Source: an uncultured Gemmatimonadota bacterium
GTDB taxonomy: Bacteria; JAAXHH01
Length of the DNA: 64,000 nucleotides
NCBI GenBank assembly: GCA_951812955.1
Contig: OX638340.1
Location: 3,040,001 to 3,104,000, forward strand
Reading direction: 5' to 3'
Both the position numbers and the translations under genes were made by a program. Positions 1-64,000 of the stretch are shown piece after piece. How positions within the stretch are numbered: the first letter of the stretch is position 1; every line of letters starts with the position of its first letter. The notes under the pieces are model-generated. The model did no database searches. It worked only from the letters and a program-made list of their open reading frames with translations, and was not told the origin of the DNA.

Positions 1-363
1 CACGTCCATGTCCGTCTGTACGTCTTCAGCGGTAACGTCACCCTTGCCTTCCGCTTCGAGCATCAGCGTCTTGGGTTCGTCGCTGTGCAGGATCAGTCGC
101 AGTCCCTTGAGGTTCAGGATGATCTCGGCCACGTCTTCCACCACGTTCGGCATGGTGGAGAATTCGTGGGCGACTCCGTCGATGCGGACACCGACTACGG
201 CCGCTCCGGGCAGAGAGGAAAGCAGGACCCTTCGTATGGAATTGCCGATGGTCGTCCCGTATCCCCGCTCCAGTGGCTCAATAACGAACTTGCTGTAGCC
301 ATCGGTTACCGTATCGTCTTCAATAACGACGCCTCTCGGCATTTGGAAGTTCTTTAATTTCAT
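1..363 (-). CDS. rpoA: DNA-directed RNA polymerase alpha subunit, N-terminal 121 codons (C-terminus lies beyond the window start)
   Basis: Minus-strand translation from the ATG at 363-361 reads [56 protein letters not shown]..., a typical RpoA N-terminal domain. It follows rpsD in the alpha-operon order. Absent from the ORF track because there is no in-window stop. Confidence 0.8.
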
Positions 364-423
364 AACGTTCGTTGCCCCTCATCGCGCACGTCGAGTGAAC
401 ACAGGGATGGCAGAATGACGGCC

Positions 424-1053
424 CTATTTCGAATACAACTCGATGATTAACTGTTCCTGTACAGGTGTCGGTATGTTATCTCGAACGGGTGCTTCCAGCA
501 AACGTCCTGTAAGCGTGGTCTTGTCCAGGTCCAGCCAGTTTACCGCAGGACGCTGGTTCGCGGCGCTCAGTGACGCATGAATGCTGTCGAGCTGGCGGCT
601 TTTCTCTTTGACCTGAATGACTTCACCCGTGCGGACGATGTATGAGGGGATATTTACGATACGGCCGTTAATCAGGATATGCCGATGGCGTACCAGCTGG
701 CGTGCCGCTTTGCGCGACGGCGCTAAGCCGAGCCGGTACACGATGTTGTCCAGCCGGGTTTCAAGAAGTTGCAACAGGCGCTCACCCGTGTTGCCCTTGG
801 TCCGGGCGGCCTTCACGAAGTACGAGCGGAACTGTGCTTCGCCGATTCCGTATGTCTTGCGCGTCTTCTGCTTTTCACGAAGACGGATCCCGTATTCCGT
901 GGGTTTCCTCCGTCCAACAGACCCGTGCTGGCCCGGTGGAAACGCACGGCGGTCCACCGCGCATTTATCCGAAAAGCACCGATCGCCCTTCAGAAACAAC
1001 TTAACGCCTTCCCGCCGACAGATTCGACAGTTGGCATCCGTATAACGTGACAT
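424..1053 (-). CDS. rpsD: 30S ribosomal protein S4
   Basis: 209 aa; [26 protein letters not shown] zinc-ribbon N-terminus and S4 domain; alpha-operon position. Confidence 0.95.
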
Positions 1054-1133
1054 ATTTGCTCCTTAACACGCACGATCCGGGCAATGTACGCCGGCGGGCC
1101 TCCAGGCCCTCGCGTCCGCCCGATGTTTCACGA

Positions 1134-1529
1134 TCAGACGCGACGTCGTTTCGGTGGTCGGCATCCGTTGTGGGGAATAGGTGTTACGTCCTTGATAGCG
1201 GAAATCTCCAGACCCGCGGCCTGCAGGGCCCGAATGGCTGATTCACGTCCGGCGCCTGGTCCCTTTACCCATACCTCGACGCGCTTCAATCCCAGTTCGA
1301 TGGCTTCCTTTGCCGCAGCTTCCGCAGCGATCTGCGCGGCGAAAGGCGTACTCTTCCGGGAGTTGCGGAACGTGCCTCCCTTGCCTCCGCTCGACCAACT
1401 GATCGTGTGTCCCTGAAGATCGGCAAGGGTAACGATCGTATTGTTGAACGTCGCCTTGATATGGGCCACGCCTATGGAGTCCACATGCCGATCTCGCTTA
1501 CGGGCGCGACTTCGTCTAGCATTAGCCAA
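1134..1529 (-). CDS. rpsK: 30S ribosomal protein S11
   Basis: 131 aa; [18 protein letters not shown] motif; position between rpsM and rpsD. Confidence 0.95.
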
Positions 1530-1559
1530 CCTTCTACCTCCACGGTTTGAAGTTAGTCA

Positions 1560-1934
1560 CTAACTTTTCTGGCGCTTCGCACCGATGGTGCGTCGCGGTC
1601 CCTTGCGTATTCGGGAATTGGTACGGGTCCGCTGACCCCGCACCGGCAGCCCGCGGCGGTGACGCAGGCCGCGGTAACAACCGATGTCCATTAACCGGCG
1701 GATATTGAACGTGATGTCGCCGCGCAAAGCGCCTTCGACCTGATAATCGTTCTCGATACTCTGGCGGAGCTTCGTGATTTCCCGGTCGGTCAGGTCCCTG
1801 ACACGTGTTTCCGGATCGATTCCGGTCGCTTCAAGTACCTTGCGGGCGGTAGTCAGTCCTATTCCGAAAATGTAGGTGATGCCGATCTCCACGCGCTTGT
1901 CGCGGGGCAGATCGATACCGGCAATTCGTGCCAC
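1560..1934 (-). CDS. rpsM: 30S ribosomal protein S13
   Basis: 124 aa; [26 protein letters not shown]. Confidence 0.95.
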
Positions 1935-1964
1935 CTTGCCCTCCTTGGCAACGGTTCGCTGCTG

Positions 1965-2078
1965 CTATCCCTGCCGCTGCTTGTGGCGCGGGTTGCGACA
2001 TAGCACTCGCACGACGCCCCTGCGGCGGATGACCTTGCAGTGTTCACAGATTTTCTTTACCGAAGCGCGTACTTTCAT
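1965..2078 (-). CDS. rpmJ: 50S ribosomal protein L36 (37 aa; below the ORF-track size cutoff)
   Basis: Manual minus-strand translation gives [37 protein letters not shown], with a C-x2-C...C-x4-H zinc ribbon. Canonical position between infA and rpsM. Confidence 0.85.
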
Positions 2079-2161
2079 CTTCCGATCCTCAGTAATGGTT
2101 TGTTTCCGGTTACGCCGGGCTACCCGCTAAAACCGGTCCCCGGATGCAGTCGTGCCCGGGT

Positions 2162-2389
2162 TTACTTGTAACGATACGTAATGCGTCCACGTGTCAGATC
2201 GTAAGGCGACAACTCCACCATTACTTTGTCGCCCGGCAGGATCTTGATAAAATTCATGCGCACTTTGCCGGAAATATGCGCCAGGACCCTGTGCCCATTT
2301 TCCAGTTCAACGCGAAACGACGCGTTGGGCAAAGGCTCCACCACCGTACCTTCCACCTGTACCGGGGGCTCTTTCGGCATACGAATCAA
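2162..2389 (-). CDS. infA: translation initiation factor IF-1
   Basis: 75 aa; [64 protein letters not shown]. Confidence 0.95.
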
Positions 2390-2449
2390 CCTTTCACCAA
2401 TCAGCCGTACGCGACCGCGAATTCGGCCATGGTCGGTTTCCGGCCCGTT

Positions 2450-3007
2450 TCACGTCGTGCGGGCCAGGTTCGTAAGTATGCGTTGCGTTACTTCCTCCGG
2501 CGAACCATCGCCGTCGATCCGTTTCAAAATCCCCGCCCTGTCATAGTAATCGACGAGCGGCGCCGTGACCTTCCTGTAGACTTTCAACCGGTGACTGATG
2601 GTCTCCGGCGTGTCGTCCCTTCGATTCCTCATGGCCAGGCGGTCGATCACTGTGCTGTCGGGCACCTCTATGTTGAGCACCACGTCCACGGGCGCTTGCA
2701 TGCGTGCCAGCGCCGCTCGAAGGAAGTCGGCCTGGTTCAGGTTTCTCGGGAATCCATCCAGGATAAACCCGGAGATGCAATCGGCTTCCCGCAACCGGTT
2801 TTCCAGAATGGCCTGGGTGATATCGTCGGATACCAGTTCGCCCTGGTCCACGAATTCCGATATCCTGCGCCCGACCTCGGTTCCTTCCTCCATCTCCCGC
2901 CGCAACAGATCGCCTGTAGAAATATGCGGGATGCGAAAATTCCTCGACAGTCTGGTTGCCTGCTCGCCTTTTCCCGCCCCCGGTGTCCCAAGAAGTATCA
3001 GTCGCAT
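2450..3007 (-). CDS. adk: adenylate kinase
   Basis: ORF-track frame 2450..3094. The P-loop MRLILLGTPGAGKGEQA starts at internal Met30 (ATG at 3007), which avoids a 29-nt overlap with secY. No map gene lies between adk and infA. Confidence 0.9.
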   Translation of the reverse strand: MRLILLGTPGAGKGEQATRLSRNFRIPHISTGDLLRREMEEGTEVGRRISEFVDQGELVSDDITQAILENRLREADCISGFILDGFPRNLNQADFLRAALARMQAPVDVVLNIEVPDSTVIDRLAMRNRRDDTPETISHRLKVYRKVTAPLVDYYDRAGILKRIDGDGSPEEVTQRILTNLARTT

Positions 3008-3065
3008 ATCCTGCTCACCTGGCACCAGGACGCCGCCAGGCGCCTGGAACGGAGGTTCCGATAAC

Positions 3066-4391
3066 TTACCCCGCCCGACCGCGTACGCGACCACGTTTCA
3101 TGAAACCCTCGTAGTGGCGGGACACGAGATGCGACTCGATTTGCTGGAGCGTGTCCAGGGCGACGCCCACCACGATCAGCAATGCGGTGCCGCCGAAGAA
3201 CGAAGACGCGCTCAAAGAGACGTTCATGCTTCGGATTATGAGGAACGGCACGATGGCGATGATCGCCAGAAAAACCGAGCCGGGCAACGTAATGCGTGTC
3301 AGAATGTGATCGAGATAGTCCGCCGTTCTTTTACCGGGCCGAATTCCCGGAATGAATCCGCCGACGCGCTTCATGTTGTCCGCCACGTCCACGGGGTTGA
3401 ATATGATGGATGTATAGAAATATGTAAAAAACACGATCAACATGCCGTAAAGCGCGTTGTAGATGAAAGCGCCGGGCTGAAACCACTCGACCATGGTCTG
3501 GAACACGGCCATGTCCGGAAAGAAGCTCGAAAACGTTCCCGGAACGAACATGATCGACTGGGCGAAAATGATGGGCATCACGCCGGCGGCGTTGACGCGT
3601 AACGGCAGGTGCGTGCTTTGCCCACCGTATACCTTGCGTCCAACCACGCGCCGCGGATATTGCACCGTGATTCTGCGCTGTCCCTGTGTGATCAGTACCA
3701 CGGAGGCGATGATCAGGATCCACACGGCCACGATGAAGATTTCGACGAGACCGCTGCGCAACCCGTTCATCACCGCATCGAACTCGCTCTTGGCCGCGAT
3801 GGGGAACTGGGCGATAATGCCGACGAAGATAATCAGCGAGATGCCGTTCCCGATGCCCCGCTCCTGGATTTGTTCCCCGAGCCACATCAGGAATATGGTG
3901 CCGGTCGTCATCGTCACGACCGTTACGAAAATGAAACCCGCCCCGGGATCGATGACGGCGGAACGGCCCACTTCGTCTCGAATGTCCTGGAGCCAGTAGC
4001 TGATTCCAAGCGCCTGCACCATCGACAGCAGTACGGTGCCGTACCGCGTGTACTGGTTGATCTTCTTCTGCCCTTCCTGCCCCTCCTTCTGGAGTTTCTG
4101 CAAGTAGGGCCACATGGACCCGAGCAGCTGCAGGATAATGGACGCACTGATATAGGGCATTACGCCGAGGGCAAATATGGTCGCACGCTCGAATGCGCCT
4201 CCCACGAACATGTTGTACAGACCGAATATGGTCCCGCCCATCTGACTGAAGAAGGCGCTCAACACTTCGTGGTCTATGCCCGGCGTGGGTATCTGGCCGC
4301 CGATTCGGTACACCGCAAGCAGACTGAGGGTGAAAATGATGCGCCGACGGAGTTCCGGGATCCGGAATACATTCTGAAAACTTTCGATCAT
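3066..4391 (-). CDS. secY: preprotein translocase subunit SecY
   Basis: 441 aa, multi-TM; MIESFQNVFRIPELRRRIIFTLSLLAVYRIGGQIPTPGID; between rplO and adk. Confidence 0.95.
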   Translation of the reverse strand: MIESFQNVFRIPELRRRIIFTLSLLAVYRIGGQIPTPGIDHEVLSAFFSQMGGTIFGLYNMFVGGAFERATIFALGVMPYISASIILQLLGSMWPYLQKLQKEGQEGQKKINQYTRYGTVLLSMVQALGISYWLQDIRDEVGRSAVIDPGAGFIFVTVVTMTTGTIFLMWLGEQIQERGIGNGISLIIFVGIIAQFPIAAKSEFDAVMNGLRSGLVEIFIVAVWILIIASVVLITQGQRRITVQYPRRVVGRKVYGGQSTHLPLRVNAAGVMPIIFAQSIMFVPGTFSSFFPDMAVFQTMVEWFQPGAFIYNALYGMLIVFFTYFYTSIIFNPVDVADNMKRVGGFIPGIRPGKRTADYLDHILTRITLPGSVFLAIIAIVPFLIIRSMNVSLSASSFFGGTALLIVVGVALDTLQQIESHLVSRHYEGFMKRGRVRGRAG

Positions 4392-4834
4392 CCGGAGATC
4401 ACCTCGACCGATCCGCCCGCCGCCTCGATTTTCCGCCGCGCCGCTTCACTCACCTTGTGGACGCTGACCTTCATGGGCCGGTCGACCTCGCCTTCACCGA
4501 GGATCTTGACCGGGGCCGTCGATTTCCGGACCAGGCGTTTGTCCGCCAGTGTACCGGCGTCCACGACCGTCTCTTCGTCCCATCCTTCAAGGTCTCGCAG
4601 ATTGACGATCTGGTAGGTCTTGCGGAACAGATTGGTAAATCCGCGCTTGGGCAGCCGCCGCACGAGGCGCATCTGTCCGCCTTCGAAGGAGGGGTGGATC
4701 TTCTTGCCCGACCTGGAACGCTGTCCCTTGTGCCCCCTGCCAGAGGTCTTGCCCGTACCGGAGCCCGGACCGCGGCCCAGGCGCTTTACTTTGCGCACCG
4801 CGCCGGAGGCGTGTTTCAAACCGTCGACATTCAT
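4388..4834 (-). CDS. rplO: 50S ribosomal protein L15
   Basis: 148 aa; GRGPGSGTGKTSGRGHKGQRSRSG glycine-rich motif. Confidence 0.95.
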   Translation of the reverse strand: MNVDGLKHASGAVRKVKRLGRGPGSGTGKTSGRGHKGQRSRSGKKIHPSFEGGQMRLVRRLPKRGFTNLFRKTYQIVNLRDLEGWDEETVVDAGTLADKRLVRKSTAPVKILGEGEVDRPMKVSVHKVSEAARRKIEAAGGSVEVISG

Positions 4835-4869
4835 TACAGCCGTATTCCTTTCTTACCGAAACCCGCCGG

Positions 4870-5067
4870 CTATTCGTCTTCCGTCGTGATCGTTTCCACT
4901 TCCACCAGATGGCCGACGCGCGCAATCATGCCCTGGATCTGGGGCGTATCGTTATGCACCGCGCTATGGTGCAACCGACGTATACCCAGCGCTTCCAGGG
5001 TCCGTTTCTGCCGCCGGTGTCTTCCGATGGCGCTTCTTTTCTGTGTAATGCGCAGCCGTGTCGCCAT
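4870..5067 (-). CDS. rpmD: 50S ribosomal protein L30
   Basis: 65 aa; LRITQKRSAIGRHRRQKRTLEALGIRRLH. Confidence 0.9.
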   Translation of the reverse strand: MATRLRITQKRSAIGRHRRQKRTLEALGIRRLHHSAVHNDTPQIQGMIARVGHLVEVETITTEDE

Positions 5068-5069
5068 AA

Positions 5070-5573
5070 CTACCCTTTCAGATCCTCGATATCCACGTTC
5101 CGCGCGTCCGCGATCTCGGAGGCTACCTTCAAGTCGAGCAGCCCCTGCAGGGTCGCTTTGGCCACGTTGTAGGGGTTGGAGGAACCGATCGATTTCGTCA
5201 GGATATTGTGTATGCCCGCCGATTCCAGCACCGCGCGGGCCGCATCGCCGGCGATAACGCCCGTGCCGGGCGATGCCGGTTTCAGGATCACCTCCGCTGC
5301 GCTGAACCTCCCGTTTACGTCGTGCGGGATCGTGCCGTTGACCACCGGCACGCTGTGCAGATGCTTCCGGGCCGTTTCCGTGGCCTTGCGAATCGCCTCG
5401 GACAGTTCCAGGGCCTTGCCCATGCCCAGACCCACGTGGCCGTTGCCGTCGCCCACGGCGATCAGAGCGTTGAAACTGAACGTGCGACCGCCTTTCACGA
5501 CTTTGGCAACCCGGTTGATATCGACCAGGCGTTCCGACGACAGATCAAACTCATCGGGATTGATTCTCGGCAA
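5070..5573 (-). CDS. rpsE: 30S ribosomal protein S5
   Basis: 167 aa; [30 protein letters not shown]. Confidence 0.95.
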
Positions 5574-5630
5574 TTTATGCTCCCTTCCTCAGTTATGGTA
5601 CGCCGGACGCACCGTCGCGCGGACGCGATT

Positions 5631-6005
5631 TCAGAATTCCAGTCCGCATTCGCGCACGCCTTCCGCCAGGGCCTTGACCCGGCCGTGGTACCGGTATCCG
5701 CCGCGGTCGAAGGTCACGCTGGACACGCCCTGCGATTTCATCTTTTCTCCAAGGATCCGGCCAACGAGCCTGCTCTGCGCCCTCCGGTCCATCTCCGGCT
5801 CCAACTGCGCCCTGATCTCGGGCGTATTGGTGGACAGGGACAGCAACGTGGCGCCCGCCGAATCGTCAATGACCTGGGCGTAGATGTGCTTGAGACTCCT
5901 GAAAACGTTTAAGCGCGGCCGGACCGAGTCGCCCCGGATGGACTTTCTTACCCGGCGATGGCGGACCTTCCGCATCCTGGCTTTCTGCAGTGTCTTCCTG
6001 GACAT
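5631..6005 (-). CDS. rplR: 50S ribosomal protein L18
   Basis: 124 aa; RPRLNVFRSLKHIYAQVIDD. Confidence 0.95.
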   Translation of the reverse strand: MSRKTLQKARMRKVRHRRVRKSIRGDSVRPRLNVFRSLKHIYAQVIDDSAGATLLSLSTNTPEIRAQLEPEMDRRAQSRLVGRILGEKMKSQGVSSVTFDRGGYRYHGRVKALAEGVRECGLEF

Positions 6006-6025
6006 TATCCTGTACCCGTTTCCCG

Positions 6026-6562
6026 TCAGGCGCCGGTCTTGCCGGCTTTCCTGCGTACCTGTTCACCGTCGTAGCGTATGCCCTTGCCCTTGTATGGTTC
6101 CGGTTTCTTGAACGACCGGATCACCGCGGCCACCTGGCCGACGAGTTGCTTGTCGATTCCCCTGACCGTGATCCGGTTGCCGTCCGTGACCTCGAGGTCC
6201 ACGTCCGGCGGCGCCTGGAAGATCACGGGGTGAGAATATCCCAGGCTGAGCGTCAGATTCCTGCCTTTGAGTTCCGCCCGGTAGCCCACACCGATAATCT
6301 CGAGCGTCCGATCGAATCCGCTGACGACGCCTTCCACCATGTTGGCGATCAGCGAGCGGTTCAGGCCGTGCAGTGCGCGTGACTGCCTGGACTCGTTCCG
6401 ACGCGCCACCAGCAGGTGTCCGTCTTCCAGGACAGCGTTGATCTGGGCGGGTATCCTGTGGGAAAGCTCGCCCTTCGGACCCTTCACATTTACGGTCCGG
6501 TCGTCTATCGAAACCTGGACCCCGTCCGGGATCGCAATCGGTAGTTTACCTATTCGTGACAC
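6026..6562 (-). CDS. rplF: 50S ribosomal protein L6
   Basis: 178 aa; MSRIGKLPIAIPDGVQVSIDDRTVNVKGPKGEL. Confidence 0.95.
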   Translation of the reverse strand: MSRIGKLPIAIPDGVQVSIDDRTVNVKGPKGELSHRIPAQINAVLEDGHLLVARRNESRQSRALHGLNRSLIANMVEGVVSGFDRTLEIIGVGYRAELKGRNLTLSLGYSHPVIFQAPPDVDLEVTDGNRITVRGIDKQLVGQVAAVIRSFKKPEPYKGKGIRYDGEQVRRKAGKTGA

Positions 6563-6586
6563 CGCGGCTCCTTCCGGTATTCCGGA

Positions 6587-6985
6587 CTACCAGATGTAAC
6601 ACAACACTTCGCCGCCCGTATTCAACTGGCGCGCTTCGCGGTCCGTGACGATACCCTTGGGCGTGCTCAATACGGCCACGCCGAGTCCGTTCAATACCCT
6701 GGGCAGGCGGTCCGCCTTTACGTACACCCGCCGACCCGGCTTGCTGATGCGTTTCAGCATGGAGATAATCGATTCTCCCACCGGACCGTATTTGAGGTAG
6801 ATCCGGATGATGCCCTGTTTTCCGTCTTCCACCTGGGTATAGTGGCTGATGAACTTTTGGTTCAGCAGGATTCGGGCGATTTCAGCTTTTATCTTCGAGG
6901 CCGGTACTTCGACCCTCTGGTGCTTCGCCTGGCACGCATTGCGTATCCGGGTCAGCATGTCCGCGATCGGATCCGTCATTGACAT
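6587..6985 (-). CDS. rpsH: 30S ribosomal protein S8
   Basis: 132 aa; [15 protein letters not shown]. Confidence 0.95.
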
Positions 6986-7019
6986 CTTGCGGTTCTCCCT
7001 GAGAAACTACTCCGTGCTT

Positions 7020-7205
7020 CTACCAACTGGCCTTCGTCACGCCTGGAATCTCACCCTGCAGGGCCAGCGTTCGGAAACAGATGCGACAGATTCCGAAGCG
7101 GCGCATGTAAGCGCGGGGACGGCCGCACTGCCTGCAGCGGCTGTAAGCGCGCACTTTGTATTTAGGTTTTCTTTTCGCTTTCGCGATCAACGACTTCTTG
7201 GCCAC
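7020..7205 (-). CDS. rpsN: 30S ribosomal protein S14, zinc-binding type Z (61 aa)
   Basis: CRQCGRP...CRICFR C-x2-C...C-x2-C motif; short type-Z form. Confidence 0.9.
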
Positions 7206-7278
7206 GCGTCCCCCTCTTGATATTCCCGGTTTCCGGCTCGAAACGGGCGGCCTGTCCGGCCCGCCTGGAACCTGGACC

Positions 7279-7827
7279 CTACACCGGCTGATCCCTGAAA
7301 GGCATGCCGAGATGCCTGAGCAACTCCGCGCTCTCTTCGTCGGTATCCGCCGAGGTTACGATTGTGATATCCATGCCCCGGAACAGATCGACCTGGTCGT
7401 AGTCGATTTCGGGGAAGATGGTCTGTTCGGTCAACCCGAGGGTATAGTTTCCCCGGCCGTCGAAAGACCGCGTCGAAACGCCCCGGAAATCGCGGATGCG
7501 GGGAATCGCCACGTTGATGAGGCGATCGAGAAACTCGTACATGCGGGCGCCACGAAGCGTCACGCGGCAGCCGACCGGCATGCCTTCCCGTATCTTGAAA
7601 TTCGAAATGGACTTCCTGGCCCGGGTCACGACGGCCTTCTGCCCGGTAATCGCCGACAGTTCCGATACCGCGCTGTCCAGCAGGCTGGCATTCTGCGAAG
7701 CCTCGCCCACGCCCATGTTCAGGACCACTTTCTCTATACGCGGCACCTGCATGGTGTTGCCGTAGCCGAAATGCTGCAGGAGCGCGGGTCTGATCTCGCT
7801 GTTGTACTGTTCCTTCAATCGTGCCAT
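7279..7827 (-). CDS. rplE: 50S ribosomal protein L5
   Basis: 182 aa; [43 protein letters not shown]. Confidence 0.95.
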
Positions 7828-7840
7828 GCTCGTATTCCCG

Positions 7841-8065
7841 TTATCCTTCGGCGATTACTTTCACATTGGATGCATGGATAGGGGCCTCTCTCTCGAGACG
7901 GCCGCCCTGTGGATTGGTCTGGGTGGGTCGTGTATGGCGCATGACGAAATTCAGGCCTTCCACGATCACCCTGTTCTTCTCCGGCAGCACTTTCAATACT
8001 CTTCCTGTCTTGCCGCGGGTATCACCGGTGAGTACCACCACGGTATCGCCCTTTTTGACGTGCAT
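7841..8065 (-). CDS. rplX: 50S ribosomal protein L24 (short, 74 aa, KOW domain only)
   Basis: [29 protein letters not shown] motif. The stop lies 13 nt before the rplE start, so there is no room for the usual C-terminal extension. Confidence 0.85.
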
Positions 8066-8101
8066 TCTGCTGCTCCTTCCCGTTCCTCCGGGTCGCGGAC
8101 C

Positions 8102-8470
8102 CTAAAGGACCTCAGGGGCGAGTGAGACGATCCGGGTGTACTCCCGTTCGCGCAGTTCCCGGGCGACGGGGCCGAATATGCGCGTGCCCCTTGGTTCGCC
8201 CTGGTCATCAATCAGCACGGCCGCGTTCTCGTCGAAACGGATGTAGGACCCGTCCCGGCGCCGCACTTCTTTGCGGACCCGCACGACCACGGCCTTGACC
8301 ACTTCGCCCTTCTTTACCGAACCGCCGGGCGAGGCTTCCTTCACCGATGCCACGAACCGGTCGCCCACGCTGGCGTACCGCCGGCCTGTTCCACCCAGGA
8401 CCTTGATGCATCTAACCTGCCGGGCGCCCGTGTTGTCGGCTACGTTCAGCCAGGTATATTCTTGTATCAT
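8102..8470 (-). CDS. rplN: 50S ribosomal protein L14
   Basis: 122 aa; [27 protein letters not shown]. Confidence 0.95.
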
Positions 8471-8516
8471 CTAGGTTCCGTCCCGTTCACCGTCTTCCGT
8501 TTCTGCCACCGGAAAA

Positions 8517-8780
8517 CTAGACCTGTACCGCGCGCTGGATGACCTCGGTCAAGCGCCAGCGCTTATTCTTGCTCAACGGACGTGTTTCCGTCACCCGGAC
8601 GATGTCGCCGATCCGGCACGTCTGCTCTTCGTCATGGACCGTCAGCTTGGTCGTGCGCCGTATATACCTGCCGTACATGGGATGCTTCACCGTCCGTTCA
8701 ACGGCGATGGTGACGGTCTTTTCCATCTTGTTGCTCAGTACGCGTCCCACGCGGTTCTTTCTGTGTCCCCGCTCCTTCAT
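8517..8780 (-). CDS. rpsQ: 30S ribosomal protein S17
   Basis: 87 aa; [33 protein letters not shown]. Confidence 0.95.
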
Positions 8781-9037
8781 GCGTCATCTCCCGGATCATC
8801 CTGTCCGTCTGCCCGATTCTGATTGTCCGCCGCCTGGATGGATCGGATGTCGAGCTCATCCTCATTCAGGAGCGTGAGAATCCGGGCGATTTCCCGGCGC
8901 GACGACGAAATGCGCTTGGCATCCGTCATCTGCCGCGTCGCTTTCTGAAAATTCAGGTTGAAGATCTCTTCCTTCAGTTCGGCCACCCGCTCGTGCAGTT
9001 CCGCAACGGACAATTGCCGAAGCTCGTATAGTTTCAT
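8777..9037 (-). CDS. rpmC: 50S ribosomal protein L29 with an acidic C-terminal extension (86 aa)
   Basis: [36 protein letters not shown], followed by a D/Q-rich tail (...[11 protein letters not shown]). Confidence 0.9.
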
Positions 9038-9064
9038 TACTTCCCTTCCTCGGGAACAGACCCG

Positions 9065-9481
9065 CTAGAGATCCTCGCGGGTAACCAGGCGCGTCTTGAT
9101 CGACAGCTTCTGCTGGGCCAGTGCGATGGATTCCCTGGCCATATCGGAGGCCACGCCCCTCAGTTCGAAGAGGATGCGTCCCGGCTTCACCACGGCCACC
9201 CAGTTTCCGGTGGGACTGCCCTTCCCCTTGCCCATGCGCGTTTCAGCGGGTTTTTCCGTGAGCACCTTGTCCGGAAATACCCTGATCCAGACTTTGCCGC
9301 CGCGCCGCATGTGATGGACCATCGCGATACGAGCCGCTTCGATCTGCCGGTTGGTGATCCAACCGGGCTCGAGCGCTTGAATACCGTAATCTCCGAATTC
9401 CAGCGTGGCGCCGCGCGTTGCGATGCCCGTCATACGGCCGCGCTGTTGCTTCCGGTATTTCAGTCGCTTCGGCATTAACAT
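9065..9481 (-). CDS. rplP: 50S ribosomal protein L16
   Basis: 138 aa; [36 protein letters not shown]. Confidence 0.95.
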
Positions 9482-9539
9482 CTCGATGTCTCCTCGAATG
9501 ATCCCTTGACTCTGAAACGGACGCGCTCAACGAACCGAC

Positions 9540-10208
9540 TCAAACCGTCGATTCCCGTCCAGTCCCAGTTTGTGTGTCCTCGCCCTTGATGATCTCGCCC
9601 TTGCAGATCCACACCTTGATGCCGATACACCCGTAGGTGGTATGGGCGGTGGACTGGGCGTAATCGATGTCTGCCCGGAGCGTGTGCAGCGGTACGCGTC
9701 CGTCGTTGAAAGATTCGGACCGGGACATTTCCGCGCCGCCAAGCCGTCCGCCGCAGGTAATCTTGATACCCTCGGCGCCCATGCGCATGGCCGCGGTGAT
9801 GGATTTTTTCATGGCCCTTCTGAAACTGATCCGCTGTTCGATCTGCCGCGCTATGCTGTCGCCGATAAGCTGGGCATCCAGCTCCGGACGGCGGATTTCC
9901 TGTATATTGATGTAGATCTCTTTCTTGGTCAGGTGCTGAAGTTCGTCCCTGAGCTTGTCCACTTCCGCGCCCTTGCGTCCGATCACGATGCCGGGCCGGG
10001 CGGTGTGTATCGTTATGGTGGCCTTCTGCGGCGCTCGTTCGATTTCGACCTTCGAGATGCCGGCCCGCGTCAGGCGGCTCTTGACGTAACGGCGGATCAT
10101 GAGGTCCTCCTGGAGCAATTCCGCCATGTTCTTGTCGGAATACCAGTTGGACTGCCAGGTCTTGATCACGCCAAGACGAAAACCGATCGGATGTGTTTTC
10201 TGACCCAC
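9540..10208 (-). CDS. rpsC: 30S ribosomal protein S3
   Basis: ORF-track frame reaches 10280, but the conserved N-terminus [14 protein letters not shown] begins at a GTG (10208-10206). That GTG is preceded by AGGAG about 8 nt upstream, and the extended start would overlap rplV. Confidence 0.9.
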
Positions 10209-10281
10209 GTCGTCAACTCCTGTTGTCGGAACTTCCCGGTAAATGGCCGGTCCGCGCCAGCCCGGTCCAGGCCAGGGCAAG

Positions 10282-10620
10282 TTAGTCCGCGACCACCACG
10301 GTGATATGGCTGGTGCGTTTCCGAATCGTGGAAGCGCTGCCCCTGGGGCCGTAATGGATGCGTTTCATGACCGGTCCGCCGTCGATAAAAACGGTCTTGA
10401 TCTTCAGGTCCTCGATATCCAGCGTATGCTCGTCGTCGACATTCAAGGCGTTCGCCGTAGCGGACCGCACGGTCTTTTCGATAGGCCGGGCGCATGCCTT
10501 GGGTACGAATTGCAGTATGTTCAGCGCTTCCTGAACGGTCCGGCCGCGGATCATGTCCGCCACCTGGCGCATCTTGCGTGCCGAGCCGCGTACCTGCCGC
10601 GCAGTTGCACGGGCTTCCAT
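10282..10620 (-). CDS. rplV: 50S ribosomal protein L22
   Basis: 112 aa; [38 protein letters not shown]. Confidence 0.95.
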
Positions 10621-10650
10621 CGCTATGCTCTCCCCTTCGTCAAAGCCGGT

Positions 10651-10938
10651 TTACTTCAGTTGTGTAGACCGCTCCGTGACCCGTCCGCTGTGTCCGCGGT
10701 AGGTGCGCGTCGGCGCGAATTCACCCAGTTTGTGGCCAACCATGTTCTCCGAGATGTAGACCGGTATGAACTTGTTGCCGTTGTGAATGGCCAGGGTATG
10801 ACCGACGAAGTCCGGCGTGATCGTGCAAGCGCGGGCCCAGGTGCGGACCACCCGCTTCTCACCGGTACGATTCAGTTCGTCGACCTTCTTCTTGACGTTA
10901 CTGTCGATGTACGGTCCTTTTTTGACCGAACGACTCAT
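10651..10938 (-). CDS. rpsS: 30S ribosomal protein S19
   Basis: The conserved N-terminus [12 protein letters not shown] starts at internal Met37 of the 131-aa ORF. The upstream 36 codons overlap the rplB 3' end and are probably not translated. Confidence 0.9.
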
Positions 10939-10964
10939 CATCGCCTCCCGCAAAGTTCCCTTGA

Positions 10965-11789
10965 CTATTTTCGCCGCTTGATGATCAGCGTATCCGATTT
11001 CTTGGTCTTCTTCCGCGTCCGCAGACCCTTGGTCTTCTTTCCCCACGGAGTCACGGGATGCCGTCCACCCGAACTCTTGCCTTCTCCGCCGCCCATGGGG
11101 TGATCCACGGGGTTCTTCGCCACACCGCGGGAATAGCCGCGCCGCCCCAGCCAGCGGGAGCGTCCGGCCTTACCGAGCGTTATGTTCTCGTGATCCGTAT
11201 TGCCTACCTGGCCTATCGTGGCGGAACACGCAACGGGTACCCGCCTGATTTCTCCGGAAGGCAGGCGCAACTGGGCAAAGCCGCCGTCCCGCGACATCAA
11301 CTGGGCGGCTCCACCGGCGGAGCGCACGAGCTGGCCCCCGCGACCCGGCGAAAGTTCGATGTTGTGCAGCATGGTTCCCAGGGGTATGTCCTCCAGCGAC
11401 ATATGGTTGCCGCTCCGGATCTCGGATCGGCTGCCGGACGTGACCGTATGTCCCACCTCCAGGCCATGAGGCGCGAGAATATAGCGTTTCTCGCCGTCCG
11501 CGTAGTACAGCAGCGCGATGCGCGCCGAACGGTTCGGATCGTACTCGATGGCATGTACCCTGGCCGGGATGTCGACCTTGTCGCGCCGGAAGTCGATGAC
11601 CCGGTATCGCCGCTTGTGCCCGCCACCGCGGTGCCGGGCGGTCATGCGTCCCAGGTTGTTCCGGCCGCCCGACTTCTTCAGGGGACGGACCAGGGAGGAC
11701 TCCGGCGTCTCCTTCGTGATCTCCTTGAAGGAGGCTACGGTCTTGAACCGCTGGCCGGGTGTCTTGGGTCTGAATGTACGTACTGCCAT
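10965..11789 (-). CDS. rplB: 50S ribosomal protein L2
   Basis: 274 aa; [25 protein letters not shown]...[19 protein letters not shown]. Confidence 0.95.
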
Positions 11790-11854
11790 AGCTCGTCTTC
11801 CTCTTCATGCGCCGGCCCGGACACGCGCCAGGCGCGGCCAGGGGGATCGGGTAA

Positions 11855-12148
11855 TCAAGCGCTCGTGTACAGGTCGATCATGTCTCCGTCGGCAAGTTTC
11901 ACGATGGCCTTCTTCCAGTCGGGACGCCGGCCCTCGAAACGGCCGAGACGCTTCACCTTGCCCTTCATGCGAAGCGTACGCACGGACTCGACCCGTACGT
12001 CGAAAATCTCCTCGATGGCCCGTTTGATTTCCAGTTTGTTCACATCCCTGGCCACTTCGAACACGTACTTGTTCTGCTCTTCCTGAAGGACATGGTTCTT
12101 TTCCGTTACCAGGGGCCGCGCCACGATGGCGCGCGGATCTTTCGTCAT
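11855..12148 (-). CDS. rplW: 50S ribosomal protein L23
   Basis: 97 aa; position between rplD and rplB; [27 protein letters not shown]. Confidence 0.9.
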
Positions 12149-12786
12149 GATTTCAACGCCTCCTCTACCTGCTTCAGCCCCTCGCGGGTAAAGATCAGGC
12201 AGTCGCTGCGCAGTATCTCATGCACGTGAGCGTCCGAGGCCACGTTGATGCGTACGTCGGGAATGTTCCGACATGACTTGTACACTGCGTCGTCGTTTCG
12301 GTCCATGAGGACCAGGCACTTCCGGTCGTTCACGTGCATGTTCGAAAGCACGGAAACCATCTGCCGGGTCTTGGGCGCATCGAACTCAAGCGAATCGATT
12401 ACGAGTACCGAACCGCTCTGCGCCCGCGTCGAAAGCACGGACTTCAGCGCGAGCCGGCGCACCTTTTTCGGGATCTCGTAACGGTAACTGCGGGGCGTGG
12501 GCCCGTGAGCCCTCCCACCCCCGATGCGGGTCGGGGACCGTCGGGAGCCCATGCGCGCCCGGCCAAGGCCCTTCTGCCGAAACATCTTCTTGCTGGTATA
12601 GGACACTTCCGACCGGGTTTGCGCGCTGGCCGTTCCCTGGCGCTGGTTGGCACGGTACATTTTCTCAGCTTCATACATGGCGTGGGCGTTGGCGGATATG
12701 CCGAAGACCGATTCTTCAAGATCGATCTGACCCTGTTCCGTCCCGTCGCTGTTGAACAATCTCGCTACCGGCATGATTTCTCCCAC
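12145..12786 (-). CDS. rplD: 50S ribosomal protein L4
   Basis: 213 aa; [31 protein letters not shown]; the true start may be Met5. Confidence 0.9.
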
Positions 12787-12815
12787 CTTAGCCTTCCAGG
12801 TCCCGCGCCGAATGC

Positions 12816-13448
12816 TTACCCGGCACGGTTGATCAATACGTATCCGTTCCTGTGGCCCGGGACCGCTCCCTTGACCAGTAGGATGTTTTTCTCGGCGTCC
12901 ACGCCGATTACCTGCAGGTTCCGGACCGTCACGCGCTTGTTGCCCATCCGGCCGCCCATACGGGTTCCCTTGAAAACCTTGGACGGCGTCGCGCTCTGTC
13001 CGATCGATCCCGGATGGCGCACGCGGTCGCTCTGTCCCCGGGTCTTGTCGCCGCCCCGGAAACCATGTCGTTTAACGACGCCCTGGAATCCCCGTCCCTT
13101 GAAATATCCCGTCACGTTCACGAGCTCGCCGGTCTCGAAAATGCCGGCGCCGAACACCTGACCGGTTTCACAGGACTGGACATCGTCCACCGCGACCTCG
13201 CGAACGACCCGCTGCGGATCGACCTTCGCCTTCTTGAAGTGGCCTTTAAGCGGCCCGGTAGTCTGCTTTTCCTTCTTCGGGTCGAATCCGATCTGGGCCG
13301 CCTCGTAGCCGTCCCGTTCCAGCGTCTTTACCTGGGTGACGTAGCACGGCCCTGCTTCGATCACCGTGACAGGTACCGCGTCGCCGTTCTCGGCAAAGAC
13401 CTGGCTCATCCCGATTTTTCTTCCGATCAGTCCGTCGAGACTGCTCAT
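12816..13448 (-). CDS. rplC: 50S ribosomal protein L3
   Basis: 210 aa; MSSLDGLIGRKIGMSQVFAENGDAVPVTVIEAGPCYVTQVKT. Confidence 0.95.
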   Translation of the reverse strand: MSSLDGLIGRKIGMSQVFAENGDAVPVTVIEAGPCYVTQVKTLERDGYEAAQIGFDPKKEKQTTGPLKGHFKKAKVDPQRVVREVAVDDVQSCETGQVFGAGIFETGELVNVTGYFKGRGFQGVVKRHGFRGGDKTRGQSDRVRHPGSIGQSATPSKVFKGTRMGGRMGNKRVTVRNLQVIGVDAEKNILLVKGAVPGHRNGYVLINRAG

Positions 13449-13459
13449 CGTAGAAACTC

Positions 13460-13777
13460 CTACACCCTGATTTCCACGTCCACGCCGGCGGGCAGGTCCA
13501 GCTTCAGGAGCGCGTCCACCGTCTGCTGTGACGTGTCATAGATATCGATAAGCCGCTTGTGCACACGCGTTTCGAACTGTTCCCGTGATTTCTTGTCAAT
13601 AAAGGGAGAGCGCAGGACGGTATATACGGTTCGTTTCGTCGGCAGCGGTATCGGTCCCATGACCCGGGCGCCGGCCCGCTGTGCCGCCTGGGTGATTTCC
13701 CTGGCAGATTTGTCCAGCATGGCGTGGTCGCAGGCCTTCAACCTGATCCTGATCTTCTGATCCGTTTGGTTGGCCAT
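13460..13777 (-). CDS. rpsJ: 30S ribosomal protein S10
   Basis: 105 aa; [20 protein letters not shown]. Only 20 nt downstream of the tuf stop, so the str and S10 operons are fused. Confidence 0.95.
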
Positions 13778-13793
13778 TGCGGCCTCCTTCTCC

Positions 13794-14988
13794 CCTGTTA
13801 CTCGATGACTTCGATGACGACGCCCGCGCCGACGGTTCTTCCGCCCTCACGAATGGCGAAGCGGAGTTCCCTGTCCATGGCGATGGGCTGCATGAGATTG
13901 ACTTCCATGTCGACGTTGTCCCCTGGCATGACCATTTCCACGCCTGCGGGCAGCGAGACCGACCCGGTCACGTCCGTGGTACGGAAGTAGAACTGGGGCC
14001 TGTAGTTGTTGAAGAAGGGCGTATGCCTTCCGCCTTCCTCCTGCTTGAGGACGTAGACCTGGGCCTTGAACCTGGTATGGGGCGTGATGGACCCGGGCTT
14101 GGCGACGACCTGTCCGCGTTCGAGGTCTTCCTTGTCCACTCCGCGCAGGAGCAGTCCGACGTTGTCGCCCGCCCTGGCGTCGTCGAGGAACTTGCGGAAC
14201 ATCTCGATGTCTGTGACGACGGTCTTGCGTGTGTCCTTGATGCCGATGATCTCGACCTCGTCGTTCTTGTTGATGACGCCGCTCTCTACGCGTCCAGTAC
14301 CGACGGTACCCCTACCCGTAATGGAGAAGACGTCCTCCACGGGCATGAGGAAGGGCCGGTCCTCGTCTCTGACCGGGGTGGGGATATATTCGTCCACGGT
14401 TTCCATGAGCTCGGCGATGGGCGCGGCGGCGTCGGATCCTGCCTCGCCTTCCATGGCCAGCAGGGCGCTCCCCCTGATCACGGGGATGTCGTCACCGGGG
14501 AAATCGTAGGAGGAGAGCAACTCTCTGACCTCGAGCTCGACGAGTTCGAGGAGCTCCTCGTCGTCGACCTGGTCGCACTTGTTCAGGAAGACGACGATGG
14601 CGGGCACGTTGACCTGCCTGGCCAGTAGGATGTGCTCGCGCGTCTGGGGCATGGGCCCGTCGGCGGCGGAGACCACCAGGATGGCGCCGTCCATCTGGGC
14701 CGCTCCGGTGATCATGTTCTTGATGTAATCGGCGTGTCCGGGACAATCCACGTGGGCGTAGTGCCGGTTGGTGGTCTCGTATTCGGCGTGGTGCACGTTG
14801 ATGGTGACGCCGCGCTCCTTCTCCTCGGGGGCGTTGTCGATCTGGTCGTAATCCTGAAACTCGGCCAGACCCTGATCCGCCAGCACCTTGGTGATGGCCG
14901 CCGTCAACGTCGTCTTGCCGTGGTCCACGTGACCGATCGTGCCGATGTTCACGTGGGTCTTGGTACGCTCGAATCTTTCCTTCGACAT
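13794..14988. repeat. about 1195-bp near-identical direct repeat, copy A (tuf CDS + 4 nt)
   Basis: Aligns base-for-base with 29850..31044; identity ends exactly at the ATG and 4 nt past the stop. Confidence 0.9.
13798..14988 (-). CDS. tuf: elongation factor Tu (copy 1, tufA-like position after fusA)
   Basis: 396 aa; [18 protein letters not shown]; G-domain motifs present. Confidence 0.95.
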
Positions 14989-15015
14989 GCTACAGATCCT
15001 CCAGATAATGAACCG

Positions 15016-17154
15016 TTATGCGCCGCCGCGAATCTTCTCAAGAATCTCTTGTTTGATACTCTCGGGTACTTCCGAATAATGCGCAAACTGCATGGTGGAC
15101 ACGGCCCGTCCCTGCGTGGCTGAACGCAACGACGTCGCGTAACCGAACATCTCGCTCAAGGGAACATTGGCCGCGACGACCTGCGCGTCGGTCCGGGGAA
15201 TGATCCCGCCGATGCGTCCACGCCGCGCGTTCAGATCGCCGACCACGGCGCCCACGTATTCGCTCGGAACCGCCACTTCCACGTCCATGACCGGTTCCAA
15301 CAACGCGGGATTGCCTTTGCGCATGCCGTCCTGGAAGGCCATGGAGGCTGCCACCTTGAAGGCTACTTCGGACGAATCGACTTCATGGTAGGAACCATCG
15401 TAGAGGGTGACCTTGATGCCCTGCACCGTGTACCCGGCGAGCACGCCGTTATGCGCGGCTTCCCGCACGCCGGCCTCGACGGAAGAGATGAACTCCCGCG
15501 GGATGACCCCTCCGACAATGCCGTTCACGAATTCGACGCCGTCCCCTTCCGCCACGGGCTCCATTTCGAGCCATACGTGACCGAACTGACCCCGTCCGCC
15601 CGACTGCCGGACGAAACGCCCTTCACTCTTCACGGCCGTTCCGATGGTTTCCCGGTAGGCGACCTGGGGACGTCCCACGTTCGCTTCCACCCGGAATTCT
15701 CTCAGCATGCGGTCTACCAGGATCTCGAGGTGCAGTTCACCCATGCCTGATATGATCAACTGGCTGGTTTCTTCATCGGTATGTACGCGGAAAGTAGGAT
15801 CTTCTTCGGAGAGTTTCTGGAGGGACTGGCTGAGTTTCTCTTCGTCTGCCCGGGTCTTGGGCTCGACCGCGACGGACATCACCGGTTTGGGGAACTCCAT
15901 TGCCTCGAGGGCGATGGGCCACTCCGGGTCGCACAGTGTGTCGCCCGTCACTACGTCCTTTACGCCTACCAACGCCACGATGTCACCGGCTTCGGCGGCC
16001 TTGAGCTGTTCCCGCTTGTTGGCGTGCATCTGCAGGATCCGGCTGATTCTCTCTCGCCGGTTGGTCCGGGTATTCAGCACGTAACAACCCGCGGGAAGCG
16101 TGCCGGAATAAATCCGGTAGAACGCGAGCTTGCCGACATGGGGATCGGTCATGATCTTGAAGGCCACTCCGGAGAGCGGCGCATCGGGCAGGCTTTCCCG
16201 TGTTTCCGGTTCGCCGGTCAGCGTATTCTTACCCGAGACGGGCGGTACGTCCTGCGGCGAAGGCAGATAATCGACCACCGCGTCGAGCAGCGCCTGGACG
16301 CCCTTGTTGCGGAACGAGGAACCCACGAGGACGGGGATCAGGCTGACGGAAAGCGTGGCCCGGCGAATGGCGGCCTGCAGTTCGGAAACCGTCGGCTCCT
16401 CGCCGGCCAGGTAGATTTCCATCAGTTCCTCGTCCACCTCGGCGAGGCTCTCGATCAATTTGTTCCGGTGCCCGGCGGCATATTCGGCCAGATCGTTCGG
16501 AATATCGTGCTCTTCAAAGGTGGCGCCCATGTTGTCTTCATGGTAGCTGCGCGCCTTCATGGAGACCAGGTCGATGGACCCGGTAAACAGGTCGCCGCTG
16601 CCGATGGGGAGCTGGACCGGGATGGCGTTGGCTCCAAGCCGTTCGTGTATCATGGAGACGACCTGGTGGAAGTCCGCCCCGACGCGGTCGATCTTGTTCA
16701 CGTAGGCTATGCGGGGCACGCCGTACTTGTCGGCCTGCCGCCACACGGTCTCTGACTGCGGCTCGACGCCGCCCACGGCACAAAAAATCGCTACGGAGCC
16801 GTCGAGCACGCGCAGCGATCGTTCTACCTCGACCGTGAAGTCCACGTGGCCGGGTGTGTCGATGATATTGATCCGGTGGTCGCGCCAGAAGGATGTCGTG
16901 GCCGCGGACGTGATCGTAATGCCCCGCTCACGTTCCTGCTCCATCCAGTCCATGGTCGCGGCGCCGTCGTGTACTTCGCCCATCCTGCGCACCCGTCCCG
17001 TATAATAGAGTATACGTTCCGTGGTGGTCGTTTTCCCGGCGTCGATATGAGCCGTGATTCCGATGTTCCTGGTCTTTTCCAGGTTCGATTCGGAAGCGTG
17101 CTTGCTGGATGAAGTGGACATTTTCTCTTTTGGTTTGATCGTTGTTTCAGTCAC
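15016..17154 (-). CDS. fusA: elongation factor G
   Basis: 712 aa; [24 protein letters not shown]. It has an 11-residue N-terminal extension relative to typical EF-G. The first codon is GTG with a GAGGT Shine-Dalgarno 10 nt upstream; alternative ATG at 17121. Confidence 0.9.
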
Positions 17155-17233
17155 TGCGTTATCTACCTCATAAAGTACGGATCATCGCGAGGGATGATCC
17201 GTTTTACTGTTTCGGACTGCTAGCTATACGCCC

Positions 17234-17704
17234 TTACCACCTGTAATGGGCAAAGGCCCGGTTCGCTTCCGCCATTCTGTAGGTTTCTTCCTTGCGGCGG
17301 ACGGCGGCACCCTCTCCCCTGGCGGCGGCGGTAAACTCTCCCGCCAGGCACTCGAACATGTTTTTTTCCGATCGGGCTCTCGCGGCTTCGATGATCCAGC
17401 GAATCGCCATGGCCCGCTGCTGGTCATCCCGCACTTCCACGGGAACCTGGTAGGTCGAACCACCCACCCGGCGGGATTTGACGTAAACGACGGGGCCGAC
17501 GATCTTGATCGCCTTCTCAAACACGGGCAGCGGTTCCTGGCTCGTTCGTTCTTCGATCAGATCGAGCGCCTGATAGAATACGCGTTCCGCGATGCTCTTC
17601 TTCCCTTTGCGCATCAATCCGTTAATGAACTTGGATACCAGTACGCTGTTGTATTTCCAGTCCGGTTCCGGTTCCCGTCTTACGACTTCTTTCCTTCTTG
17701 CCAT
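17234..17704 (-). CDS. rpsG: 30S ribosomal protein S7
   Basis: 156 aa; MARRKEVVRREPEPDWKYNSVLVSKFINGLMRKGKKSIAERV. Confidence 0.95.
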   Translation of the reverse strand: MARRKEVVRREPEPDWKYNSVLVSKFINGLMRKGKKSIAERVFYQALDLIEERTSQEPLPVFEKAIKIVGPVVYVKSRRVGGSTYQVPVEVRDDQQRAMAIRWIIEAARARSEKNMFECLAGEFTAAARGEGAAVRRKEETYRMAEANRAFAHYRW

Positions 17705-17742
17705 CTTATACTCCAGACCATCCAGCCAGGTTATTCTTCAGC

Positions 17743-18114
17743 CTACTTGGGTTTCTTGGTTCCGTATTTCGACCGGCTGTTGCGCCGGTCGGGCACTCCG
17801 CTGGCATCCAGCGCACCGCGGATGATATGGTACCGCACACCGGGCAGATCCTTGACCCGGCCGCCCCTCACCAGAACGATGTTATGTTCCTGGAGGTTGT
17901 GGCTTTCGCCCGGGATGTAACAGGTGGCTTCGATGCCGTTCATCAGGCGTACGCGGGCGATTTTCCTTAACGCCGAATTCGGTTTCTTGGGCGTCTGCGT
18001 CTTCACCTGCAGGCAGTTGCCCCGTTTTTGGGGACTTCCGCGCAATGCGGGTGATTTCGTCTTTCGCTGCGATTTCTTCCGACCGTGGCGAATAAGTTGA
18101 TTTATCGTGGGCAT
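17743..18114 (-). CDS. rpsL: 30S ribosomal protein S12
   Basis: 123 aa; [14 protein letters not shown]...[10 protein letters not shown]; wild-type residues at the streptomycin-resistance positions. Confidence 0.95.
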
Positions 18115-18217
18115 TTCCGCCTAACCTTCCCTGTTGCAACGACCCGACAAGCCAGTAACGCGTGGGTTTTCGAGGTCCGTATAAACCGTATTCCCCCCAA
18201 AAAACCATAGGTGAGGA

Positions 18218-18246
18218 AATTTAACCTGTTCCTCTAGTTGTGTCAA
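18218..18246 (-). promoter_or_regulatory. str-operon promoter: -35 TTGACA (18246-18241), 17-nt spacer, -10 TAAATT (18223-18218)
   Basis: Consensus -35 and near-consensus -10 read on the minus strand, about 100 nt upstream of the rpsL ATG and immediately downstream of the rpoC terminator. Confidence 0.55.
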
Positions 18247-18256
18247 GCGTTTTTGG

Positions 18257-18295
18257 AAAAAAACGAGCGTCGCCAGCATCAGCATCCCGGCGACG
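18257..18295 (-). terminator. intrinsic terminator after rpoC
   Basis: Minus-strand CGTCGCC-(14-nt loop)-GGCGACG followed by CTCGTTTTTTTCC, 28 nt after the rpoC stop. Confidence 0.7.
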
Positions 18296-18322
18296 CCCGG
18301 TCATCGCCTTCTCCTGCCCTCG

Positions 18323-21300
18323 TCAGGCTGTTTTTACGGGCGGCGTCTCGGCCTCGGCCACCTTCGGCACGGTTGCGGCCTCCGCATCGCCGTTCACAGA
18401 TTCCGCGTCGAAAAGAGGCTCCACCTCAATGGACGGAGGCTCGATCTCATTGCCCTTTTCGTCAACAAGCCGCATCTGGCCGTACCGGTCGAGTCCGGTA
18501 CCCGCGGGAATCAGGTGCCCCATGATTACGTTTTCCTTCAGGCCGAGGAGCGAGTCTCTCTTGCCCTGAATGGCCGCTTCGGTCAACACGCGTGTCGTTT
18601 CCTGGAAAGCTGCCGCGGAGACGAAACTTTCGGTACTGAGCGCCGCCTTGGCGATACCCAGCAGCAGCGGCTGGTTCGTCGCCGGGTCGCCGCCTTCGCG
18701 CAGCACGCGGTCGTTCTCCGACTGGAATCGGGTACGGTCCACGGCCTCGCCCTTGAGAAACTCCGTGTCGCCCGGGTCGTCCACCTTGACCTTCTGGAGC
18801 ATCTGGCGGACGATGACTTCCACGTGCTTGTCGTTGATGCTCACGCCCTGCATGCGGTATACTTCCTGGATCTGGTTGACCAGGTATTCCTGCACGGCGT
18901 TCACGCCCTGGATTTCGAGAATGTCATGGGGGTCGATCGAACCTTCAGACAGGGGTTCTCCCGCCTGTACCCGGTCGCCGTCCCGCACGCTGAGATGCCG
19001 TCCCTGGGGGATCAGGTACTCCTGTTCCGAACCGTCGTCGGCGCGAACGAGGAGGCGATGGGAACGCCGGACGATGCCGGCGACTTTGACGACGCCGTCC
19101 ACTTTCGCAACCGTGGCCGGATCGCGGGGCCGGCGCGCCTCGAAGAGTTCGGCGACGCGCGGCAGACCGCCGGTGATATCCCGGGTTTTACCAATGGAGC
19201 GCGGTATGCGCGCGAGGACCTCACCGGGCTGCACGTAAGTGCGTTCGGTATTGTTCTGGTCCGTGAACTCCGTGATGAGCAGGTGGGCCCCGGTGGGCAG
19301 GTTGTATTCGTCTTTCATCTTGCCCTCGGCGTCCGCGATATAGATGCGCGGATGGAGCGCCCTCGATCCCCGGTTCTCCGTTATCACCTTCTGACGCATG
19401 CCCGTGGTTTCGTCCAGCTGTTCACGCAGCGTCTCTCCCGCCACGACGTCTTCCAGTTGCACGTGGCCGGCCTGTACCGCAATGATCGGTATGTTGTAGG
19501 GGTTCCACTCGAACAGGGCCTGGTTTTCCTCGACGACCTCTCCATCCTTCGTGAGCATGACCGCTCCATAAGGGATGAAGAAATGGGCCCGACGGTTTCC
19601 GTCGGCGTCGAGGATGGTGATCTCGCCCGCCCGTCCGATGACGACCGGGAGGCCGTTCTCCTGGGTGACGGTCTCGACCGCTGTAAAGACGGCCTTGCCT
19701 GCCTGCTTCGTGGTGATCTTGTTCTGCGTGGCGTCGCGGCTGGCGATTCCGCCGATGTGGAATGTGCGGAGCGTCAGCTGCGTACCCGGTTCGCCGATGC
19801 TCTGGGCCGCCATGACGCCGACGGCCTCGCCCATTTCCACCATGAAGCCCGTGGCGAGGTTCCGGCCGTAACACCGGGCGCAAACGCCGCGCCTGGTCTC
19901 GCAGGTCAGGACGGACCGGATGTGCACAGTTTCGCTCATCTCAGCATCCGGATCGGAAGCGTACTGAACGCCGCCGCGTTGTTCGATGAGGTCGGCGACT
20001 TCCTCGTTGATCTCTTCGCCGGCGGCCGTAAGCAGTTCCCGCGTGATAGGATCGTAGATGTCATCCAGCACGACCCTGCCGAGAACCCGGTCGCCCAGCG
20101 GTTCCATCACGTTTTCGCCTTCTTTCAGGGCGCCGATTTCGATGCCGCGGATCGTGCCGCAGTCCACTTCGTTTATGATCACGTTCTGCGCCACGTCCAC
20201 CAGGCGCCGGGTCAGGTATCCGGCATCCGCGGTCTTGAGGGCCGTGTCGGCGAGCCCCTTGCGGCCGCCGTGGCTGGATGTGAAATACTCGAGTACCGAC
20301 AAACCTTCCTTGAGATTGGACAGGATGGGCGTTTCGATATACTCGCCGATCTGGCCGACGACTTTCCGCTGGGGCTTGGCCATGAGTCCGCGCATGCCGC
20401 ATAACTGCCCCACCTGGTCCAGCTTGCTCCTTGCGCCGGAGGCCATCATCATGTAGAAGGGATTGAAGCCGTCGTCCGAGTCCGCCAGCGTGGTTTCGAC
20501 GGCTTCGTTGAGCTTGGTCCGGGTGTGCTGCCACACGTCGATCACCTTGTTGTACCGCTCGCCCTCGGTGATGGCGTGGCCCTCGTACTGGTCCTGGATA
20601 GACTGCACCTCCGACGCTGCGTCCTGGATCATCTGCGCCTTCTCGTCCGGGATGACCACGTCGTCGATTCCCGATGTCAGGCCGGAAAGGGTCGCGTAGT
20701 GGAATCCCAAGCGCTTGATTTCGTCCAGGAGGACGCACGTGCGGTAATTGCCCAGTTGGCGGTACACGTCGGCCACCATGTTTCGTATGGCCGCGCTGTC
20801 GAATACCTCGTTCTGGAAGCCGATCTCCGGCGGCAGTATCTGGTTGAAGATGACCCGTCCGACGGTCGTCTCGATCATCTTCCCTTCGAGCCGCAGCCTG
20901 ATGATGGCATGAATGTCCACGAGGTCGTTGTCGAAGGCGAGCATCACCTCGGAAACGCTTGCGAACACCTTGCCTTCACCCCGGCAGTCCTTGAGTTCCT
21001 TGGTCAGGTAGTAACATCCCAGGACAATGTCCTTGCTGGGTGAGCAAATCGGTTGCCCGTTTTTCGGATCGAGGATGTTGTTGGAAGACAGCATCAGCAC
21101 CCGCGCTTCGATCTGGGCCTCGAAGGACATGGGGACGTGCACCGGCATCTGATCGCCGTCGAAGTCCGCGTTGAAGGCTTCGCATACCAGGGGGTGGATG
21201 CGGATGGCCTTGCCTTCCACAAGCACCGGCATGAATGCCTGGATACCCAGCCTGTGCAGGGTAGGCGCCCGGTTCAGCAGGACCGGATGGTCCTTGATGA

Positions 21301-22543
21301 TTTCTTCCAGGATGTCCCACACTTCGGGCTCTTCCCGTTCCACGATCTTCTTCGCGCTCTTGACCGTCTGTACGAAGCCCCGGTCTTCCAGCCGCTGGAT
21401 GATGAAGGGCTTGAAGAGTTCCAGGGCGATGTTCTTGGGAAGCCCGCACTGGTGGATCTTGAGCTCGGGTTCCACCACGATCACGGAACGGCCCGAGTAG
21501 TCCACCCGCTTGCCGAGCAGGTTCTGGCGAAACCGCCCCTGCTTGCCCTTGAGCAGATCCGAGAGGGACTTCAGGGACCTGTTCCCGTCGCCCCGGACGG
21601 CCCGCGAACGCCTGCCGTTGTCGAGCAGCGCGTCCACTGCTTCCTGCAGCATCCGCTTCTCATTGCGCAGGATGACGTCCGGCGCGCGGATATCGAGCAG
21701 TTTCTTGAGCCGATTGTTCCGGTTGATGACGCGACGATAAAGGTCGTTGAGATCCGAGGTGGCGAACCTTCCGCCTTCCAGGGGTACCAGCGGTCGCAAG
21801 TCGGGAGGAATGACCGGCAGCACTTCCATGATCATCCATTCGGGCCGGTTGCCGTCGGAGTCCGGTCCGTTGGAGTTCCGGAAAGCCTCGACCACCTTCA
21901 GCCGTTTCAGCGCGTCGTTTTTCCGCTGTACCGACGTTTCCATCCGTACACGGGTCCGCAGTTCGACGGAAAGTTCCTCGATGTCGATCTCGGAGAGCAG
22001 ACGGCGCAGGGCGCCCGCGCCCATGTCCGCCTCGAATTCGTGCCCCGCCTCCTCGAGATCCATGAAGGTGTCCTGGTCGATGATCTCGCCCATCTGGTAG
22101 TCGGTGTCTCCAGGGTCCAGCATGACGTAGGACTCGTAGTAGATCACGCGTTCCAGGTTCCGGATGGAAAGGTTCAGCAGGTTGCCGATACGGCTGGGGG
22201 GCGACTTGAAATACCAGATATGGCATACGGGAACGGCCAGCTCGATGTGCCCGAGCCGTTCACGCCTCACCTTCGCCTGCGTGACTTCCACGCCGCAACG
22301 GTCGCATATGACGCCGCGGTACCGGATCCGCTTGTATTTCCCGCAGTTGCACTCCCAGTCCTTCACGGGACCGAAGGTGCGCTCGCAGAACAAGCCGTCG
22401 CGTTCCGGTTTGAAGGTTCGGTAGTTTATGGTCTCCGGTTTCGTCACTTCCCCGTAGGACCATCTGCGGATCGTTTCGGGGGAGGCCAACTGTATCCGGA
22501 TCGAGGCGCGTTTCTTGGGCTGCTTGTGCATTAGATCGACCAC
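18323..22543 (-). CDS. rpoC: DNA-directed RNA polymerase beta' subunit
   Basis: ORF-track frame reaches 22591 (1422 aa). A GTG at 22543 has a perfect AGGAGG 8 nt upstream and gives an N-terminus ([32 protein letters not shown]) matching the conserved beta' start. The upstream ATG has no RBS. Confidence 0.9.
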
Positions 22544-22642
22544 TGGTGACACCTCCTGATCTTTATCGTATCTGCATGCTCGGGTCGGCATGTCGGCGGC
22601 CCGAGTCCTGTCGGGAACTCCATGGGTGAGGTGCTAACCGTT

Positions 22643-25600
22643 TCACTCTTCGAGCTGGACATCCAGGGCCAGGCTCTGGAGTTCCTTGACGAGAACGTTA
22701 AAAGACTCCGGTATCCCGGGTTCGGGCGGATTGTCGCCCTTGACGATGGCCTCGTAAAGCCGCGAACGGCCGTTGACATCGTCCGATTTGACGGTCAACA
22801 TCTCCTGCAGCGTGTACGAAGCGCCATAGGCCTGCAGGGCCCAGACCTCCATTTCGCCGAAACGCTGACCGCCGAACTGGGCTTTGCCTCCGAGGGGCTG
22901 TTGCGTGACCAGGGAGTAGGGCCCGATCGACCGGGCATGTATCTTGTCCTCGACCAGGTGGTTCAGTTTCATGACGTACATGTAGCCGACGGTGACATCC
23001 TTGTCGAAGGGGAGGCCGGTCTTGCCGTCGTAGAGCGTACTCTTTCCGGATTCCGGCAGTCCGGCGTTACGCAGCGCCTGCTTGATTTCCTGAATGGACG
23101 CCCCGTCGAACACCGGCGTTGCGATAAAGGTGTCCTTTTCCTTCGCGACCCATCCGATGTGGATCTCCATGATCTGGCCGAGGTTCATCCGGCCCGGCAC
23201 GCCGAGGGGATTCAGGATGATGTCTATGTGACGTCCATCCGGCAGGTAGGGCATGTCCTCTTCAGGGACGATCTTCGCCACCACGCCCTTGTTCCCGTGC
23301 CGGCCGGCCATCTTGTCGCCCACGGACAGTTTTCTCTTTTTGGCCACGTACACTTTGACCAGTTGGATCACACCGGGGGCCAACTCGTCTCCGCGTCGTA
23401 TCTTCTCCTGTTCGCGTTCCAGTTGGTTTTCGATTTCCCGAATGTTCTTGGACGAAGCCTGGATCACCTTCAGGATCTGTTCGTTCAAGGTCGCGTTGAC
23501 GACCCACCCCTCGCTCTGGATGACGCGGTCGAAATCGAGTTCCGCCAGCCGGCTGTCCGTATACTTTCGCTTGGCCGGGATCACGACCTCGTCCGTCTCG
23601 CCGTCCCGGAGCTCGACACATACCTTGCCCCTGAGCAATTCACTCAGCTTCTCGTTGCGCGTCTCCTTGACCTGGTCTATCCGCTGCCGGTAATCGCGCT
23701 CGAGTTCGCGCAGGGTTTCTCTCTCCTTCTCCCGGGCGACGCTGTCGCTGTCCTTACGGCTGTACAGGCGGGTATCGATGACGATACCCTGCATGCCGGG
23801 AGGTGCCTTGAGGGAGGCGTCCCGCACATCGCCGGCCTTCTCTCCGAAGATCGCGCGCAAAAGGCGTTCCTCCGGCGACAGCTCCCTTTCGCCCTTCGGC
23901 GTCACCTTGCCCACGAGGATGTCGCCGGGTCCCACTTCGGCGCCGATGCGAATGATGCCGGACTCATCCAGGTTGCGGACGGCGTCCTCGCTCACGTTGG
24001 GGATCTCGCAGGTAAATTCCTCGGTGCCCACTTTCGTTTCACGGGCGGGAAGCTCGAACTCGGTGATGTGGATGGAAGAGAAGACATCCTGTTTGACCAG
24101 TCTTTCGCTGACGACGATGGCGTCTTCGAAATTGTATCCTTCCCAGGACATGAAGGCGGTCAGCACGTTGCGGCCCAGGGCGAGTTCACCCTTTTCCGTG
24201 GCGGGCCCGTCCGCGAGAACCTGCCCCGCCTCCACGCGCGCGCCGGTCTGCACGATCGGCTTCTGGTTTATGCAGGTTTCCTGGTTGGATTTCTTGAACT
24301 TGGTGAGCGGATACACGTCGGGCGGCGTGTCGAAGAGATCGGAATCACCAGTGTCGTCAGGGGTTACCGTGATCATGTCGGCGGAGACCTGCGTGACGGT
24401 GCCGCTCTGTTTGGCGACCACGACCGCACCTGAATCCACGGCTACCTTCCGTTCCATGCCGGTGCCTACCAGGGGCGCCTCCGTGCGCAGGAGGGGTACC
24501 GCCTGCCGTTGCATGTTGGAACCCATGAGGGCCCGGTTGGCGTCATCGTGTTCCAGGAAGGGGATGAGGGCCGCGGACACGCCCAGGATCTGCTTGGGCG
24601 ATACGTCCATGTAGGCGACCTCGCCGGGGTCGACCAGCTTGATGTCTCCCTTGTTGCGCGTGGGAATGCGGCCGACGATGCGTCCTTCGTCGTCCAGCGA
24701 TATGGCGGCCTGGGCGATCATGAAGTCCTCTTCCTGATCGGCCGACAGGTAGTCGATCTGTTCGGTAATCCGGCCGTCCATGACCTTGCGGTAAGGCGTT
24801 TCGATGAAGCCGAACCGGTTGATCCTGCCGTAGGTGCCCATGTACGCGATCAGGCCGATGTTCGGGCCTTCCGGCGTCTCTATGGGACAGATGCGTCCGT
24901 AGTGGGTGTGGTGCACGTCGCGGACTTCGAAACTGGCGTGAGACCGGTCCAGGCCGCCCGGGCCGAGCGAGCTGAGCCTCCGCTTGTGCGTCAGTTCGGC
25001 CAGGGGATTGGTCTGCTCCATGAACTGCGACAGCTGGCTGCTGCCGAAGAACGCGGCGATCACGGAAGAGACCGTCCGGGCGTTCACCAGGTCCTGGGGC
25101 GTGATCGAATCGGCGTCGTGTAGGCTGATCCGGTCCCTTATGGTCCGGGACATGCGGGTCAGTCCGGTGTTGAACTGCTGGGCGAGGAGTTCGCCCACGG
25201 TACGCGTACGCCGGTTGCCGAGATGGTCGATGTCGTCCGTGACGCCTTCGCCCCGGCGCAGTTTCAGCAGATAGTCGATGATGGCGATGAAGTCTTTAGC
25301 CGTCAGGATAGTCGTATCGATCGGCACGTCCACGTTCAGGCGCTTGTTTATACGGTGGCGTCCCACGGCCGCCAGGTTGTACCGCTTCTGATTGAAGAAC
25401 ATGCGGTCCATCAACGCCTGGGCCGTTTCTAGGTTGGGCGGGTCACCCGGCCGCAGCAGGCTGTACATTTTCGACAGCGCGTCTTCAGTCGACGAGGTCG
25501 TGTCCTTCTTGAACGTGTTGGAAAGGACGTCCGGCTCCCGGGTCGGATCCATCCGGACGATCTTGATTTTTGCGGACTGCTTGGACCGCCCGGTATGGCC

Positions 25601-26437
25601 GTTTCCTTCGGCCAGTCGCTCCGCCAGCGCTTCCGTCAGCGGTTCGCCGCTTTCGGCAACGATCTCACCGGTCTCCTTGTCGACGACCGGCGCGCCGATG
25701 CTCCGACCGACCAGTTCGGTAATCTTGTTGGCCCGGACGTCGTCGAATTCATAGAACAACTGGTATATATCTTCGTTGCTTTCGTAACCGAGGGCGCGCA
25801 ACAGCAGCGTTACGGGAAACTTCCGCTTCCGGTCGATGTGGACGAAGAGCACGTCGTTCACGTCCAGGCTGAACTCCAGCCAGGTGCCGTGTTCGGGTAT
25901 GATGCGGGCGGAATAAAGCTGTTTGCCGTTGGGGTGGGTTTCTTCGGAGAAGAATACTCCGTAGGAACGCTGCAGCTGGGACACGATGACCCGTTCCGCG
26001 CCGTTGATGATGAACGTGCCCTTTTCCGTGATAAGGGGCAGTTCACCGAGGAACACGGTCTGCTCTATGATGTCCTTGACCTTCTTGCTGTCGGCCTTCC
26101 CATTGCCGCCGTTCCCTTCCTCCCGGATCACCAGGCGAAGCCTCGCCTTCAGGGGAATCGCGTAGGTCATGCCCCGTTCCTGGCATTCCAGGACCGTATA
26201 CTTGGGCTCGCCGAGTATGTACTCGATAAACTCGAGCGAAAAGTGCTCGTGGATGTCCGTGATGGGGAATATGTCGGTGAAAACGGCCTGCAGACCCTGG
26301 TTCCTGCGCTCGGAAACGGGTACGTCGGCCTGGAGAAACGCGTTGAAGGAATCTATCTGGACCGCCAGCAGATTCGGCATTTCGATGATGGAGGGCAGTT
26401 TGGAATAGTCATGGCGTGTGATCTGGGTATTGTCCAT
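22643..26437 (-). CDS. rpoB: DNA-directed RNA polymerase beta subunit
   Basis: ORF-track frame reaches 26509, but the conserved start [15 protein letters not shown] is at Met25 (26437). The upstream ATG sits in the loop of a CCCGCG/CGCGGG hairpin. The Rif-cluster sequence is wild-type-like. Confidence 0.9.
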
Positions 26438-26560
26438 CGGCTGACCACATCCTTTCGACAGGAAGGTTAATAGTACCCGCGGACGAGTGGGCGACGACCC
26501 CGCGCACATCGCGGGATCTACGCGCTCGCCACGCGGACCCGATCCGGTTTACCGTCCCGC

Positions 26561-26935
26561 CTATTTGAGTTCGATCGTCCCGCCCGCTTCTTCTATCTGC
26601 TTCTGAACGTCGTCCGCTTCTTCTTTCGTCACGCCTTCCTTAAGCGCGCCGGGAACGCCGTCGACCAGCGCCTTGGCCTCCTTCAGGCCCAGACCCGTGA
26701 TCGCGCGTACGACCTTTATAACCTGGATCTTCTTGTCGCCGAAACCGGTCAGCACGACATCGAAGGAGTCCTTTTCCTCTTCGGCCGGCGCGGCTGCATC
26801 GGCGGCGCCGGGTGCGGCTACTGCCATCGTCGCCGCGGCTGAAACACCGAACTTGTCTTCGAGCGTCTTCACGAGATCATTTAATTCCAGCACGGTCAGC
26901 TGTTCAATCTGATCTACGATATCGGACACGGCCAT
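26561..26935 (-). CDS. rplL: 50S ribosomal protein L7/L12
   Basis: [31 protein letters not shown]; Met6 of the 129-aa ORF is the likely start. Confidence 0.9.
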
Positions 26936-27054
26936 GATACATACCTCCATATGGAAATTAAAGAATGCTGCCTTTGTAGTTCTCGACGGTCTTCAAACGA
27001 TTCAAATGCACATCAGACTGCGGGCGGCGATACCGGAAAACCGGGACGCGGCCC

Positions 27055-27594
27055 TTAATCGCCGCCTTCCTGCGACGCTTTCTGCTGAGAAACGGCCGAC
27101 AAGGTGCGGACCAGGCCGCTCAGTACACCGGACAGCGTGAATACCAGGCCTGTGATCGGCGCGGCGATTCCGCTGACGGCCTTCGCCAGCAGCTCATCTC
27201 TGCCGGGTAGCGTGGAAAGCGTCTGGACCTTCGCGGTATCTACAATCTCGCCGGTAAGGAAACCGCCCTTGATGCGGGGCCGGTCATCGTGTTCCTTGCC
27301 GAAATCGAATAAAACCTTCGCCGGCGCCACGGGGTCGTTCGAAAAGACGAGCGCGGTCGGCCCATCCAGGGTTTCACCCAGGTCGGGCAGGCCCGCGTCG
27401 GCGACTGCGAGCCGGGTCAGCGTGTTCTTGATGACGCGGCATTCCACGGATTCCGATCGCAACCGGCTACGTAGTTCCGTAACCTCGCCGACGTCCAGGC
27501 CGGTGAGGTCCGCCAGGTATACGCTGTCGGTCTCCTTCAATCGCGTCGTCAGATCCTGGACGATCTGCTCTTTAACGGCACGCGGCTGGGGCAT
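27055..27594 (-). CDS. rplJ: 50S ribosomal protein L10
   Basis: 179 aa; position upstream of rplL. Confidence 0.95.
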   Translation of the reverse strand: MPQPRAVKEQIVQDLTTRLKETDSVYLADLTGLDVGEVTELRSRLRSESVECRVIKNTLTRLAVADAGLPDLGETLDGPTALVFSNDPVAPAKVLFDFGKEHDDRPRIKGGFLTGEIVDTAKVQTLSTLPGRDELLAKAVSGIAAPITGLVFTLSGVLSGLVRTLSAVSQQKASQEGGD

Positions 27595-27662
27595 GGTTTC
27601 AAGACTCCTTTATGATCAACGGCTTCCGGTCCTGTATTCCGGTCCTGTGGTCCCGTATGCGT

Positions 27663-28361
27663 CTATGCCTCGACGGCCGCCGCCTGGCGGTCGACCGATA
27701 TGCCGGGACCCATGGTAGAAGATACGGTAAGACGCCTGATGTATTGCCCTTTGGCGGATGCAGGCTTCGCCCGCATGACCGCGTCGATGAACGTCGAGGC
27801 GTTCTCCGACAATTGCTGTACGGTAAAGGACACCTTCCCGACCGGACCGTGCAGGTTTCCGTTGCGGTCCACGCGGTACTCGATCCGACCGGATTTGACT
27901 TCCCGGACCGCCGGGCCGACGTCGAAGGTGACTGTGCCGCTCTTCGGATTGGGCATGAGCCCCCGCGGACCCAGTACGCGGCCCAGTTTTCCCACGTCAC
28001 GCATGATATCGGGCGTGGCGATCACGACGTCGAAATCGGTCCAGCCTTTTTCGATCTGCTCGATGTACTCGTCGGCGCCGACATAGTCCGCGCCGGCTTC
28101 CTGGGCGTCCTTCTGCGCTTCGCCCCGCGTCAGCACGAGCACCTTGGTTTCCTTGCCCGTTCCGTGGGGCAGCGCGATGGCGCCCCGTACCATCTGTTCG
28201 GCGTGGCGGGGATCCACGTTCAGTCGCATGACTACCTCGACGGTCTCGTCGAATTTCGTCTTCGAGGCTTCCTTGACGATAGACAACGCGTCCACGAGGG
28301 GATAATCCCTTCCCGCTTCCACCTTTTCACTGGCTTCCAGATACCGCCTGCCTCTTTTCAT
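27663..28361 (-). CDS. rplA: 50S ribosomal protein L1
   Basis: 232 aa; [25 protein letters not shown]. Confidence 0.95.
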
Positions 28362-28388
28362 GGCCCGTCTCCTTGCGACTTTCCCGGG

Positions 28389-28814
28389 TTATCCTTCTAT
28401 CTCGATGCCCATGCTGCGGGCCGTGCCTTCGATCATGCGCATGGCCGCCTCCGTATCCGCGGCATTCAGATCCGGCTTCTTGAGCTCGGCGATCTGCCTG
28501 ACCTGATCCCGCGTGACCTTGCCGACCTTGTCCCGGTTGGGTTCGCCCGACGCCTTCGCCAGGCCGGCTTCACGCTTGAGCAGCACCGCGGCCGGGGGCG
28601 TCTTCGTGATGAAGGAGAAACTGCGGTCGGCGTAGACCGTGATCACGACCGGTATGATCAGCCCCATCTGGTCCTGGGTCTTCGCATTGAAGACCTTGCA
28701 GAACTCCATGGGATTGACGCCATGCTGGCCGAGCGCCGATCCGACCGGTGGCGCAGGATTCGCCTGGCCGGCGGGTACCTGGAGCTTGATCACCGTAGAT
28801 ATTTTCTTTGCCAC
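28389..28814 (-). CDS. rplK: 50S ribosomal protein L11
   Basis: 141 aa; [34 protein letters not shown]. Confidence 0.95.
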
Positions 28815-28823
28815 AAAACCCTC

Positions 28824-29360
28824 CTACGTGACGTGGGTTACCTGGAGGAAATCGAGCTCCACCGGGGTCGCACGTCCAAAAATGCTCACCATGACCTTCA
28901 GTTTCTGCCGGTCCGGATGTATCGCCTCCACCACGCCTGTGAAATCGGTGAAAGGTCCGTCCGTCACCTTGACCTGGTCGCCGGTCCGGTAAGGGATCTC
29001 CACGCCTTCTCCCTTATCCTTGTGCGGTTCGTCCCGGTGCAGTATGCGGTTCAGTTCAGTTTCCCGCAGGGGCTGCGGCCTGGGGCCGCTTCCAACGAAA
29101 TGGGTAACGCCCGGCGCGTTGGTTACCATGTGCCATGAATCGCGGTCCATCTCCATTTCCACGAGGACGTAGCTTGGAAACAGTTTGCGAATCGTAGAGG
29201 TTTTCTTCCCCTGTTTCATCTCTACGATTTCTTCGGTAGGGATGAGGATCTCGCCGATTTTCTCTTCCAACCCTTCGCGAATCTTCAGTTTCTCCAGGTG
29301 GGTCTTTACCTTGTTCTCATGACCTGAATAGGTATGAATCACATACCAGCGCTTGTCCAT
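28824..29360 (-). CDS. nusG: transcription termination/antitermination factor NusG
   Basis: [19 protein letters not shown] domain and C-terminal KOW. Met6 start is preferred (GAGGAG Shine-Dalgarno 6 nt upstream); the ORF-track frame reaches 29375. Confidence 0.9.
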
Positions 29361-29388
29361 TGCTCTCCTCGTCATCTCTCGCTACGCG

Positions 29389-29577
29389 TCAGGCCCCGAG
29401 CAAACGGCTCAATATGATGGACAGAATGAAATCGATCACTCCGGTGAAAGCGGCCAGGATAAGCGTGATGATGATGACCACCGTCGTCGAACCGATCAAT
29501 TCGTTCCGGCTCGGCCAGCTCACCTTGGAGAGCTCTGTCCTTACTTCTCTCAGAAAGTCTACCGTTCGTTCGTACAT
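29389..29577 (-). CDS. secE: preprotein translocase subunit SecE (single-TM, 62 aa form)
   Basis: MYERTVDFLREVRTELSKVSWPSRNEL + TM helix; the ORF-track frame extends to a GTG at 29643 (84 aa). Confidence 0.8.
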   Translation of the reverse strand: MYERTVDFLREVRTELSKVSWPSRNELIGSTTVVIIITLILAAFTGVIDFILSIILSRLLGA

Positions 29578-29703
29578 GATCCCTGTTTCGTGCTGAACCG
29601 GCCGTCTGTCTTTAAGCCTGCTCGAAACGTGACGGCCAATCACTGGTTCATGGTTCTCGCTCAGCCCGCCTCACGCGTGCCTGCGCGCATGTGCGTTCCG
29701 CAT

Positions 29704-29755
29704 AAAAAGGCAGGCCGGAACTGTGGTATCCGCTCAGTTCGTGTCGCCGGCCTGC
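29704..29755 (-). terminator. intrinsic terminator after the second tuf copy
   Basis: Minus-strand GCAGGCCGG / CCGGCCTGC 9-bp stem with a large (about 28-nt) loop, followed by CTTTTTAT; between tuf copy 2 and secE, as for tufB in E. coli. Confidence 0.55.
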
Positions 29756-29849
29756 GATTCTGTGCGTCTTCTATGTCAGATTCATCCGGTCTAACCGGGT
29801 GAGGATCGCTTCGATCGCTTCGTCCCGTTTCTTGAATGTCGTCACCAGT

Positions 29850-31044
29850 CCTGTTACTCGATGACTTCGATGACGACGCCCGCGCCGACGGTTCTTCCGC
29901 CCTCACGAATGGCGAAGCGGAGTTCCCTGTCCATGGCGATGGGCTGCATGAGATTGACTTCCATGTCGACGTTATCCCCTGGCATGACCATTTCCACGCC
30001 TGCGGGCAGCGAGACCGACCCGGTCACGTCCGTGGTACGGAAGTAGAACTGGGGCCTGTAGTTGTTGAAGAAGGGCGTATGCCTTCCGCCTTCCTCCTGC
30101 TTGAGGACGTAGACCTGCGCCTTGAACCTGGTATGGGGCGTGATGGACCCGGGCTTGGCGACGACCTGGCCCCGCTCCAGGGATTCCTTGTCCACGCCGC
30201 GCAGGAGCAGTCCGACGTTGTCGCCCGCCCTGGCGTCGTCGAGGAACTTGCGGAACATCTCGATGTCTGTGACGACGGTCTTGCGTGTGTCCTTGATGCC
30301 GATGATCTCGACCTCGTCGTTCTTGTTGATGACGCCGCTCTCTACGCGTCCAGTACCGACGGTACCCCTACCCGTAATGGAGAAGACGTCCTCCACGGGC
30401 ATGAGGAAGGGCCGGTCCTCGTCTCTGACCGGGGTGGGGATGTATTCGTCCACGGTTTCCATGAGTTCGGCGATGGGCGCGGCGGCGTCGGATCCTGCCT
30501 CGCCTTCCATGGCCAGCAGGGCGCTTCCCCTGATCACGGGGATGTCGTCACCGGGGAAATCGTAGGAGGAGAGCAGCTCCCTGACCTCGAGCTCGACGAG
30601 TTCGAGGAGCTCCTCGTCGTCGACCTGGTCGCACTTGTTCAGGAAGACGACGATGGCGGGCACATTGACCTGCCTGGCCAGTAGGATGTGCTCGCGCGTC
30701 TGGGGCATGGGCCCGTCGGCGGCGGAGACCACCAGGATGGCGCCGTCCATCTGGGCCGCTCCGGTGATCATGTTCTTGATGTAATCGGCGTGTCCGGGAC
30801 AATCCACGTGGGCGTAGTGCCGGTTGGTGGTCTCGTATTCGGCGTGGTGCACGTTGATGGTGACGCCGCGCTCCTTCTCCTCGGGGGCGTTGTCGATCTG
30901 GTCGTAATCCTGAAACTCGGCCAGACCCTGATCCGCAAGCACCTTGGTGATGGCCGCCGTCAACGTCGTCTTGCCGTGGTCCACGTGACCGATCGTGCCG
31001 ATGTTCACGTGGGTCTTGGTACGCTCGAATCTTTCCTTCGACAT
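29850..31044. repeat. about 1195-bp near-identical direct repeat, copy B (tuf CDS + 4 nt)
   Basis: See copy A; substitutions are clustered around 30171-30200 vs 14111-14140. Confidence 0.9.
29854..31044 (-). CDS. tuf: elongation factor Tu (copy 2, tufB-like position after the tRNA cluster)
   Basis: 396 aa; differs from copy 1 by one residue in the listed translations (KEDLER vs KESLER). Confidence 0.95.
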
Positions 31045-31108
31045 GAAGACAATCTCCTGGAACCAGTTTGGTTTAACGAAACAATACGCCTGATAAAGTC
31101 TGAGCCAA

Positions 31109-31181
31109 AGCCCTCGGCCGGACTTGAACCGGCGACCTACACCTTACCATGGTGTTGCTCTACCAACTGAGCTACAAGGGC
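31109..31181 (-). tRNA. tRNA-Thr (anticodon GGT)
   Basis: Manual cloverleaf: GCCCTTG acceptor, GCTC/GAGC D-stem, ACACC-ATGGTAA-GGTGT anticodon arm (GGT), GCCGG-TTCAAGT-CCGGC T-arm; CCA not encoded. Confidence 0.85.
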
Positions 31182-31266
31182 GCTTTCGTTCAAGGTTCAG
31201 ATTAATGCTTACATTATAGCTGGCCGAAACCTTCAGTTTTCCGAACCCGGTCACAGCACTTTATAG

Positions 31267-31340
31267 AGCGGGAAACGGGACTCGAACCCGCGACCCTCAG
31301 CTTGGAAGGCTGATGCTCTAGCCAACTGAGCTATTCCCGC
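31267..31340 (-). tRNA. tRNA-Gly (anticodon TCC)
   Basis: Manual cloverleaf: GCGGGAA acceptor, anticodon loop CTTCCAA, GCGGG-TTCGAGT-CCCGT T-arm. Confidence 0.85.
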
Positions 31341-31403
31341 CGGTTGTCATTCTGAAGCTGCCTGTTGGCCTGATCTACCCGCCGGCCCTCTTTCAGATAC
31401 GCA

Positions 31404-31485
31404 TGGGGAGGGCAGGATTCGAACCTGCGAAGGCTGAGCCAACGGATTTACAGTCCGTCCCATTTGACCGCTCTGGAACCTCCCC
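31404..31485 (-). tRNA. tRNA-Tyr (anticodon GTA), class II with long variable arm
   Basis: GGGGAGG acceptor, anticodon loop with GTA, long variable arm, AGGTTCGAATCCT T-arm; 82 nt. Confidence 0.85.
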
Positions 31486-31497
31486 TGGCTACCTGAA

Positions 31498-31570
31498 AGC
31501 CACCACTCGGATTCGAACCGAGAACCTACTGATTACAAATCAGCCGCTCTGCCATTGGAGCTATGGTGGC
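31498..31570 (-). tRNA. tRNA-Thr (anticodon TGT)
   Basis: GCCACCA acceptor, GCTGA-TTTGTAA-TCAGT anticodon arm, CTCGG-TTCGAAT-CCGAG T-arm. Confidence 0.85.
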
Positions 31571-31624
31571 CAATATAATCAGTACGAATCCGCATCTTGA
31601 GCAGCTCAAGAACACAGACAGGGA

Positions 31625-31653
31625 AATATAATCAACATCACTGCCATTGTCAA
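31625..31653 (-). promoter_or_regulatory. tRNA/tufB operon promoter: -35 TTGACA, 17-nt spacer, -10 TATATT, with an AT-rich upstream tract
   Basis: Minus-strand cTTGACAatggcagtgatgttgatTATATTt, 55-85 nt upstream of the first tRNA and just downstream of the aspS stop. Confidence 0.55.
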
Positions 31654-31688
31654 GGATGTATGCAAAATAAACTGAAGCCGTGATTGGA

Positions 31689-33461
31689 TCACCGTCGCAG
31701 GCGGATATGGAGATCCCGGAGCTGTTTCTCGCTGACCGCTCCCGGCGCGCCCATGAGCAGATCCTGGGCGTTCTGGTTCAGGGGAAAGGCGATGACTTCC
31801 CGGAGATTGGTCTCGTCGGTGAGGAGCATGACGATCCGGTCGACACCCGGAGCGATGCCGCCGTGGGGCGGCGCGCCGTACTTCAACGCACTGATCATGC
31901 CGCCGAATTCCTCGTCCACCTCGTCGGCGGAATAACCGGCGATTTCGAAGGCCCGGTACATGATGTCGGGCCGGTGGTTCCGGATGGCGCCGCTGGACAG
32001 TTCCGTACCGTTGCATACGATGTCGTACTGGTAGGCCAGGACCTCGAGAGGCGGCTTGTTCCCGAGGGCTTCCAGTCCGCCCTGGGGCATGGAGAACGGA
32101 TTGTGCGAAAAGATGACCTTCCCGGTTTCCGCGTCGTATTCGTACATGGGGAAATCGACGATCCAGCAGAAACGGTAGGCGTTCGGCTCACGCAGGGAAA
32201 GCAGATCCGCGAAATGCAGCCTGAGCTTGCCCGCCACGTCGTTCGCGCGGTCCTCCGCGTCGGCCGTGAAAAACCATGAGGAACCGGTTTCGGGTTCGAT
32301 GACGGATTTCAGCCGATCGAGGGTCTGCTCGTCCAGCACGCGGGCGATGGAACCCTTGACCCCATCCTCGGTAAAGGAAATGTAGGCCGCGCCCCGTCCC
32401 CCGAAACCCTCCTTCACGGTCCGGTCCAGGTTGTCGAAGAAACTGCGGGGCTTCACGGCGACGCCAGGGACGGCAAGGGCCCTCACCACGCCGCCTTTCT
32501 CGACGATCTGGCGAAACGCATTGAAATCGGAGTCCCGGAAGGCCTCGGTAACGTCCTGGATCTCCAGGCCGAAGCGCAGGTCGGGCTTGTCGGAACCGTA
32601 ACGGAGCATCGCTTCGCGATAGGGGATGCGCGGAAAGGGCGGTGCAGTCACCTTCCAGTCGCTGAACTCCGTGAACAGCCCGTGAAACAGGGTCTCCAGC
32701 GCTTCGAAAACATCATCCTGCTCCACGAAGGACATCTCCACGTCCAGCTGGTAAAACTCGCCCGGCGACCGATCGGCCCGGGCATCTTCATCCCGGAAGC
32801 ACGGGGCGATCTGGAAATAGCGGTCGAACCCCGAGATCATGAGAAGCTGCTTGAACTGCTGCGGCGCCTGGGGAAGGGCGTAGAATTTGCCCGGATGCAC
32901 CCGGCTCGGGACCAGGTAGTCCCGGGCGCCCTCGGGCGAACTGCTGGTGAGGATGGGCGTGTTGAACTCGTTGAAGCCAAGGGCCGTCATGCGTTGCCGT
33001 ATGCTCGCAACGATGCGCGACCGCATGATGATGTTGTGGTGTATCCGCTCCCTGCGCAGATCGAGCATGCGGTAGGTCAGGCGGGTGGCTTCCGGGTATT
33101 CCCGCTCGTCCGCGACGGACAGGGGCAGCGGATCCGCGGCGCTGAGTACCGTCATGGAATCGGCCTTCACTTCGATATGGCCCGTGGGCAGGTTGGGGTT
33201 GACCGCGTCCTCCGCCCTCGGGATTACCCCGCCGGTGAAGGTGGCGACGGTCTCCGCACGCAGGTCCCCAGCCTCTTCGTGGAATCCGCTTTCAGGCGTT
33301 ATGACGACCTGCGTGATCCCGTAGTGGTCCCGCAGGTCGATGAAGAGCAGGCCGCCGTGGTCCCGTTTCCGGTGAACCCAGCCGGCGATTCGCACGCACG
33401 TACCCTCGTCGCTCCGCCTCAATTCTCCGCAGGTGTGTGTCCTGTATGGGTGGTCTTTCAT
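31689..33461 (-). CDS. aspS: aspartyl-tRNA synthetase
   Basis: 590 aa; class II aaRS motifs and N-terminal OB anticodon-binding domain ([22 protein letters not shown]). Confidence 0.95.
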
Positions 33462-33540
33462 CTGGGGGTCCTTTCTCCCGTTTCCCGCCGGTTTTCGTGC
33501 CTCGTGCCCGGGCGGCGGTCCCCGGGCGGGTCGATTACCT

Positions 33541-34422
33541 TCACGACCGGTCCGCGCCCAGTTCCGCCAGAAGGTCCAGCGTGTTCCGCATGCAGATTCT
33601 GGAGGCCGCCTCTCCCGCCTCAGAAAACTGTTTTCCCCCCGGCCTCTCGATCAGCGTCCGTTCGATCTGATCGGCGCCAATGCGCCAGTGGGTTTCCAGG
33701 GACAGGCACCCGTCGTAATCCTGTCCGATCAGGTCGGCGAACTGTCCGCGATAGTCGATTTCGCCCTCGCACATGGGAACGTTGACATCCCCGTCGGGCG
33801 TACCGCGTCTGCCGTCCTTGAAGTGCATGTGACACATGTCCGACCGGATGTGTCCGTACCCGTCCGGGTAGGGTGTCTGCCCGCCGTCGGCGAACAACTC
33901 GTTGCAGGGATCCCACAGGGGCTTGACGACCGGCGAATCCAGTGCGTCGACCAGGCGCCGCGTCTCCGCGCCGGTGCCTATGAGGGTGGACGCTTCGTTC
34001 TCCAGTCCCAGCACGACGCCTTCGCCCGCGGCGATCCGGACGGGTTCGGCGTACCTTTCGATGATCCGGTCCCAGAATTTCTCGAGGGGATCCTGCTTCC
34101 AGAATGCGAAGACACGGACCAGCGTGGTGTCCAGTTCACGGGCTACGCGGATGCACTTGCGGAGCATGCCGAGGTGTTCCCTGCACGTGGCGTCGTCTTC
34201 GATGTCGCACTTGTAGAAGGGAGCGGCAACCCCAAAGACCGAGAGACCGGCCTCTCCGGTACGGTCCCTGATCCGCGCGATCTCGTTGTCGTCGAGATCC
34301 TGGGGCGGCTTGTCCCAGATGGATCGGATCTCGATGCCGTCCAGGTTGAAATCCCGGGCGAAGTCGATGACCGTATCCAGGTCCTGGGAAACCTCGTCGG
34401 TTATAACGGCGATCTTGAACAT
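33541..34422 (-). CDS. sugar-phosphate isomerase/epimerase (xylose-isomerase-like TIM barrel)
   Basis: 293 aa; family assignment by general resemblance of the sequence pattern only. Confidence 0.6.
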
Positions 34423-34461
34423 GGATCCTTTATGCTCCTTTACGCTGTTTTCCTTTTTCCT

Positions 34462-34881
34462 TTAAGTGCCGCGTTCGGCCATGGTTTCGGCGAAACGGAA
34501 GATCGACGATTCCTGCCCGAAGGTCTCTACCGATCCGGGACGGCTGTTGCGAATCTCTTCGATGGCGGCTTCCGGCGTGGCCCCCCGCCAGACGAGATAC
34601 CCCGCCAGCACGGTGCCGGTCCGGCCAATGCCAGCCATGCAATGCACGACCACGCCGCCCTGTTCGATTTGCTCATCGATATAGAGGACGGCCCGTCGAA
34701 TCTGTTCCGGCGAGGGCGCGGTCATGTCCTCCACCGGGAGATGCAGGCTGCGAAGCCCGCATTGCGCCAGCGTTTCCCCGTGCAGCGGTTCGCCCGTCAG
34801 GGACACCACGGTGGCCACGCCCAGTCCCTTCAGGCTCATCAGGTCCTGCTTCAGGGCCTGGTTCCGTCTTGCCTCCCTCAT
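34462..34881 (-). CDS. dual-specificity/tyrosine protein phosphatase-like protein (CX5R)
   Basis: 139 aa; active-site signature VVHCMAGIGRTG (HC-x5-R). Confidence 0.7.
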   Translation of the reverse strand: MREARRNQALKQDLMSLKGLGVATVVSLTGEPLHGETLAQCGLRSLHLPVEDMTAPSPEQIRRAVLYIDEQIEQGGVVVHCMAGIGRTGTVLAGYLVWRGATPEAAIEEIRNSRPGSVETFGQESSIFRFAETMAERGT

Positions 34882-34972
34882 GCGGCCGGAGGGCGCCCGT
34901 GGGCAGGGCCATGCCGGCCAGCCGGCCGGGAATGACCCAGGTAAAGTTCCTCAGCATCCAGTGCTCCCGGCG

Positions 34973-35176
34973 TCACTTCCCGGGGATATCCTCGAAACGG
35001 CCTTCCTCGATGTTCTTCGGATCGATGGTCGTCTTCGGTTTCTTCGGTTCCCTCGGTCTGGGCTCCGGCGCCGGGCGGGACGGTCGAGTGAGCATATTGG
35101 CCAGGATACGGAGCACCTGTTGAATCAGGATTCCCGCCAGGAATCTCATCAAGAACCGGAGAATGTAAGTCAGCAT
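34973..35176 (-). CDS. small membrane-anchored hypothetical protein with Pro/Lys-rich tail (possibly DUF4834-like)
   Basis: 67 aa; N-terminal hydrophobic helix LRFLMRFLAGILIQQVLRILA, then RPSRPAPEPRPREPKKPKTTIDPKNIEEGRFEDI; 5 nt downstream of tmk. Confidence 0.4.
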   Translation of the reverse strand: MLTYILRFLMRFLAGILIQQVLRILANMLTRPSRPAPEPRPREPKKPKTTIDPKNIEEGRFEDIPGK

Positions 35177-35180
35177 GGCA

Positions 35181-35876
35181 TTATCCGCCGCAGCAGGTCT
35201 GCATCACTTTTTCCACCCGATCGCGCACTTCCGCCTGCACTTCTTCGGGCGCGCGCGCGCCATCAATAATCTCAATCTGATCCAATGTTTTTCTGCGGTG
35301 CGCCAGTTCCAGGTAATTTCCGCGGATGGCGCGAAGCGTTTCCAGGTTCTCGAACAACTCGGTATCCGCACGCGCCTGGCGTATCCGTTCCATGCAAACC
35401 TCGGCGGGCGCATCGATGAGCAGGGTCAGATGGGGGTGGATCGCCCGTGCGTTGATCGACTCGATCCAGTCCAGCTCGCCGGGCATCTCCCGCCACTGGT
35501 AGGCAAAGGACGAGAGGAAATAACGGTCGCACAACACGGGGATTCCGCGGTGAATGCTGGATTCGATTTCCGATTTGACGTGATCGATCCGGTCGGCGGC
35601 GAACAGCAGGGCGTGACAGATGCCGTCGAGTTCCACCCGGCGCTGAAGGGCATCTTTCAGCAGTCTGCCGATGGGGCGGTTCGTGGGTTCTCCCGTGGTA
35701 AGGACGGGCCTCCCGTAACGCACTTCCATCCACTCGTGAAGGCGTTTCAGCTGAGTCGTCTTGCCCGCGCCGTCTATCCCTTCGATTACGATGAATGGCG
35801 CGGCGGCGTCGCCGGAATCGCGGCAGACCTCCTTTCCCTTCATGAATTCCCCCATGGACGGAGCAGGTCCCGCCAT
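35181..35876 (-). CDS. tmk: thymidylate kinase
   Basis: FIVIEGIDGAGKTTQ P-loop and DRY motif; the start could be Met8 or Met12, which would reduce the 37-nt overlap with the upstream gene. Confidence 0.9.
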   Translation of the reverse strand: MAGPAPSMGEFMKGKEVCRDSGDAAAPFIVIEGIDGAGKTTQLKRLHEWMEVRYGRPVLTTGEPTNRPIGRLLKDALQRRVELDGICHALLFAADRIDHVKSEIESSIHRGIPVLCDRYFLSSFAYQWREMPGELDWIESINARAIHPHLTLLIDAPAEVCMERIRQARADTELFENLETLRAIRGNYLELAHRRKTLDQIEIIDGARAPEEVQAEVRDRVEKVMQTCCGG

Positions 35877-36520
35877 CCACGCGCTTCTTCCAGGACGCTG
35901 GTTTCGCTAAGCTCATATCGTTTCAGGGTTTCACGCAGTCCGGTGCTGAACAGCACGCCGATGGCACCGATGCCCAGGAAGAGCAGCCCGATACCGCTGG
36001 CCAGGCTGAAGACCATGATGAGAGAACCGGCCAGCAACAGCACGAAGGCGTAGCCGGCGTTGTCCAGGGCGAGGAATACACCGGAACGGATGATCTGCCT
36101 GACCGGGGCCCGGTTCCGGTACGCAAGCGGCAATGTGAAGACGGCCGTCATGCAGACGAAGACGATCAGCCACATCATCACGCCGCCCAGGACCGCGCCG
36201 GTCCAGGGCCAGTCATCCATGAGACGCATGTAGAAAAACACGTTGGCGGCAAGGAGAGCCAGGACGCCCGCGTAAAGCCCGCAGAGCACGAAACTGCGGC
36301 CCAGATCCTGCCTGGCGTGAACGAAGAAATCCCTCAAGCCCGTCTCTTCGTAGGCGGCGATTCGTCCGGTGACCCGGAACAGTCCGGCAAAGGCGAGGGG
36401 AAGCGTAACCAGCGGCAGGGCGCACAATATCCACAGGATGTTGATCACGATCAGCGTTCCCAGGTAATCATAGGTATTCCAGAACCATTTCCTGAACAGC
36501 CCGGGATCCTTGTCCTGCAT
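35840..36520 (-). CDS. polytopic membrane protein, DUF624/YesL-like
   Basis: 226 aa, about 6 predicted TM helices; N-terminal FRKWFWNTYDYLGTLIVINILWILCALPLVTLP pattern. Confidence 0.45.
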   Translation of the reverse strand: MQDKDPGLFRKWFWNTYDYLGTLIVINILWILCALPLVTLPLAFAGLFRVTGRIAAYEETGLRDFFVHARQDLGRSFVLCGLYAGVLALLAANVFFYMRLMDDWPWTGAVLGGVMMWLIVFVCMTAVFTLPLAYRNRAPVRQIIRSGVFLALDNAGYAFVLLLAGSLIMVFSLASGIGLLFLGIGAIGVLFSTGLRETLKRYELSETSVLEEARGWRDLLRPWGNS

Positions 36521-36547
36521 ACTCGGCGCACCCTTTTACGGGGCTTT

Positions 36548-36640
36548 CGGCCGGCGGCCGCGGTTCGCAAAGCCCGAATTCAAAGGCCGGCCCGGCCGGG
36601 TGCTGCGGTTCGCGAAGCCTGTTTCCAAAGGCCGGCTCGG
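36548..36640. repeat. two about 32-bp direct repeats (period 45 bp), each centred on the palindrome TTCGCGAA / TTCGCAAA
   Basis: gcggttcgcaaagcccgaattcaaaggccgg (36560-36590) vs gcggttcgcgaagcctgtttccaaaggccgg (36605-36636); in the divergent intergenic region. Confidence 0.5.
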
Positions 36641-36711
36641 TCTGCTCGACAACGCCAGCATGGTACAGGCTCCACCCTGAATTCGCAACTGTTTTCTTGG
36701 CGAGAAAAACC

Positions 36712-36740
36712 TTGACATAACCGTCGGACCGCAATATAAT
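36712..36740 (+). promoter_or_regulatory. perfect-consensus sigma70-type promoter: TTGACA (36712-36717), 17-nt spacer, TATAAT (36735-36740)
   Basis: Read directly: cTTGACAtaaccgtcggaccgcaaTATAATggcg. It is 57 nt upstream of the leader ORF and 326 nt upstream of trpE. Confidence 0.65.
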
Positions 36741-36796
36741 GGCGCAATTCTAACAGTGGGCAGTCGAACGTGTTCCTCATCAAACTCTGGAAAGAA

Positions 36797-36916
36797 ATGA
36801 CAGCCGTTTACTCCTCCCGGTCATCGCGATTCGATTATTGGCGGAAGCAGAGCGATCTGTTTACCTGGTGGCCTTTTTACGGGACGAGGCGGCATGTCAT
36901 GCGAAGCGGCGCCTGA
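36797..36916 (+). CDS. 39-codon leader peptide rich in aromatic codons (3 Trp incl. tandem TGG TGG, 3 Phe, 3 Tyr): MTAVYSSRSSRFDYWRKQSDLFTWWPFYGTRRHVMRSGA
   Basis: Manual translation. GGAAAG lies 4 nt upstream of the ATG. It is located between the consensus promoter and an intrinsic terminator upstream of trpE. Confidence 0.55.
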   Translation: MTAVYSSRSSRFDYWRKQSDLFTWWPFYGTRRHVMRSGA

Positions 36917-36948
36917 TTGAAGTAGATTCATCCTTCGTTGATTTGACC

Positions 36949-36982
36949 GGCCTCTACCCACACAAGGTAGCGGCCTTTTTTT
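36949..36982 (+). terminator. intrinsic terminator (attenuator) in the trp/aro leader
   Basis: GGCCTCTACC-cacacaa-GGTAGCGGCC (9/10 bp stem) followed by TTTTTTTGTTTTG, 84 nt before the trpE ATG. Confidence 0.6.
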
Positions 36983-37065
36983 GTTTTGTGCGGGCATGAT
37001 CGCGACAGGCCGCTCCAGGTAGAGGGAATCCCAGGCAACTTGTCACCACGTAAAGGTCTGTAACC

Positions 37066-38553
37066 ATGTACAGGACATCCTACGACACCTTTCTGGAGTA
37101 CAACGGCAAGCCCGATTTCCCCCTGGTGCCCATCTGGCACGAACGGGACCTGACAGATGAAACGCCCGAGGAAACCTTCCACCGGATCAGCGCGGGATAC
37201 CGGTACGCCTTCCTGTTGGAGAGTATGGAAGGCGATCAGAAAACGGCGCGGTATTCCTTCGTAGGCGCAGATCCCTTTGAGCGTATCGTCGGAACGAAAC
37301 AGGGGATCAACAGGATCAACGACCGGGGGGTGCTGACGCTGAAGGGCAACCCCATCGAGCTGATGCGGGAAATCATGAGGGAATACCGGACCCCGGTGCT
37401 CGAACACCTGCCCCGGTTCACGGGCGGCGCCGTGGGATACCTCGGTTACGACGTCGTTCGGCACTTCGAAGAAATTCCGGACGACAACCCGGACGACCTG
37501 ATGATGCCCGACCTGCACTTCATCGTGGCAGGGAAGATTGTGGTTTTCGACCACGCGCGCAAGCGCATGTACGTGATCGTCAATATGCTGTCCAATGCCA
37601 CGGATCCCGCATCGGCCTACCGGCAGGGCATGACCCAGGTAGACGACATGCTGAAACGGATCGACCGGCCACAGCCTCCAGTCGAGTCCTTCGATGAAGG
37701 CCCGACCATGGAGGCGGATCGGACCGTGTCCTCCAACATGACCCGGGACGAGTTCGAGGATACGGTGAGGACGGCCAAGGAATACATCGCCGCGGGGGAC
37801 ATCTACCAGGTGGTGCTGTCCCAGCGGTTCAGGATGGAAGCCGGCCGGGATCCCTTCGATGTGTACCGGGCGCTCGCGAGGCTGAATCCATCGCCCTACC
37901 TGTTTTACCTGCGGCTGGACGACGTGCATATTGTCGGCTCCTCGCCCGAGACGATGGTACTGGCCGAGAACCGCAGGGTGACGGTACGCCCTCTGGCCGG
38001 GACTTGCCGGCGGGGCGCGGACGAGGCGGAAGACCGGCTGTTGATCGAAGAGATGCTGAATGATCCCAAGGAACGGGCGGAACATGTGATGCTGGTGGAC
38101 CTGGGCCGAAACGATATCGGCCGCATCTGCGAATACGGTACGGTTCGAACGTCGGAACTGATGGGCATAGAGCGGTATTCCCACGTGAGCCATATCGTAT
38201 CGAACGTGGAGGGACGCCTCCGGGAAGGCATCGATGGATTCGACGTGCTGGAGGCGACATTCCCGGCGGGGACCCTGTCCGGCGCACCCAAAATCCGGGC
38301 CATGGAAATCATCGACGAACAGGAGACCACCCGGCGCGGCGTGTACGGCGGGGCATTGGGGTATTTCGGTTTTTCGGACAACCTCGACCTGTGCATCACC
38401 ATTCGGACCATGGTTATCAAGGACGGCCAGGCCTACATCCAGGCGGGCGCCGGCATCGTCGCGGACTCGGATCCCGGAAAAGAATACGAGGAATGCTGGA
38501 AGAAGGCCGAGGCGCTGCTGCGGGCGCTGAAGGAAGCCGAGGTGGTTTCATGA
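37066..38553 (+). CDS. trpE: anthranilate synthase component I
   Basis: 495 aa chorismate-binding enzyme; [31 protein letters not shown]. Confidence 0.95.
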
Positions 38554-39131
38554 TCCTGGTCATCGACAACTACGATTCTTTCACGTACAACCTCGTTCAG
38601 TACCTCGGGGAACTGGGTCAGCAGGTCACCGTGCGCCGTAACGACCGGATTACCCTTCCGGAGATCGAGGCCCTCGACCCGGACCACCTGGTCCTCTCTC
38701 CCGGGCCTTGCACCCCTGATGAAGCGGGCGTTTCCGTCGACGCGGTCCGTCGTTTCTCAGGCCGGCTGCCCATCCTGGGCGTATGCCTGGGACACCAGTC
38801 CATTGCCCAGGCCTACGGAGGACGGATCGTTCGCGCGTCGAAGCCCGTTCACGGCAAGACCTCCTCGATTGCCCACGATGGCGAATCCATCTTCAACCGG
38901 TTGCCGAATCCCTTCACCGCGACGCGTTACCACTCGCTGATCGTGGAAAAGGAAACACTGCCCGGATGCCTGGAAGTGACCGCGCGATCGGAGGACGGCC
39001 TGATCATGGGGTTGAGGCATGGTTCCCTGCCCGTTTACGGTGTACAGTTTCACCCGGAGTCCATACTGACCGAAGTAGGCAGACAGCTGTTGCGGAATTT
39101 CGTGGAGTCGAAGGCGTATGAACCAGCCTGA
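38550..39131 (+). CDS. trpG: anthranilate synthase component II (glutamine amidotransferase)
   Basis: [23 protein letters not shown]...GVCLGHQ. The start is at internal Met54 of the ORF-track frame, forming an ATGA overlap with the trpE stop. Confidence 0.9.
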
Positions 39132-39308
39132 TGTCATCCTGACCGGCATCAAGCCGACGGTCGGTCCGCTCATCGGCAACTATGCGGGCGCCGGCAGCAG
39201 GCGGGAGTCGGCAGGTACGGACATGGAGATCGCAAGGCAGGCGGTGGGAAGATAGCGGTGGAGATTTTGGTGTAAACGACTTATGCACCTCGATGGAGAC
39301 AGGCACCC

Positions 39309-40319
39309 ATGATACAGCAGGCGATAGCGAAGGCGATTGAAGGAATCTCGCTTTCCGAGGCGGAAGCCGTGGAGGTCATGAACGGGATCATGTCGGGCGA
39401 CGCGACGCCGGCGCAGATCGGCGCCTTCCTGATCGCCTTTCGACAGAAGGGCGAGACGATCGAAGAGGTCACCGGGTTTGCCCGGGTCATGCGGGCCAGG
39501 GCCACGCGGATAGACTGCCGCGCATACCCTATCGTGGATACCTGCGGCACGGGCGGCGACGGCAAGCATACGTTCAACATATCGACGGCGGCGGCCTTCG
39601 TGGCCGCGGCCGCGGGTGCCTTTATCGCCAAGCACGGGGGGCGCGCGGCATCCAGCAAGGCGGGCAGCGCCGACGTACTGACGGCCCTGGGCGTGAATAT
39701 CGAGACGCCGCCGGAGAAGGTGTCGGCATGCATCGACGAAATCGGCATCGGCTTCATGTTCGCCCCGGCCCTCCATTCCGCCATGCGATTCGCCAGCGGC
39801 CCGCGGCGGGAACTCGGCGTGCGGACGGTGCTCAACCTGCTGGGACCGTTGACCAATCCGGCCGGAACCACGGCCCAGGTCATGGGCGTATACGATGGAA
39901 GCGTCGTCCAGACCGCGGCCCACGTGCTGAACAACCTGGGGGCGGAACGTGCTTTCGTGGTGCACAGCGAAGACGGGTTGGACGAGATCGCGACCACGGC
40001 GCCGACCCACGTGGCGGAAGCCAGGGACGGCACCGTAAGGAGCTACGATATCGCGCCGGAAGACTTCGGTCTGCCACGGGCTTCCATCGAAGACCTCAAA
40101 GGTGGCGAAGCGGACGAGAACGCCGGGATCATCCGGTCCCTGCTTGAAGGGGAAACCGGCCCGAGAAGGGACATCGTCCTGCTGAACGCCGCGGCGGCGA
40201 TCGTCGCCGGAGGAAAGGCGGAGGATTTCAACGAGGGCATCACCCTGGCGGCCCGAGCGATCGATACCGGCGCGGCTAGGGAGAAACTGGACGCGTTGAT
40301 CAGGATGACGAACGCGTAA
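39309..40319 (+). CDS. trpD: anthranilate phosphoribosyltransferase
   Basis: 336 aa; DTCGTGGDGKHTFNISTAAAFVAAAAG. Confidence 0.95.
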   Translation: MIQQAIAKAIEGISLSEAEAVEVMNGIMSGDATPAQIGAFLIAFRQKGETIEEVTGFARVMRARATRIDCRAYPIVDTCGTGGDGKHTFNISTAAAFVAAAAGAFIAKHGGRAASSKAGSADVLTALGVNIETPPEKVSACIDEIGIGFMFAPALHSAMRFASGPRRELGVRTVLNLLGPLTNPAGTTAQVMGVYDGSVVQTAAHVLNNLGAERAFVVHSEDGLDEIATTAPTHVAEARDGTVRSYDIAPEDFGLPRASIEDLKGGEADENAGIIRSLLEGETGPRRDIVLLNAAAAIVAGGKAEDFNEGITLAARAIDTGAAREKLDALIRMTNA

Positions 40320-40360
40320 GTGCCTGGTACCGGCGGAGGCGGGAGTACGACGGGGAAAAC

Positions 40361-41170
40361 ATGGCAGCCATGAATATCCTGGACCAGATAGTAGCGCACA
40401 AATTCGACGAAATAGAAGACCGGAAGCGCCGTAGGCCGTTGCCTCGCGCTGAGCCCGGACGCCGGTCCGACGTGCGGCCGTTTGACCTTGCGCTGAAACA
40501 GGGGCACGGCATCTGCGTCATCGCCGAATTCAAGAAGGCTTCGCCGTCGAAGGGCGCGATACGTCCGGATGCCGTGCCCTCGGAGATCGGGCCGGTCTAC
40601 GCGGCTCACGGCGCCTCGGCCATTTCGGTGCTGACGGACCGGCGGTTCTTCCAGGGATGTGACGAGGACCTGGCGGCGCTTCGCGGGAGTGTGCCGGTAC
40701 CCGTGCTGCGAAAGGAATTCATCGTAGACGAATACCAGGTCCACGAGACGGCGGCCATGGGCGCGGACGCCATGCTGCTGATCGCGGCGGTACTGGACGA
40801 TGGCCGTCTGGCGGCACTGCGGCAGGCCGCGGCGGTATACGGCCTGCACTGCCTGGTGGAAGTACACGACGACGAGGAGTTGGACCGGGCCATGGAAGCC
40901 GGCAGCCGAATCATCGGCATCAACAACCGGGATCTGACGGATTTCACCGTTTCGCTGGATACTTCACTGAGACTGAGGCGGCGCATTCCCGATGGGATCG
41001 TGACCGTCAGCGAGAGCGGGATCCATACGCGTGAGGACGTCCTTATCCTGGAGCAGGCTGGATTCGACGCCGTACTCGTGGGCGAGTCCCTGATGGCGGC
41101 GGACGGGATCGGCGAACAACTGGACGCCCTGCTGGGCCGGGCACCCGTGCGAACAGGCGGCGGGGCCTGA
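40361..41170 (+). CDS. trpC: indole-3-glycerol phosphate synthase
   Basis: 269 aa; ICVIAEFKKASPSKG...LLIAAVL. Confidence 0.95.
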   Translation: MAAMNILDQIVAHKFDEIEDRKRRRPLPRAEPGRRSDVRPFDLALKQGHGICVIAEFKKASPSKGAIRPDAVPSEIGPVYAAHGASAISVLTDRRFFQGCDEDLAALRGSVPVPVLRKEFIVDEYQVHETAAMGADAMLLIAAVLDDGRLAALRQAAAVYGLHCLVEVHDDEELDRAMEAGSRIIGINNRDLTDFTVSLDTSLRLRRRIPDGIVTVSESGIHTREDVLILEQAGFDAVLVGESLMAADGIGEQLDALLGRAPVRTGGGA

Positions 41171-41193
41171 AAGATCTCCCCGCGGACAGGATT

Positions 41194-41805
41194 ATGAACA
41201 CGGTCAAGATCAAGATTTGCGGCATCACGAATGAAGCGGACGCCTCCGCGGCGGTCCACGCGGGCGCGGACGCGCTGGGTTTCATTTTTTACGGTGGCAG
41301 CCCCCGGTACGTCGAGCCGGAGCAGGTCGCGGACATCGTGGGCGGCCTGCCGCCTTTCGTCGTGCCGGTAGGCGTTTTCGTGAACGCGTCGGTGGACGAA
41401 GTCGACGAAGTCTGCGAGAACACGGGGATCCAGGTCGCACAGCTCCATGGCGATGAATCGCCGGATTTTTGCACCAACGTGGGCCGGCCCGTCGTCAAGG
41501 CCCTTCGCGTCAGGGACGCGTCCTGGAAATCCGATGCCGCGGCCTATGCCGTCGGCGCGGTGCTGCTCGATACGTACGCCGAAGACCGGTATGGCGGTAC
41601 AGGGGTTGTGTTCGACTGGCGGCTCGTGGAAGGCAGCCCCCACCGCGTCATTCTGAGCGGCGGGCTGAACCCGATGAACGTGGCCGAGGCCGTGCGGAGC
41701 GTGCGTCCCTACGGTGTGGACACGGGGAGCGGTGTGGAGCGGGAGCCGGGCCGCAAGGATCACGGAAAGATCCGGGCCTTCGTGGAGGCCGCGAGGGGGG
41801 CGTAA
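41194..41805 (+). CDS. trpF: phosphoribosylanthranilate isomerase
   Basis: 203 aa; MNTVKIKICGITNEADASAAVHAGADALGFIF. Confidence 0.9.
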   Translation: MNTVKIKICGITNEADASAAVHAGADALGFIFYGGSPRYVEPEQVADIVGGLPPFVVPVGVFVNASVDEVDEVCENTGIQVAQLHGDESPDFCTNVGRPVVKALRVRDASWKSDAAAYAVGAVLLDTYAEDRYGGTGVVFDWRLVEGSPHRVILSGGLNPMNVAEAVRSVRPYGVDTGSGVEREPGRKDHGKIRAFVEAARGA

Positions 41806-42698
41806 TGAACACGCTGGACGAGGACGGGTCCCGGGGACTTTCTATTTCCGGTTCGACCCGCGTGGTCGGCGTATGCGGCCGGGGCATCGGTTACACCCTT
41901 TCGCCGGCCATGCACAACGCCGCCTTTCGGCATTGCGGACTGGACTACGTGTATGTAACCTTCGAAATCGCGGCGGCCGCCGTTCGACAGGCGGTAGACG
42001 GGATCCGGGGACTCGGGCTGGCGGGCGTAAACGTGACCAAGCCGCTCAAGACGGACGTACTGCCCTACCTGGACGAGGTGTCCGACGAGGCCCGAAGGAT
42101 CGGGTCGGTCAATACCATCGTCAACCGCTCGGGCCGGCTCGCCGGCGCTTCGACGGACGGCGCCGGACTACTGCGGGCACTCAGCGGAAAGGGTGTCACC
42201 GTCGAGGATTCGAGGGTGGTTATCCTGGGTGCCGGCGGTGCGGCCCGGGCGGCCTGCCATATGGCCAGGAGCGCGGGGGCGGGCTCGATTGCCATAGCCG
42301 CACGCGACGCGGCGCGCGCCGAAGACACCGCGGCGGTGGGAGGCGCATCGGCGGTTTCCCTGGCGCCGCGGGAACTGGGCGCCGCGATCGGGAGCGCCGA
42401 TCTGGTCATCAACGCGATCCCCGCGGACCTGCCCCTGGATGAAGACTGGTTCAATGCGGGACAATTTGTCTACGAAACGCGTTACGACCAGGAGGAGACA
42501 GGACTTATGCGTAACGCCCGGTCCCGGGGCGCGGGCGCGTTGAACGGCATCGATATGCTGCTGTTTCAAGGTGCTGAGTCGTTTGAGATCTGGACCGGAC
42601 GGCAGGCTCCGGTCGAAGTGATGAGAAGCGCCCTGGAAGATCAGTTGCGGCGCCGGGTAGACCAGGATGGGGCTGGTCATCCGGGACGTCCGACATAG
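41805..42698 (+). CDS. aroE: shikimate dehydrogenase
   Basis: Start at internal Met113 of ORF 41469..42698 (MNTLDEDGSRG...). TAATG overlap with the trpF stop. VGVCGRGIGYTLSPAMHNAAF and LGAGGAARAA Rossmann motifs. Confidence 0.85.
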   Translation: MNTLDEDGSRGLSISGSTRVVGVCGRGIGYTLSPAMHNAAFRHCGLDYVYVTFEIAAAAVRQAVDGIRGLGLAGVNVTKPLKTDVLPYLDEVSDEARRIGSVNTIVNRSGRLAGASTDGAGLLRALSGKGVTVEDSRVVILGAGGAARAACHMARSAGAGSIAIAARDAARAEDTAAVGGASAVSLAPRELGAAIGSADLVINAIPADLPLDEDWFNAGQFVYETRYDQEETGLMRNARSRGAGALNGIDMLLFQGAESFEIWTGRQAPVEVMRSALEDQLRRRVDQDGAGHPGRPT

Positions 42699-42801
42699 TG
42701 ATGGCGCTGAGGCCGGCGGCGCGGTTACATCGTCCGGCGGCGTACATATGCTTGACGGTCCGGGGCAGACCGGGCCGGGACCCTAGAAATCTGGAGACCG
42801 C

Positions 42802-43959
42802 ATGTTACGATACCTGACCGCAGGAGAATCTCACGGACCGGCGATATCGGCGATCCTCGAAGGGCTGCCCGCGGGGGTACCGGTCGCGGCGGAAGAGGTC
42901 AACCGCGACCTGAAACGGCGCCAGGGAGGATACGGACGAGGCCGGAGAATGCAGATCGAGACCGATACGATCGAAATCCGGGGCGGCGTCCGCCATGGAA
43001 AGACTATGGGCGGCCCGGTTTCCCTTGTGGTCCAGAACCAGGACTGGAAGAACTGGACGGACGTGATGTCGATCGAGGAGGCCGACGGTCCGGTGAGGCG
43101 CCGGGTGACGCGGCCCCGGCCGGGGCATGCCGACCTGGCGGGTGGCCTGAAGTACGACCGCCGCGACCTCCGGGACATCCTCGAGCGGGCCAGCGCCCGG
43201 GAAACGACCATGCGGGTTGCCGTCGGCGCAATCGCCCGCTCCCTGCTGGCGGAGTTCGGCATCCATGTACTCAGTCACGTCGTGCGGATCGGGCAGGTGG
43301 ACGCGGACGTGAGCGGACTGTCGAACGAACAGATCCTGGAACGGGCCGAGGCGTCGCCCGTGCGCTGCGCCGACGCGGACGCCGCGCAGAAGATGATCGG
43401 AGAAATCGACCGGGCAAAGTCCCTCAAGGACACGATCGGCGGAGTCTTCGAGGTCAAGGTGCTGAACGCGCCCCCCGGACTGGGCAGTCATGTGCAGTGG
43501 GACCGCAAGCTCGACGGACGACTCGCCCAGGCGGTCATGAGCATCCAGGCCGTGAAGGGGGTCGAGATCGGACTGGGCTTTGGCGTGTCCCGGGTGCTGG
43601 GTTCCGAGGTCCACGACGAGATCCACTATGGCGACGGCCGTTTTTACCGGGAAACGAACCGGGCCGGCGGCATCGAGGGCGGCATGACCGAAGGCGAGGA
43701 AATCGTGGTGCGCGGCGCCCTTAAGCCCATCGCGACCCTGATGCGCACCATCATGTCGGTGGATATCGAGACCAAGGAAGCCTTCGATTCCGCCAAGGAG
43801 CGTTCGGACGTCTGCACCGTACCCGCCGCCGGCGTGATCGGCGAAGCGGTGGTGGCCTTCGTCGTCGCCGACGCCATGCAGGAGAAATTCGGCGGCGACA
43901 GCCTGGAGGAGATGAAGCGGAACTACCAGGGCTACAAGGACCAGTTGGCCCGTTACTAG
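42802..43959 (+). CDS. aroC: chorismate synthase
   Basis: 385 aa; MLRYLTAGESHGPAISAILEGLPAG. Confidence 0.95.
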   Translation: MLRYLTAGESHGPAISAILEGLPAGVPVAAEEVNRDLKRRQGGYGRGRRMQIETDTIEIRGGVRHGKTMGGPVSLVVQNQDWKNWTDVMSIEEADGPVRRRVTRPRPGHADLAGGLKYDRRDLRDILERASARETTMRVAVGAIARSLLAEFGIHVLSHVVRIGQVDADVSGLSNEQILERAEASPVRCADADAAQKMIGEIDRAKSLKDTIGGVFEVKVLNAPPGLGSHVQWDRKLDGRLAQAVMSIQAVKGVEIGLGFGVSRVLGSEVHDEIHYGDGRFYRETNRAGGIEGGMTEGEEIVVRGALKPIATLMRTIMSVDIETKEAFDSAKERSDVCTVPAAGVIGEAVVAFVVADAMQEKFGGDSLEEMKRNYQGYKDQLARY

Positions 43960-43963
43960 CGGA

Positions 43964-45643
43964 TTGTCCGGAGCATTTACCGGCAGCGCGCGGCCTCGGA
44001 TATCACCGGTCGAGGCGATCACGACAGGCAGGCGGCACGTGGCGAAAACTGGACAGGAGAAAGCCGGCGGCATCGTCCTGATCGGTTTCATGGGCACCGG
44101 AAAGACGGCGGTGGGGCGGCGGCTCGCAGGCGCCCTCGGCCTGCCCTTCGTGGACACCGACACGCTGATAGAGGAGCAGGCCGCGACCAGTATTCCGGAT
44201 CTCTTCAGGACGCGGGGCGAGACGGGTTTCCGGGCAATCGAGAAGCAGGTCATTCGCAGCCTTGCCGACGGGGAGCGCCGGGTGATCGCCACCGGAGGCG
44301 GCGCCGTGCTCGATCCGGACAACTTCGACGTGCTCAGGTCCCTCGGTCCGGTTATTCACCTGAGCGCGCCGGCGCCGACTATCCTGGCGCGAACGAAAGG
44401 CGACGCCGGCGTGCGGCCCCTGCTGGCCGGGGACGACCCGCTGGAGCGGATCCGGTCGCTTCAACGGGTGCGTGCGCCGGTCTACGGCCGAGCGGACCAC
44501 GAAGTCGACACGTCACGGCATACCATAGACGAGACCGTGGAGATGGTCATGGCATGGACCGGAAACGGCGAGCGCGTGATCCGGGTAGAACTCGGGGACG
44601 ACAGCTACGATATCGTGATCGGATCCGGCTGTCTCGGACGCCTGGGCTCCTTGATGAGTTCCTTCGACCTGACCGATCGCGCACTGGTCGTAACCCACCC
44701 GGATATCGCCACGCTCTACGGGGAACGGGCTGCGGACTCCCTGCGTTCGGCCGGCTTCGAACCGGCCGTGATCGAGGTGCCGGCCGGAGAAGAACAGAAA
44801 TCGCTGCAATGGGCCGAGAAGCTATACGACGCGATGCTGTCCCATCGCATGGACCGCCGTTCCCCCGTCATCGCGCTGGGCGGCGGGGTGGCCGGGGACC
44901 TGGCCGGCTTCGCCGCGGCCACCTTCCTGCGCGGCATTCCATTCATACAGGCTCCTACTTCTCTCCTCGCCCAGGTGGACGCCAGCGTGGGGGGCAAGGT
45001 CGCCGTGGACCACCGTCGTGGGAAGAACCTGATCGGCGCCTTCTACCAGCCTCTGCTCGTACTGGCCAGCCTGGACACGCTAGACAGTCTGCCCGATCGG
45101 GAACTGCGCGCGGGCATGGCGGAAGTGATCAAGTATGGGGTCATTGCAGACGCCGGCCTTTTCACCTATATTGAGGGTCGCCTTGACGAGATACTCAGGC
45201 GCGAATACGGTGCGCTCGCCCATCTGGTGGCCCGGTCCTGCGAGATCAAGGCCGATGTCGTTGCCGGGGACGAGCGTGAGCAGGGTCGGCGGGCCATACT
45301 CAACTTCGGCCACACCATGGGGCATGCCATCGAGACGCAGACCGGCATGCTGCACGGAGAGGCCGTGGCGATCGGCATGGTCTACGCGGCCCGTGTCGCG
45401 AAACGCCTGGGCATGCTGGACGGCGACAGCGTGCAAAGGCTGATCGAGTTGGTGCGTCGAACGGGGTTGCCGGTGCGCTGCGACGGCCTTGACGCTTCGG
45501 CGACCCTCGAAACCATGAAGTTGGACAAGAAATCGGTCGGTGGCCGCATGCGTTTCATCCTGCCGGAGCGAATTGGCGCGGTGGTCATCCGGGACGACGT
45601 CCCCAATGATTATATCCGGTCGGTCTTGACCGCGGGAACCTGA
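43964..45643 (+). CDS. aroKB: bifunctional shikimate kinase / 3-dehydroquinate synthase (AroK-AroB fusion)
   Basis: 559 aa. N-terminal P-loop [19 protein letters not shown] (shikimate kinase); C-terminal DHQ-synthase motifs ([53 protein letters not shown]). Confidence 0.9.
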
Positions 45644-45676
45644 GTAGCGGCGCTACCAGGCAAAACGGAACGAAAC

Positions 45677-46123
45677 ATGAAATTACTCGTGTTGCACGGT
45701 CCGAATCTGAATATGCTGGGTGTCCGGGAACCGGAGGTCTACGGCAGAGATACGCTGGAAGACATCAACCGGTCCCTCGAGTCGGCCGCGGCGGACCAGG
45801 GAGTCGAGTTGCGCATTCGCCAGTCCAATCACGAAGGGGTGCTAGTGGACGAGATTCAGGAGGCCCTCGGGCGGGCGGAAGGCATCCTGATCAATCCCGG
45901 CGCGTACACGCATACGAGCATCGCCCTGCGCGACGCGATCGTCGCCGTGGGCCTGCCCGTCGTGGAGGTGCACCTGTCCGACATTCACGCCCGGGAGCAT
46001 TTCCGGCGCCATTCCTATATCGAGCCTGTGGCGCTCACGCAGATCTGCGGACATGGAAGCAGAAGTTACCTGCTGGGCCTGGAGGCCCTGGTCGATCATA
46101 TCAGGACGGGGAGCGAGGGATGA
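45677..46123 (+). CDS. aroQ: 3-dehydroquinate dehydratase, type II
   Basis: 148 aa; [23 protein letters not shown]. Confidence 0.9.
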
Positions 46124-47340
46124 CTGCCACCGCACTGCCTGACAAAAGAGGACACTTCGGGGTCTTCGGCGGCCGTTACGTCCCGGAAACGCTGATGACG
46201 GCCCTGGACGAACTCCTCGAGGTATATGAAGCGGCGACGCGGGATCCCGTCTTCGAGGATGAATTCCGCTACTTCCTGGCGGACTACGTGGGCCGGCCTT
46301 CCCCCCTTTACTTCGCGGAACGACTGACGGAGACCCTCGGCGGCGCCCGGATCTACCTCAAGCGGGAAGACCTGAACCACACGGGCGCCCACAAGATCAA
46401 TAACACCATCGGCCAGATCCTGCTGACCCGGCGCATGAATAAACCCCGGGTCATCGCCGAGACCGGAGCCGGCCAGCACGGCGTGGCCACGGCGACCGTG
46501 GCCGCCCGTTTCGGCCTGGAGTGCGACGTCTACATGGGGACCGAGGACATGGAACGCCAGGCGCTTAACGTCTTCCGCATGCGCCTGATGGGGAGCCGGG
46601 TCATCGGCGTCGACGCGGGCAGCCGCACGCTGAAGGACGCGCTGAACGAAGCCCTGCGCGACTGGGCGACCAACGTGCGGCATACCCATTACATCATCGG
46701 ATCGGTGGCGGGGCCCCATCCCTTCCCCTTGATGGTACGGGAATTCCAGTCGGTCATCGGCCGCGAAGCGCGCGGGCAGATCCTGGAGAAGGAAGGGCGG
46801 CTGCCGGATATGCTTGTCGCCTGCGTGGGGGGAGGCAGCAACGCCATCGGCCTCTTTCATCCTTTTCTAGACGACGAAGTGCAACTGGTCGGCGTGGAAG
46901 GGGCGGGGCACGGGCTCGACACCGGCCTGCACGCCGCGACGCTGGGCCAGGGCACGCCGGGCGTACTGCACGGCGCCATGAGCTATACGGGACAGGACGC
47001 AAATGGCCAGATCCAGGTCGCCCATTCCATCTCCGCCGGGCTGGACTATCCCGGTGTGGGACCCGAGCACAGCTACCTGAAGGACTCCGGCCGCGCGGAT
47101 TACGTCAGTGTGACCGATGACGAGGCGCTGGAGGCCTTCGAGCTGCTGTCCAGGGTCGAAGGCATCATACCCGCCCTGGAAAGCGCCCACGCCATCGGCC
47201 ATATCGCCCGGATCGCCCCGGGAATGGACCGGGATCAGATCATTGTCGCCGGGCTGTCGGGCCGCGGGGACAAGGATGTCGAGCAGGTATACGGATTCAT
47301 GGACCAGGAGCGGGTGGACCAGGAGCGGATGGAGGGCTGA
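46120..47340 (+). CDS. trpB: tryptophan synthase beta chain
   Basis: 406 aa; [18 protein letters not shown]-lysine motif. Confidence 0.95.
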
Positions 47341-48162
47341 ATGAACCGCATTGAAGAGACCTTCGCGACGCTTAAGTCTGCGGAACGGAAAGCGCTCGTC
47401 CCGTACATCATGGCGGGAGATCCGGACCTGGAAACGACCGCCGACCTGGTCGTGGAACTGGATCGCCGCGGCGCCGACCTGGTCGAACTGGGCGTTCCCT
47501 TCTCCGATCCCATCGCGGACGGCCCGACGATACAGCGCGCCGCGCTGCGGGCCCTGGATCAGGGCACGACCCTCCGGAACATCGTCGGTACGGTCGGATC
47601 CATCCGGGAGCGGTCGGACATACCAATCGTCCTGATGACCTATTACAACCCGGTACTCGCCTACGGTATCGAGGATCTTTGCCGAGATGCCGTCCGCACA
47701 GGTGTGGACGGTCTGATCGTACCCGACCTCCCGCCGGAAGAGGGCGGCGACCTGTCCGATGCCTGCCGGCGACATGGACTCACCGTCGTGTTCCTGGTGG
47801 CGCCCACGAGCACAAAGGCCCGGATCGAACTGGTGGGCCGCCACACCACGGGATTCGTATACTGCGTCTCCCTGACCGGCGTCACGGGCGCCCGGGGAAA
47901 GCTGGCGGACGGGGTGGACGAGTTTATGGCGCTGGTGCGGTCCCACACGGACCGGCCCCTTGGCCTGGGATTCGGCATTTCGTCGCCGGAACAGGCCAAT
48001 GAGGCCGCCCGGCTGGCCGACGGGGTCATCGTGGGCAGTGCCATAATCAACGTAATGGAAGAACACGCCGGCGAGCCGGATTTGATCCGGACCGTGGGCG
48101 AATACGTGGCTTCACTGAGAGCGGGCATAGACAGGAAGAACCCGGTGACCGCGCCGGGGTGA
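47341..48162 (+). CDS. trpA: tryptophan synthase alpha chain
   Basis: 273 aa; starts 1 nt after the trpB stop. Confidence 0.95.
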   Translation: MNRIEETFATLKSAERKALVPYIMAGDPDLETTADLVVELDRRGADLVELGVPFSDPIADGPTIQRAALRALDQGTTLRNIVGTVGSIRERSDIPIVLMTYYNPVLAYGIEDLCRDAVRTGVDGLIVPDLPPEEGGDLSDACRRHGLTVVFLVAPTSTKARIELVGRHTTGFVYCVSLTGVTGARGKLADGVDEFMALVRSHTDRPLGLGFGISSPEQANEAARLADGVIVGSAIINVMEEHAGEPDLIRTVGEYVASLRAGIDRKNPVTAPG

Positions 48163-48234
48163 TTTCGGGTAACGGGTTCGATGCCGGGGTAGCTTCTGGT
48201 GCCGGGTACGATGCCGTTTGCACAGGAATTGAAC

Positions 48235-48342
48235 ATGACAGCAGTTTCATCCAGCCAGGGAGATGCATGTGGGAGTCGAGGAGCCCGGTCGGGTCTCTGC
48301 GGCTCCCACGTATTCCAACCAACTTTTCAGGTATGTTTCTGA
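48235..48342 (+). CDS. candidate 35-codon small ORF MTAVSSSQGDACGSRGARSGLCGSHVFQPTFQVCF; its first 15 nt are nearly identical to the start of the trp leader ORF
   Basis: Manual translation. The 213-nt trpA-aroH spacer also holds a TGaTAGAAT extended -10-like element overlapping the ORF stop and a strong AGGAGG before aroH. Coding status unproven. Confidence 0.2.
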   Translation: MTAVSSSQGDACGSRGARSGLCGSHVFQPTFQVCF

Positions 48343-48375
48343 TAGAATCCAGCATTCCGCATTCCAGGAGGAACC

Positions 48376-48741
48376 ATGGTCCGGGGCGTTCGAGGCGCCA
48401 TAACCGTTGAACTGAACACCGCCGATGCCATTGGAGAAGCGTCCCGGCGACTGCTGTCGGCGATCGTCGACGCCAATCGCATCGAATTGGAGCAGATCGC
48501 CAGCGTCATCTTTTCCGCGACGAAGGATCTCGACGCCGAGACGCCCGCATTGGGAGCGCGCCAGATGGGATGGACGTCGATCCCCCTGTTCTGCACCCAG
48601 GAGATGGAAGTCCCAGACGGACTTGCCCGGTGCATCCGGGTTCTGATTCACGTAAACACGGTAAAACCACAGGATGAAATACGGCATGTTTACCTGAACG
48701 GAGCCGTAGTACTCAGGCCGGACATCGCCGAAGGAGGTTGA
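48376..48741 (+). CDS. aroH: monofunctional chorismate mutase, AroH class
   Basis: 121 aa; [13 protein letters not shown]-terminus, characteristic of B. subtilis-type AroH. Confidence 0.8.
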
Positions 48742-48742
48742 A

Positions 48743-49759
48743 ATGGTGGTCGTAATGAAGCCGCAGGCTTCGGAAGACCAGAAGGAGCATGTAAGGGATA
48801 CCATCCGTGCTTTCGGCTGCAAACCGCGTGACATTCAGGGTGACGCAATTACAATTATCTGTCTTATCGGCAATACACTGAGCCTTTCGCCCGAACAGTT
48901 TGAAATCCTTGACGGGGTGGACCGGGTTCAGCGCATTCAGCGGCCATACAAGCTCGTAAGCCGGGAAGTGCAGCCGCACAAGACCCAATTTCAGGTAGGC
49001 AACGTCACGATCGGCGGCGATGGGATTACCATCATAGCCGGTCCCTGTTCGGTCGAATCCTATGACCAGTTCGTGGAAGCGGCGCGGCACGCCCGGGCGG
49101 CCGGGGCCCACATCATCCGCGGCGGCGCGTTCAAGCCGCGGACTTCCCCCTACAGTTTCCAGGGGCTCGGCGAGGAAGGCCTGAAGATCATGGCCCGGGT
49201 CAGCGAGGAAACGGGACTGCCGACCATCTCGGAGGTGATGGAGCCGGAAATGGAACCGATGGTCTCCGAGTACGTGGACATGCTGCAGGTCGGCGCGCGC
49301 AATATGCAGAACTACCCGCTGTTGAACGCCGTGGGACAGAGTTCCAGGCCCGTCATGCTCAAGCGCGGCATGTCCGCCACGATCGAGGAGATGCTGCTGG
49401 CGGCAGAATACATCCTTGCGGGGGGAAACCACAACGTCGTTCTGTGCGAGCGGGGTATACGGACCTTCGAGACCTGGACGCGGAATACACTCGACATCTC
49501 GGCCGTGCCGGTGTTACAGAAATACACCCATCTGCCGGTCTTCATCGATCCGAGCCACGGAACCGGCAACGCGGATTTCGTGGGTCCGGCGTCCCGGGCG
49601 GCCGTTGCGGTCGGCGCGGACGGACTCATGATCGAGATGCATCCCAGACCCGAGCGCGCACTTTCGGACGGGGACCAGTCTCTGACTCCGGAAGCGTTTG
49701 CCTCGCTGATTCCGGAATTGCAGGCGGTCGCGACAGCCGTGAACCGCACCATAGACTGA
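48743..49759 (+). CDS. aroG: 3-deoxy-7-phosphoheptulonate (DAHP) synthase, type I-beta with N-terminal regulatory (ACT/FL-like) domain
   Basis: 338 aa; catalytic core GPCSVES...[13 protein letters not shown]...IDPSH preceded by an about 90-aa N-terminal domain. Confidence 0.9.
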
Positions 49760-49767
49760 GTTCGTTT

Positions 49768-50631
49768 ATGCGAGTCACCATCATCGGAGTCGGATTGCTG
49801 GGCGGTTCCTTCGGCATGGCGCTCCGCAAGTCGGGGGCGGCGGATCATGTCGCGGGCGTCGACCTGGACCGGGCAACGCTCGACCGGGCCATCGATCGCG
49901 GCGCGGTCGACGAGGGATTCCTCGACCTGGCCGAGGGGGTGGAAAGGGCCGACCTGGTCGTGCTCGCCACGCCGGTCCGGGCCATACTCGAGATGCTGCC
50001 GGGCCTGGCGTCGATTCTCGGTGCGGAGACCGTCCTCCTGGACCTGGGCAGCACCAAGGAGGCCATCGTTTCCACCGTCGCCAGTCAGGCCGGAATCAAA
50101 CGGTATGTCGGCGGACACCCCATGGCGGGAACCGAGCACGCCGGCATCGAACACGCCGATGCCCGGTTGCTGCAAGACGCGACTTTCGCCCTGGTCCCGC
50201 CTCCCGAGGTCGATGAAGGGGCTGTCGATCTGCTCACGGATCTCGTCCGCGGGATCGGCGCCTGTCCCGTCGTCATTCCCGCGGAACGCCACGACCGGAT
50301 CGTTTCCATAACCAGCCACCTCCCCTACCTGCTGTCCGTAGTGTTGGCGCTCGCCGCGGAAAACATGGCGCGCGAGGAAGACCGCCTGGGAGCGTTTGCG
50401 GCATCGGGATTTCGGGACACCACCCGTCTGGCCGCGTCCAACGTGCGCGTGATGGCCGACATTTGTCTGACGAACGGCCGGCCACTGCTCCGCGGCATCG
50501 AGGACGCCAGGCGGTTGCTGGACGACCTGGCGGCGCTGATCGAGGAGGGACGCGAGTCGGAACTGGTGAGGACGCTGACGACAGCGAAGGAAAGCAGGGC
50601 CTCGTTGTTGGAGGAGAGGAGAACCGATTGA
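49768..50631 (+). CDS. tyrA: prephenate/arogenate dehydrogenase
   Basis: MRVTIIGVGLLGGSFGMALRKSG Rossmann start at internal Met109 of ORF 49444..50631; 288 aa. Confidence 0.85.
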   Translation: MRVTIIGVGLLGGSFGMALRKSGAADHVAGVDLDRATLDRAIDRGAVDEGFLDLAEGVERADLVVLATPVRAILEMLPGLASILGAETVLLDLGSTKEAIVSTVASQAGIKRYVGGHPMAGTEHAGIEHADARLLQDATFALVPPPEVDEGAVDLLTDLVRGIGACPVVIPAERHDRIVSITSHLPYLLSVVLALAAENMAREEDRLGAFAASGFRDTTRLAASNVRVMADICLTNGRPLLRGIEDARRLLDDLAALIEEGRESELVRTLTTAKESRASLLEERRTD

Positions 50632-51470
50632 ACAAGTACAGGACCGGCTTCCAGGGCGAACTGGGCGCTTTCAGCGAAATGGCCGTGCAGGCATATTTCG
50701 GGGACGCGGCCGAACCGGTGCCACACGGGTGGTTCGACGACGTGTTCCGCGCCGTGGACGAAGGGCGGTGCGACTACGGGATGCTTCCGATCGAAAACAC
50801 CCTCGCGGGCAGCATCCACGTCAATTACGACCTGATGCAGGAGCACGACCAGCAAATCGTCGGCGAGATCGTGCTCCGGATCGTCCACAACCTGATGGCG
50901 AAACCGGGTGTCCGCCCGGAGGAACTCCGCCGGGTCCAGTCTCATCCCAAGGCGCTGGAACAGTGCGTCCGGTTTTTCCGGGAACATCCGTCGCTGAAGC
51001 CCGAAACTGTTTACGACACGGGCGGCGCGGCCAAGATGCTAGGTGAGGGAGAAGACCGGGACATCGGCGTGATCGCGAGTACCCGCGCCGCGGAGCGGTA
51101 CGGACTCGAGATCCTGGAGCACGGCATCGAAGACAACGTCCAGAACTATACGCGTTTCCTGGTCCTGGGCAGGGAGCCCGAACCACCTGTGGGCGAACGC
51201 CTTAAGACCTCCATCGTGTTCTCGATGCCCCACGAACCCGGCACGTTGTTCAAGGCCATGAGCGTATTCGCGCTGCGGGACATCTCCATCAACAAGATCG
51301 AATCGCGGCCCCTGGTCGGATCCCCCTGGGAGTACCTGTTCTACCTGGATTTCGAGGGACACGCCGACAGTCTGCTCTGCAAACGTGCGCTCAACCACCT
51401 CCAGGAGATCGCGACCAACTTCAAGCTGCTGGGATCCTACGCCGAGGGCAGCATCGTGGACCGGGTCTGA
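50628..51470 (+). CDS. pheA: prephenate dehydratase with C-terminal ACT domain
   Basis: PDT core (YRTGFQGELGAFSEMAVQAYFG) plus ACT (SIVFSMPHEPGTLFKAMSVFA). There is no in-frame ATG near the N-terminus; a TTG at 50628 overlaps the tyrA stop (TTGA) with GGAGGAGAGGAG upstream. Confidence 0.8.
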   Translation: MNKYRTGFQGELGAFSEMAVQAYFGDAAEPVPHGWFDDVFRAVDEGRCDYGMLPIENTLAGSIHVNYDLMQEHDQQIVGEIVLRIVHNLMAKPGVRPEELRRVQSHPKALEQCVRFFREHPSLKPETVYDTGGAAKMLGEGEDRDIGVIASTRAAERYGLEILEHGIEDNVQNYTRFLVLGREPEPPVGERLKTSIVFSMPHEPGTLFKAMSVFALRDISINKIESRPLVGSPWEYLFYLDFEGHADSLLCKRALNHLQEIATNFKLLGSYAEGSIVDRV

Positions 51471-51480
51471 AGGGAACGGA

Positions 51481-53256
51481 TCATCCACGGTCCGAAGCCC
51501 CCGGCTGATCGGCCTGCCTGAGTTCAAGCCTGGGTTCGACGAAAAGCGTTTTTTCGCGGGTAAACACAACCTGCCCGGGCGCGCCGTTTTTCATTTTCCT
51601 GACGTAACGGCGTTCCGTGTAGTCCACCGGCACGGTGGTGGACCCCCGGCCCTTGCTGAAGTAGGCCGTCAGGCAGGCCGCTTCGTACAGGGTCCTTTTA
51701 CTCGGCATCTGGGTCTTGTCCACCCTCCGCAGAATCACGTGGGAACCGCCGAGGTCCCGCGCATGGAGCCAGATGTCGTCCGGCGCCGCCGATTTTGTGA
51801 GCGCTTCGTTTTCCCGGCTGTTGCGGCCCACCAGCAGCAGGTGTCCGTTCGATGTCATGTACCTTCTCGGGTGTATGTCGCGTCCGGCCTGTTTGCGTGA
51901 ACGTTTCGTTGCGCCGGCCTTACGGGGCGCCTTGACGAGATCCAGTCTGATGCAGGCCCTGTGGGCATCCTCCAGCTTTTTTGCGTCCGCACCGCTATCC
52001 AGCTCCGCACGGATGCCCTCGACTACTTCCAGTCGTCTTCGAGCCTGGCCCAGGCGATGCGCCACCGCCTTCCGTCCGTCTCTGGCTTTCCGGGCCATGC
52101 GGAAATACCACCGGGCGTTTTCCGCCGGCGACAGCCCGGGCTTCAACGGTATGACAATTTCCTCCCGTTCATCGCTGAAATAGTCTTCGACCCGGGCTTC
52201 CGTCGACCCCGCTTTCAACCGGGCTATGTGAGACGTGATCAAGTCGCCGTACCTGCGGTATTCCTCTTCCCGCTCCACGTGATCCTGGTCGCGGGCAAGG
52301 TTCGCCGTCAAACGCTCCAGGCGCCGGATTTCATCCCGCAGGGCGCGTTGTACCGTCAGCAACCGTTGCTTCGAGGCTTCTTCCGCTTTCCGCTCTGCGT
52401 AGAAAGTTTCTACGGCGACGCTGATGGATTCGTAGTGCTCGACCTGCGCATCCGGAAGGGAGTGGACCGGGACCGCCGACAGCAACCGGACCCGGCCGTC
52501 ATGCGACCTGCCGAGACAGGGCGTCCAGTCCCTGGCCCGGACTCGGTCGACAAGTTCATGCAGGCTCTGCCAGACCCGGTCAGCGCGGCCGCCCGGGCCC
52601 CCGTCGGCAAAGCCTGCGGCATCCGACAGGCCGGCCCGGGCCAGCACTTCCATGGCCATATCCCTGGATAGTCCCGCGAACGTGGCGGACAAGTGACGCG
52701 CCAGGTCTACCGAAGTTTTCAGGTTGTCCATATCGTCCAGTAGTCTGCGCGTCGCATCCAAAAGCGGTGTTTTTTCCATCGGCGGAGGAAATAAGTAGGT
52801 CTCACCGGGTACCAGTGGCCTGTCGGCGCCCCGGATGCGCCTGAGGGTCTCTAGAATAACCCGGTCCGGCTCGGAAAGGAACACCATGATGCCCCGGTTC
52901 CCGATGAGTTCAGCGATCAGGCGATAGCGGCGGTGTTCCGGCGATGATCGTCCCTGGATGTGCAGGTCCACCACCCGTTCAAACGGCGCCACGACGATCT
53001 TTTCCAGTGTACCGGGAACGAGATGGTCGCGCAGCGCACCGAGCAGGGCGGAAGCAGCCTCGCTCTTCCGCGTTGAATCCGAAAGATGTGCCCGTGCGAA
53101 ACCCGGTTGCACGGAAAGGGAAAGCACCCGCCTGCCCGTGCTCGTCTTCAGGACGAGGCCGATTTCCATGGGCGCGTATTGGTCGATGGCCGCAATACGC
53201 GTCCCCTCCAGGAACCTGCACTCGTCTTTTACGGCCTGCAACGCCAGGGCATCCAT
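51481..53256 (-). CDS. rqcH: ribosome quality-control factor RqcH / FbpA (NFACT family)
   Basis: NFACT-N start MDALALQAVKDECRFLEGTRIAAIDQ at Met25 of the 615-aa ORF (the frame extends to 53328); coiled-coil middle region; C-terminal NFACT-R/DUF814 (DLGGSHVILRR...TVPVDYTERRYVRK). Confidence 0.8.
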   Translation of the reverse strand: MDALALQAVKDECRFLEGTRIAAIDQYAPMEIGLVLKTSTGRRVLSLSVQPGFARAHLSDSTRKSEAASALLGALRDHLVPGTLEKIVVAPFERVVDLHIQGRSSPEHRRYRLIAELIGNRGIMVFLSEPDRVILETLRRIRGADRPLVPGETYLFPPPMEKTPLLDATRRLLDDMDNLKTSVDLARHLSATFAGLSRDMAMEVLARAGLSDAAGFADGGPGGRADRVWQSLHELVDRVRARDWTPCLGRSHDGRVRLLSAVPVHSLPDAQVEHYESISVAVETFYAERKAEEASKQRLLTVQRALRDEIRRLERLTANLARDQDHVEREEEYRRYGDLITSHIARLKAGSTEARVEDYFSDEREEIVIPLKPGLSPAENARWYFRMARKARDGRKAVAHRLGQARRRLEVVEGIRAELDSGADAKKLEDAHRACIRLDLVKAPRKAGATKRSRKQAGRDIHPRRYMTSNGHLLLVGRNSRENEALTKSAAPDDIWLHARDLGGSHVILRRVDKTQMPSKRTLYEAACLTAYFSKGRGSTTVPVDYTERRYVRKMKNGAPGQVVFTREKTLFVEPRLELRQADQPGASDRG

Positions 53257-53440
53257 GACTGGTTTATCCTGTTTCCCGTGCCGGGCAGATAGGAATTGGT
53301 AGACGTTCTTCGACGCCTGAATCATCATGTTCCAGACTTTTTCTTAATATAAAGCGGCCGGTCGCTTCAAGCGTCATGATTCTACGATTCATCGTGTCCG
53401 GAAAGGTAAGGAACACTCCCGTGCAACCGTTAATATGTTA

Positions 53441-53469
53441 TTGACAAATCGCCGTTTAGCGTGTAGTTT
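53441..53469 (+). promoter_or_regulatory. candidate promoter for yicC: TTGACA, 17-nt spacer, TAGTTT
   Basis: aTTGACAaatcgccgtttagcgtgTAGTTTc, about 45 nt upstream of the yicC ATG in the rqcH/yicC divergent region. Confidence 0.45.
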
Positions 53470-53514
53470 CATGTTTCTTGGAAACAGACCTAAATGGAGA
53501 TTCAGGGGCTTTAA

Positions 53515-54393
53515 ATGATATGCAGCATGACTGGATACGGCGCCGGAGAATCTGACCTTGCCGGCGTCCGGACCGTTGTCGAACTGCGTTCGGTTAACGG
53601 TCGATTCTGTGACATCGCGGTAAGGTTGCCCAAGTCTCTGGGTTCGCTGGAGGGCCGGGTGCGCGCATACGTGCAGGAGCACGTCATCCGGGGTAACGTC
53701 TCCGTATCCGTTCGATGCGACGACGGCGAAACGGGTGCGCAGGGGATCCGGATCGACGTGGAGGCGGGAAGAAAGTTCTGCGACGCATTGAGGAAGCTCA
53801 AGGATCAACTTGGCGTTGCAGGCGACGTCTCCCTCGAAATGGTCGCCGCGTATCCGGGCCTGATTACTCCGGAAATCGAGGAAGTCGACCCGGCCGAGCG
53901 GTGGACGGGGATCGAAGCCGCTCTGGCGAAGGCGCTCGCCGCATTCAAAGACATGAAGAGAAGCGAGGGGAAGACCCTCGAAACAGACCTGCGCAACAGA
54001 ATCGAAGCCATAATGGCCATACTGCGGTCGATCGAGTGCCGGGCGCCGGACCGGGTATCCGATTTCCGGGAACGCTTGAGCAGTCGGCTCGCGGGCCTGC
54101 TGGATGACAGCCAGATCGATCCGCAGCGGGTGGCCATGGAGATTACCCTGTTCGCGGAGCGCAGCGACGTGACCGAGGAATGTGTCCGCCTGAGTGCGCA
54201 CTGCGACGCTTTTCTGGAAGCGCTCGCGGCCGATCGGAGTCCTGGCAGGCGGCTCAACTTCCTCATCCAGGAAATGAATCGGGAGATCAACACCATCGGA
54301 TCGAAGGGCAACGATACGGAGATCAGCCATTCCGTCATCGAGGCCAAGGAAGAGCTCGAGAAGGTTCGTGAGCAGGTGCAGAACATTGAGTGA
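53515..54393 (+). CDS. yicC: YicC-family protein (DUF1732; endoribonuclease YicC)
   Basis: 292 aa; MICSMTGYG start and C-terminal DUF1732-like LNFLIQEMNREINTIGSK. Confidence 0.85.
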   Translation: MICSMTGYGAGESDLAGVRTVVELRSVNGRFCDIAVRLPKSLGSLEGRVRAYVQEHVIRGNVSVSVRCDDGETGAQGIRIDVEAGRKFCDALRKLKDQLGVAGDVSLEMVAAYPGLITPEIEEVDPAERWTGIEAALAKALAAFKDMKRSEGKTLETDLRNRIEAIMAILRSIECRAPDRVSDFRERLSSRLAGLLDDSQIDPQRVAMEITLFAERSDVTEECVRLSAHCDAFLEALAADRSPGRRLNFLIQEMNREINTIGSKGNDTEISHSVIEAKEELEKVREQVQNIE

Positions 54394-55009
54394 TTTCGGT
54401 ACGCCCGGCCGATCGGATTCCAAGGGGTTCTGCCTGGTCCTTTCCGCGCCGTCGGGCACGGGTAAAACCACCGTCGGCGAATTGCTCACCGCGGAAGATT
54501 CGACCATCGTCAGGTCCGTCTCCATGACGACCCGGAGCATGCGGCCGAACGAGCAAGACGGGGTGGATTACCGTTTTGTCAGCGCGGACGAATTCAAGGC
54601 GAAGATCAGGCAGGGCGCCTTTCTCGAATGGGCGGAAGTTTATGACGGCGTGCTTTACGGCACCCCCAGGGACACCGTCGAGCGGGTCATTCGATCCGGG
54701 GACGTGGCCCTGCTGGTCATCGACGTACAGGGCGGGCGGGCAGTCAAGGCCATATTCCCGGAAGCCGTACTCGTCTTTCTCATACCGCCTTCCATGGACT
54801 GCCTGTCAAGACGGTTGAAACAACGGGGCCTGGAAACCGACGATCAGATCCACAGGAGGCTGATCAAGGCGCGCACCGAAATGAAGTATCTGCCCGCATA
54901 TGACTACGGGGTTGAAAATGACGACGGAAAACAGCAGTTAACCGTCGACGCCATTCGAGGGATCATTACCGCCGAACGGCGTCGCATCAGCCGATGGGAG
55001 CCGCAATGA
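54368..55009 (+). CDS. gmk: guanylate kinase
   Basis: CLVLSAPSGTGKTTV P-loop; the start may be a TTG at 54386 rather than the ATG at 54368 (both overlap the yicC 3' end). Confidence 0.85.
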   Translation: MSRCRTLSDFGTPGRSDSKGFCLVLSAPSGTGKTTVGELLTAEDSTIVRSVSMTTRSMRPNEQDGVDYRFVSADEFKAKIRQGAFLEWAEVYDGVLYGTPRDTVERVIRSGDVALLVIDVQGGRAVKAIFPEAVLVFLIPPSMDCLSRRLKQRGLETDDQIHRRLIKARTEMKYLPAYDYGVENDDGKQQLTVDAIRGIITAERRRISRWEPQ

Positions 55010-55248
55010 ATACCGAAAAGCCAACGCAATACATATCCCAGGAGCGCATGAGGGAAGTCGCCGAAAACATCTACGAAGCCGTCATGATCACGGCCCTCGA
55101 GGCGCGGAGAATCAACCTCCACAACAAGATGCTGGGGACGCAGGAAGACCGCGCCGAAAAAGTGACGACCATGGCGCTGGACCGGTTGCTCGGCGACGAG
55201 TTGCGCTATGATTACCAGCCGGCCGGGGACGACGAGGCCGCGGAGTAA
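55006..55248 (+). CDS. rpoZ: RNA polymerase omega subunit
   Basis: NIYEAVMITALEARRIN omega core; ATGA overlap with the gmk stop when started at Met5 of the ORF-track frame. Confidence 0.8.
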   Translation: MNTEKPTQYISQERMREVAENIYEAVMITALEARRINLHNKMLGTQEDRAEKVTTMALDRLLGDELRYDYQPAGDDEAAE

Positions 55249-55262
55249 AACAGGAGTTCCCG

Positions 55263-56480
55263 ATGTCCAGGTTGAAAGGGCGCCGGATCGTCCTCGGGGT
55301 GACGGGCAGCATTTCGGCCTACAAGGCGGCGGAAGTCGTTCGCGGACTCGTTCAGGAGCAAGTGGACGTCCGGGTGGTCATGACGCGTGAAGCGCTCGCC
55401 TTTGTCGGCGCCGTAACATTCAGCGCCCTCACCGCGCGTCCCGTGGCCATCGAGCAGTTTCCCGATACCGGGTCGTCCGGTGAAGAACACGTGGATCTCG
55501 CGGTCTGGGCCGATACGGTGGCCATAGTGCCCGCCACGGCCAATATCATCGGCAAGATGGCGAACGGCCTGGGCGACGACCTGCTCTCCACCGTGATGCT
55601 GGCCTGCGAAGCGCCCTGTTGCCTGGCGCCGGCCATGAACTTCCGCATGTGGAGAAACGAGGCTGTCCAGGCGAATCTGGAACGGCTCAGAAACCGGGGC
55701 GTTCACGTCGTCGAACCGGAATTCGGGGCACTGGCGAACGGGGAAATGGGGGAGGGAAGGCTCGCGGCGCCGGATCGTATCGTGGAAGCGGTCGCCATTC
55801 TTGCCGATCCCGATCAGGACCTGGCCGGATGCAACGTGCTGGTGAGCGCCGGCCCCACGGCGGAGGACATCGATCCCGTCCGGTGCGTCACAAACCGTTC
55901 CAGCGGGAAGATGGGTTTTGCCGTTGCCAGGTCCGCGGCGCGTCGCGGCGCGTCGGTCACGCTGGTATCGGGACCTACAAACCTCCAGGATCCATACGGG
56001 GTGAACGTCGAACACGTCCGGTCCGCCGGTGAGATGCGCGAAGCCGTCCTGAGAAACCGCGAAGGTCAGCATGCCGTCATCATGGCTGCGGCAGTGTCGG
56101 ATTACCGGCCCGGCGTCCCGGTCCGCCGGAAGATGAAGAAGACGGAGGAGCGTCTTACGCTGGAAATGACGCGGACCGCCGATATCCTCAAGGAAGTGGC
56201 CGCGGACCGGCCGCCCGTGCTGATCGGCTTTGCCGCGGAGACCCATGACGGCATGGATTACGCGCGGAGGAAACTGGCGGAGAAGAACCTGGACCTGGTG
56301 GTCTTCAACGACATAACCGCCGAGGGCGCGGGGTTCGGGACGGATACGAACATCGTCACCCTGATACGCCGCGACGGCCGCGAGGAATCCCTTCCCATGC
56401 AATCCAAGTCCGGCGTGGCGGACCGCATAATGGACGAAGTCGCCCGCCTGCTGAGAAACCGGGAAGTCGTTCCCGCATGA
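55263..56480 (+). CDS. coaBC: bifunctional phosphopantothenoylcysteine decarboxylase / phosphopantothenate-cysteine ligase
   Basis: 405 aa; N-terminal flavoprotein (RIVLGVTGSISAYKAAEV) and C-terminal CoaB domains. Confidence 0.95.
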   Translation: MSRLKGRRIVLGVTGSISAYKAAEVVRGLVQEQVDVRVVMTREALAFVGAVTFSALTARPVAIEQFPDTGSSGEEHVDLAVWADTVAIVPATANIIGKMANGLGDDLLSTVMLACEAPCCLAPAMNFRMWRNEAVQANLERLRNRGVHVVEPEFGALANGEMGEGRLAAPDRIVEAVAILADPDQDLAGCNVLVSAGPTAEDIDPVRCVTNRSSGKMGFAVARSAARRGASVTLVSGPTNLQDPYGVNVEHVRSAGEMREAVLRNREGQHAVIMAAAVSDYRPGVPVRRKMKKTEERLTLEMTRTADILKEVAADRPPVLIGFAAETHDGMDYARRKLAEKNLDLVVFNDITAEGAGFGTDTNIVTLIRRDGREESLPMQSKSGVADRIMDEVARLLRNREVVPA

Positions 56481-57220
56481 ACCGACAAGCGTCGCTGGCC
56501 GACCTTATACGCGAGACCGTCGAGGCCGTGCAGCAGGAAGCGGAGCAGGGGCTTGAAACGCACTTCCTGCCGGAGGGCCTGGACAAGGTCCTTCCGCTGC
56601 CGGAACGGCGGCGGAAGCCCGAACGGGCCGCCCAGTCGGATCGTGCCACTTCCCTCGAAGCGCTGTATGAGAGGTACCATCTCTGCACGGCGTGCGCACT
56701 CGGTCACCAGCGAAAACATTTCGTATTCGGTTCCGGCAACGAAAACGCCGACGTGATGTTCGTGGGCGAAGCGCCCGGAGCCCATGAAGACGAGCAGGGC
56801 CAGCCCTTCGTAGGGGCGGCGGGCAAACTGCTGACCCGCATATTGAACGCCATCGATTTCACCCGGGACGAGGTCTACATCACCAACATCCTGAAATGCC
56901 GGCCGCCGAACAACCGGGACCCTCGGCCCGAAGAGATCGACGCCTGCGACGCCATCCTTAAAGAGCAGATACGCCTCGTTCAGCCCCGGCTGATCTGCGC
57001 CCTCGGTCGAGTCGCCGCCCAGGCACTGCTCAAGCGGAACAGTTCGATCCGAACCCTGCGAGGCAGGTTTCACGACTGTCACGGCGTGAAACTGCTGGTT
57101 ACGTACCATCCCTCCGGCCTGTTGCACAATCCGGCGTACAAACGGCCGACGTGGGAAGATGTACAGATGTTGCGGAAGGAATATGACCGCATCGTGCAAT
57201 CTGACGCGAAGGCGACCTAG
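56477..57220 (+). CDS. udg: uracil-DNA glycosylase, family 4
   Basis: 247 aa; [23 protein letters not shown] and HPS motifs, CTAC cysteines. Confidence 0.8.
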
Positions 57221-57232
57221 GAGCGCGAATCC

Positions 57233-58594
<1,362 letters not shown>

Positions 58595-58628
58595 CCGTTT
58601 CCCCCGGATTACGCATGCTTACCCGCTC

Positions 58629-59375
58629 ATGATCGAAATCATCCATTTGAGTAAAGCCTTCGGAAAACCGGTGCTTAAAGACGTAAACCTGACCATCGAA
58701 TCGGGAGAGACCATGGTCATCATCGGCCGGAGCGGATGCGGCAAGAGCGTGCTGCTCAAGCACATAACGGGATTATTGCATCCGGATGGCGGCACCCTCC
58801 TGGTGGACGGAAGGGACGTTACCCGGTTGTACAGGCACGAGCTGGACGAAGTCAGGAAACGGTTCGGTTTCCTGTTCCAGGGCGGCGCCCTGTTCGATTC
58901 GATGACCGTGGGGGAGAATGTGGGGATCGCCCTGAAGGTTCACACCGACCGAACCGAAACGGAGATCGGCGAACGGGTGCGGACCTGTCTCCAGCTGGTC
59001 GGACTGTCCGACGTGGAGGACCAGAAACCCGCTGAACTTTCGGGCGGCATGCGTAAAAGAGTGGGACTCGCCCGGGCGATCGCCATGAATCCGGAGTACA
59101 TCCTGTACGACGAGCCCACCACGGGCCTGGATCCGATCATGGCGGACATCATCAACGACCTGATCCTTGACATGAACCGGCGGCTGTCGGTGACTGCGAT
59201 CGCGGTGACCCACGACATGATCAGCGCGTACAAGGTCGCGGACCGCATCGCCATGTTGCATGACGGGGTGATACACGTGGTGGGCACTCCGGATGAGATC
59301 AGGAACAGCGACGACCCGCTGGTTCAGCAGTTTATCATGGGCCGCGGCGAGGGCCCAATCAAATCTCTGGAATAA
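58629..59375 (+). CDS. ABC transporter ATP-binding protein (MlaF/Ttg2A-like), no adjacent permease gene
   Basis: MIEIIHLSKAFG...GRSGCGKSVLLK Walker A, LSGGMRKRVGLARA signature; start at internal Met32 of the ORF-track frame. Confidence 0.8.
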   Translation: MIEIIHLSKAFGKPVLKDVNLTIESGETMVIIGRSGCGKSVLLKHITGLLHPDGGTLLVDGRDVTRLYRHELDEVRKRFGFLFQGGALFDSMTVGENVGIALKVHTDRTETEIGERVRTCLQLVGLSDVEDQKPAELSGGMRKRVGLARAIAMNPEYILYDEPTTGLDPIMADIINDLILDMNRRLSVTAIAVTHDMISAYKVADRIAMLHDGVIHVVGTPDEIRNSDDPLVQQFIMGRGEGPIKSLE

Positions 59376-59414
59376 TCATGGATTGCTCCACAGGAGGATT
59401 ACGGGTCTCCCGGT

Positions 59415-60572
59415 ATGGCGTCGCTGGAATTTAACCTGCTCGCCCTGGACCCGGCTTCGAACGCGCGGGCCGGCCGCATGAAGACCGCCCACGGCGATAT
59501 CCGCACGCCGGTGTTCATGCCCGTGGGAACCCAGGCGACGGTGAAGACGCTTACGCCGGAGGAACTCGAAGCCGCCGGCGCGCAGATCATCCTGGGCAAC
59601 ACATACCACCTGTTTCTCCGGCCGGGGCATGCGTTGATCCGGAAAATGGGCGGGTTGCATGGCTTCATGAACTGGCGGCGCCCCCTGTTGACGGACAGCG
59701 GAGGCTACCAGGTCTTCAGCCTGTCCGATCTCAAGTCGATCGGAGAAGAAGGGGTGACGTTCCAGTCCCACATCGACGGCACGCGGCACTTATTCACGCC
59801 GGAGCTCGTCATGGATGTGGAGACCGCACTCGGCGCCGATATCATCGCGCCGCTCGACGAGTGTCCGCCCTATCCCTGCGATTACCGGTACGCGAAGGAT
59901 TCCGCCGCCCTGACGGTACGATGGGCGGCCCGTTCCCGGAAGCGTTTCGATGAACTGGAGGGAGAGAGAGCCCATGCACAGGCGCTGTTCGGCATCGTGC
60001 AGGGCAGCGTGTACGTGGATCTCCGGGTCGATTGCGCGCGATCGCTGGTCGACCAGGAATTCGACGCCTACGCCATCGGCGGCATGTCGATCGGTGAGCC
60101 GAAGTCGACCATGGGGGAACTGATCGACGCCACGGTAGAACACCTGCCGGAAGACCGGCCCCGTTATCTGATGGGCGCAGGGACGCCGGATGATTTGGTC
60201 GACGCGGTGGGACGGGGGATCGACATGTTCGACTGTGTGATTCCCACCCGCGAAGGACGAAACGGCGCGCTCTATACCCGCCGCGGCCGCATCAATATCT
60301 ACAATGCCCGTTTCCGGGATGATGCCGGACCGATCGACCCATCCTGTTCCTGCTACGCCTGCCGGACTTTCAGCAGATCGTACATCCGGCACCTGTACCG
60401 CGCTGGTGAAATCCTGGGTCCGAGAATGGGGACCCTGCACAACATCCACTTCTACGTCGGCCTGGCCTCCGAAATGGGAGAGGCCGTTCTGGAAGGGCGT
60501 TTCGGCGCGTGGCGAAGTTCGTTTTTAACCGCGTACCACAGTGAAAAAGAAAGAAAGGAGCGTGCTCAGTGA
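59415..60572 (+). CDS. tgt: queuine tRNA-ribosyltransferase
   Basis: 385 aa; TPVFMPVGTQATVK, zinc-binding CxCxxC...H near the C-terminus. Confidence 0.95.
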   Translation: MASLEFNLLALDPASNARAGRMKTAHGDIRTPVFMPVGTQATVKTLTPEELEAAGAQIILGNTYHLFLRPGHALIRKMGGLHGFMNWRRPLLTDSGGYQVFSLSDLKSIGEEGVTFQSHIDGTRHLFTPELVMDVETALGADIIAPLDECPPYPCDYRYAKDSAALTVRWAARSRKRFDELEGERAHAQALFGIVQGSVYVDLRVDCARSLVDQEFDAYAIGGMSIGEPKSTMGELIDATVEHLPEDRPRYLMGAGTPDDLVDAVGRGIDMFDCVIPTREGRNGALYTRRGRINIYNARFRDDAGPIDPSCSCYACRTFSRSYIRHLYRAGEILGPRMGTLHNIHFYVGLASEMGEAVLEGRFGAWRSSFLTAYHSEKERKERAQ

Positions 60573-60907
60573 TACAAGATGCCTTTGCCATGGGTCCCGG
60601 CGGCGGTGGAGGAGATGCCTCAGGACCGGGGTTCCTGATCTCCATGATCCCGATCCTGTTGATGTTCGCCATCATCTACCTGTTGCTGATCCGGCCGCAG
60701 CAGAAGAGACAGCGGGAACAGCAGGCCATGCTGGACAGTCTGCAGAACGGGGACAAGGTGGTGACGCAGGGCGGGATCATCGGTGTCATAACCGGACTCA
60801 AATCGGACGTGGTTACAGTGCGCATCGCCGATGACGTCCGGGTCGATCTGCAGCGCAGCGCGATTTCCCGCCTGATCAGCAGCAAGAAGGGCAACAAAGA
60901 AGAATAG
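60569..60907 (+). CDS. yajC: preprotein translocase subunit YajC
   Basis: 112 aa; single TM, then QQKRQREQQAMLDSLQNGDKVVTQGGIIG. Confidence 0.85.
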   Translation: MIQDAFAMGPGGGGGDASGPGFLISMIPILLMFAIIYLLLIRPQQKRQREQQAMLDSLQNGDKVVTQGGIIGVITGLKSDVVTVRIADDVRVDLQRSAISRLISSKKGNKEE

Positions 60908-60916
60908 GCGGCGGCC

Positions 60917-61471
60917 ATGGCGGTCAGATCCATACGCATATACGGCGATCCGATCCTGCGGGAGAAAGCGCGGCCTGTGGAGGAAACGACCGCGGCGCTG
61001 CGCCGCCTCGCGGAGGACATGATCGACACCATGATCGAGGCGGAGGGTATCGGTCTCGCCGCTCCGCAAGTCGGTGAGACCGTTCGCCTGTACGTGGTCA
61101 ACCTCGGGGCGATCAGTCCGGAACTCTTCCAGGACCGCAGGGGGCCGTCTCTGGATGGAGATCCGGCCCACCTGGCGCTGGTGAATCCGCGTGTCGTCAA
61201 GCAGGAGGGCGCGCAGACGGGCGACGAGGGATGCCTGAGTTTTCCGGACCTGTTCGAAAAGGTGACCCGGCCCGAGGTCGTGCGCGTCGAGGCGACCGAC
61301 CTGGACGGACGGCCCCTGGAGATCGAGGGCAGCGGGCTGCTGGCACGGGTCCTGATCCACGAATTGGACCACCTGGAAGGCACGCTTTTCATCGATTACC
61401 TCAGCAAGTTCCGGCTTCAGTTCCTCCGTACCCGGTTGAAGAAACTCAAGGCGAGCAGCCAGGCGGGCTGA
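60917..61471 (+). CDS. def: peptide deformylase
   Basis: GIGLAAPQ, EGCLSFP, HELDHLEG motifs. Confidence 0.95.
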   Translation: MAVRSIRIYGDPILREKARPVEETTAALRRLAEDMIDTMIEAEGIGLAAPQVGETVRLYVVNLGAISPELFQDRRGPSLDGDPAHLALVNPRVVKQEGAQTGDEGCLSFPDLFEKVTRPEVVRVEATDLDGRPLEIEGSGLLARVLIHELDHLEGTLFIDYLSKFRLQFLRTRLKKLKASSQAG

Positions 61472-61472
61472 T

Positions 61473-62429
61473 ATGCGCGTGGTCTACATGGGGACGCCCG
61501 AATTCGCCGTGCCGAGCCTGGAAGCGCTGATCGGGCGTACGGAACACGACGTGGCCGGGATCGTCACCGGACCCGACCGGCCACGAGGCCGCGGGTTGAA
61601 GACCGGTTCTTCCCCGGTGAAGGAAGCGGCCCTGCGACACGGTATTCCCCTCTGGCAGCCGGAAAAGCTGCGCGACCCGTGTTTCCTGAACGCCCTCCGG
61701 GCCCTGAAGGCCGATCTGTTCGTGGTCGTGGCCTTTCGCATCCTGCCGGCCGCACTGCTGGAGATACCCCCGGGAGGCGCGGTCAACCTGCATCCTTCCC
61801 TCCTTCCCAGGCACCGCGGCGCGGCGCCTATACAGTGGGCGGTGATGAGTGGCGACGAGGTTACAGGCGTTACCACCTTCCTGATCGAAAAGCGGGTGGA
61901 CGCGGGGGACATCCTCTGCCAGGAGACCGTGCCGATCGGCCCGGAAGAAACCGCCGGCGAGCTACACGACCGCCTGTCCCGTATAGGCGCCGACCTGCTG
62001 CTGCGTACGGTGGACCTGGTGGGGGCCGGCGGCATCCGGCCGCGGCCGCAGAAGGGCGAAGCATCGCCTGCGCCCAGGATATCCCGGGAGGACGGCCGTA
62101 TAGACTGGCGGCTTCCGGCCCGGGACATACACAACCGGGTGCGGGGGCTGAATCCGTTTCCCATGGCCTTCACCACCTGGCGCGGGAAGTTCCTCCGGAT
62201 CCTGACCAGCCGGACCGTGTCCCTGGAAGGAACAGGCGGACTGGAGCCGGGAAGGATCGTCTACGCCGACGAACGCAGGGGTATTGTGGTTCAGACTGGA
62301 GAAGGCGGGTTGAGGCTGGACAGGGTACAACCCGAAGGTCGCGGCCGGATCGAGGGGGTGGAATTCGTGCGGGGATACCTGCCCGCGGCGGGTGACCAGT
62401 TCGGCGCGTGCGATCCGCGGCCGGGTTGA
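61473..62429 (+). CDS. fmt: methionyl-tRNA formyltransferase
   Basis: 318 aa; MRVVYMGTPEFAVPSLEAL, SLLPRHRGAAPIQWA. Confidence 0.95.
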   Translation: MRVVYMGTPEFAVPSLEALIGRTEHDVAGIVTGPDRPRGRGLKTGSSPVKEAALRHGIPLWQPEKLRDPCFLNALRALKADLFVVVAFRILPAALLEIPPGGAVNLHPSLLPRHRGAAPIQWAVMSGDEVTGVTTFLIEKRVDAGDILCQETVPIGPEETAGELHDRLSRIGADLLLRTVDLVGAGGIRPRPQKGEASPAPRISREDGRIDWRLPARDIHNRVRGLNPFPMAFTTWRGKFLRILTSRTVSLEGTGGLEPGRIVYADERRGIVVQTGEGGLRLDRVQPEGRGRIEGVEFVRGYLPAAGDQFGACDPRPG

Positions 62430-62530
62430 CGGAGGTTCCGCCTGGCGCACGATCCGTGGCGGGTGACCTGTTCGGCGGACGCGATCCGCGGTCGGGTTGA
62501 CGGAGATTCCGCCGGGCGAAGGGCCGCCTG
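62390..62530. repeat. tandem direct repeat (2 copies, period about 72 bp) duplicating the last about 55 nt of fmt including its stop codon
   Basis: gggtgaccagttcggcgcgtgcgatccgcggccgggttgacggaggttccgcc vs gggtgacctgttcggcggacgcgatccgcggtcgggttgacggagattccgcc. Confidence 0.6.
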
Positions 62531-62616
62531 TCGCGCCGATGAACTAAAAGGAAGCCGCTCCCCGGAGATTGCCCGCCGGTACACGCGGCCGGAAAGCGCT
62601 GCGCGGAACCGTGACC

Positions 62617-64000
62617 ATGGATCGACTACACGAAGATTCGGCGGCCGAAGGCGAAGGGAACGCACCTCCTGTGCGTGAGATCGCGCTGCAGGCGCTGCAT
62701 CGCGCCGAAAGCCGGGACATCCTGCCCCGTGATGCCCTCAACGCCCTCTTCCAGCGGCACGCATTCCGTGACCGCGACAAGGCCTTCGCCACCGAATTGG
62801 TGTATGGCGTCATCCGCTGGCGCCGCCGCCTTGACTGGATGCTCGGTCAGCTGTTGCGTGGAAAACCGGAGTCGCTGACGCCGTGGATCCGCCTGATCCT
62901 CCGCATGGGCCTGTACCAGTTGATGCTGATGGACCGGGTCCCCGACGCCGCCGCCACCCATACGTCCGTGGAACTCGCCAGGCGGTACGGACATCAGGGT
63001 ACCGTCCGCCTGACCAATGCAGTCCTGCGGACTGCCGTGCGGAAGCGCGATCAACTGTCGCGGCCCGCGCGCGGGGATGATCCCGTCACGGAACTCGGCG
63101 TAACCCATTCCTATCCGGCATGGCTGTCGAAGCGGTGGATCGATCGGTATGGCGTGGATTCCGCCGCAGCCCTCATGGTGGCCGGGAACCGGCCTCCGCC
63201 GCTGACCATACGGGTCAACGTGCTGCGGGTCGCGGCACCGGACCTCGCCGAGACGCTGGAAGGCCAGGGAATCCAAGTCGAGCCCGGTCGCTGGCTCCGC
63301 GATTTCATGTCCATTCGCCAGGCGGGCGACCTTGGCAGACTGCCCGCTCACGAGGCGGGTTTATTCCAGGTCCAGGACGAGAGCGCGGGCCTCGCGGTGA
63401 GGCTCCTCGGCCCGAAGACCGGCGAAACCGTTGTCGATTTATGTTGCGCTCCGGGCGGAAAAACAACATATATTGCCCAAATTGTCGGCGCGGGCGGAAG
63501 GGTGATCGCCTGCGATTCGTCACCGCATCGACTCAGACGGGTGGAGGAACACCGGCGGCGAATGGGGTTGGGGCAGGTGCGTCTTGTCGCCATGGACGGC
63601 CGGTCGCCCGGTTTGGATGTGAAAGCCGATCGGGTCCTGGTCGACGCCCCCTGTTCCGGACTCGGTACCATTGCGCGCCGGCCCGACCTGCGGTGGCGGC
63701 GAACGGCGGAGGACATAGACCGGCTCCGCGGAGAACAGCTGGCGCTGTTGGAACGAGGCGCCGGACTGGTGAAACCCGGCGGCGTCCTGGTGTACAGTAC
63801 GTGCACCATCGAGCCCGACGAGAATGAAGAGGTCGTTGCCGCGTTCTGCGACAGGCATCCAGGGTTTCGGGCGGACGGCCCCGAAGACTGGCCGGAGGGA
63901 CTGGCCCGGGTCACGGACGGCGTGGGCAGGATCGCCACGCTGCCGTCTGTACACGGCGTAGACGGGAGTTTCGCGGCGCGGCTCAGACGAGCCGGCTGAC
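62617..64000 (+). CDS. rsmB: 16S rRNA (cytosine967-C5)-methyltransferase RsmB/Sun, 3'-partial at the window end
   Basis: N-terminal NusB-like domain (AFATELVYGVIRWRRRLDWML), then an AdoMet methyltransferase domain (DLCCAPGGKT). The ORF-track frame begins at a TTG at 62569; Met17 (62617) is the first ATG. Confidence 0.85.

What the first reader, a model, noticed from the sequence alone, without database searches (positions are those of the whole stretch)
36712..36982. Aromatic-codon-rich leader peptide plus terminator: candidate ribosome-mediated attenuator sensing Trp, Phe and Tyr together
Seen directly: a perfect TTGACA-17-TATAAT promoter; a 39-codon ORF (MTAVYSSRSSRFDYWRKQSDLFTWWPFYGTRRHVMRSGA) with 9 aromatic codons of 39, including the run F-T-W-W-P-F-Y with tandem TGG TGG; then a GC stem followed by TTTTTTTGTTTTG 84 nt before trpE. 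The Trp-codon segment (cctGGTGGCC) is partly complementary to the 5' arm of the terminator (GGCCtctACC), allowing alternative pairing. Classic trpL leaders are enriched only in Trp. A leader mixing W, F and Y codons, placed in front of an operon that also encodes the common shikimate pathway and the Phe/Tyr branches, would be an unusual multi-amino-acid attenuator.
Basis: partly seen in the sequence, partly recalled or inferred. Interest (0 to 1): 0.65.

Follow-up and report, generated by a model that had tools for sequence, protein, structure and literature searches.

The report
Aromatic-codon leader peptide attenuator before trpE
A short upstream reading frame packed with tryptophan, phenylalanine and tyrosine codons, followed by a switchable terminator, most likely lets translation speed control an operon for aromatic amino-acid synthesis; this is a familiar mechanism in an unusual three-amino-acid form, in an uncultured bacterial lineage.

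Summary
The window holds its only perfect TTGACA-17-TATAAT promoter (36712-36740), a 39-codon ORF (36797-36916) with 9 aromatic codons, and an intrinsic terminator (36949-36988) upstream of trpE (37066).

I recovered the same leader in 20 related loci (TrpE 59-98% identical; uncultured MAGs labelled Latescibacterota, Zixibacteria or Gemmatimonadetes). The ORF is open in every one. Its N-terminal half diverges, yet 114 of 417 codons across 11 lineages are F, Y or W, against 5.5% in the operon's proteins and about 13% in dinucleotide shuffles.

In every lineage a purine-rich segment (GGGACGAGGCGGCAUGUCA, 36881-36899) pairs with the terminator's 5' arm and forms an antiterminator that shows compensatory changes. 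The core aromatic cluster (W-W-P-F-Y here) ends 6-20 nt upstream of that segment's invariant GAGGC core. The stop codon lies on or just after the segment. This is the geometry of a classical attenuator.

There is no Rfam match, and it is not a T-box or a TRAP-type leader.

Verdict: a well-supported candidate ribosome-mediated attenuator with mixed Trp, Phe and Tyr codons, a new variant of a known kind. Whether each amino acid is actually sensed is untested.

The parts
36712..36740 (+). Sigma-70-type promoter: TTGACA, 17 nt, TATAAT. Inferred transcription start near 36747.
   Evidence: Only perfect match in the window, with 0 of 100 shuffles matching. A TTGAC..TATAAT/TATATT promoter is conserved in all 21 loci.
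36789..36791 (+). Weak Shine-Dalgarno-like GGA, 5 nt before the leader ATG.
   Evidence: GGA is invariant in the 11 close relatives. The L083, L085 and L086 lineages have a stronger AGGTG at the same place.
36797..36916 (+). Leader ORF: 39 codons plus TGA. Aromatic codons are Y5, F12, Y14, W15, F22, W24, W25, F27 and Y28.
   Evidence: Open and free of indels in all relatives. The ATG is conserved in all but L091, which has only a TTG start. The stop moves by up to about 40 nt between lineages. Aromatic enrichment.
36797..36825 (+). Region 1, the 5' strand of the anti-antiterminator (hairpin A). AUGACAGCCGU...CUC.CUCCCGGUCAUC pairs with 36867-36900.
   Evidence: MFE and RNAalifold folds. Duplex with region 2 is -28.1 kcal/mol against -16.9 +/- 2.8 for shuffles. 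In other lineages the partner is a pyrimidine-rich and F/Y-codon-rich stretch of the early ORF, but the pairing is significant in only about 4-5 of 11.
36843..36865 (+). Small hairpin GGAAGCAGA-GCGA-UCUGUUUACC immediately 5' of the Trp codons. It may be a pause hairpin (inference).
   Evidence: Predicted. A hairpin at this place appears in each lineage's own MFE fold, with different loop sequences and shifted registers.
36860..36880 (+). Core regulatory codon cluster F-T-W-W-P-F-Y (TTT ACC TGG TGG CCT TTT TAC).
   Evidence: Conserved as [Y/F]-x-F-x-W-[W/R/Y/F]-(P)-F-Y-G, with synonymous third-position variation (TTT/TTC, TAC/TAT, CCT/CCC) across lineages. Its codons begin 6-20 nt upstream of the GAGGC core of region 2.
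36881..36899 (+). Region 2: GGGACGAGGCGGCAUGUCA, the 5' strand of the antiterminator. It is also the 3' strand of hairpin A.
   Evidence: It pairs with 36939-36959 once sequence 5' of 36880 is removed or masked. The same pairing is the MFE in all 17 sequences folded individually, covering all 11 lineages. GAGGCGG is near-invariant and is read in a different frame in L089, so the conservation is at the RNA level.
36901..36938 (+). Hairpin B, spanning the leader stop codon (TGA 36914-36916). It stacks under the antiterminator.
   Evidence: RNAalifold. Compensatory series U:A -> U:G (L081) -> C:G (L005, L007, L010) and U:G -> U:A in its apical stem. The GCGAAG:CUUCGU stem covaries.
36939..36959 (+). 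Region 3: UGAUUUGACCGGCCUCUACCC, the 3' strand of the antiterminator. It includes the terminator 5' arm (36949-36958).
   Evidence: On the MAFFT alignment 83% of cells pair, against 36-54% when the partner is slid; 8 pairs change on both sides.
36949..36988 (+). Intrinsic terminator: stem-loop 36949-36975 (-15.3 kcal/mol) and U-run 36976-36988.
   Evidence: 100% of cells pair in 16 sequences. The sequence is almost invariant; L087 has a compensatory A:U at the base.
37008..37025 (+). GGCCGC (37008-37013) and GGTAGAGG (37018-37025), complementary to the two arms of the terminator. Found in the window clade only; role unexplained.
   Evidence: RNAalifold pairs them with the terminator arms in read-through RNA. 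Absent from L083-L092, where the terminator lies 3-60 nt from trpE.
37066..38553 (+). trpE, the first structural gene of the controlled operon. trpEGDCF-aroE-aroC-aroKB-aroQ-trpBA runs to 48162; aroH-DAHPS-tyrA-pheA runs 48376-51470.
   Evidence: Pfam assignments. The order through trpA is conserved in the most distant relative.

Best explanation
This is a ribosome-mediated (leader-peptide) transcription attenuator for an aromatic amino-acid biosynthesis operon.

Transcription starts about 7 nt after the TATAAT box, and the 39-codon leader is translated as it is made.

When charged tRNA for Trp, Phe and Tyr is plentiful, the ribosome runs to the TGA at 36914. There it sits on the lower 5' strand of the antiterminator hairpin. 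After the ribosome is released, or if the leader is not translated, region 1 (36797-36825) re-pairs with region 2 (36867-36900). In either case the terminator (36949-36988) forms and transcription stops before trpE.

When an aromatic aminoacyl-tRNA is scarce, the ribosome stalls at aromatic codons, above all in the F-T-W-W-P-F-Y cluster at 36860-36880. The stalled ribosome keeps region 1 away from region 2. Its leading edge lies just before GGGACGAGGCGGCAUGUCA (36881-36899), leaving that segment free. The segment pairs with UGAUUUGACCGGCCUCUACCC (36939-36959) and captures the terminator's 5' arm, so RNA polymerase reads through into trpE.

Shown here: the parts, their conservation, the codon bias and the alternative pairings. 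Inferred: translation of the ORF, the stalling, and which of the three amino acids actually modulate read-through.
For: - Anatomy: perfect promoter, ORF and terminator.
- The leader was found in 20 related loci with TrpE 59-98% identical, all with the same synteny.
- The ORF is open in all of them. The ATG and an SD-like motif are conserved, there are no indels in the close set, and the N-terminal half varies at all codon positions (12/9/11).
- Aromatic codons are 114 of 417 in 11 lineages, against 5.5% in operon proteins. The shuffle sum is 54 +/- 5 (maximum 71 in 2000). The ORF frame always has more than the other two frames.
- In the variable N-terminal part alone, F is 5.0x, Y 3.8x and W 19x enriched.
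- The core cluster keeps its aromatic identities while synonymous sites vary.
- The antiterminator is the MFE in all 17 sequences folded, covering all 11 lineages, once the 3' arm or the upstream RNA is withheld.
- Covariation for the antiterminator: 83% of cells paired against 36-54% slid; 8 pairs changed on both sides (3 of 500 shuffles reach this). Terminator: 100% paired.
- The near-invariant GAGGCGG is read in another frame in L089, and the stop codon overlaps it in L087 and L092. This fits a ribosome at the stop codon blocking region 2.
- The operon content matches the codon content: trp genes plus common shikimate-pathway genes, conserved in the most distant member.
- Precedent for a mixed aromatic leader: C. 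glutamicum aroR with Phe-Tyr-Phe (PMC11802643).
Against: - There is no experimental or transcript data.
- The region 1:region 2 pairing is clearly better than shuffles in only 4 of 11 lineages, with one more borderline.
- In the window, region 1 lies behind a ribosome stalled at the Trp codons rather than under it. Exclusion of the 1:2 pairing there therefore rests on steric argument. Simple masking of the footprint still leaves the terminator in the MFE.
- Whole-leader folding energy is no better than shuffles (z = -0.84).
- Base composition explains about half of the aromatic excess: shuffles give about 13%.
- L086 has a single Trp codon, and L091 has only a TTG start without an SD.
- The Shine-Dalgarno of the window leader is weak (GGA).
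- The sequences are related, so counts across lineages are not independent.
Confidence: 0.7

Rival explanations
1. It is a Trp-only attenuator. The Trp codons next to region 2 are the only functional sensors. The Phe and Tyr codons are by-products of the U- and pyrimidine-rich sequence needed to pair with the purine-rich region 2 and to form the U-rich spacer.
For: Trp is by far the most enriched residue (19x). Dinucleotide composition alone gives about 13% aromatic codons. In several lineages region 1 is a UUU/UUC/CCC-rich strand that pairs with GGGAAGAGGCGG. In C. glutamicum aroR, Tyr supply had no effect despite a Tyr codon (PMC11802643).
Against: Aromatic codons in the ORF frame exceed both other frames and the shuffles in every lineage. 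Tyr codons are 3.8x enriched in the non-conserved part. L086 keeps only one Trp codon but has 4 F and 4 Y. The residue after the core Trp is W, Y or F in 6 of 11 lineages. F and Y identities persist through synonymous changes. The operon carries common-pathway genes needed for all three amino acids.
Confidence: 0.2
2. The conserved peptide core (L-F-x-W-[W/R]-P-F-Y-G) acts as a nascent-chain arrest or sensor element, in the manner of TnaC or SecM. Ribosome pausing would then depend on the peptide, possibly together with a free aromatic amino acid, and not only on tRNA charging.
For: The core is conserved at the amino-acid level with synonymous variation, including Pro and Gly, which attenuation by codon hunger does not require. 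W, P and G are typical of arrest motifs (own knowledge; TnaC in PMC8429421, listed).
Against: The same nucleotides are constrained by RNA pairing: GG of the Gly codon pairs with CC of the terminator arm, and CUGUUUACC lies in the small hairpin. L090-L092 have a rearranged core without the Pro. A biosynthetic operon needs induction on starvation, which codon hunger gives directly.
Confidence: 0.06
3. The leader is a protein- or ligand-binding RNA switch (riboswitch-like, T-box-like or TRAP-like), and the ORF is incidental.
For: About 140 nt (36856-36988) are almost invariant among genomes whose TrpE differs by up to 13%. This is more conservation than the helices alone require.
Against: No Rfam family matches even at E <= 10, so there is no T-box. 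The leader sequence does not contain the run of about 9-11 (G/U)AG repeats that TRAP needs (direct reading). The ORF stays open with a conserved ATG and SD while its first half diverges and its stop moves. The codon bias is frame-specific.
Confidence: 0.05

Closest known systems
E. coli trpL / trp operon attenuator (Rfam RF00513, Trp leader)
   Same: A short leader ORF after the promoter. Trp codons lie about 15-20 nt before a segment that can pair either with upstream RNA or with the terminator's 5' arm. An intrinsic terminator precedes trpE. The stop codon is placed so that a terminating ribosome interferes with the antiterminator.
   Different: No sequence or structure match to RF00513. The leader is 39 codons, not 14. 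Phe and Tyr codons are as numerous as Trp. The antiterminator is a long hairpin that stacks on an extra stem-loop spanning the stop codon. Region 1 is the start of the ORF, including the AUG. The operon also carries shikimate-pathway genes.
Corynebacterium glutamicum aroR leader upstream of aroF (Neshat et al. 2014, as summarised in PMC11802643)
   Same: A leader-peptide attenuator in front of common aromatic-pathway genes, with mixed aromatic regulatory codons (Phe-Tyr-Phe).
   Different: aroR has no Trp codons, responds to Phe but not Tyr, and controls an aroF operon, while a separate trpL controls the trp genes. Here one leader carries W, F and Y and precedes trp plus shikimate genes together. 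The phylum is also different.
Multivalent attenuators of E. coli: ilvL (Leu/Val/Ile) and thrL (Thr/Ile) (own knowledge)
   Same: One leader peptide mixes codons for several amino acids whose synthesis depends on the downstream operon.
   Different: Different amino acids and no sequence relation. Multivalent control is demonstrated experimentally for those leaders and is only inferred here.
E. coli pheL / pheA attenuator (PMC3082878)
   Same: Runs of Phe codons in a short leader in front of an aromatic branch gene, followed by a terminator.
   Different: Only Phe codons, a single-gene target and a short leader. No Rfam match here.
Bacillus subtilis aro supraoperon / trp leader controlled by TRAP (own knowledge)
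   Same: trp genes are embedded in a larger aromatic operon and controlled by terminator/antiterminator alternatives in the leader.
   Different: TRAP senses free Trp and binds 11 (G/U)AG repeats. No such repeats are present here, and there is a conserved translated ORF instead.

Membership tests
Classical ribosome-mediated (leader-peptide) transcription attenuator | Short ORF with a start codon and ribosome-binding site between the promoter and the first structural gene, conserved as an open frame | tested here: met
   ORF 36797-36916. It is open in all 20 relatives, with the ATG conserved in all but L091 (TTG only), and an SD-like GGA or AGGTG upstream. There are 0 in-frame stops, against 0-4 in the other frames.
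Classical ribosome-mediated (leader-peptide) transcription attenuator | Leader enriched in codons for the amino acid(s) made by the operon | tested here: met
   27% F, Y and W codons, against 5.5% in operon proteins and about 13% in shuffles. Each of F, Y and W is enriched in the variable part.
Classical ribosome-mediated (leader-peptide) transcription attenuator | Intrinsic terminator between the leader ORF and the structural gene | tested here: met
   Stem 36949-36975 (-15.3 kcal/mol) plus a U-run. Present in all loci, with 100% of cells paired.
Classical ribosome-mediated (leader-peptide) transcription attenuator | Antiterminator that is mutually exclusive with the terminator (2:3 against 3:4) | tested here: met
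   36881-36899 pairs with 36939-36959. It is the MFE in all 17 sequences folded, covering all 11 lineages. There is covariation above the slid and shuffled controls.
Classical ribosome-mediated (leader-peptide) transcription attenuator | Anti-antiterminator (1:2) that a stalled ribosome prevents | tested here: inconclusive
   Strong in the window clade (-28.1 against -16.9 +/- 2.8), and in L081, L086 and L089. Not better than shuffles in 6 lineages. In the window, region 1 lies behind a ribosome stalled at the Trp codons, not under it.
Classical ribosome-mediated (leader-peptide) transcription attenuator | Geometry: regulatory codons just upstream of region 2, and the stop codon on or shortly after region 2 | tested here: met
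   The core Trp codon lies 17-26 nt before GAGGC, and the stop lies -1 to +39 nt from it, in all lineages. These distances were computed from the coordinates.
Classical ribosome-mediated (leader-peptide) transcription attenuator | Read-through responds to charging of the cognate tRNAs and needs leader translation | not testable with these tools
   Needs term-seq, reporter or in vitro coupled assays.
Rfam Trp leader (RF00513), Phe leader and other curated leader families | Match to the family covariance model | tested here: not met
   No hit from any of the 4227 Rfam 15 families in 36000-37600 at E <= 10, apart from three chance-level hits elsewhere in that stretch. At gathering thresholds the whole window yields only tRNAs.
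T-box tRNA-sensing leader (RF00230) | Stem I with specifier loop and the conserved T-box antiterminator bulge | tested here: not met
   No Rfam hit at E <= 10.
TRAP-regulated trp leader (Bacillus type) | Nine to eleven (G/U)AG triplets spaced by 2-3 nt, overlapping the antiterminator | tested here: not met
   Direct reading of 36747-36990 shows only isolated GAG and UAG triplets.

The most novel reading that the evidence does not exclude
A single leader peptide works as a three-input sensor. Phe and Tyr codons in the early ORF (region 1) and a W/F/Y cluster at the edge of region 2 each promote read-through. Starvation for any one aromatic amino acid would then switch on an operon joining the trp branch to the common shikimate pathway. 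This would be the first Trp+Phe+Tyr multivalent attenuator, and the first attenuator described in the Latescibacterota/Zixibacteria part of the FCB group.
Probability: 0.4. Interest if true: 0.65.

Novelty: new variant of a known kind. Interest (0 to 1): 0.55.

Why it matters
Leader-peptide attenuation is a textbook mechanism, but the examples are nearly all from Proteobacteria and Actinobacteria. Aromatic examples sense one amino acid (trpL, pheL) or Phe/Tyr codons only (aroR). This leader would show that the same logic has been used to integrate all three aromatic amino acids over a combined trp and shikimate operon, in an uncultured, partly sponge-associated lineage where no regulation has been studied.

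The leader family is not in Rfam. It comes with 11 diverged lineages, clear alternative structures and a defined codon cluster. That makes it directly testable by codon swaps in a coupled in vitro system, and usable as a marker for annotating these MAGs.

Tried and rejected
- Rfam scans at E <= 10 over the leader, and at gathering thresholds over the whole window, gave no leader, T-box or riboswitch family.
- A TRAP-type repeat array is not present.
I rejected it in favour of 36881-36899.
- Simply masking a ribosome footprint in a whole-leader fold did not remove the terminator, because the program re-paired region 1 with region 2 across the masked ribosome. The antiterminator appears only when upstream RNA is excluded.
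- A metagenome scan with a pattern for the region 2 and terminator core found only 4 contigs, all of them lineages already in hand.
- No aromatic-rich, Trp-containing leader ORF was found upstream of trpE in the 70 more distant loci L011-L080.
- A column-wise covariation count for the small hairpin at 36843-36865 was not pursued, because its register shifts between lineages.
- An alternative GTG start at 36770 was rejected because it is not conserved; L002 and others have a stop in between.

Full report
**The observation**

- TTGACA-17-TATAAT at 36712-36740 is the only perfect match in the 64-kb window. None occurs in 100 dinucleotide-preserving shuffles.
- The ORF runs from ATG 36797 to TGA 36914-36916. 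It encodes MTAVYSSRSSRFDYWRKQSDLFTWWPFYGTRRHVMRSGA, with three F, three Y and three W. The tandem TGG TGG is at 36866-36871.
- A stem-loop GGCC.CUACC/GGUAG.GGCC (36949-36975, -15.3 kcal/mol) is followed by TTTTTTTGTTTTG.
- trpE starts at 37066.

**The operon**

Pfam assigns the downstream genes as trpE, trpG, trpD, trpC, trpF, aroE, aroC, a fused aroK-aroB, aroQ, trpB and trpA. After a 213-nt gap come chorismate mutase (aroH type), DAHP synthase, tyrA and pheA. A simple scan finds no strong promoter or terminator inside the operon. Whether the last four genes are co-transcribed is unknown.

**What it is not**

Rfam 15 gives no match to the leader even at E <= 10. In the whole window only four tRNAs pass gathering thresholds. 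It is therefore not a T-box, not the enterobacterial Trp or Phe leader families, and not a known riboswitch. Direct reading shows no array of (G/U)AG triplets of the TRAP type.

**Relatives**

A scan of species-representative genomes with TrpE found ten close relatives (87-98% identity). All are uncultured MAGs, labelled bacterium, Gemmatimonadetes or Candidatus Latescibacterota. A protein search filled the gap down to 59% identity, with source labels of Latescibacteria and Zixibacteria. I fetched ten further loci, L081-L092.

All share the same neighbourhood: a divergent DUF624-like membrane-protein gene and tmk upstream, and trpEGDCF downstream. In the most distant relative the order trpEGDCF-aroE-aroC-aroKB-aroQ-trpB-trpA is kept, with nearly abutting genes. 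Latescibacterota belongs to the FCB group.

**The ORF is conserved as a reading frame, not as a sequence**

Among the 11 closest sequences there are 32 variable sites in the ORF. They are spread over codon positions as 12/9/11, and there are no indels or stops. The 3' half, F-T-W-W-P-F-Y-G to the stop, is almost invariant at the nucleotide level.

In the diverged lineages the frame is still open, at 32-48 codons. It starts with ATG in all but L091, which has only TTG. In L083, L085 and L086 it is preceded by AGGTG.

The stop codon moves. TGA overlaps the GAGGC motif in L087 and L092, TAA follows it directly in L089, and elsewhere the stop lies 22-39 nt further on. In L089 the conserved GAGGCGG is read in a different frame. 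That motif is therefore conserved as RNA, not as Arg-Arg.

**The codon bias is real, frame-specific and involves all three amino acids**

- Across 11 lineages, 114 of 417 codons are F, Y or W (27%), against 5.5% in the operon's own proteins.
- Dinucleotide shuffles of the same ORFs sum to 54 +/- 5, with a maximum of 71 in 2000. The ORF frame has more aromatic codons than either other frame in every lineage.
- In the N-terminal part, which is not alignable between clades, F is 5.0-fold, Y 3.8-fold and W 19-fold enriched. Examples are RFDYW in the window, YFPFSFMGSW in L083 and VFFSYSFRPFW in L088.
- The conserved core is an aromatic cluster in every lineage: LFTWWPFYG, LFTWRPFYG, FPFTPWYFYG, FPFSRWFFYG. 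Synonymous variation (TTT/TTC, TAC/TAT, CCT/CCC) leaves the residue identities intact.
- Two caveats apply. Composition explains about half of the excess, and the lineages are not independent.

**Alternative structures**

With the whole leader free, the MFE has four elements:
- hairpin A, in which the start of the ORF (36797-36825) pairs with 36867-36900;
- a small inner hairpin (36843-65);
- hairpin B (36901-38), which spans the stop codon;
- the terminator.

If RNA 5' of about 36880 is withheld, as it would be when a ribosome is stalled on the W/F/Y cluster, GGGACGAGGCGGCAUGUCA (36881-99) pairs instead with UGAUUUGACCGGCCUCUACCC (36939-59). This helix stacks on hairpin B, takes G50-C54 and C57-C59 of the terminator's 5' arm, and abolishes the terminator.

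The same pairing is the MFE in each of the 17 sequences I folded individually, covering all 11 lineages. The lower helices differ between them: GUCA:UGAU in the window, GGACA:UGUCC in L087 and L088, and GGGAAGUCA:UGACGUUCC in L090.

On an ordinary MAFFT alignment, 83% of cells of this antiterminator are paired, against 36-54% when the 3' partner is slid by 1-3 columns. Eight pairs show changes on both sides, a count reached in 3 of 500 shuffles. The terminator is 100% paired and almost invariant. Hairpin B's apical stem shows the series U:A -> U:G (L081) -> C:G (L005 clade) together with U:G -> U:A.

**Geometry**

- The core Trp codon lies 17-26 nt upstream of GAGGC in all lineages. The last aromatic codon lies 6-17 nt upstream of it.
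- With UGG in the A site, the leading edge of the ribosome (about +12 to +15 from the P site) falls at 36878-36884. Region 2 is therefore just free.
- With the stop codon in the A site, the ribosome covers about 36896-36928. That is the lower 5' strand of the antiterminator, and in L087, L089 and L092 it is region 2 itself.
- These are the relations of the E. coli trp attenuator (own knowledge of that system).

**Weak points**

- The 1:2 pairing is far better than shuffles in the window clade (-28.1 against -16.9 +/- 2.8 kcal/mol), and in L081, L086 and L089. It is not better in six other lineages.
- In the window, region 1 lies behind a ribosome stalled at the Trp codons rather than under it. 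Naive footprint masking therefore lets the program re-pair 1 with 2 and keep the terminator. Exclusion of that pairing by the ribosome is a steric inference.
- In several lineages region 1 is itself F/Y-codon-rich (for example UAUUUUCCGUUUUCUUUU in L083). A ribosome stalled there would mask it directly.
- Whole-leader folding energy is unremarkable (z = -0.84).

CCUGGUGGCC against GGCCUCUACC gives only -10.7 kcal/mol. This compares with -18.3 for region 2 and -17.2 for the terminator's own arm. It would also lie under the stalled ribosome. The alternative-structure idea is right, but the strand is different.

**Comparison with known systems**

This works like a classical leader-peptide attenuator and meets every sequence-level criterion I could test, except that the anti-antiterminator is only partly supported.
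- It is not a member of any curated Rfam leader family.
- The nearest precedent for mixed aromatic codons is aroR of Corynebacterium glutamicum. That leader has Phe-Tyr-Phe, sits upstream of aroF, and responds to Phe but not Tyr, while a separate trpL controls the trp genes (PMC11802643).
- A 2005 survey of Actinobacteria found no RNA elements for Phe or Tyr genes (PMC1262725).
- Multivalent attenuation is established for ilv and thr leaders in E. coli (own knowledge).
- Three library searches found no description of a leader combining W, F and Y before a trp plus shikimate operon, or of attenuators in Latescibacterota or Zixibacteria. This is absence from the held library only.

**Distribution**

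The family is narrow. A metagenome scan for the region 2 and terminator core returned four contigs, all from lineages already in hand. None of the 70 more distant trpE loci has a comparable leader ORF.

**Verdict**

- Confidence that this is a ribosome-mediated attenuator: about 0.7-0.8.
- Confidence that all three aromatic amino acids are sensed: about 0.4.
- It is a new variant of a known kind, of moderate interest.

Noticed in passing
window 36685-36698 (and all related loci): GCAACTGTTTTCTT is conserved in all 21 loci, at a variable distance (about 15-170 nt) upstream of the trp promoter. Read on the minus strand it is AAGAAAACAG-TTGCGA-17 nt-TACCAT/TATACT. This looks like an UP element plus -35/-10 for the divergent DUF624-like membrane-protein gene (35840-36520, minus strand).
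   Followed up: partly
window ~36525-36640: The 5' UTR of the divergent gene holds a tandem repeat of about 50 nt (GGCCTTTGGAAACAGGCTTCGCGAACCGCAGC / GGCCTTTGAATTCGGGCTTTGCGAACCGCGGC). L003 and L004 appear to carry an extra copy. Function unknown.
   Followed up: no
window 37008-37025: Downstream of the terminator, GGCCGC and GGTAGAGG are complementary to the 3' and 5' arms of the terminator. RNAalifold pairs them in read-through RNA. This is present only in the window clade; in L088, L089 and L091 the terminator lies 3-25 nt from the trpE ATG. It may affect trpE translation or re-folding of the read-through RNA.
   Followed up: partly
window 48236-48343 (gap between trpA and aroH): A 35-codon ORF, MTAVSSSQGDACGSRG..., begins ATGACAGCAGTTTCATCCAGCC. 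That is 17 of 22 nt identical to the start of the leader ORF (ATGACAGCCGTTTACTCCTCCC). It is followed by a GC hairpin without a U-run and then a strong AGGAGG before aroH. It could be a remnant or a second leader-like element.
   Followed up: partly
window 43964-45643 and 41469-48162: Shikimate kinase and 3-dehydroquinate synthase are fused in one 559-aa ORF. trpB and trpA are separated from trpEGDCF by aroE-aroC-aroKB-aroQ. The same order is found in the most distant relative (L097).
   Followed up: partly
L097 20709-21518: In the most distant relative, the gene after trpA is a Saccharop_dh_N/ArgZ-like protein, not the chorismate mutase-DAHPS-tyrA-pheA block of the window. The Phe/Tyr branch genes are therefore not always attached to this operon.
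   Followed up: no
window 31109-31570 (minus strand): A cluster of four tRNA genes lies next to aspS (31689-33461, minus strand).
   Followed up: no

Follow-up and report, generated by a model that had tools for sequence, protein, structure and literature searches.

Does a run of 15 aromatic amino-acid genes on one strand form a single regulated unit, and if so, by what means is it controlled? We addressed this question for a block at positions 37066–51470 of the window, by which we mean the whole 64-kb stretch of DNA that was analysed. Each of the 15 plus-strand ORFs has a Pfam match, with NCBIfam in agreement (Table 1), and the identities, order, strand and coordinates given in the original prediction, trpE-G-D-C-F, aroE, aroC, aroK::aroB, aroQ, trpB-A, aroH, DAHPS, tyrA and pheA, are thus confirmed by ORF positions and both family collections. 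With its 16 activities, the block is most likely an aromatic amino-acid supraoperon. Its layout is that of a classical trpEGDCFBA order, in which aroE-aroC-aroK::aroB-aroQ is nested between trpF and trpB, and to which aroH-DAHPS-tyrA-pheA is appended after trpA. The cluster was expected to lack aroA and an aminotransferase, and it does: an EPSP synthase query had no match in the cluster, in the whole window or in any locus of the window's clade, while the same query found aroA in six loci from other phyla (L014, L022, L023, L024, L078 and L087), and pheA is followed not by an aminotransferase but by a convergent NFACT gene (51481–53328).

Table 1 Coordinates of the genes and control elements in the window, with the basis of each assignment
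Feature	Coordinates	Strand	Basis
Sigma-70-type promoter, TTGACA-17 nt-TATAAT	36712..36740	+	12/12 matches; 57 nt upstream of leader ATG
Leader ORF, 39 codons + TGA, MTAVYSSRSSRFDYWRKQSDLFTWWPFYGTRRHVMRSGA, 3 W 3 F 3 Y	36797..36916	+	Sequence; orthologues in 11 relatives
Regulatory codon cluster TTT ACC TGG TGG CCT TTT TAC (F-T-W-W-P-F-Y)	36860..36880	+	Read from sequence
Antiterminator	36886..36954	+	Fold prediction
Intrinsic terminator, stem GGCCUCUACC / GGUAGCGGCC (36949–36958 and 36966–36975), then U7-G-U4	36949..36989	+	Predicted
trpE, anthranilate synthase component I	37066..38553	+	PF00425 (Chorismate_bind), PF04715 (Anth_synt_I_N)
trpG, glutamine amidotransferase component	38550..39131	+	PF00117 (GATase)
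trpS relic, first 25 codons	39118..39192	+	tblastn with intact L001 TrpS, 76% identity over residues 1–25
trpD, anthranilate phosphoribosyltransferase	39309..40319	+	PF00591 (Glycos_transf_3), PF02885
trpC, indole-3-glycerol phosphate synthase	40361..41170	+	PF00218 (IGPS)
trpF, PRA isomerase	41194..41805	+	PF00697 (PRAI)
aroE, shikimate dehydrogenase	41805..42698	+	PF08501, PF18317 (Shikimate_dh_N/SDH_C); TIGR00507 above cut-off
aroC, chorismate synthase	42802..43959	+	PF01264 (Chorismate_synt)
aroK::aroB fusion, maximal ORF	43964..45643	+	PF01202 (SKI), PF01761, PF24621 (DHQ_synthase/DHQS_C), all full length
aroQ, type II 3-dehydroquinate dehydratase	45677..46123	+	PF01220 (DHquinase_II); TIGR01088
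trpB, tryptophan synthase beta	46120..47340	+	PF00291 (PALP); TIGR00263, 617 bits
trpA, tryptophan synthase alpha	47341..48162	+	PF00290 (Trp_syntA)
Long stem-loop, core GUGGGAGUC...GGCUCCCAC (48269–48309)	48258..48320	+	Conserved in trpA-aroH spacer, very stable
aroH, monofunctional AroH-class chorismate mutase	48376..48741	+	PF07736 (CM_1); TIGR01796
DAHP synthase class I-beta, N-terminal ferredoxin-like regulatory domain	48743..49759	+	PF18152 (DAHP_snth_FXD), PF00793 (DAHP_synth_1); NF006421 above cut-off
tyrA, prephenate/arogenate dehydrogenase	49768..50631	+	PF02153, PF20463 (PDH_N/PDH_C); all NCBIfam matches below cut-offs
pheA, prephenate dehydratase with ACT domain	50628..51470	+	PF00800 (PDT), PF01842 (ACT); NF008865 above cut-off

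The junctions, read directly from the sequence, largely agree with the expected picture of a co-directional block with many overlapping or abutting genes. ATGA overlaps join trpE to trpG and aroQ to trpB, a TAATG overlap joins trpF to aroE, trpA abuts the trpB stop in TGAATG, and tyrA and pheA share a TTGA overlap, conditional on pheA starting with the TTG at 50628; five further junctions have gaps of 1, 8, 23, 33 and 41 nt. This arrangement may entail translational coupling of the genes. The claim that there are only two larger gaps does not hold, since the spacers between trpG and trpD (177 nt, 39132–39308) and between trpA and aroH (213 nt) are joined by a third, which separates aroE from aroC by 103 nt (42699–42801). 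The spacer between aroC and aroKB measures 79 nt if the fusion starts at GTG 44039.

Relatives, here MAGs labelled Gemmatimonadota, Latescibacteria or Zixibacteria, keep the gene order down to 58% AroKB identity. More than 12 independent assemblies share this order, and the block can therefore not sensibly be attributed to chance. The 15-gene order is identical in L001, L002 and L003 (80–92% identity) and in L161 (68% AroKB identity); trpS is an extra gene in L001 and L003, and since the L003 contig starts inside it, trpE and trpG are not seen there. L083 and L085 agree with this order throughout the DNA retrieved for them. At 58–67% identity (L162–L167) the core is trpEGDCF-aroE-aroC-aroKB-aroQ-trpBA-(insert)-aroH-DAHPS, and in L162–L166 an unrelated gene, for an NPN-dependent ornithine cyclodeaminase, lies between trpA and aroH, with tyrA and pheA missing.

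The most informative feature of the locus, a control region at 36712–36989, had been missed by the original prediction. Its promoter recurs as TTGAC(A/T/G)...TATA(A/T)T upstream of the leader in L001, L002, L082, L083, L161–L163, L165 and L166. The leader ORF is the only one among the 296 small ORFs of the window in which aromatic residues make up at least 23%, and each of 11 distinct orthologous regions holds an ORF of 32–47 codons with 2–4 W, 3–9 F and 2–3 Y, so that the aromatic share of the leaders is 18–38% against a background of 6–12%. A W-x-x-F-Y-G block is kept in most leaders, and the remainder of the peptide diverges. Synonymous differences separate the ORFs of close relatives (TTT/TTC, TAC/TAT, GAT/GAC). 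The Shine-Dalgarno sequence is weak (GGAAAG; TGGACTG in relatives).

The terminator that follows pairs in 99 of 99 cells over the 11 sequences compared; its loops vary and one pair shows compensatory change. Each locus has a single copy of its motif, placed in every case immediately before the first trp gene; this is trpE except in L166, where trpE-trpG has been lost and the leader and terminator are retained before trpD. The predicted antiterminator has a 5′ strand made up of a GAGGC box and leader codons R31–S37, and a 3′ strand that includes the GCCUC of the terminator 5′ arm. This fold was predicted independently in all 11 sequences, always with the GAGGC box against the GCCUC of the terminator arm, and 83.7% of its cells pair, compared with 31–52% when the partner is slid, with four compensatory pairs. 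The covariation is modest, as 24 of 500 shuffles reach the score, which moreover benefits from the structure having been modelled on the window sequence; when the upstream segment is shuffled, the terminator arm often pairs with some partner by chance. The leader ORFs of L163 and L167 end with a UGA that overlaps the (U)GAGGC box itself; in the others, the last 9–10 leader codons constitute the antiterminator 5′ strand. An anti-antiterminator, in which segment 1 at the start of the leader ORF pairs with GGGACGAGGCGGCAUGUCAU, is clear only among close relatives. The layout of promoter, leader and terminator with competing antiterminator is present in all 11 distinct relatives compared.

Our preferred reading, to which we assign a probability of roughly 0.7, is that the whole block is expressed from this one strong sigma-70 promoter under the control of ribosome-mediated multivalent attenuation. 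Judging from the sequence, transcription of the supraoperon would start from the promoter and give a single transcript of about 15 kb, the leader would be translated, and the block would respond to each of Trp, Phe and Tyr. In a shortage of charged tRNA-Trp, tRNA-Phe or tRNA-Tyr, the ribosome would stall at F-T-W-W-P-F-Y, where the Trp, Phe and Tyr codons of the leader are densest, and the GAGGC box with the next leader codons (36886–36906) would be free to pair with 36933–36954; the antiterminator would then occupy the terminator 5′ arm and RNA polymerase would continue into trpE. With all three charged tRNAs plentiful, the ribosome would pass through the antiterminator 5′ strand to the stop codon, the terminator (36949–36982) would form and transcription would end.

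A less probable, rather unlikely reading is that the genes form a cluster of two or more transcription units (for example trpE...trpA and aroH-DAHPS-tyrA-pheA) that are expressed from internal promoters. In its favour, the 213-nt spacer contains a conserved and very stable stem-loop, situated within a small ORF (48235–48342). The outer stem is paired in 100% of cells, with L163 and L168 contributing compensatory variants, and the stem-loop would then lie at the 3′ end of the first unit or at a site where its transcript is processed. There are further spacers of 103 nt and 177 nt, and the ornithine cyclodeaminase insert together with the missing tyrA and pheA in L162–L166 suggests that the distal part is a module that evolves on its own. 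However, no U tract follows the stem-loop, which is absent from L161, L169 and L170, and a consensus scan found no promoter-like site in either the 177-nt or the 213-nt gap, its sole internal 10/12 match falling within the DAHPS gene, although the 103-nt and 79-nt spacers could hold weak promoters invisible to such a scan. The suggestion that the trpG-trpD gap might be a promoter region is not borne out either: judging by homology, a trpS gene has been deleted from this gap and has left a relic there. Intact copies are present in L001 (4238–5245; TIGR00233 and PRK12556 above cut-off) and in L003, and in L002 the gap measures 3 nt. All genes are moreover co-directional, with 8 of the 14 junctions overlapping, abutting or at most 33 nt long. 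Since trpA and aroH are only 22–30 nt apart in L169 and L170, the distal genes appear to belong to the same unit as the trp genes, and this short distance, the single promoter and attenuator before trpE, and the promoter-free large gaps together favour one transcription unit. The stem-loop may attenuate or process the transcript, and thereby uncouple the expression of the distal four genes.

It is also conceivable, but improbable, that the terminator is regulated by something other than a stalled ribosome at aromatic codons, namely an RNA-binding protein, a small-molecule-sensing RNA or a TnaC-like arrest peptide sensing free tryptophan, with the aromatic codons then being incidental or part of an arrest motif. 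The leader RNA is indeed better conserved in its nucleotides than the coding genes: the blocks CUGUUUACCUGG and UUUUUACGGG are conserved at the nucleotide level, the stretch from CUGUUUACC to the terminator is nearly invariant where proteins are 80–90% identical, and UUUUUUACGGG is retained in L163 despite a change of reading frame, so that some constraint acts on the RNA and not on the codons. At the peptide level, W-[WR]-[PSF]-[FA]-[YT]-G is conserved, with Pro in many members, and is followed by conserved basic residues. Yet the enrichment in W, F and Y persists in the otherwise different leaders of L162, L163, L165 and L167, which is the signature of regulatory codons, and the leader stop codon is placed, with respect to the GAGGC box, as the ribosome model would have it. 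Furthermore, neither a T-box nor any other Rfam family matches even at E up to 10, and the leader sequence contains no TRAP-type (G/U)AG repeat array.

For the shikimate kinase-DHQ synthase fusion, described in the original prediction as a single ORF of 559 aa, the single frame stands and the length probably does not. A domain search of the fused ORF matched SKI, DHQ_synthase and DHQS_C at full length, with the SKI domain first, but the 559 aa, counted from TTG at 43964, represent the longest possible ORF. The protein itself probably has 534 aa and starts at GTG 44039, because a 100% identical database protein (P0121) is called with this length and start and the homologues cluster at 528–540 aa; the N-terminal 25 codons of the longer ORF are thus probably untranslated. 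DHQS domains are present in all 120 best homologues, and 119 of these also carry SKI in a single protein of 516–570 aa, the exception being P0163, a truncated protein of 406 aa with DHQS domains only. SKI and DHQS share one protein in over 100 homologue clusters spanning many phyla, and the fusion occurs in at least 60 genome loci; the architecture is widespread, has a name already and is not unusual. The fusion exceeds the cut-off of TIGR01357 (aroB) and aligns end to end with NF010627. This family and NF010556 (bifunctional shikimate kinase/3-dehydroquinate synthase, aroKB) have the same N-terminal SKI and C-terminal DHQS in about 530 aa, usually directly after aroC, but the window fusion scores below their curated cut-offs (324 versus 565 bits and 250 versus 560 bits) and therefore represents a different branch of the same architecture. 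A structure search found no solved structure of a two-domain bacterial SKI-DHQS fusion. That two separate genes were merged into one ORF by a frameshift or an assembly error is no more than a general possibility, and next to impossible given the three full-length domains in one frame, the identical 534-aa protein, the named bifunctional families and the recurrence of the fusion in so many loci and homologues from independent assemblies and phyla.

How, then, does the locus compare with known systems? The B. subtilis aro/trp supraoperon (aroF-aroB-aroH-trpEDCFBA-hisC-tyrA-aroE) likewise unites co-directional trp, shikimate, aroH and tyrA genes with an attenuator before trpE. As had been predicted, the organisation nevertheless differs: in Bacillus the trp operon lies inside the aro operon (PMC1173090), whereas in the window the nesting is inverted, with the aro block inside the trp operon. 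B. subtilis uses the TRAP protein, in contrast to the window without TRAP-type repeats, and the window block includes DAHPS, aroE, aroC, aroK, aroQ and pheA, and lacks hisC (aminotransferase) and aroA. The trp/aro supraoperon of D. vulgaris and the ‘redundant’ one of Nostoc/Anabaena similarly join a full or near-full trp operon to Phe/Tyr and common-pathway genes, and the Desulfovibrio vulgaris block is listed among the supraoperons apparently controlled by an attenuator (PMC1173090). It has aroA'-aroB'-aroQ.pheA-aroF-tyrA before an uninterrupted trp operon and an alternative dehydroquinate route, the Nostoc supraoperon lacks trpC and most shikimate steps, and neither has, unlike the window, an aro block between trpF and trpB. 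Closer in order is L087 (TrpE 48% identical), with trpEGDCFBA-aroH-DAHPS-tyrA-aroA, where aroH-DAHPS-tyrA is arranged as in the distal part of the window; it has no aroE-aroC-aroKB-aroQ insert, contains aroA, and has a T-box riboswitch (RF00230, 98.4 bits) as its regulator where the window has a leader peptide. L087 looks like the state before insertion of the aro block.

As for the mode of control, E. coli trpL and pheL and C. glutamicum trpL and aroR share the same succession of a promoter, a short ORF rich in cognate codons, mutually exclusive antiterminator and terminator, and the first structural gene, and aroR, with Phe-Tyr-Phe, mixes Phe and Tyr codons before a DAHPS operon (PMC11802643). 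By analogy, trpL and pheL of E. coli and aroR may be taken as precedent for attenuation in the window. The leader of the window differs from these in that it combines Trp, Phe and Tyr codons (2–4 W, 3–9 F and 2–3 Y across the orthologues), would govern all three branches as well as the common pathway, and belongs to a lineage of MAGs labelled Gemmatimonadota; it has no similarity to trp or phe leader families, in sequence or by Rfam model. In the enterobacterial ilvGMEDA/ilvBN and thr operons, codons for more than one end-product amino acid occur in a single leader peptide, and a shortage of any one of these amino acids relieves termination. These concern the branched-chain and Thr/Ile pathways and not the three aromatic amino acids, for all of which literature searches found no equivalent multivalent attenuator. 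The putative tri-aromatic attenuator would be a variant of the classic mechanism, and not a new kind of system.

The 15 ORFs on the plus strand are best read, from their sequence, as a single attenuator-controlled supraoperon. The trp, common-pathway and Phe/Tyr genes lie contiguously in the order trpE-G-D-C-F-aroE-aroC-aroK::aroB-aroQ-trpB-A-aroH-DAHPS-tyrA-pheA set out in the original prediction, and Pfam gave each ORF the family expected (E-values 1e-15 to 1e-118), NCBIfam adding specific assignments (see the table). The block comprises 16 activities and is without only aroA and the aminotransferase, the two genes that had been predicted to be missing: an EPSP synthase query, which picks up aroA at 28-32% identity in six loci from other phyla, gave no match in the whole 64-kb window, nor in any locus of this clade, and pheA is followed by a convergent NFACT gene. 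What points to a single unit is the one strong promoter with an attenuator upstream, together with the tight junctions; a consensus scan of the gaps gave no promoter-like match. The claim of only two larger gaps has to be amended, as a third sizeable one, of 103 nt, separates aroE from aroC, a spacer whose length in relatives lies between 3 and about 145 nt.

Positions and assignments of the features discussed (window positions unless a locus, i.e. a genome region of a relative or another bacterium, is named)
Feature	Position	Description
Promoter TTGACA-17-TATAAT	36712-36740 (+)	Upstream of trpE; only 12/12 match in 16 kb
Leader ORF, 39 codons	36797-36916 (+)	Begins 57 nt downstream of promoter; MTAVYSSRSSRFDYWRKQSDLFTWWPFYGTRRHVMRSGA; 9 W/F/Y
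Predicted antiterminator	36886-36906 with 36933-36954	Shares terminator nucleotides
Terminator	36949-36982	Hairpin GGCCUCUACC-loop-GGUAGCGGCC, then U7GU4; 32 nt after leader stop
Complementary segments	37009-37030	GGCCGCU and GGUAGAGG, complementary to terminator 3' arm (AGCGGCC) and 5' arm (CCUCUACC), respectively
Divergent DUF624-tmk promoter	36530-36700 (-)	-35 TTGCGA (plus-strand TCGCAA, 36684-36689)
Aromatic block	37066-51470 (+)	15 ORFs (Pfam, NCBIfam)
aroE		Shikimate dehydrogenase, NCBIfam TIGR00507
aroQ		Type II dehydroquinase, NCBIfam TIGR01088
trpB		NCBIfam TIGR00263
aroH		AroH-class chorismate mutase, NCBIfam TIGR01796
DAHP synthase		Class I-beta, ferredoxin-like N-domain, NCBIfam NF006421
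pheA		Prephenate dehydratase with ACT domain, NCBIfam NF008865
trpE/trpG and aroQ/trpB junctions		ATGA overlaps, read from sequence
trpF/aroE junction		TAATG, read from sequence
trpB/trpA junction		TGAATG, read from sequence
tyrA/pheA junction		TTGA, read from sequence
Five further junctions		Spacers of 1, 8, 23, 33 and 41 nt, read from sequence
trpS remnant	39118-39192	First 25 codons, 76% identity
trpS, intact	L001 4238-5245; L003 1-912	16-gene block in these relatives
Stem-loop in trpA-aroH spacer	48258-48320	Long; core GUGGGAGUC...GGCUCCCAC
Small ORF across stem-loop	48235-48342	Open in same frame in seven loci
tuf genes (EF-Tu)	13798-14988 and 29854-31044 (-)	396 aa each
tRNA cluster	31109-31571	Thr-Tyr-Gly-Thr
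rpoB; rpoC	22643-26509; 18323-22591	Flanked by the two tuf genes
Ornithine cyclodeaminase, nickel-pincer-nucleotide-dependent	L162 14132-15361	TIGR00300, 536 bits; also L163, L164, L165, L166
TrpE-TrpG joint ORF	L166 (GCA_036337135.1) 5440-5575	45 codons
T-box leader	L087 9531-9833	RF00230, 98.4 bits; precedes trpEGDCFBA-aroH-DAHPS-tyrA-aroA
his-trp-aro cluster	L023 320-20618	Roughly 20 genes
L023, his-trp part		hisC-B-H and further his genes, trpD-C, CM_2 fusion
L023, aro part		trpF-aroE-aroC-aroKB-aroQ-trpB-A, two DAHPS genes, aroA, trpE-G, hisD
SAM riboswitch	L023 20742-20837	After the cluster
Leader peptide	L001	MTAVNSSRSSRFYYWRKQSDLFTWWPFYGTRRHVMRSGA
Leader peptide	L082	MTVAYFPFSFMGSWQQNCLFTWRSAYGKRRKVMRSCEDK
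Leader peptide	L083	MTTVTYFPNSFMGYWRQSFLFTWRPFYGKRRDVKRSHEHE
Leader peptide	L161	MITVNSSQSSRFNNMWYQGYLFSWWPFYGKRRKNMRSGT
Leader peptide	L162	xNSTASHFPPYPFDRFQAWFWQAFPFSRWFFYGFMVRREVTRGTECG
Leader peptide	L163	MTYALAPIASYRIQAWLWRVFPFTRWFFTGLR
Leader peptide	L165	MSFMLPVFFSYSFRPFWQAFRFVWRPFYPAIARRDTTRS
Leader peptide	L167	MPRVPAIFSPYGFRFWWRQAYLFAWWPFYGVK

Overlooked in the original prediction was the control region ahead of trpE, in which we found a promoter, a leader ORF and a terminator, a layout that recurs in every relative with the region available. Each leader holds 2-4 Trp, 3-9 Phe and 2-3 Tyr, and the eleven orthologues are 18-38% aromatic, compared with 6-12% for the small-ORF background; among 296 ORFs of 25-60 codons, the window leader is the only one that reaches 23%. 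Its Shine-Dalgarno sequence is weak. The nucleotide conservation of the leader region partly exceeds what the codons need, and it persists across a frame shift in L163, a locus of the sister group. Back to back with the trp promoter stands the divergent DUF624-tmk promoter, which has an A-rich upstream element; the plus-strand motif GCAACTGTTTTCTT in this region is conserved in all relatives, and the window 5' UTR there holds two tandem GC-rich repeats of ~40 nt, GGTTCGC(A/G)AAGCC...CAAAGGCCGGC, with similar copies in the relative L001.

The terminator is strictly maintained, with 99 of 99 base-pair cells standard across 11 sequences, varying loops and one G-C to A-U exchange, and its motif (the leader/terminator motif being written as GCCTCTACC-N3-10-GGTRG) occurs exactly once per locus. 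Since the fold energy of the whole leader was not unusual (z = +0.37) and was by itself uninformative, comparative analysis was needed. The RNA left accessible when a ribosome halts at the final Trp codon, while the terminator still lacks its 3' arm, was folded, and a long helix was predicted in all 11 sequences. In each of them a conserved (A/U)GAGGC box directly behind the aromatic codons is paired with GCCUC(U) in the terminator 5' arm, and the leader codons following the box pair with the segment upstream of that arm. By an independent MAFFT alignment, 83.7% of the cells of this helix were paired, against 31-52% with the partner slid by 1-3 columns; four pairs were changed on both sides, and the covariation score, for a structure taken from the window sequence, was reached by 24 of 500 shuffles. 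A shuffle test of the upstream partner of the terminator arm was non-discriminating, about 50% of the shuffles pairing too. We regard the comparative support for this putative antiterminator as moderate, not decisive, all the more since the helix tested derives from the window itself.

The 5' strand of the antiterminator is made up of the final 9-10 codons of the leader, whose stop codon falls inside that strand or directly behind it (the UGA overlaps the GAGGC box in L163 and L167, both of the sister group), a geometry by which a ribosome finishing the leader would remove the antiterminator and one stalled 6-18 codons earlier would not. Multivalent attenuation is known for the ilv and thr operons, and a leader with codons for all three end products would be expected to act in this way, being translated and allowing more read-through when the charged cognate tRNAs are scarce. 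The new element would then be a tri-aromatic leader-peptide attenuator, conserved across a clade of candidate-phylum level. In close relatives only, the untranslated RNA is predicted to pair the leader-ORF start with the GAGGC region, possibly as an anti-antiterminator, although this is uncertain. The segments downstream of the terminator that are complementary to its arms are conserved in two relatives, L001 and L002, and to some extent in L082. In read-through transcripts they could serve the terminator arms as alternative pairing partners.

Other types of control were considered for the leader. TRAP-type regulation and the known leader families were excluded: Rfam searches of the whole window at gathering scores, and of 36500-51600 at E up to 10, returned only tRNAs and three chance-level matches, and no trp or phe leader family was found in the window, in L161 or in L163. 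A T-box was likewise rejected, as RF00230 had no match in the window while a positive control, the distant locus L087, scored 98.4 bits.

A more elaborate reading is that the leader is a three-way multivalent attenuator and that, in addition, the stem-loop and small ORF before aroH constitute an undescribed cis-regulatory element. If so, Trp, Phe and Tyr codons would each independently relieve termination, one RNA switch would integrate the charging of three aromatic tRNAs for the entire pathway, and the spacer element would give the Phe/Tyr and DAHPS half of the block an adjustment of its own, for instance if Phe-codon-dependent translation of the small ORF opened the stem-loop. We consider this combination unlikely. 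The 9-bp outer stem is paired in all sequences that carry the element, and the small ORF ends in 2-3 Phe codons. The arm variants of L163 and L168 (GUGGGCGCC/GGCGCCCAC and GUGGGCGUC/GGCGCCCAC) are compensatory in the RNA yet alter amino acids, which suggests that the constraint is chiefly on the RNA structure. The stem-loop has no U tract downstream and no Rfam match, and it is absent from L161, L169 and L170, with a trpA-aroH distance of 22-30 nt in the latter two. A conventional guess is an intercistronic stabiliser or processing site, and the stem-loop may uncouple the distal genes. The idea of a second leader-peptide attenuator in this gap was dropped, since the 5' part of the small ORF is not conserved and no terminator follows it; its start, MTAVSSS, resembles the MTAVYSS of the main leader, a DNA similarity matched by 23 of 500 shuffles and thus not significant.

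The trpG-trpD gap, put forward originally as a candidate site for an internal promoter, turned out to be a gene relic. An intact tryptophanyl-tRNA synthetase gene, trpS (TIGR00233, PRK12556), lies between trpG and trpD in the relatives L001 and L003 (the L003 contig starts inside it); the window and L081 retain no more than its first 25 codons, and L002 has no remnant of it. The length of the spacer runs from 3 nt (L002) through 177 nt (the window) and 296 nt (L081) to 1060 nt (L001). The trpS remnant thus identifies it as a deletion scar and not a regulatory region, and we rejected a promoter there.

The aroK::aroB fusion, which had been singled out, is genuine, but it is an ordinary and already named architecture. 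SKI (1-155/159), DHQ_synthase (2-114/115) and DHQS_C (1-144/144) are full length in a single frame, the Walker A motif GFMGTGKT is present, and both domains are united in one protein of 516-570 aa in 119 of the 120 best homologue clusters, the sole exception being P0163, a truncated database protein of 406 aa with the DHQS domains only; a frameshift artefact was rejected on these grounds. The predicted single ORF with both domains therefore stands, whereas the length of 559 aa is only the maximal reading, from a TTG: the identical public protein (P0121) has 534 aa, with the GTG at 44039 as its start codon, and homologue lengths concentrate at 528-540 aa. The 559-aa ORF had no exact counterpart in the database because the protein deposited there begins 25 codons later. 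Several sources label these homologues 'shikimate kinase / 3-dehydroquinate synthase', and the aroC-aroKB pair recurs in genome loci of Selenomonadales, Syntrophomonadaceae, Desulfotomaculum relatives, Nitrospirota, Armatimonadota, Poribacteria and others. Two NCBIfam models are named 'bifunctional shikimate kinase/3-dehydroquinate synthase'; the window AroKB aligns end to end with both, although below their curated cut-offs (NF010627, 324 vs 565 bits; NF010556, 250 vs 560), while it passes that of TIGR01357 (aroB; 381 vs 305 bits). Judged by these alignments, AroKB shares the architecture of the named models and is of a different subfamily; its domains predict a bifunctional enzyme with both activities in one polypeptide. 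The fusion is thus real and, with homologues and models this widespread, not new. A PDB search returned separate domains and the eukaryotic AROM protein only, with no two-domain bacterial fusion. As a whole, the original prediction was broadly right, with two reservations: its fusion is a commonplace one, and one of its gaps is what remains of a gene.

By comparison of loci, the arrangement is conserved across related genomes and is not a chance adjacency. Proteins with over 90% identity bear the label 'MAG: Gemmatimonadetes/Gemmatimonadota bacterium', and more distant members are assigned to Latescibacteria or Zixibacteria. The complete 15-gene order occurs in L001, L002 and L003 (80-92% identity) and in L161 (AroKB 68%), and it holds as far as the DNA reaches in L081, L083, L085, L168, L169 and L170. 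The divergent upstream genes are conserved too (DUF624, tmk, and a phosphatase or phosphatase/acetyltransferase gene), as are AP endonuclease and aspS where the DNA reaches. Elsewhere in the window, the two tuf genes, with near-identical Pfam scores, one after fusA and the other after a tRNA cluster, belong to the usual str and tufB-secE-nusG-rplKAJL-rpoBC neighbourhood.

The sister group L162-L167 (58-67%) retains the core trpEGDCF-aroE-aroC-aroKB-aroQ-trpBA and, where the contig reaches, aroH-DAHPS, with an ornithine cyclodeaminase gene between trpA and aroH. It is without tyrA-pheA, except that L164 has a prephenate dehydratase gene ~900 nt downstream of DAHPS; an ABC-F gene follows the DAHPS gene in this clade, where tyrA-pheA would stand. 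In L166, trpE and trpG are deleted, a short ORF joining the TrpE N-terminus to the TrpG C-terminus, and the aromatic leader and terminator are retained, now directly before trpD. Further away, the trpEGDCFBA genes of L087 (TrpE 48%) are unbroken and lead on to aroH-DAHPS-tyrA-aroA, which looks like the state preceding insertion of the shikimate block between trpF and trpB; given the T-box of L087, a similar operon is there under a different RNA switch. The distant low-GC MAG L023 shares the nested aro core of the window, within an even larger his-trp-aro cluster, after which a SAM riboswitch is found. The relatives thereby record the evolution of an operon: an aro block inserted into a trp operon, trpS gained and lost, trpEG lost with the leader kept, and a switch between T-box and leader-peptide control.

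Supraoperons, shikimate-pathway fusions and leader-peptide attenuation are all textbook matters, and nothing is overturned here. What makes the locus valuable is a combination: in a little-known, uncultivated lineage, nearly the whole three-branch pathway lies behind one switch, which appears to sense all three end products together. The locus offers a compact natural setting in which to test multivalent attenuation beyond Proteobacteria and Actinobacteria, and a ready-made regulated module for engineering aromatic compounds. Literature searches turned up neither this arrangement nor, for Gemmatimonadetes, a leader with codons for all three aromatic residues; the aroR leader of C. glutamicum mixes Phe and Tyr codons (PMC11802643). 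Aromatic supraoperons themselves have good precedents in B. subtilis, D. vulgaris and Nostoc (PMC1173090). From that of B. subtilis the present block differs, as had been predicted, and it does so by an inverted nesting.
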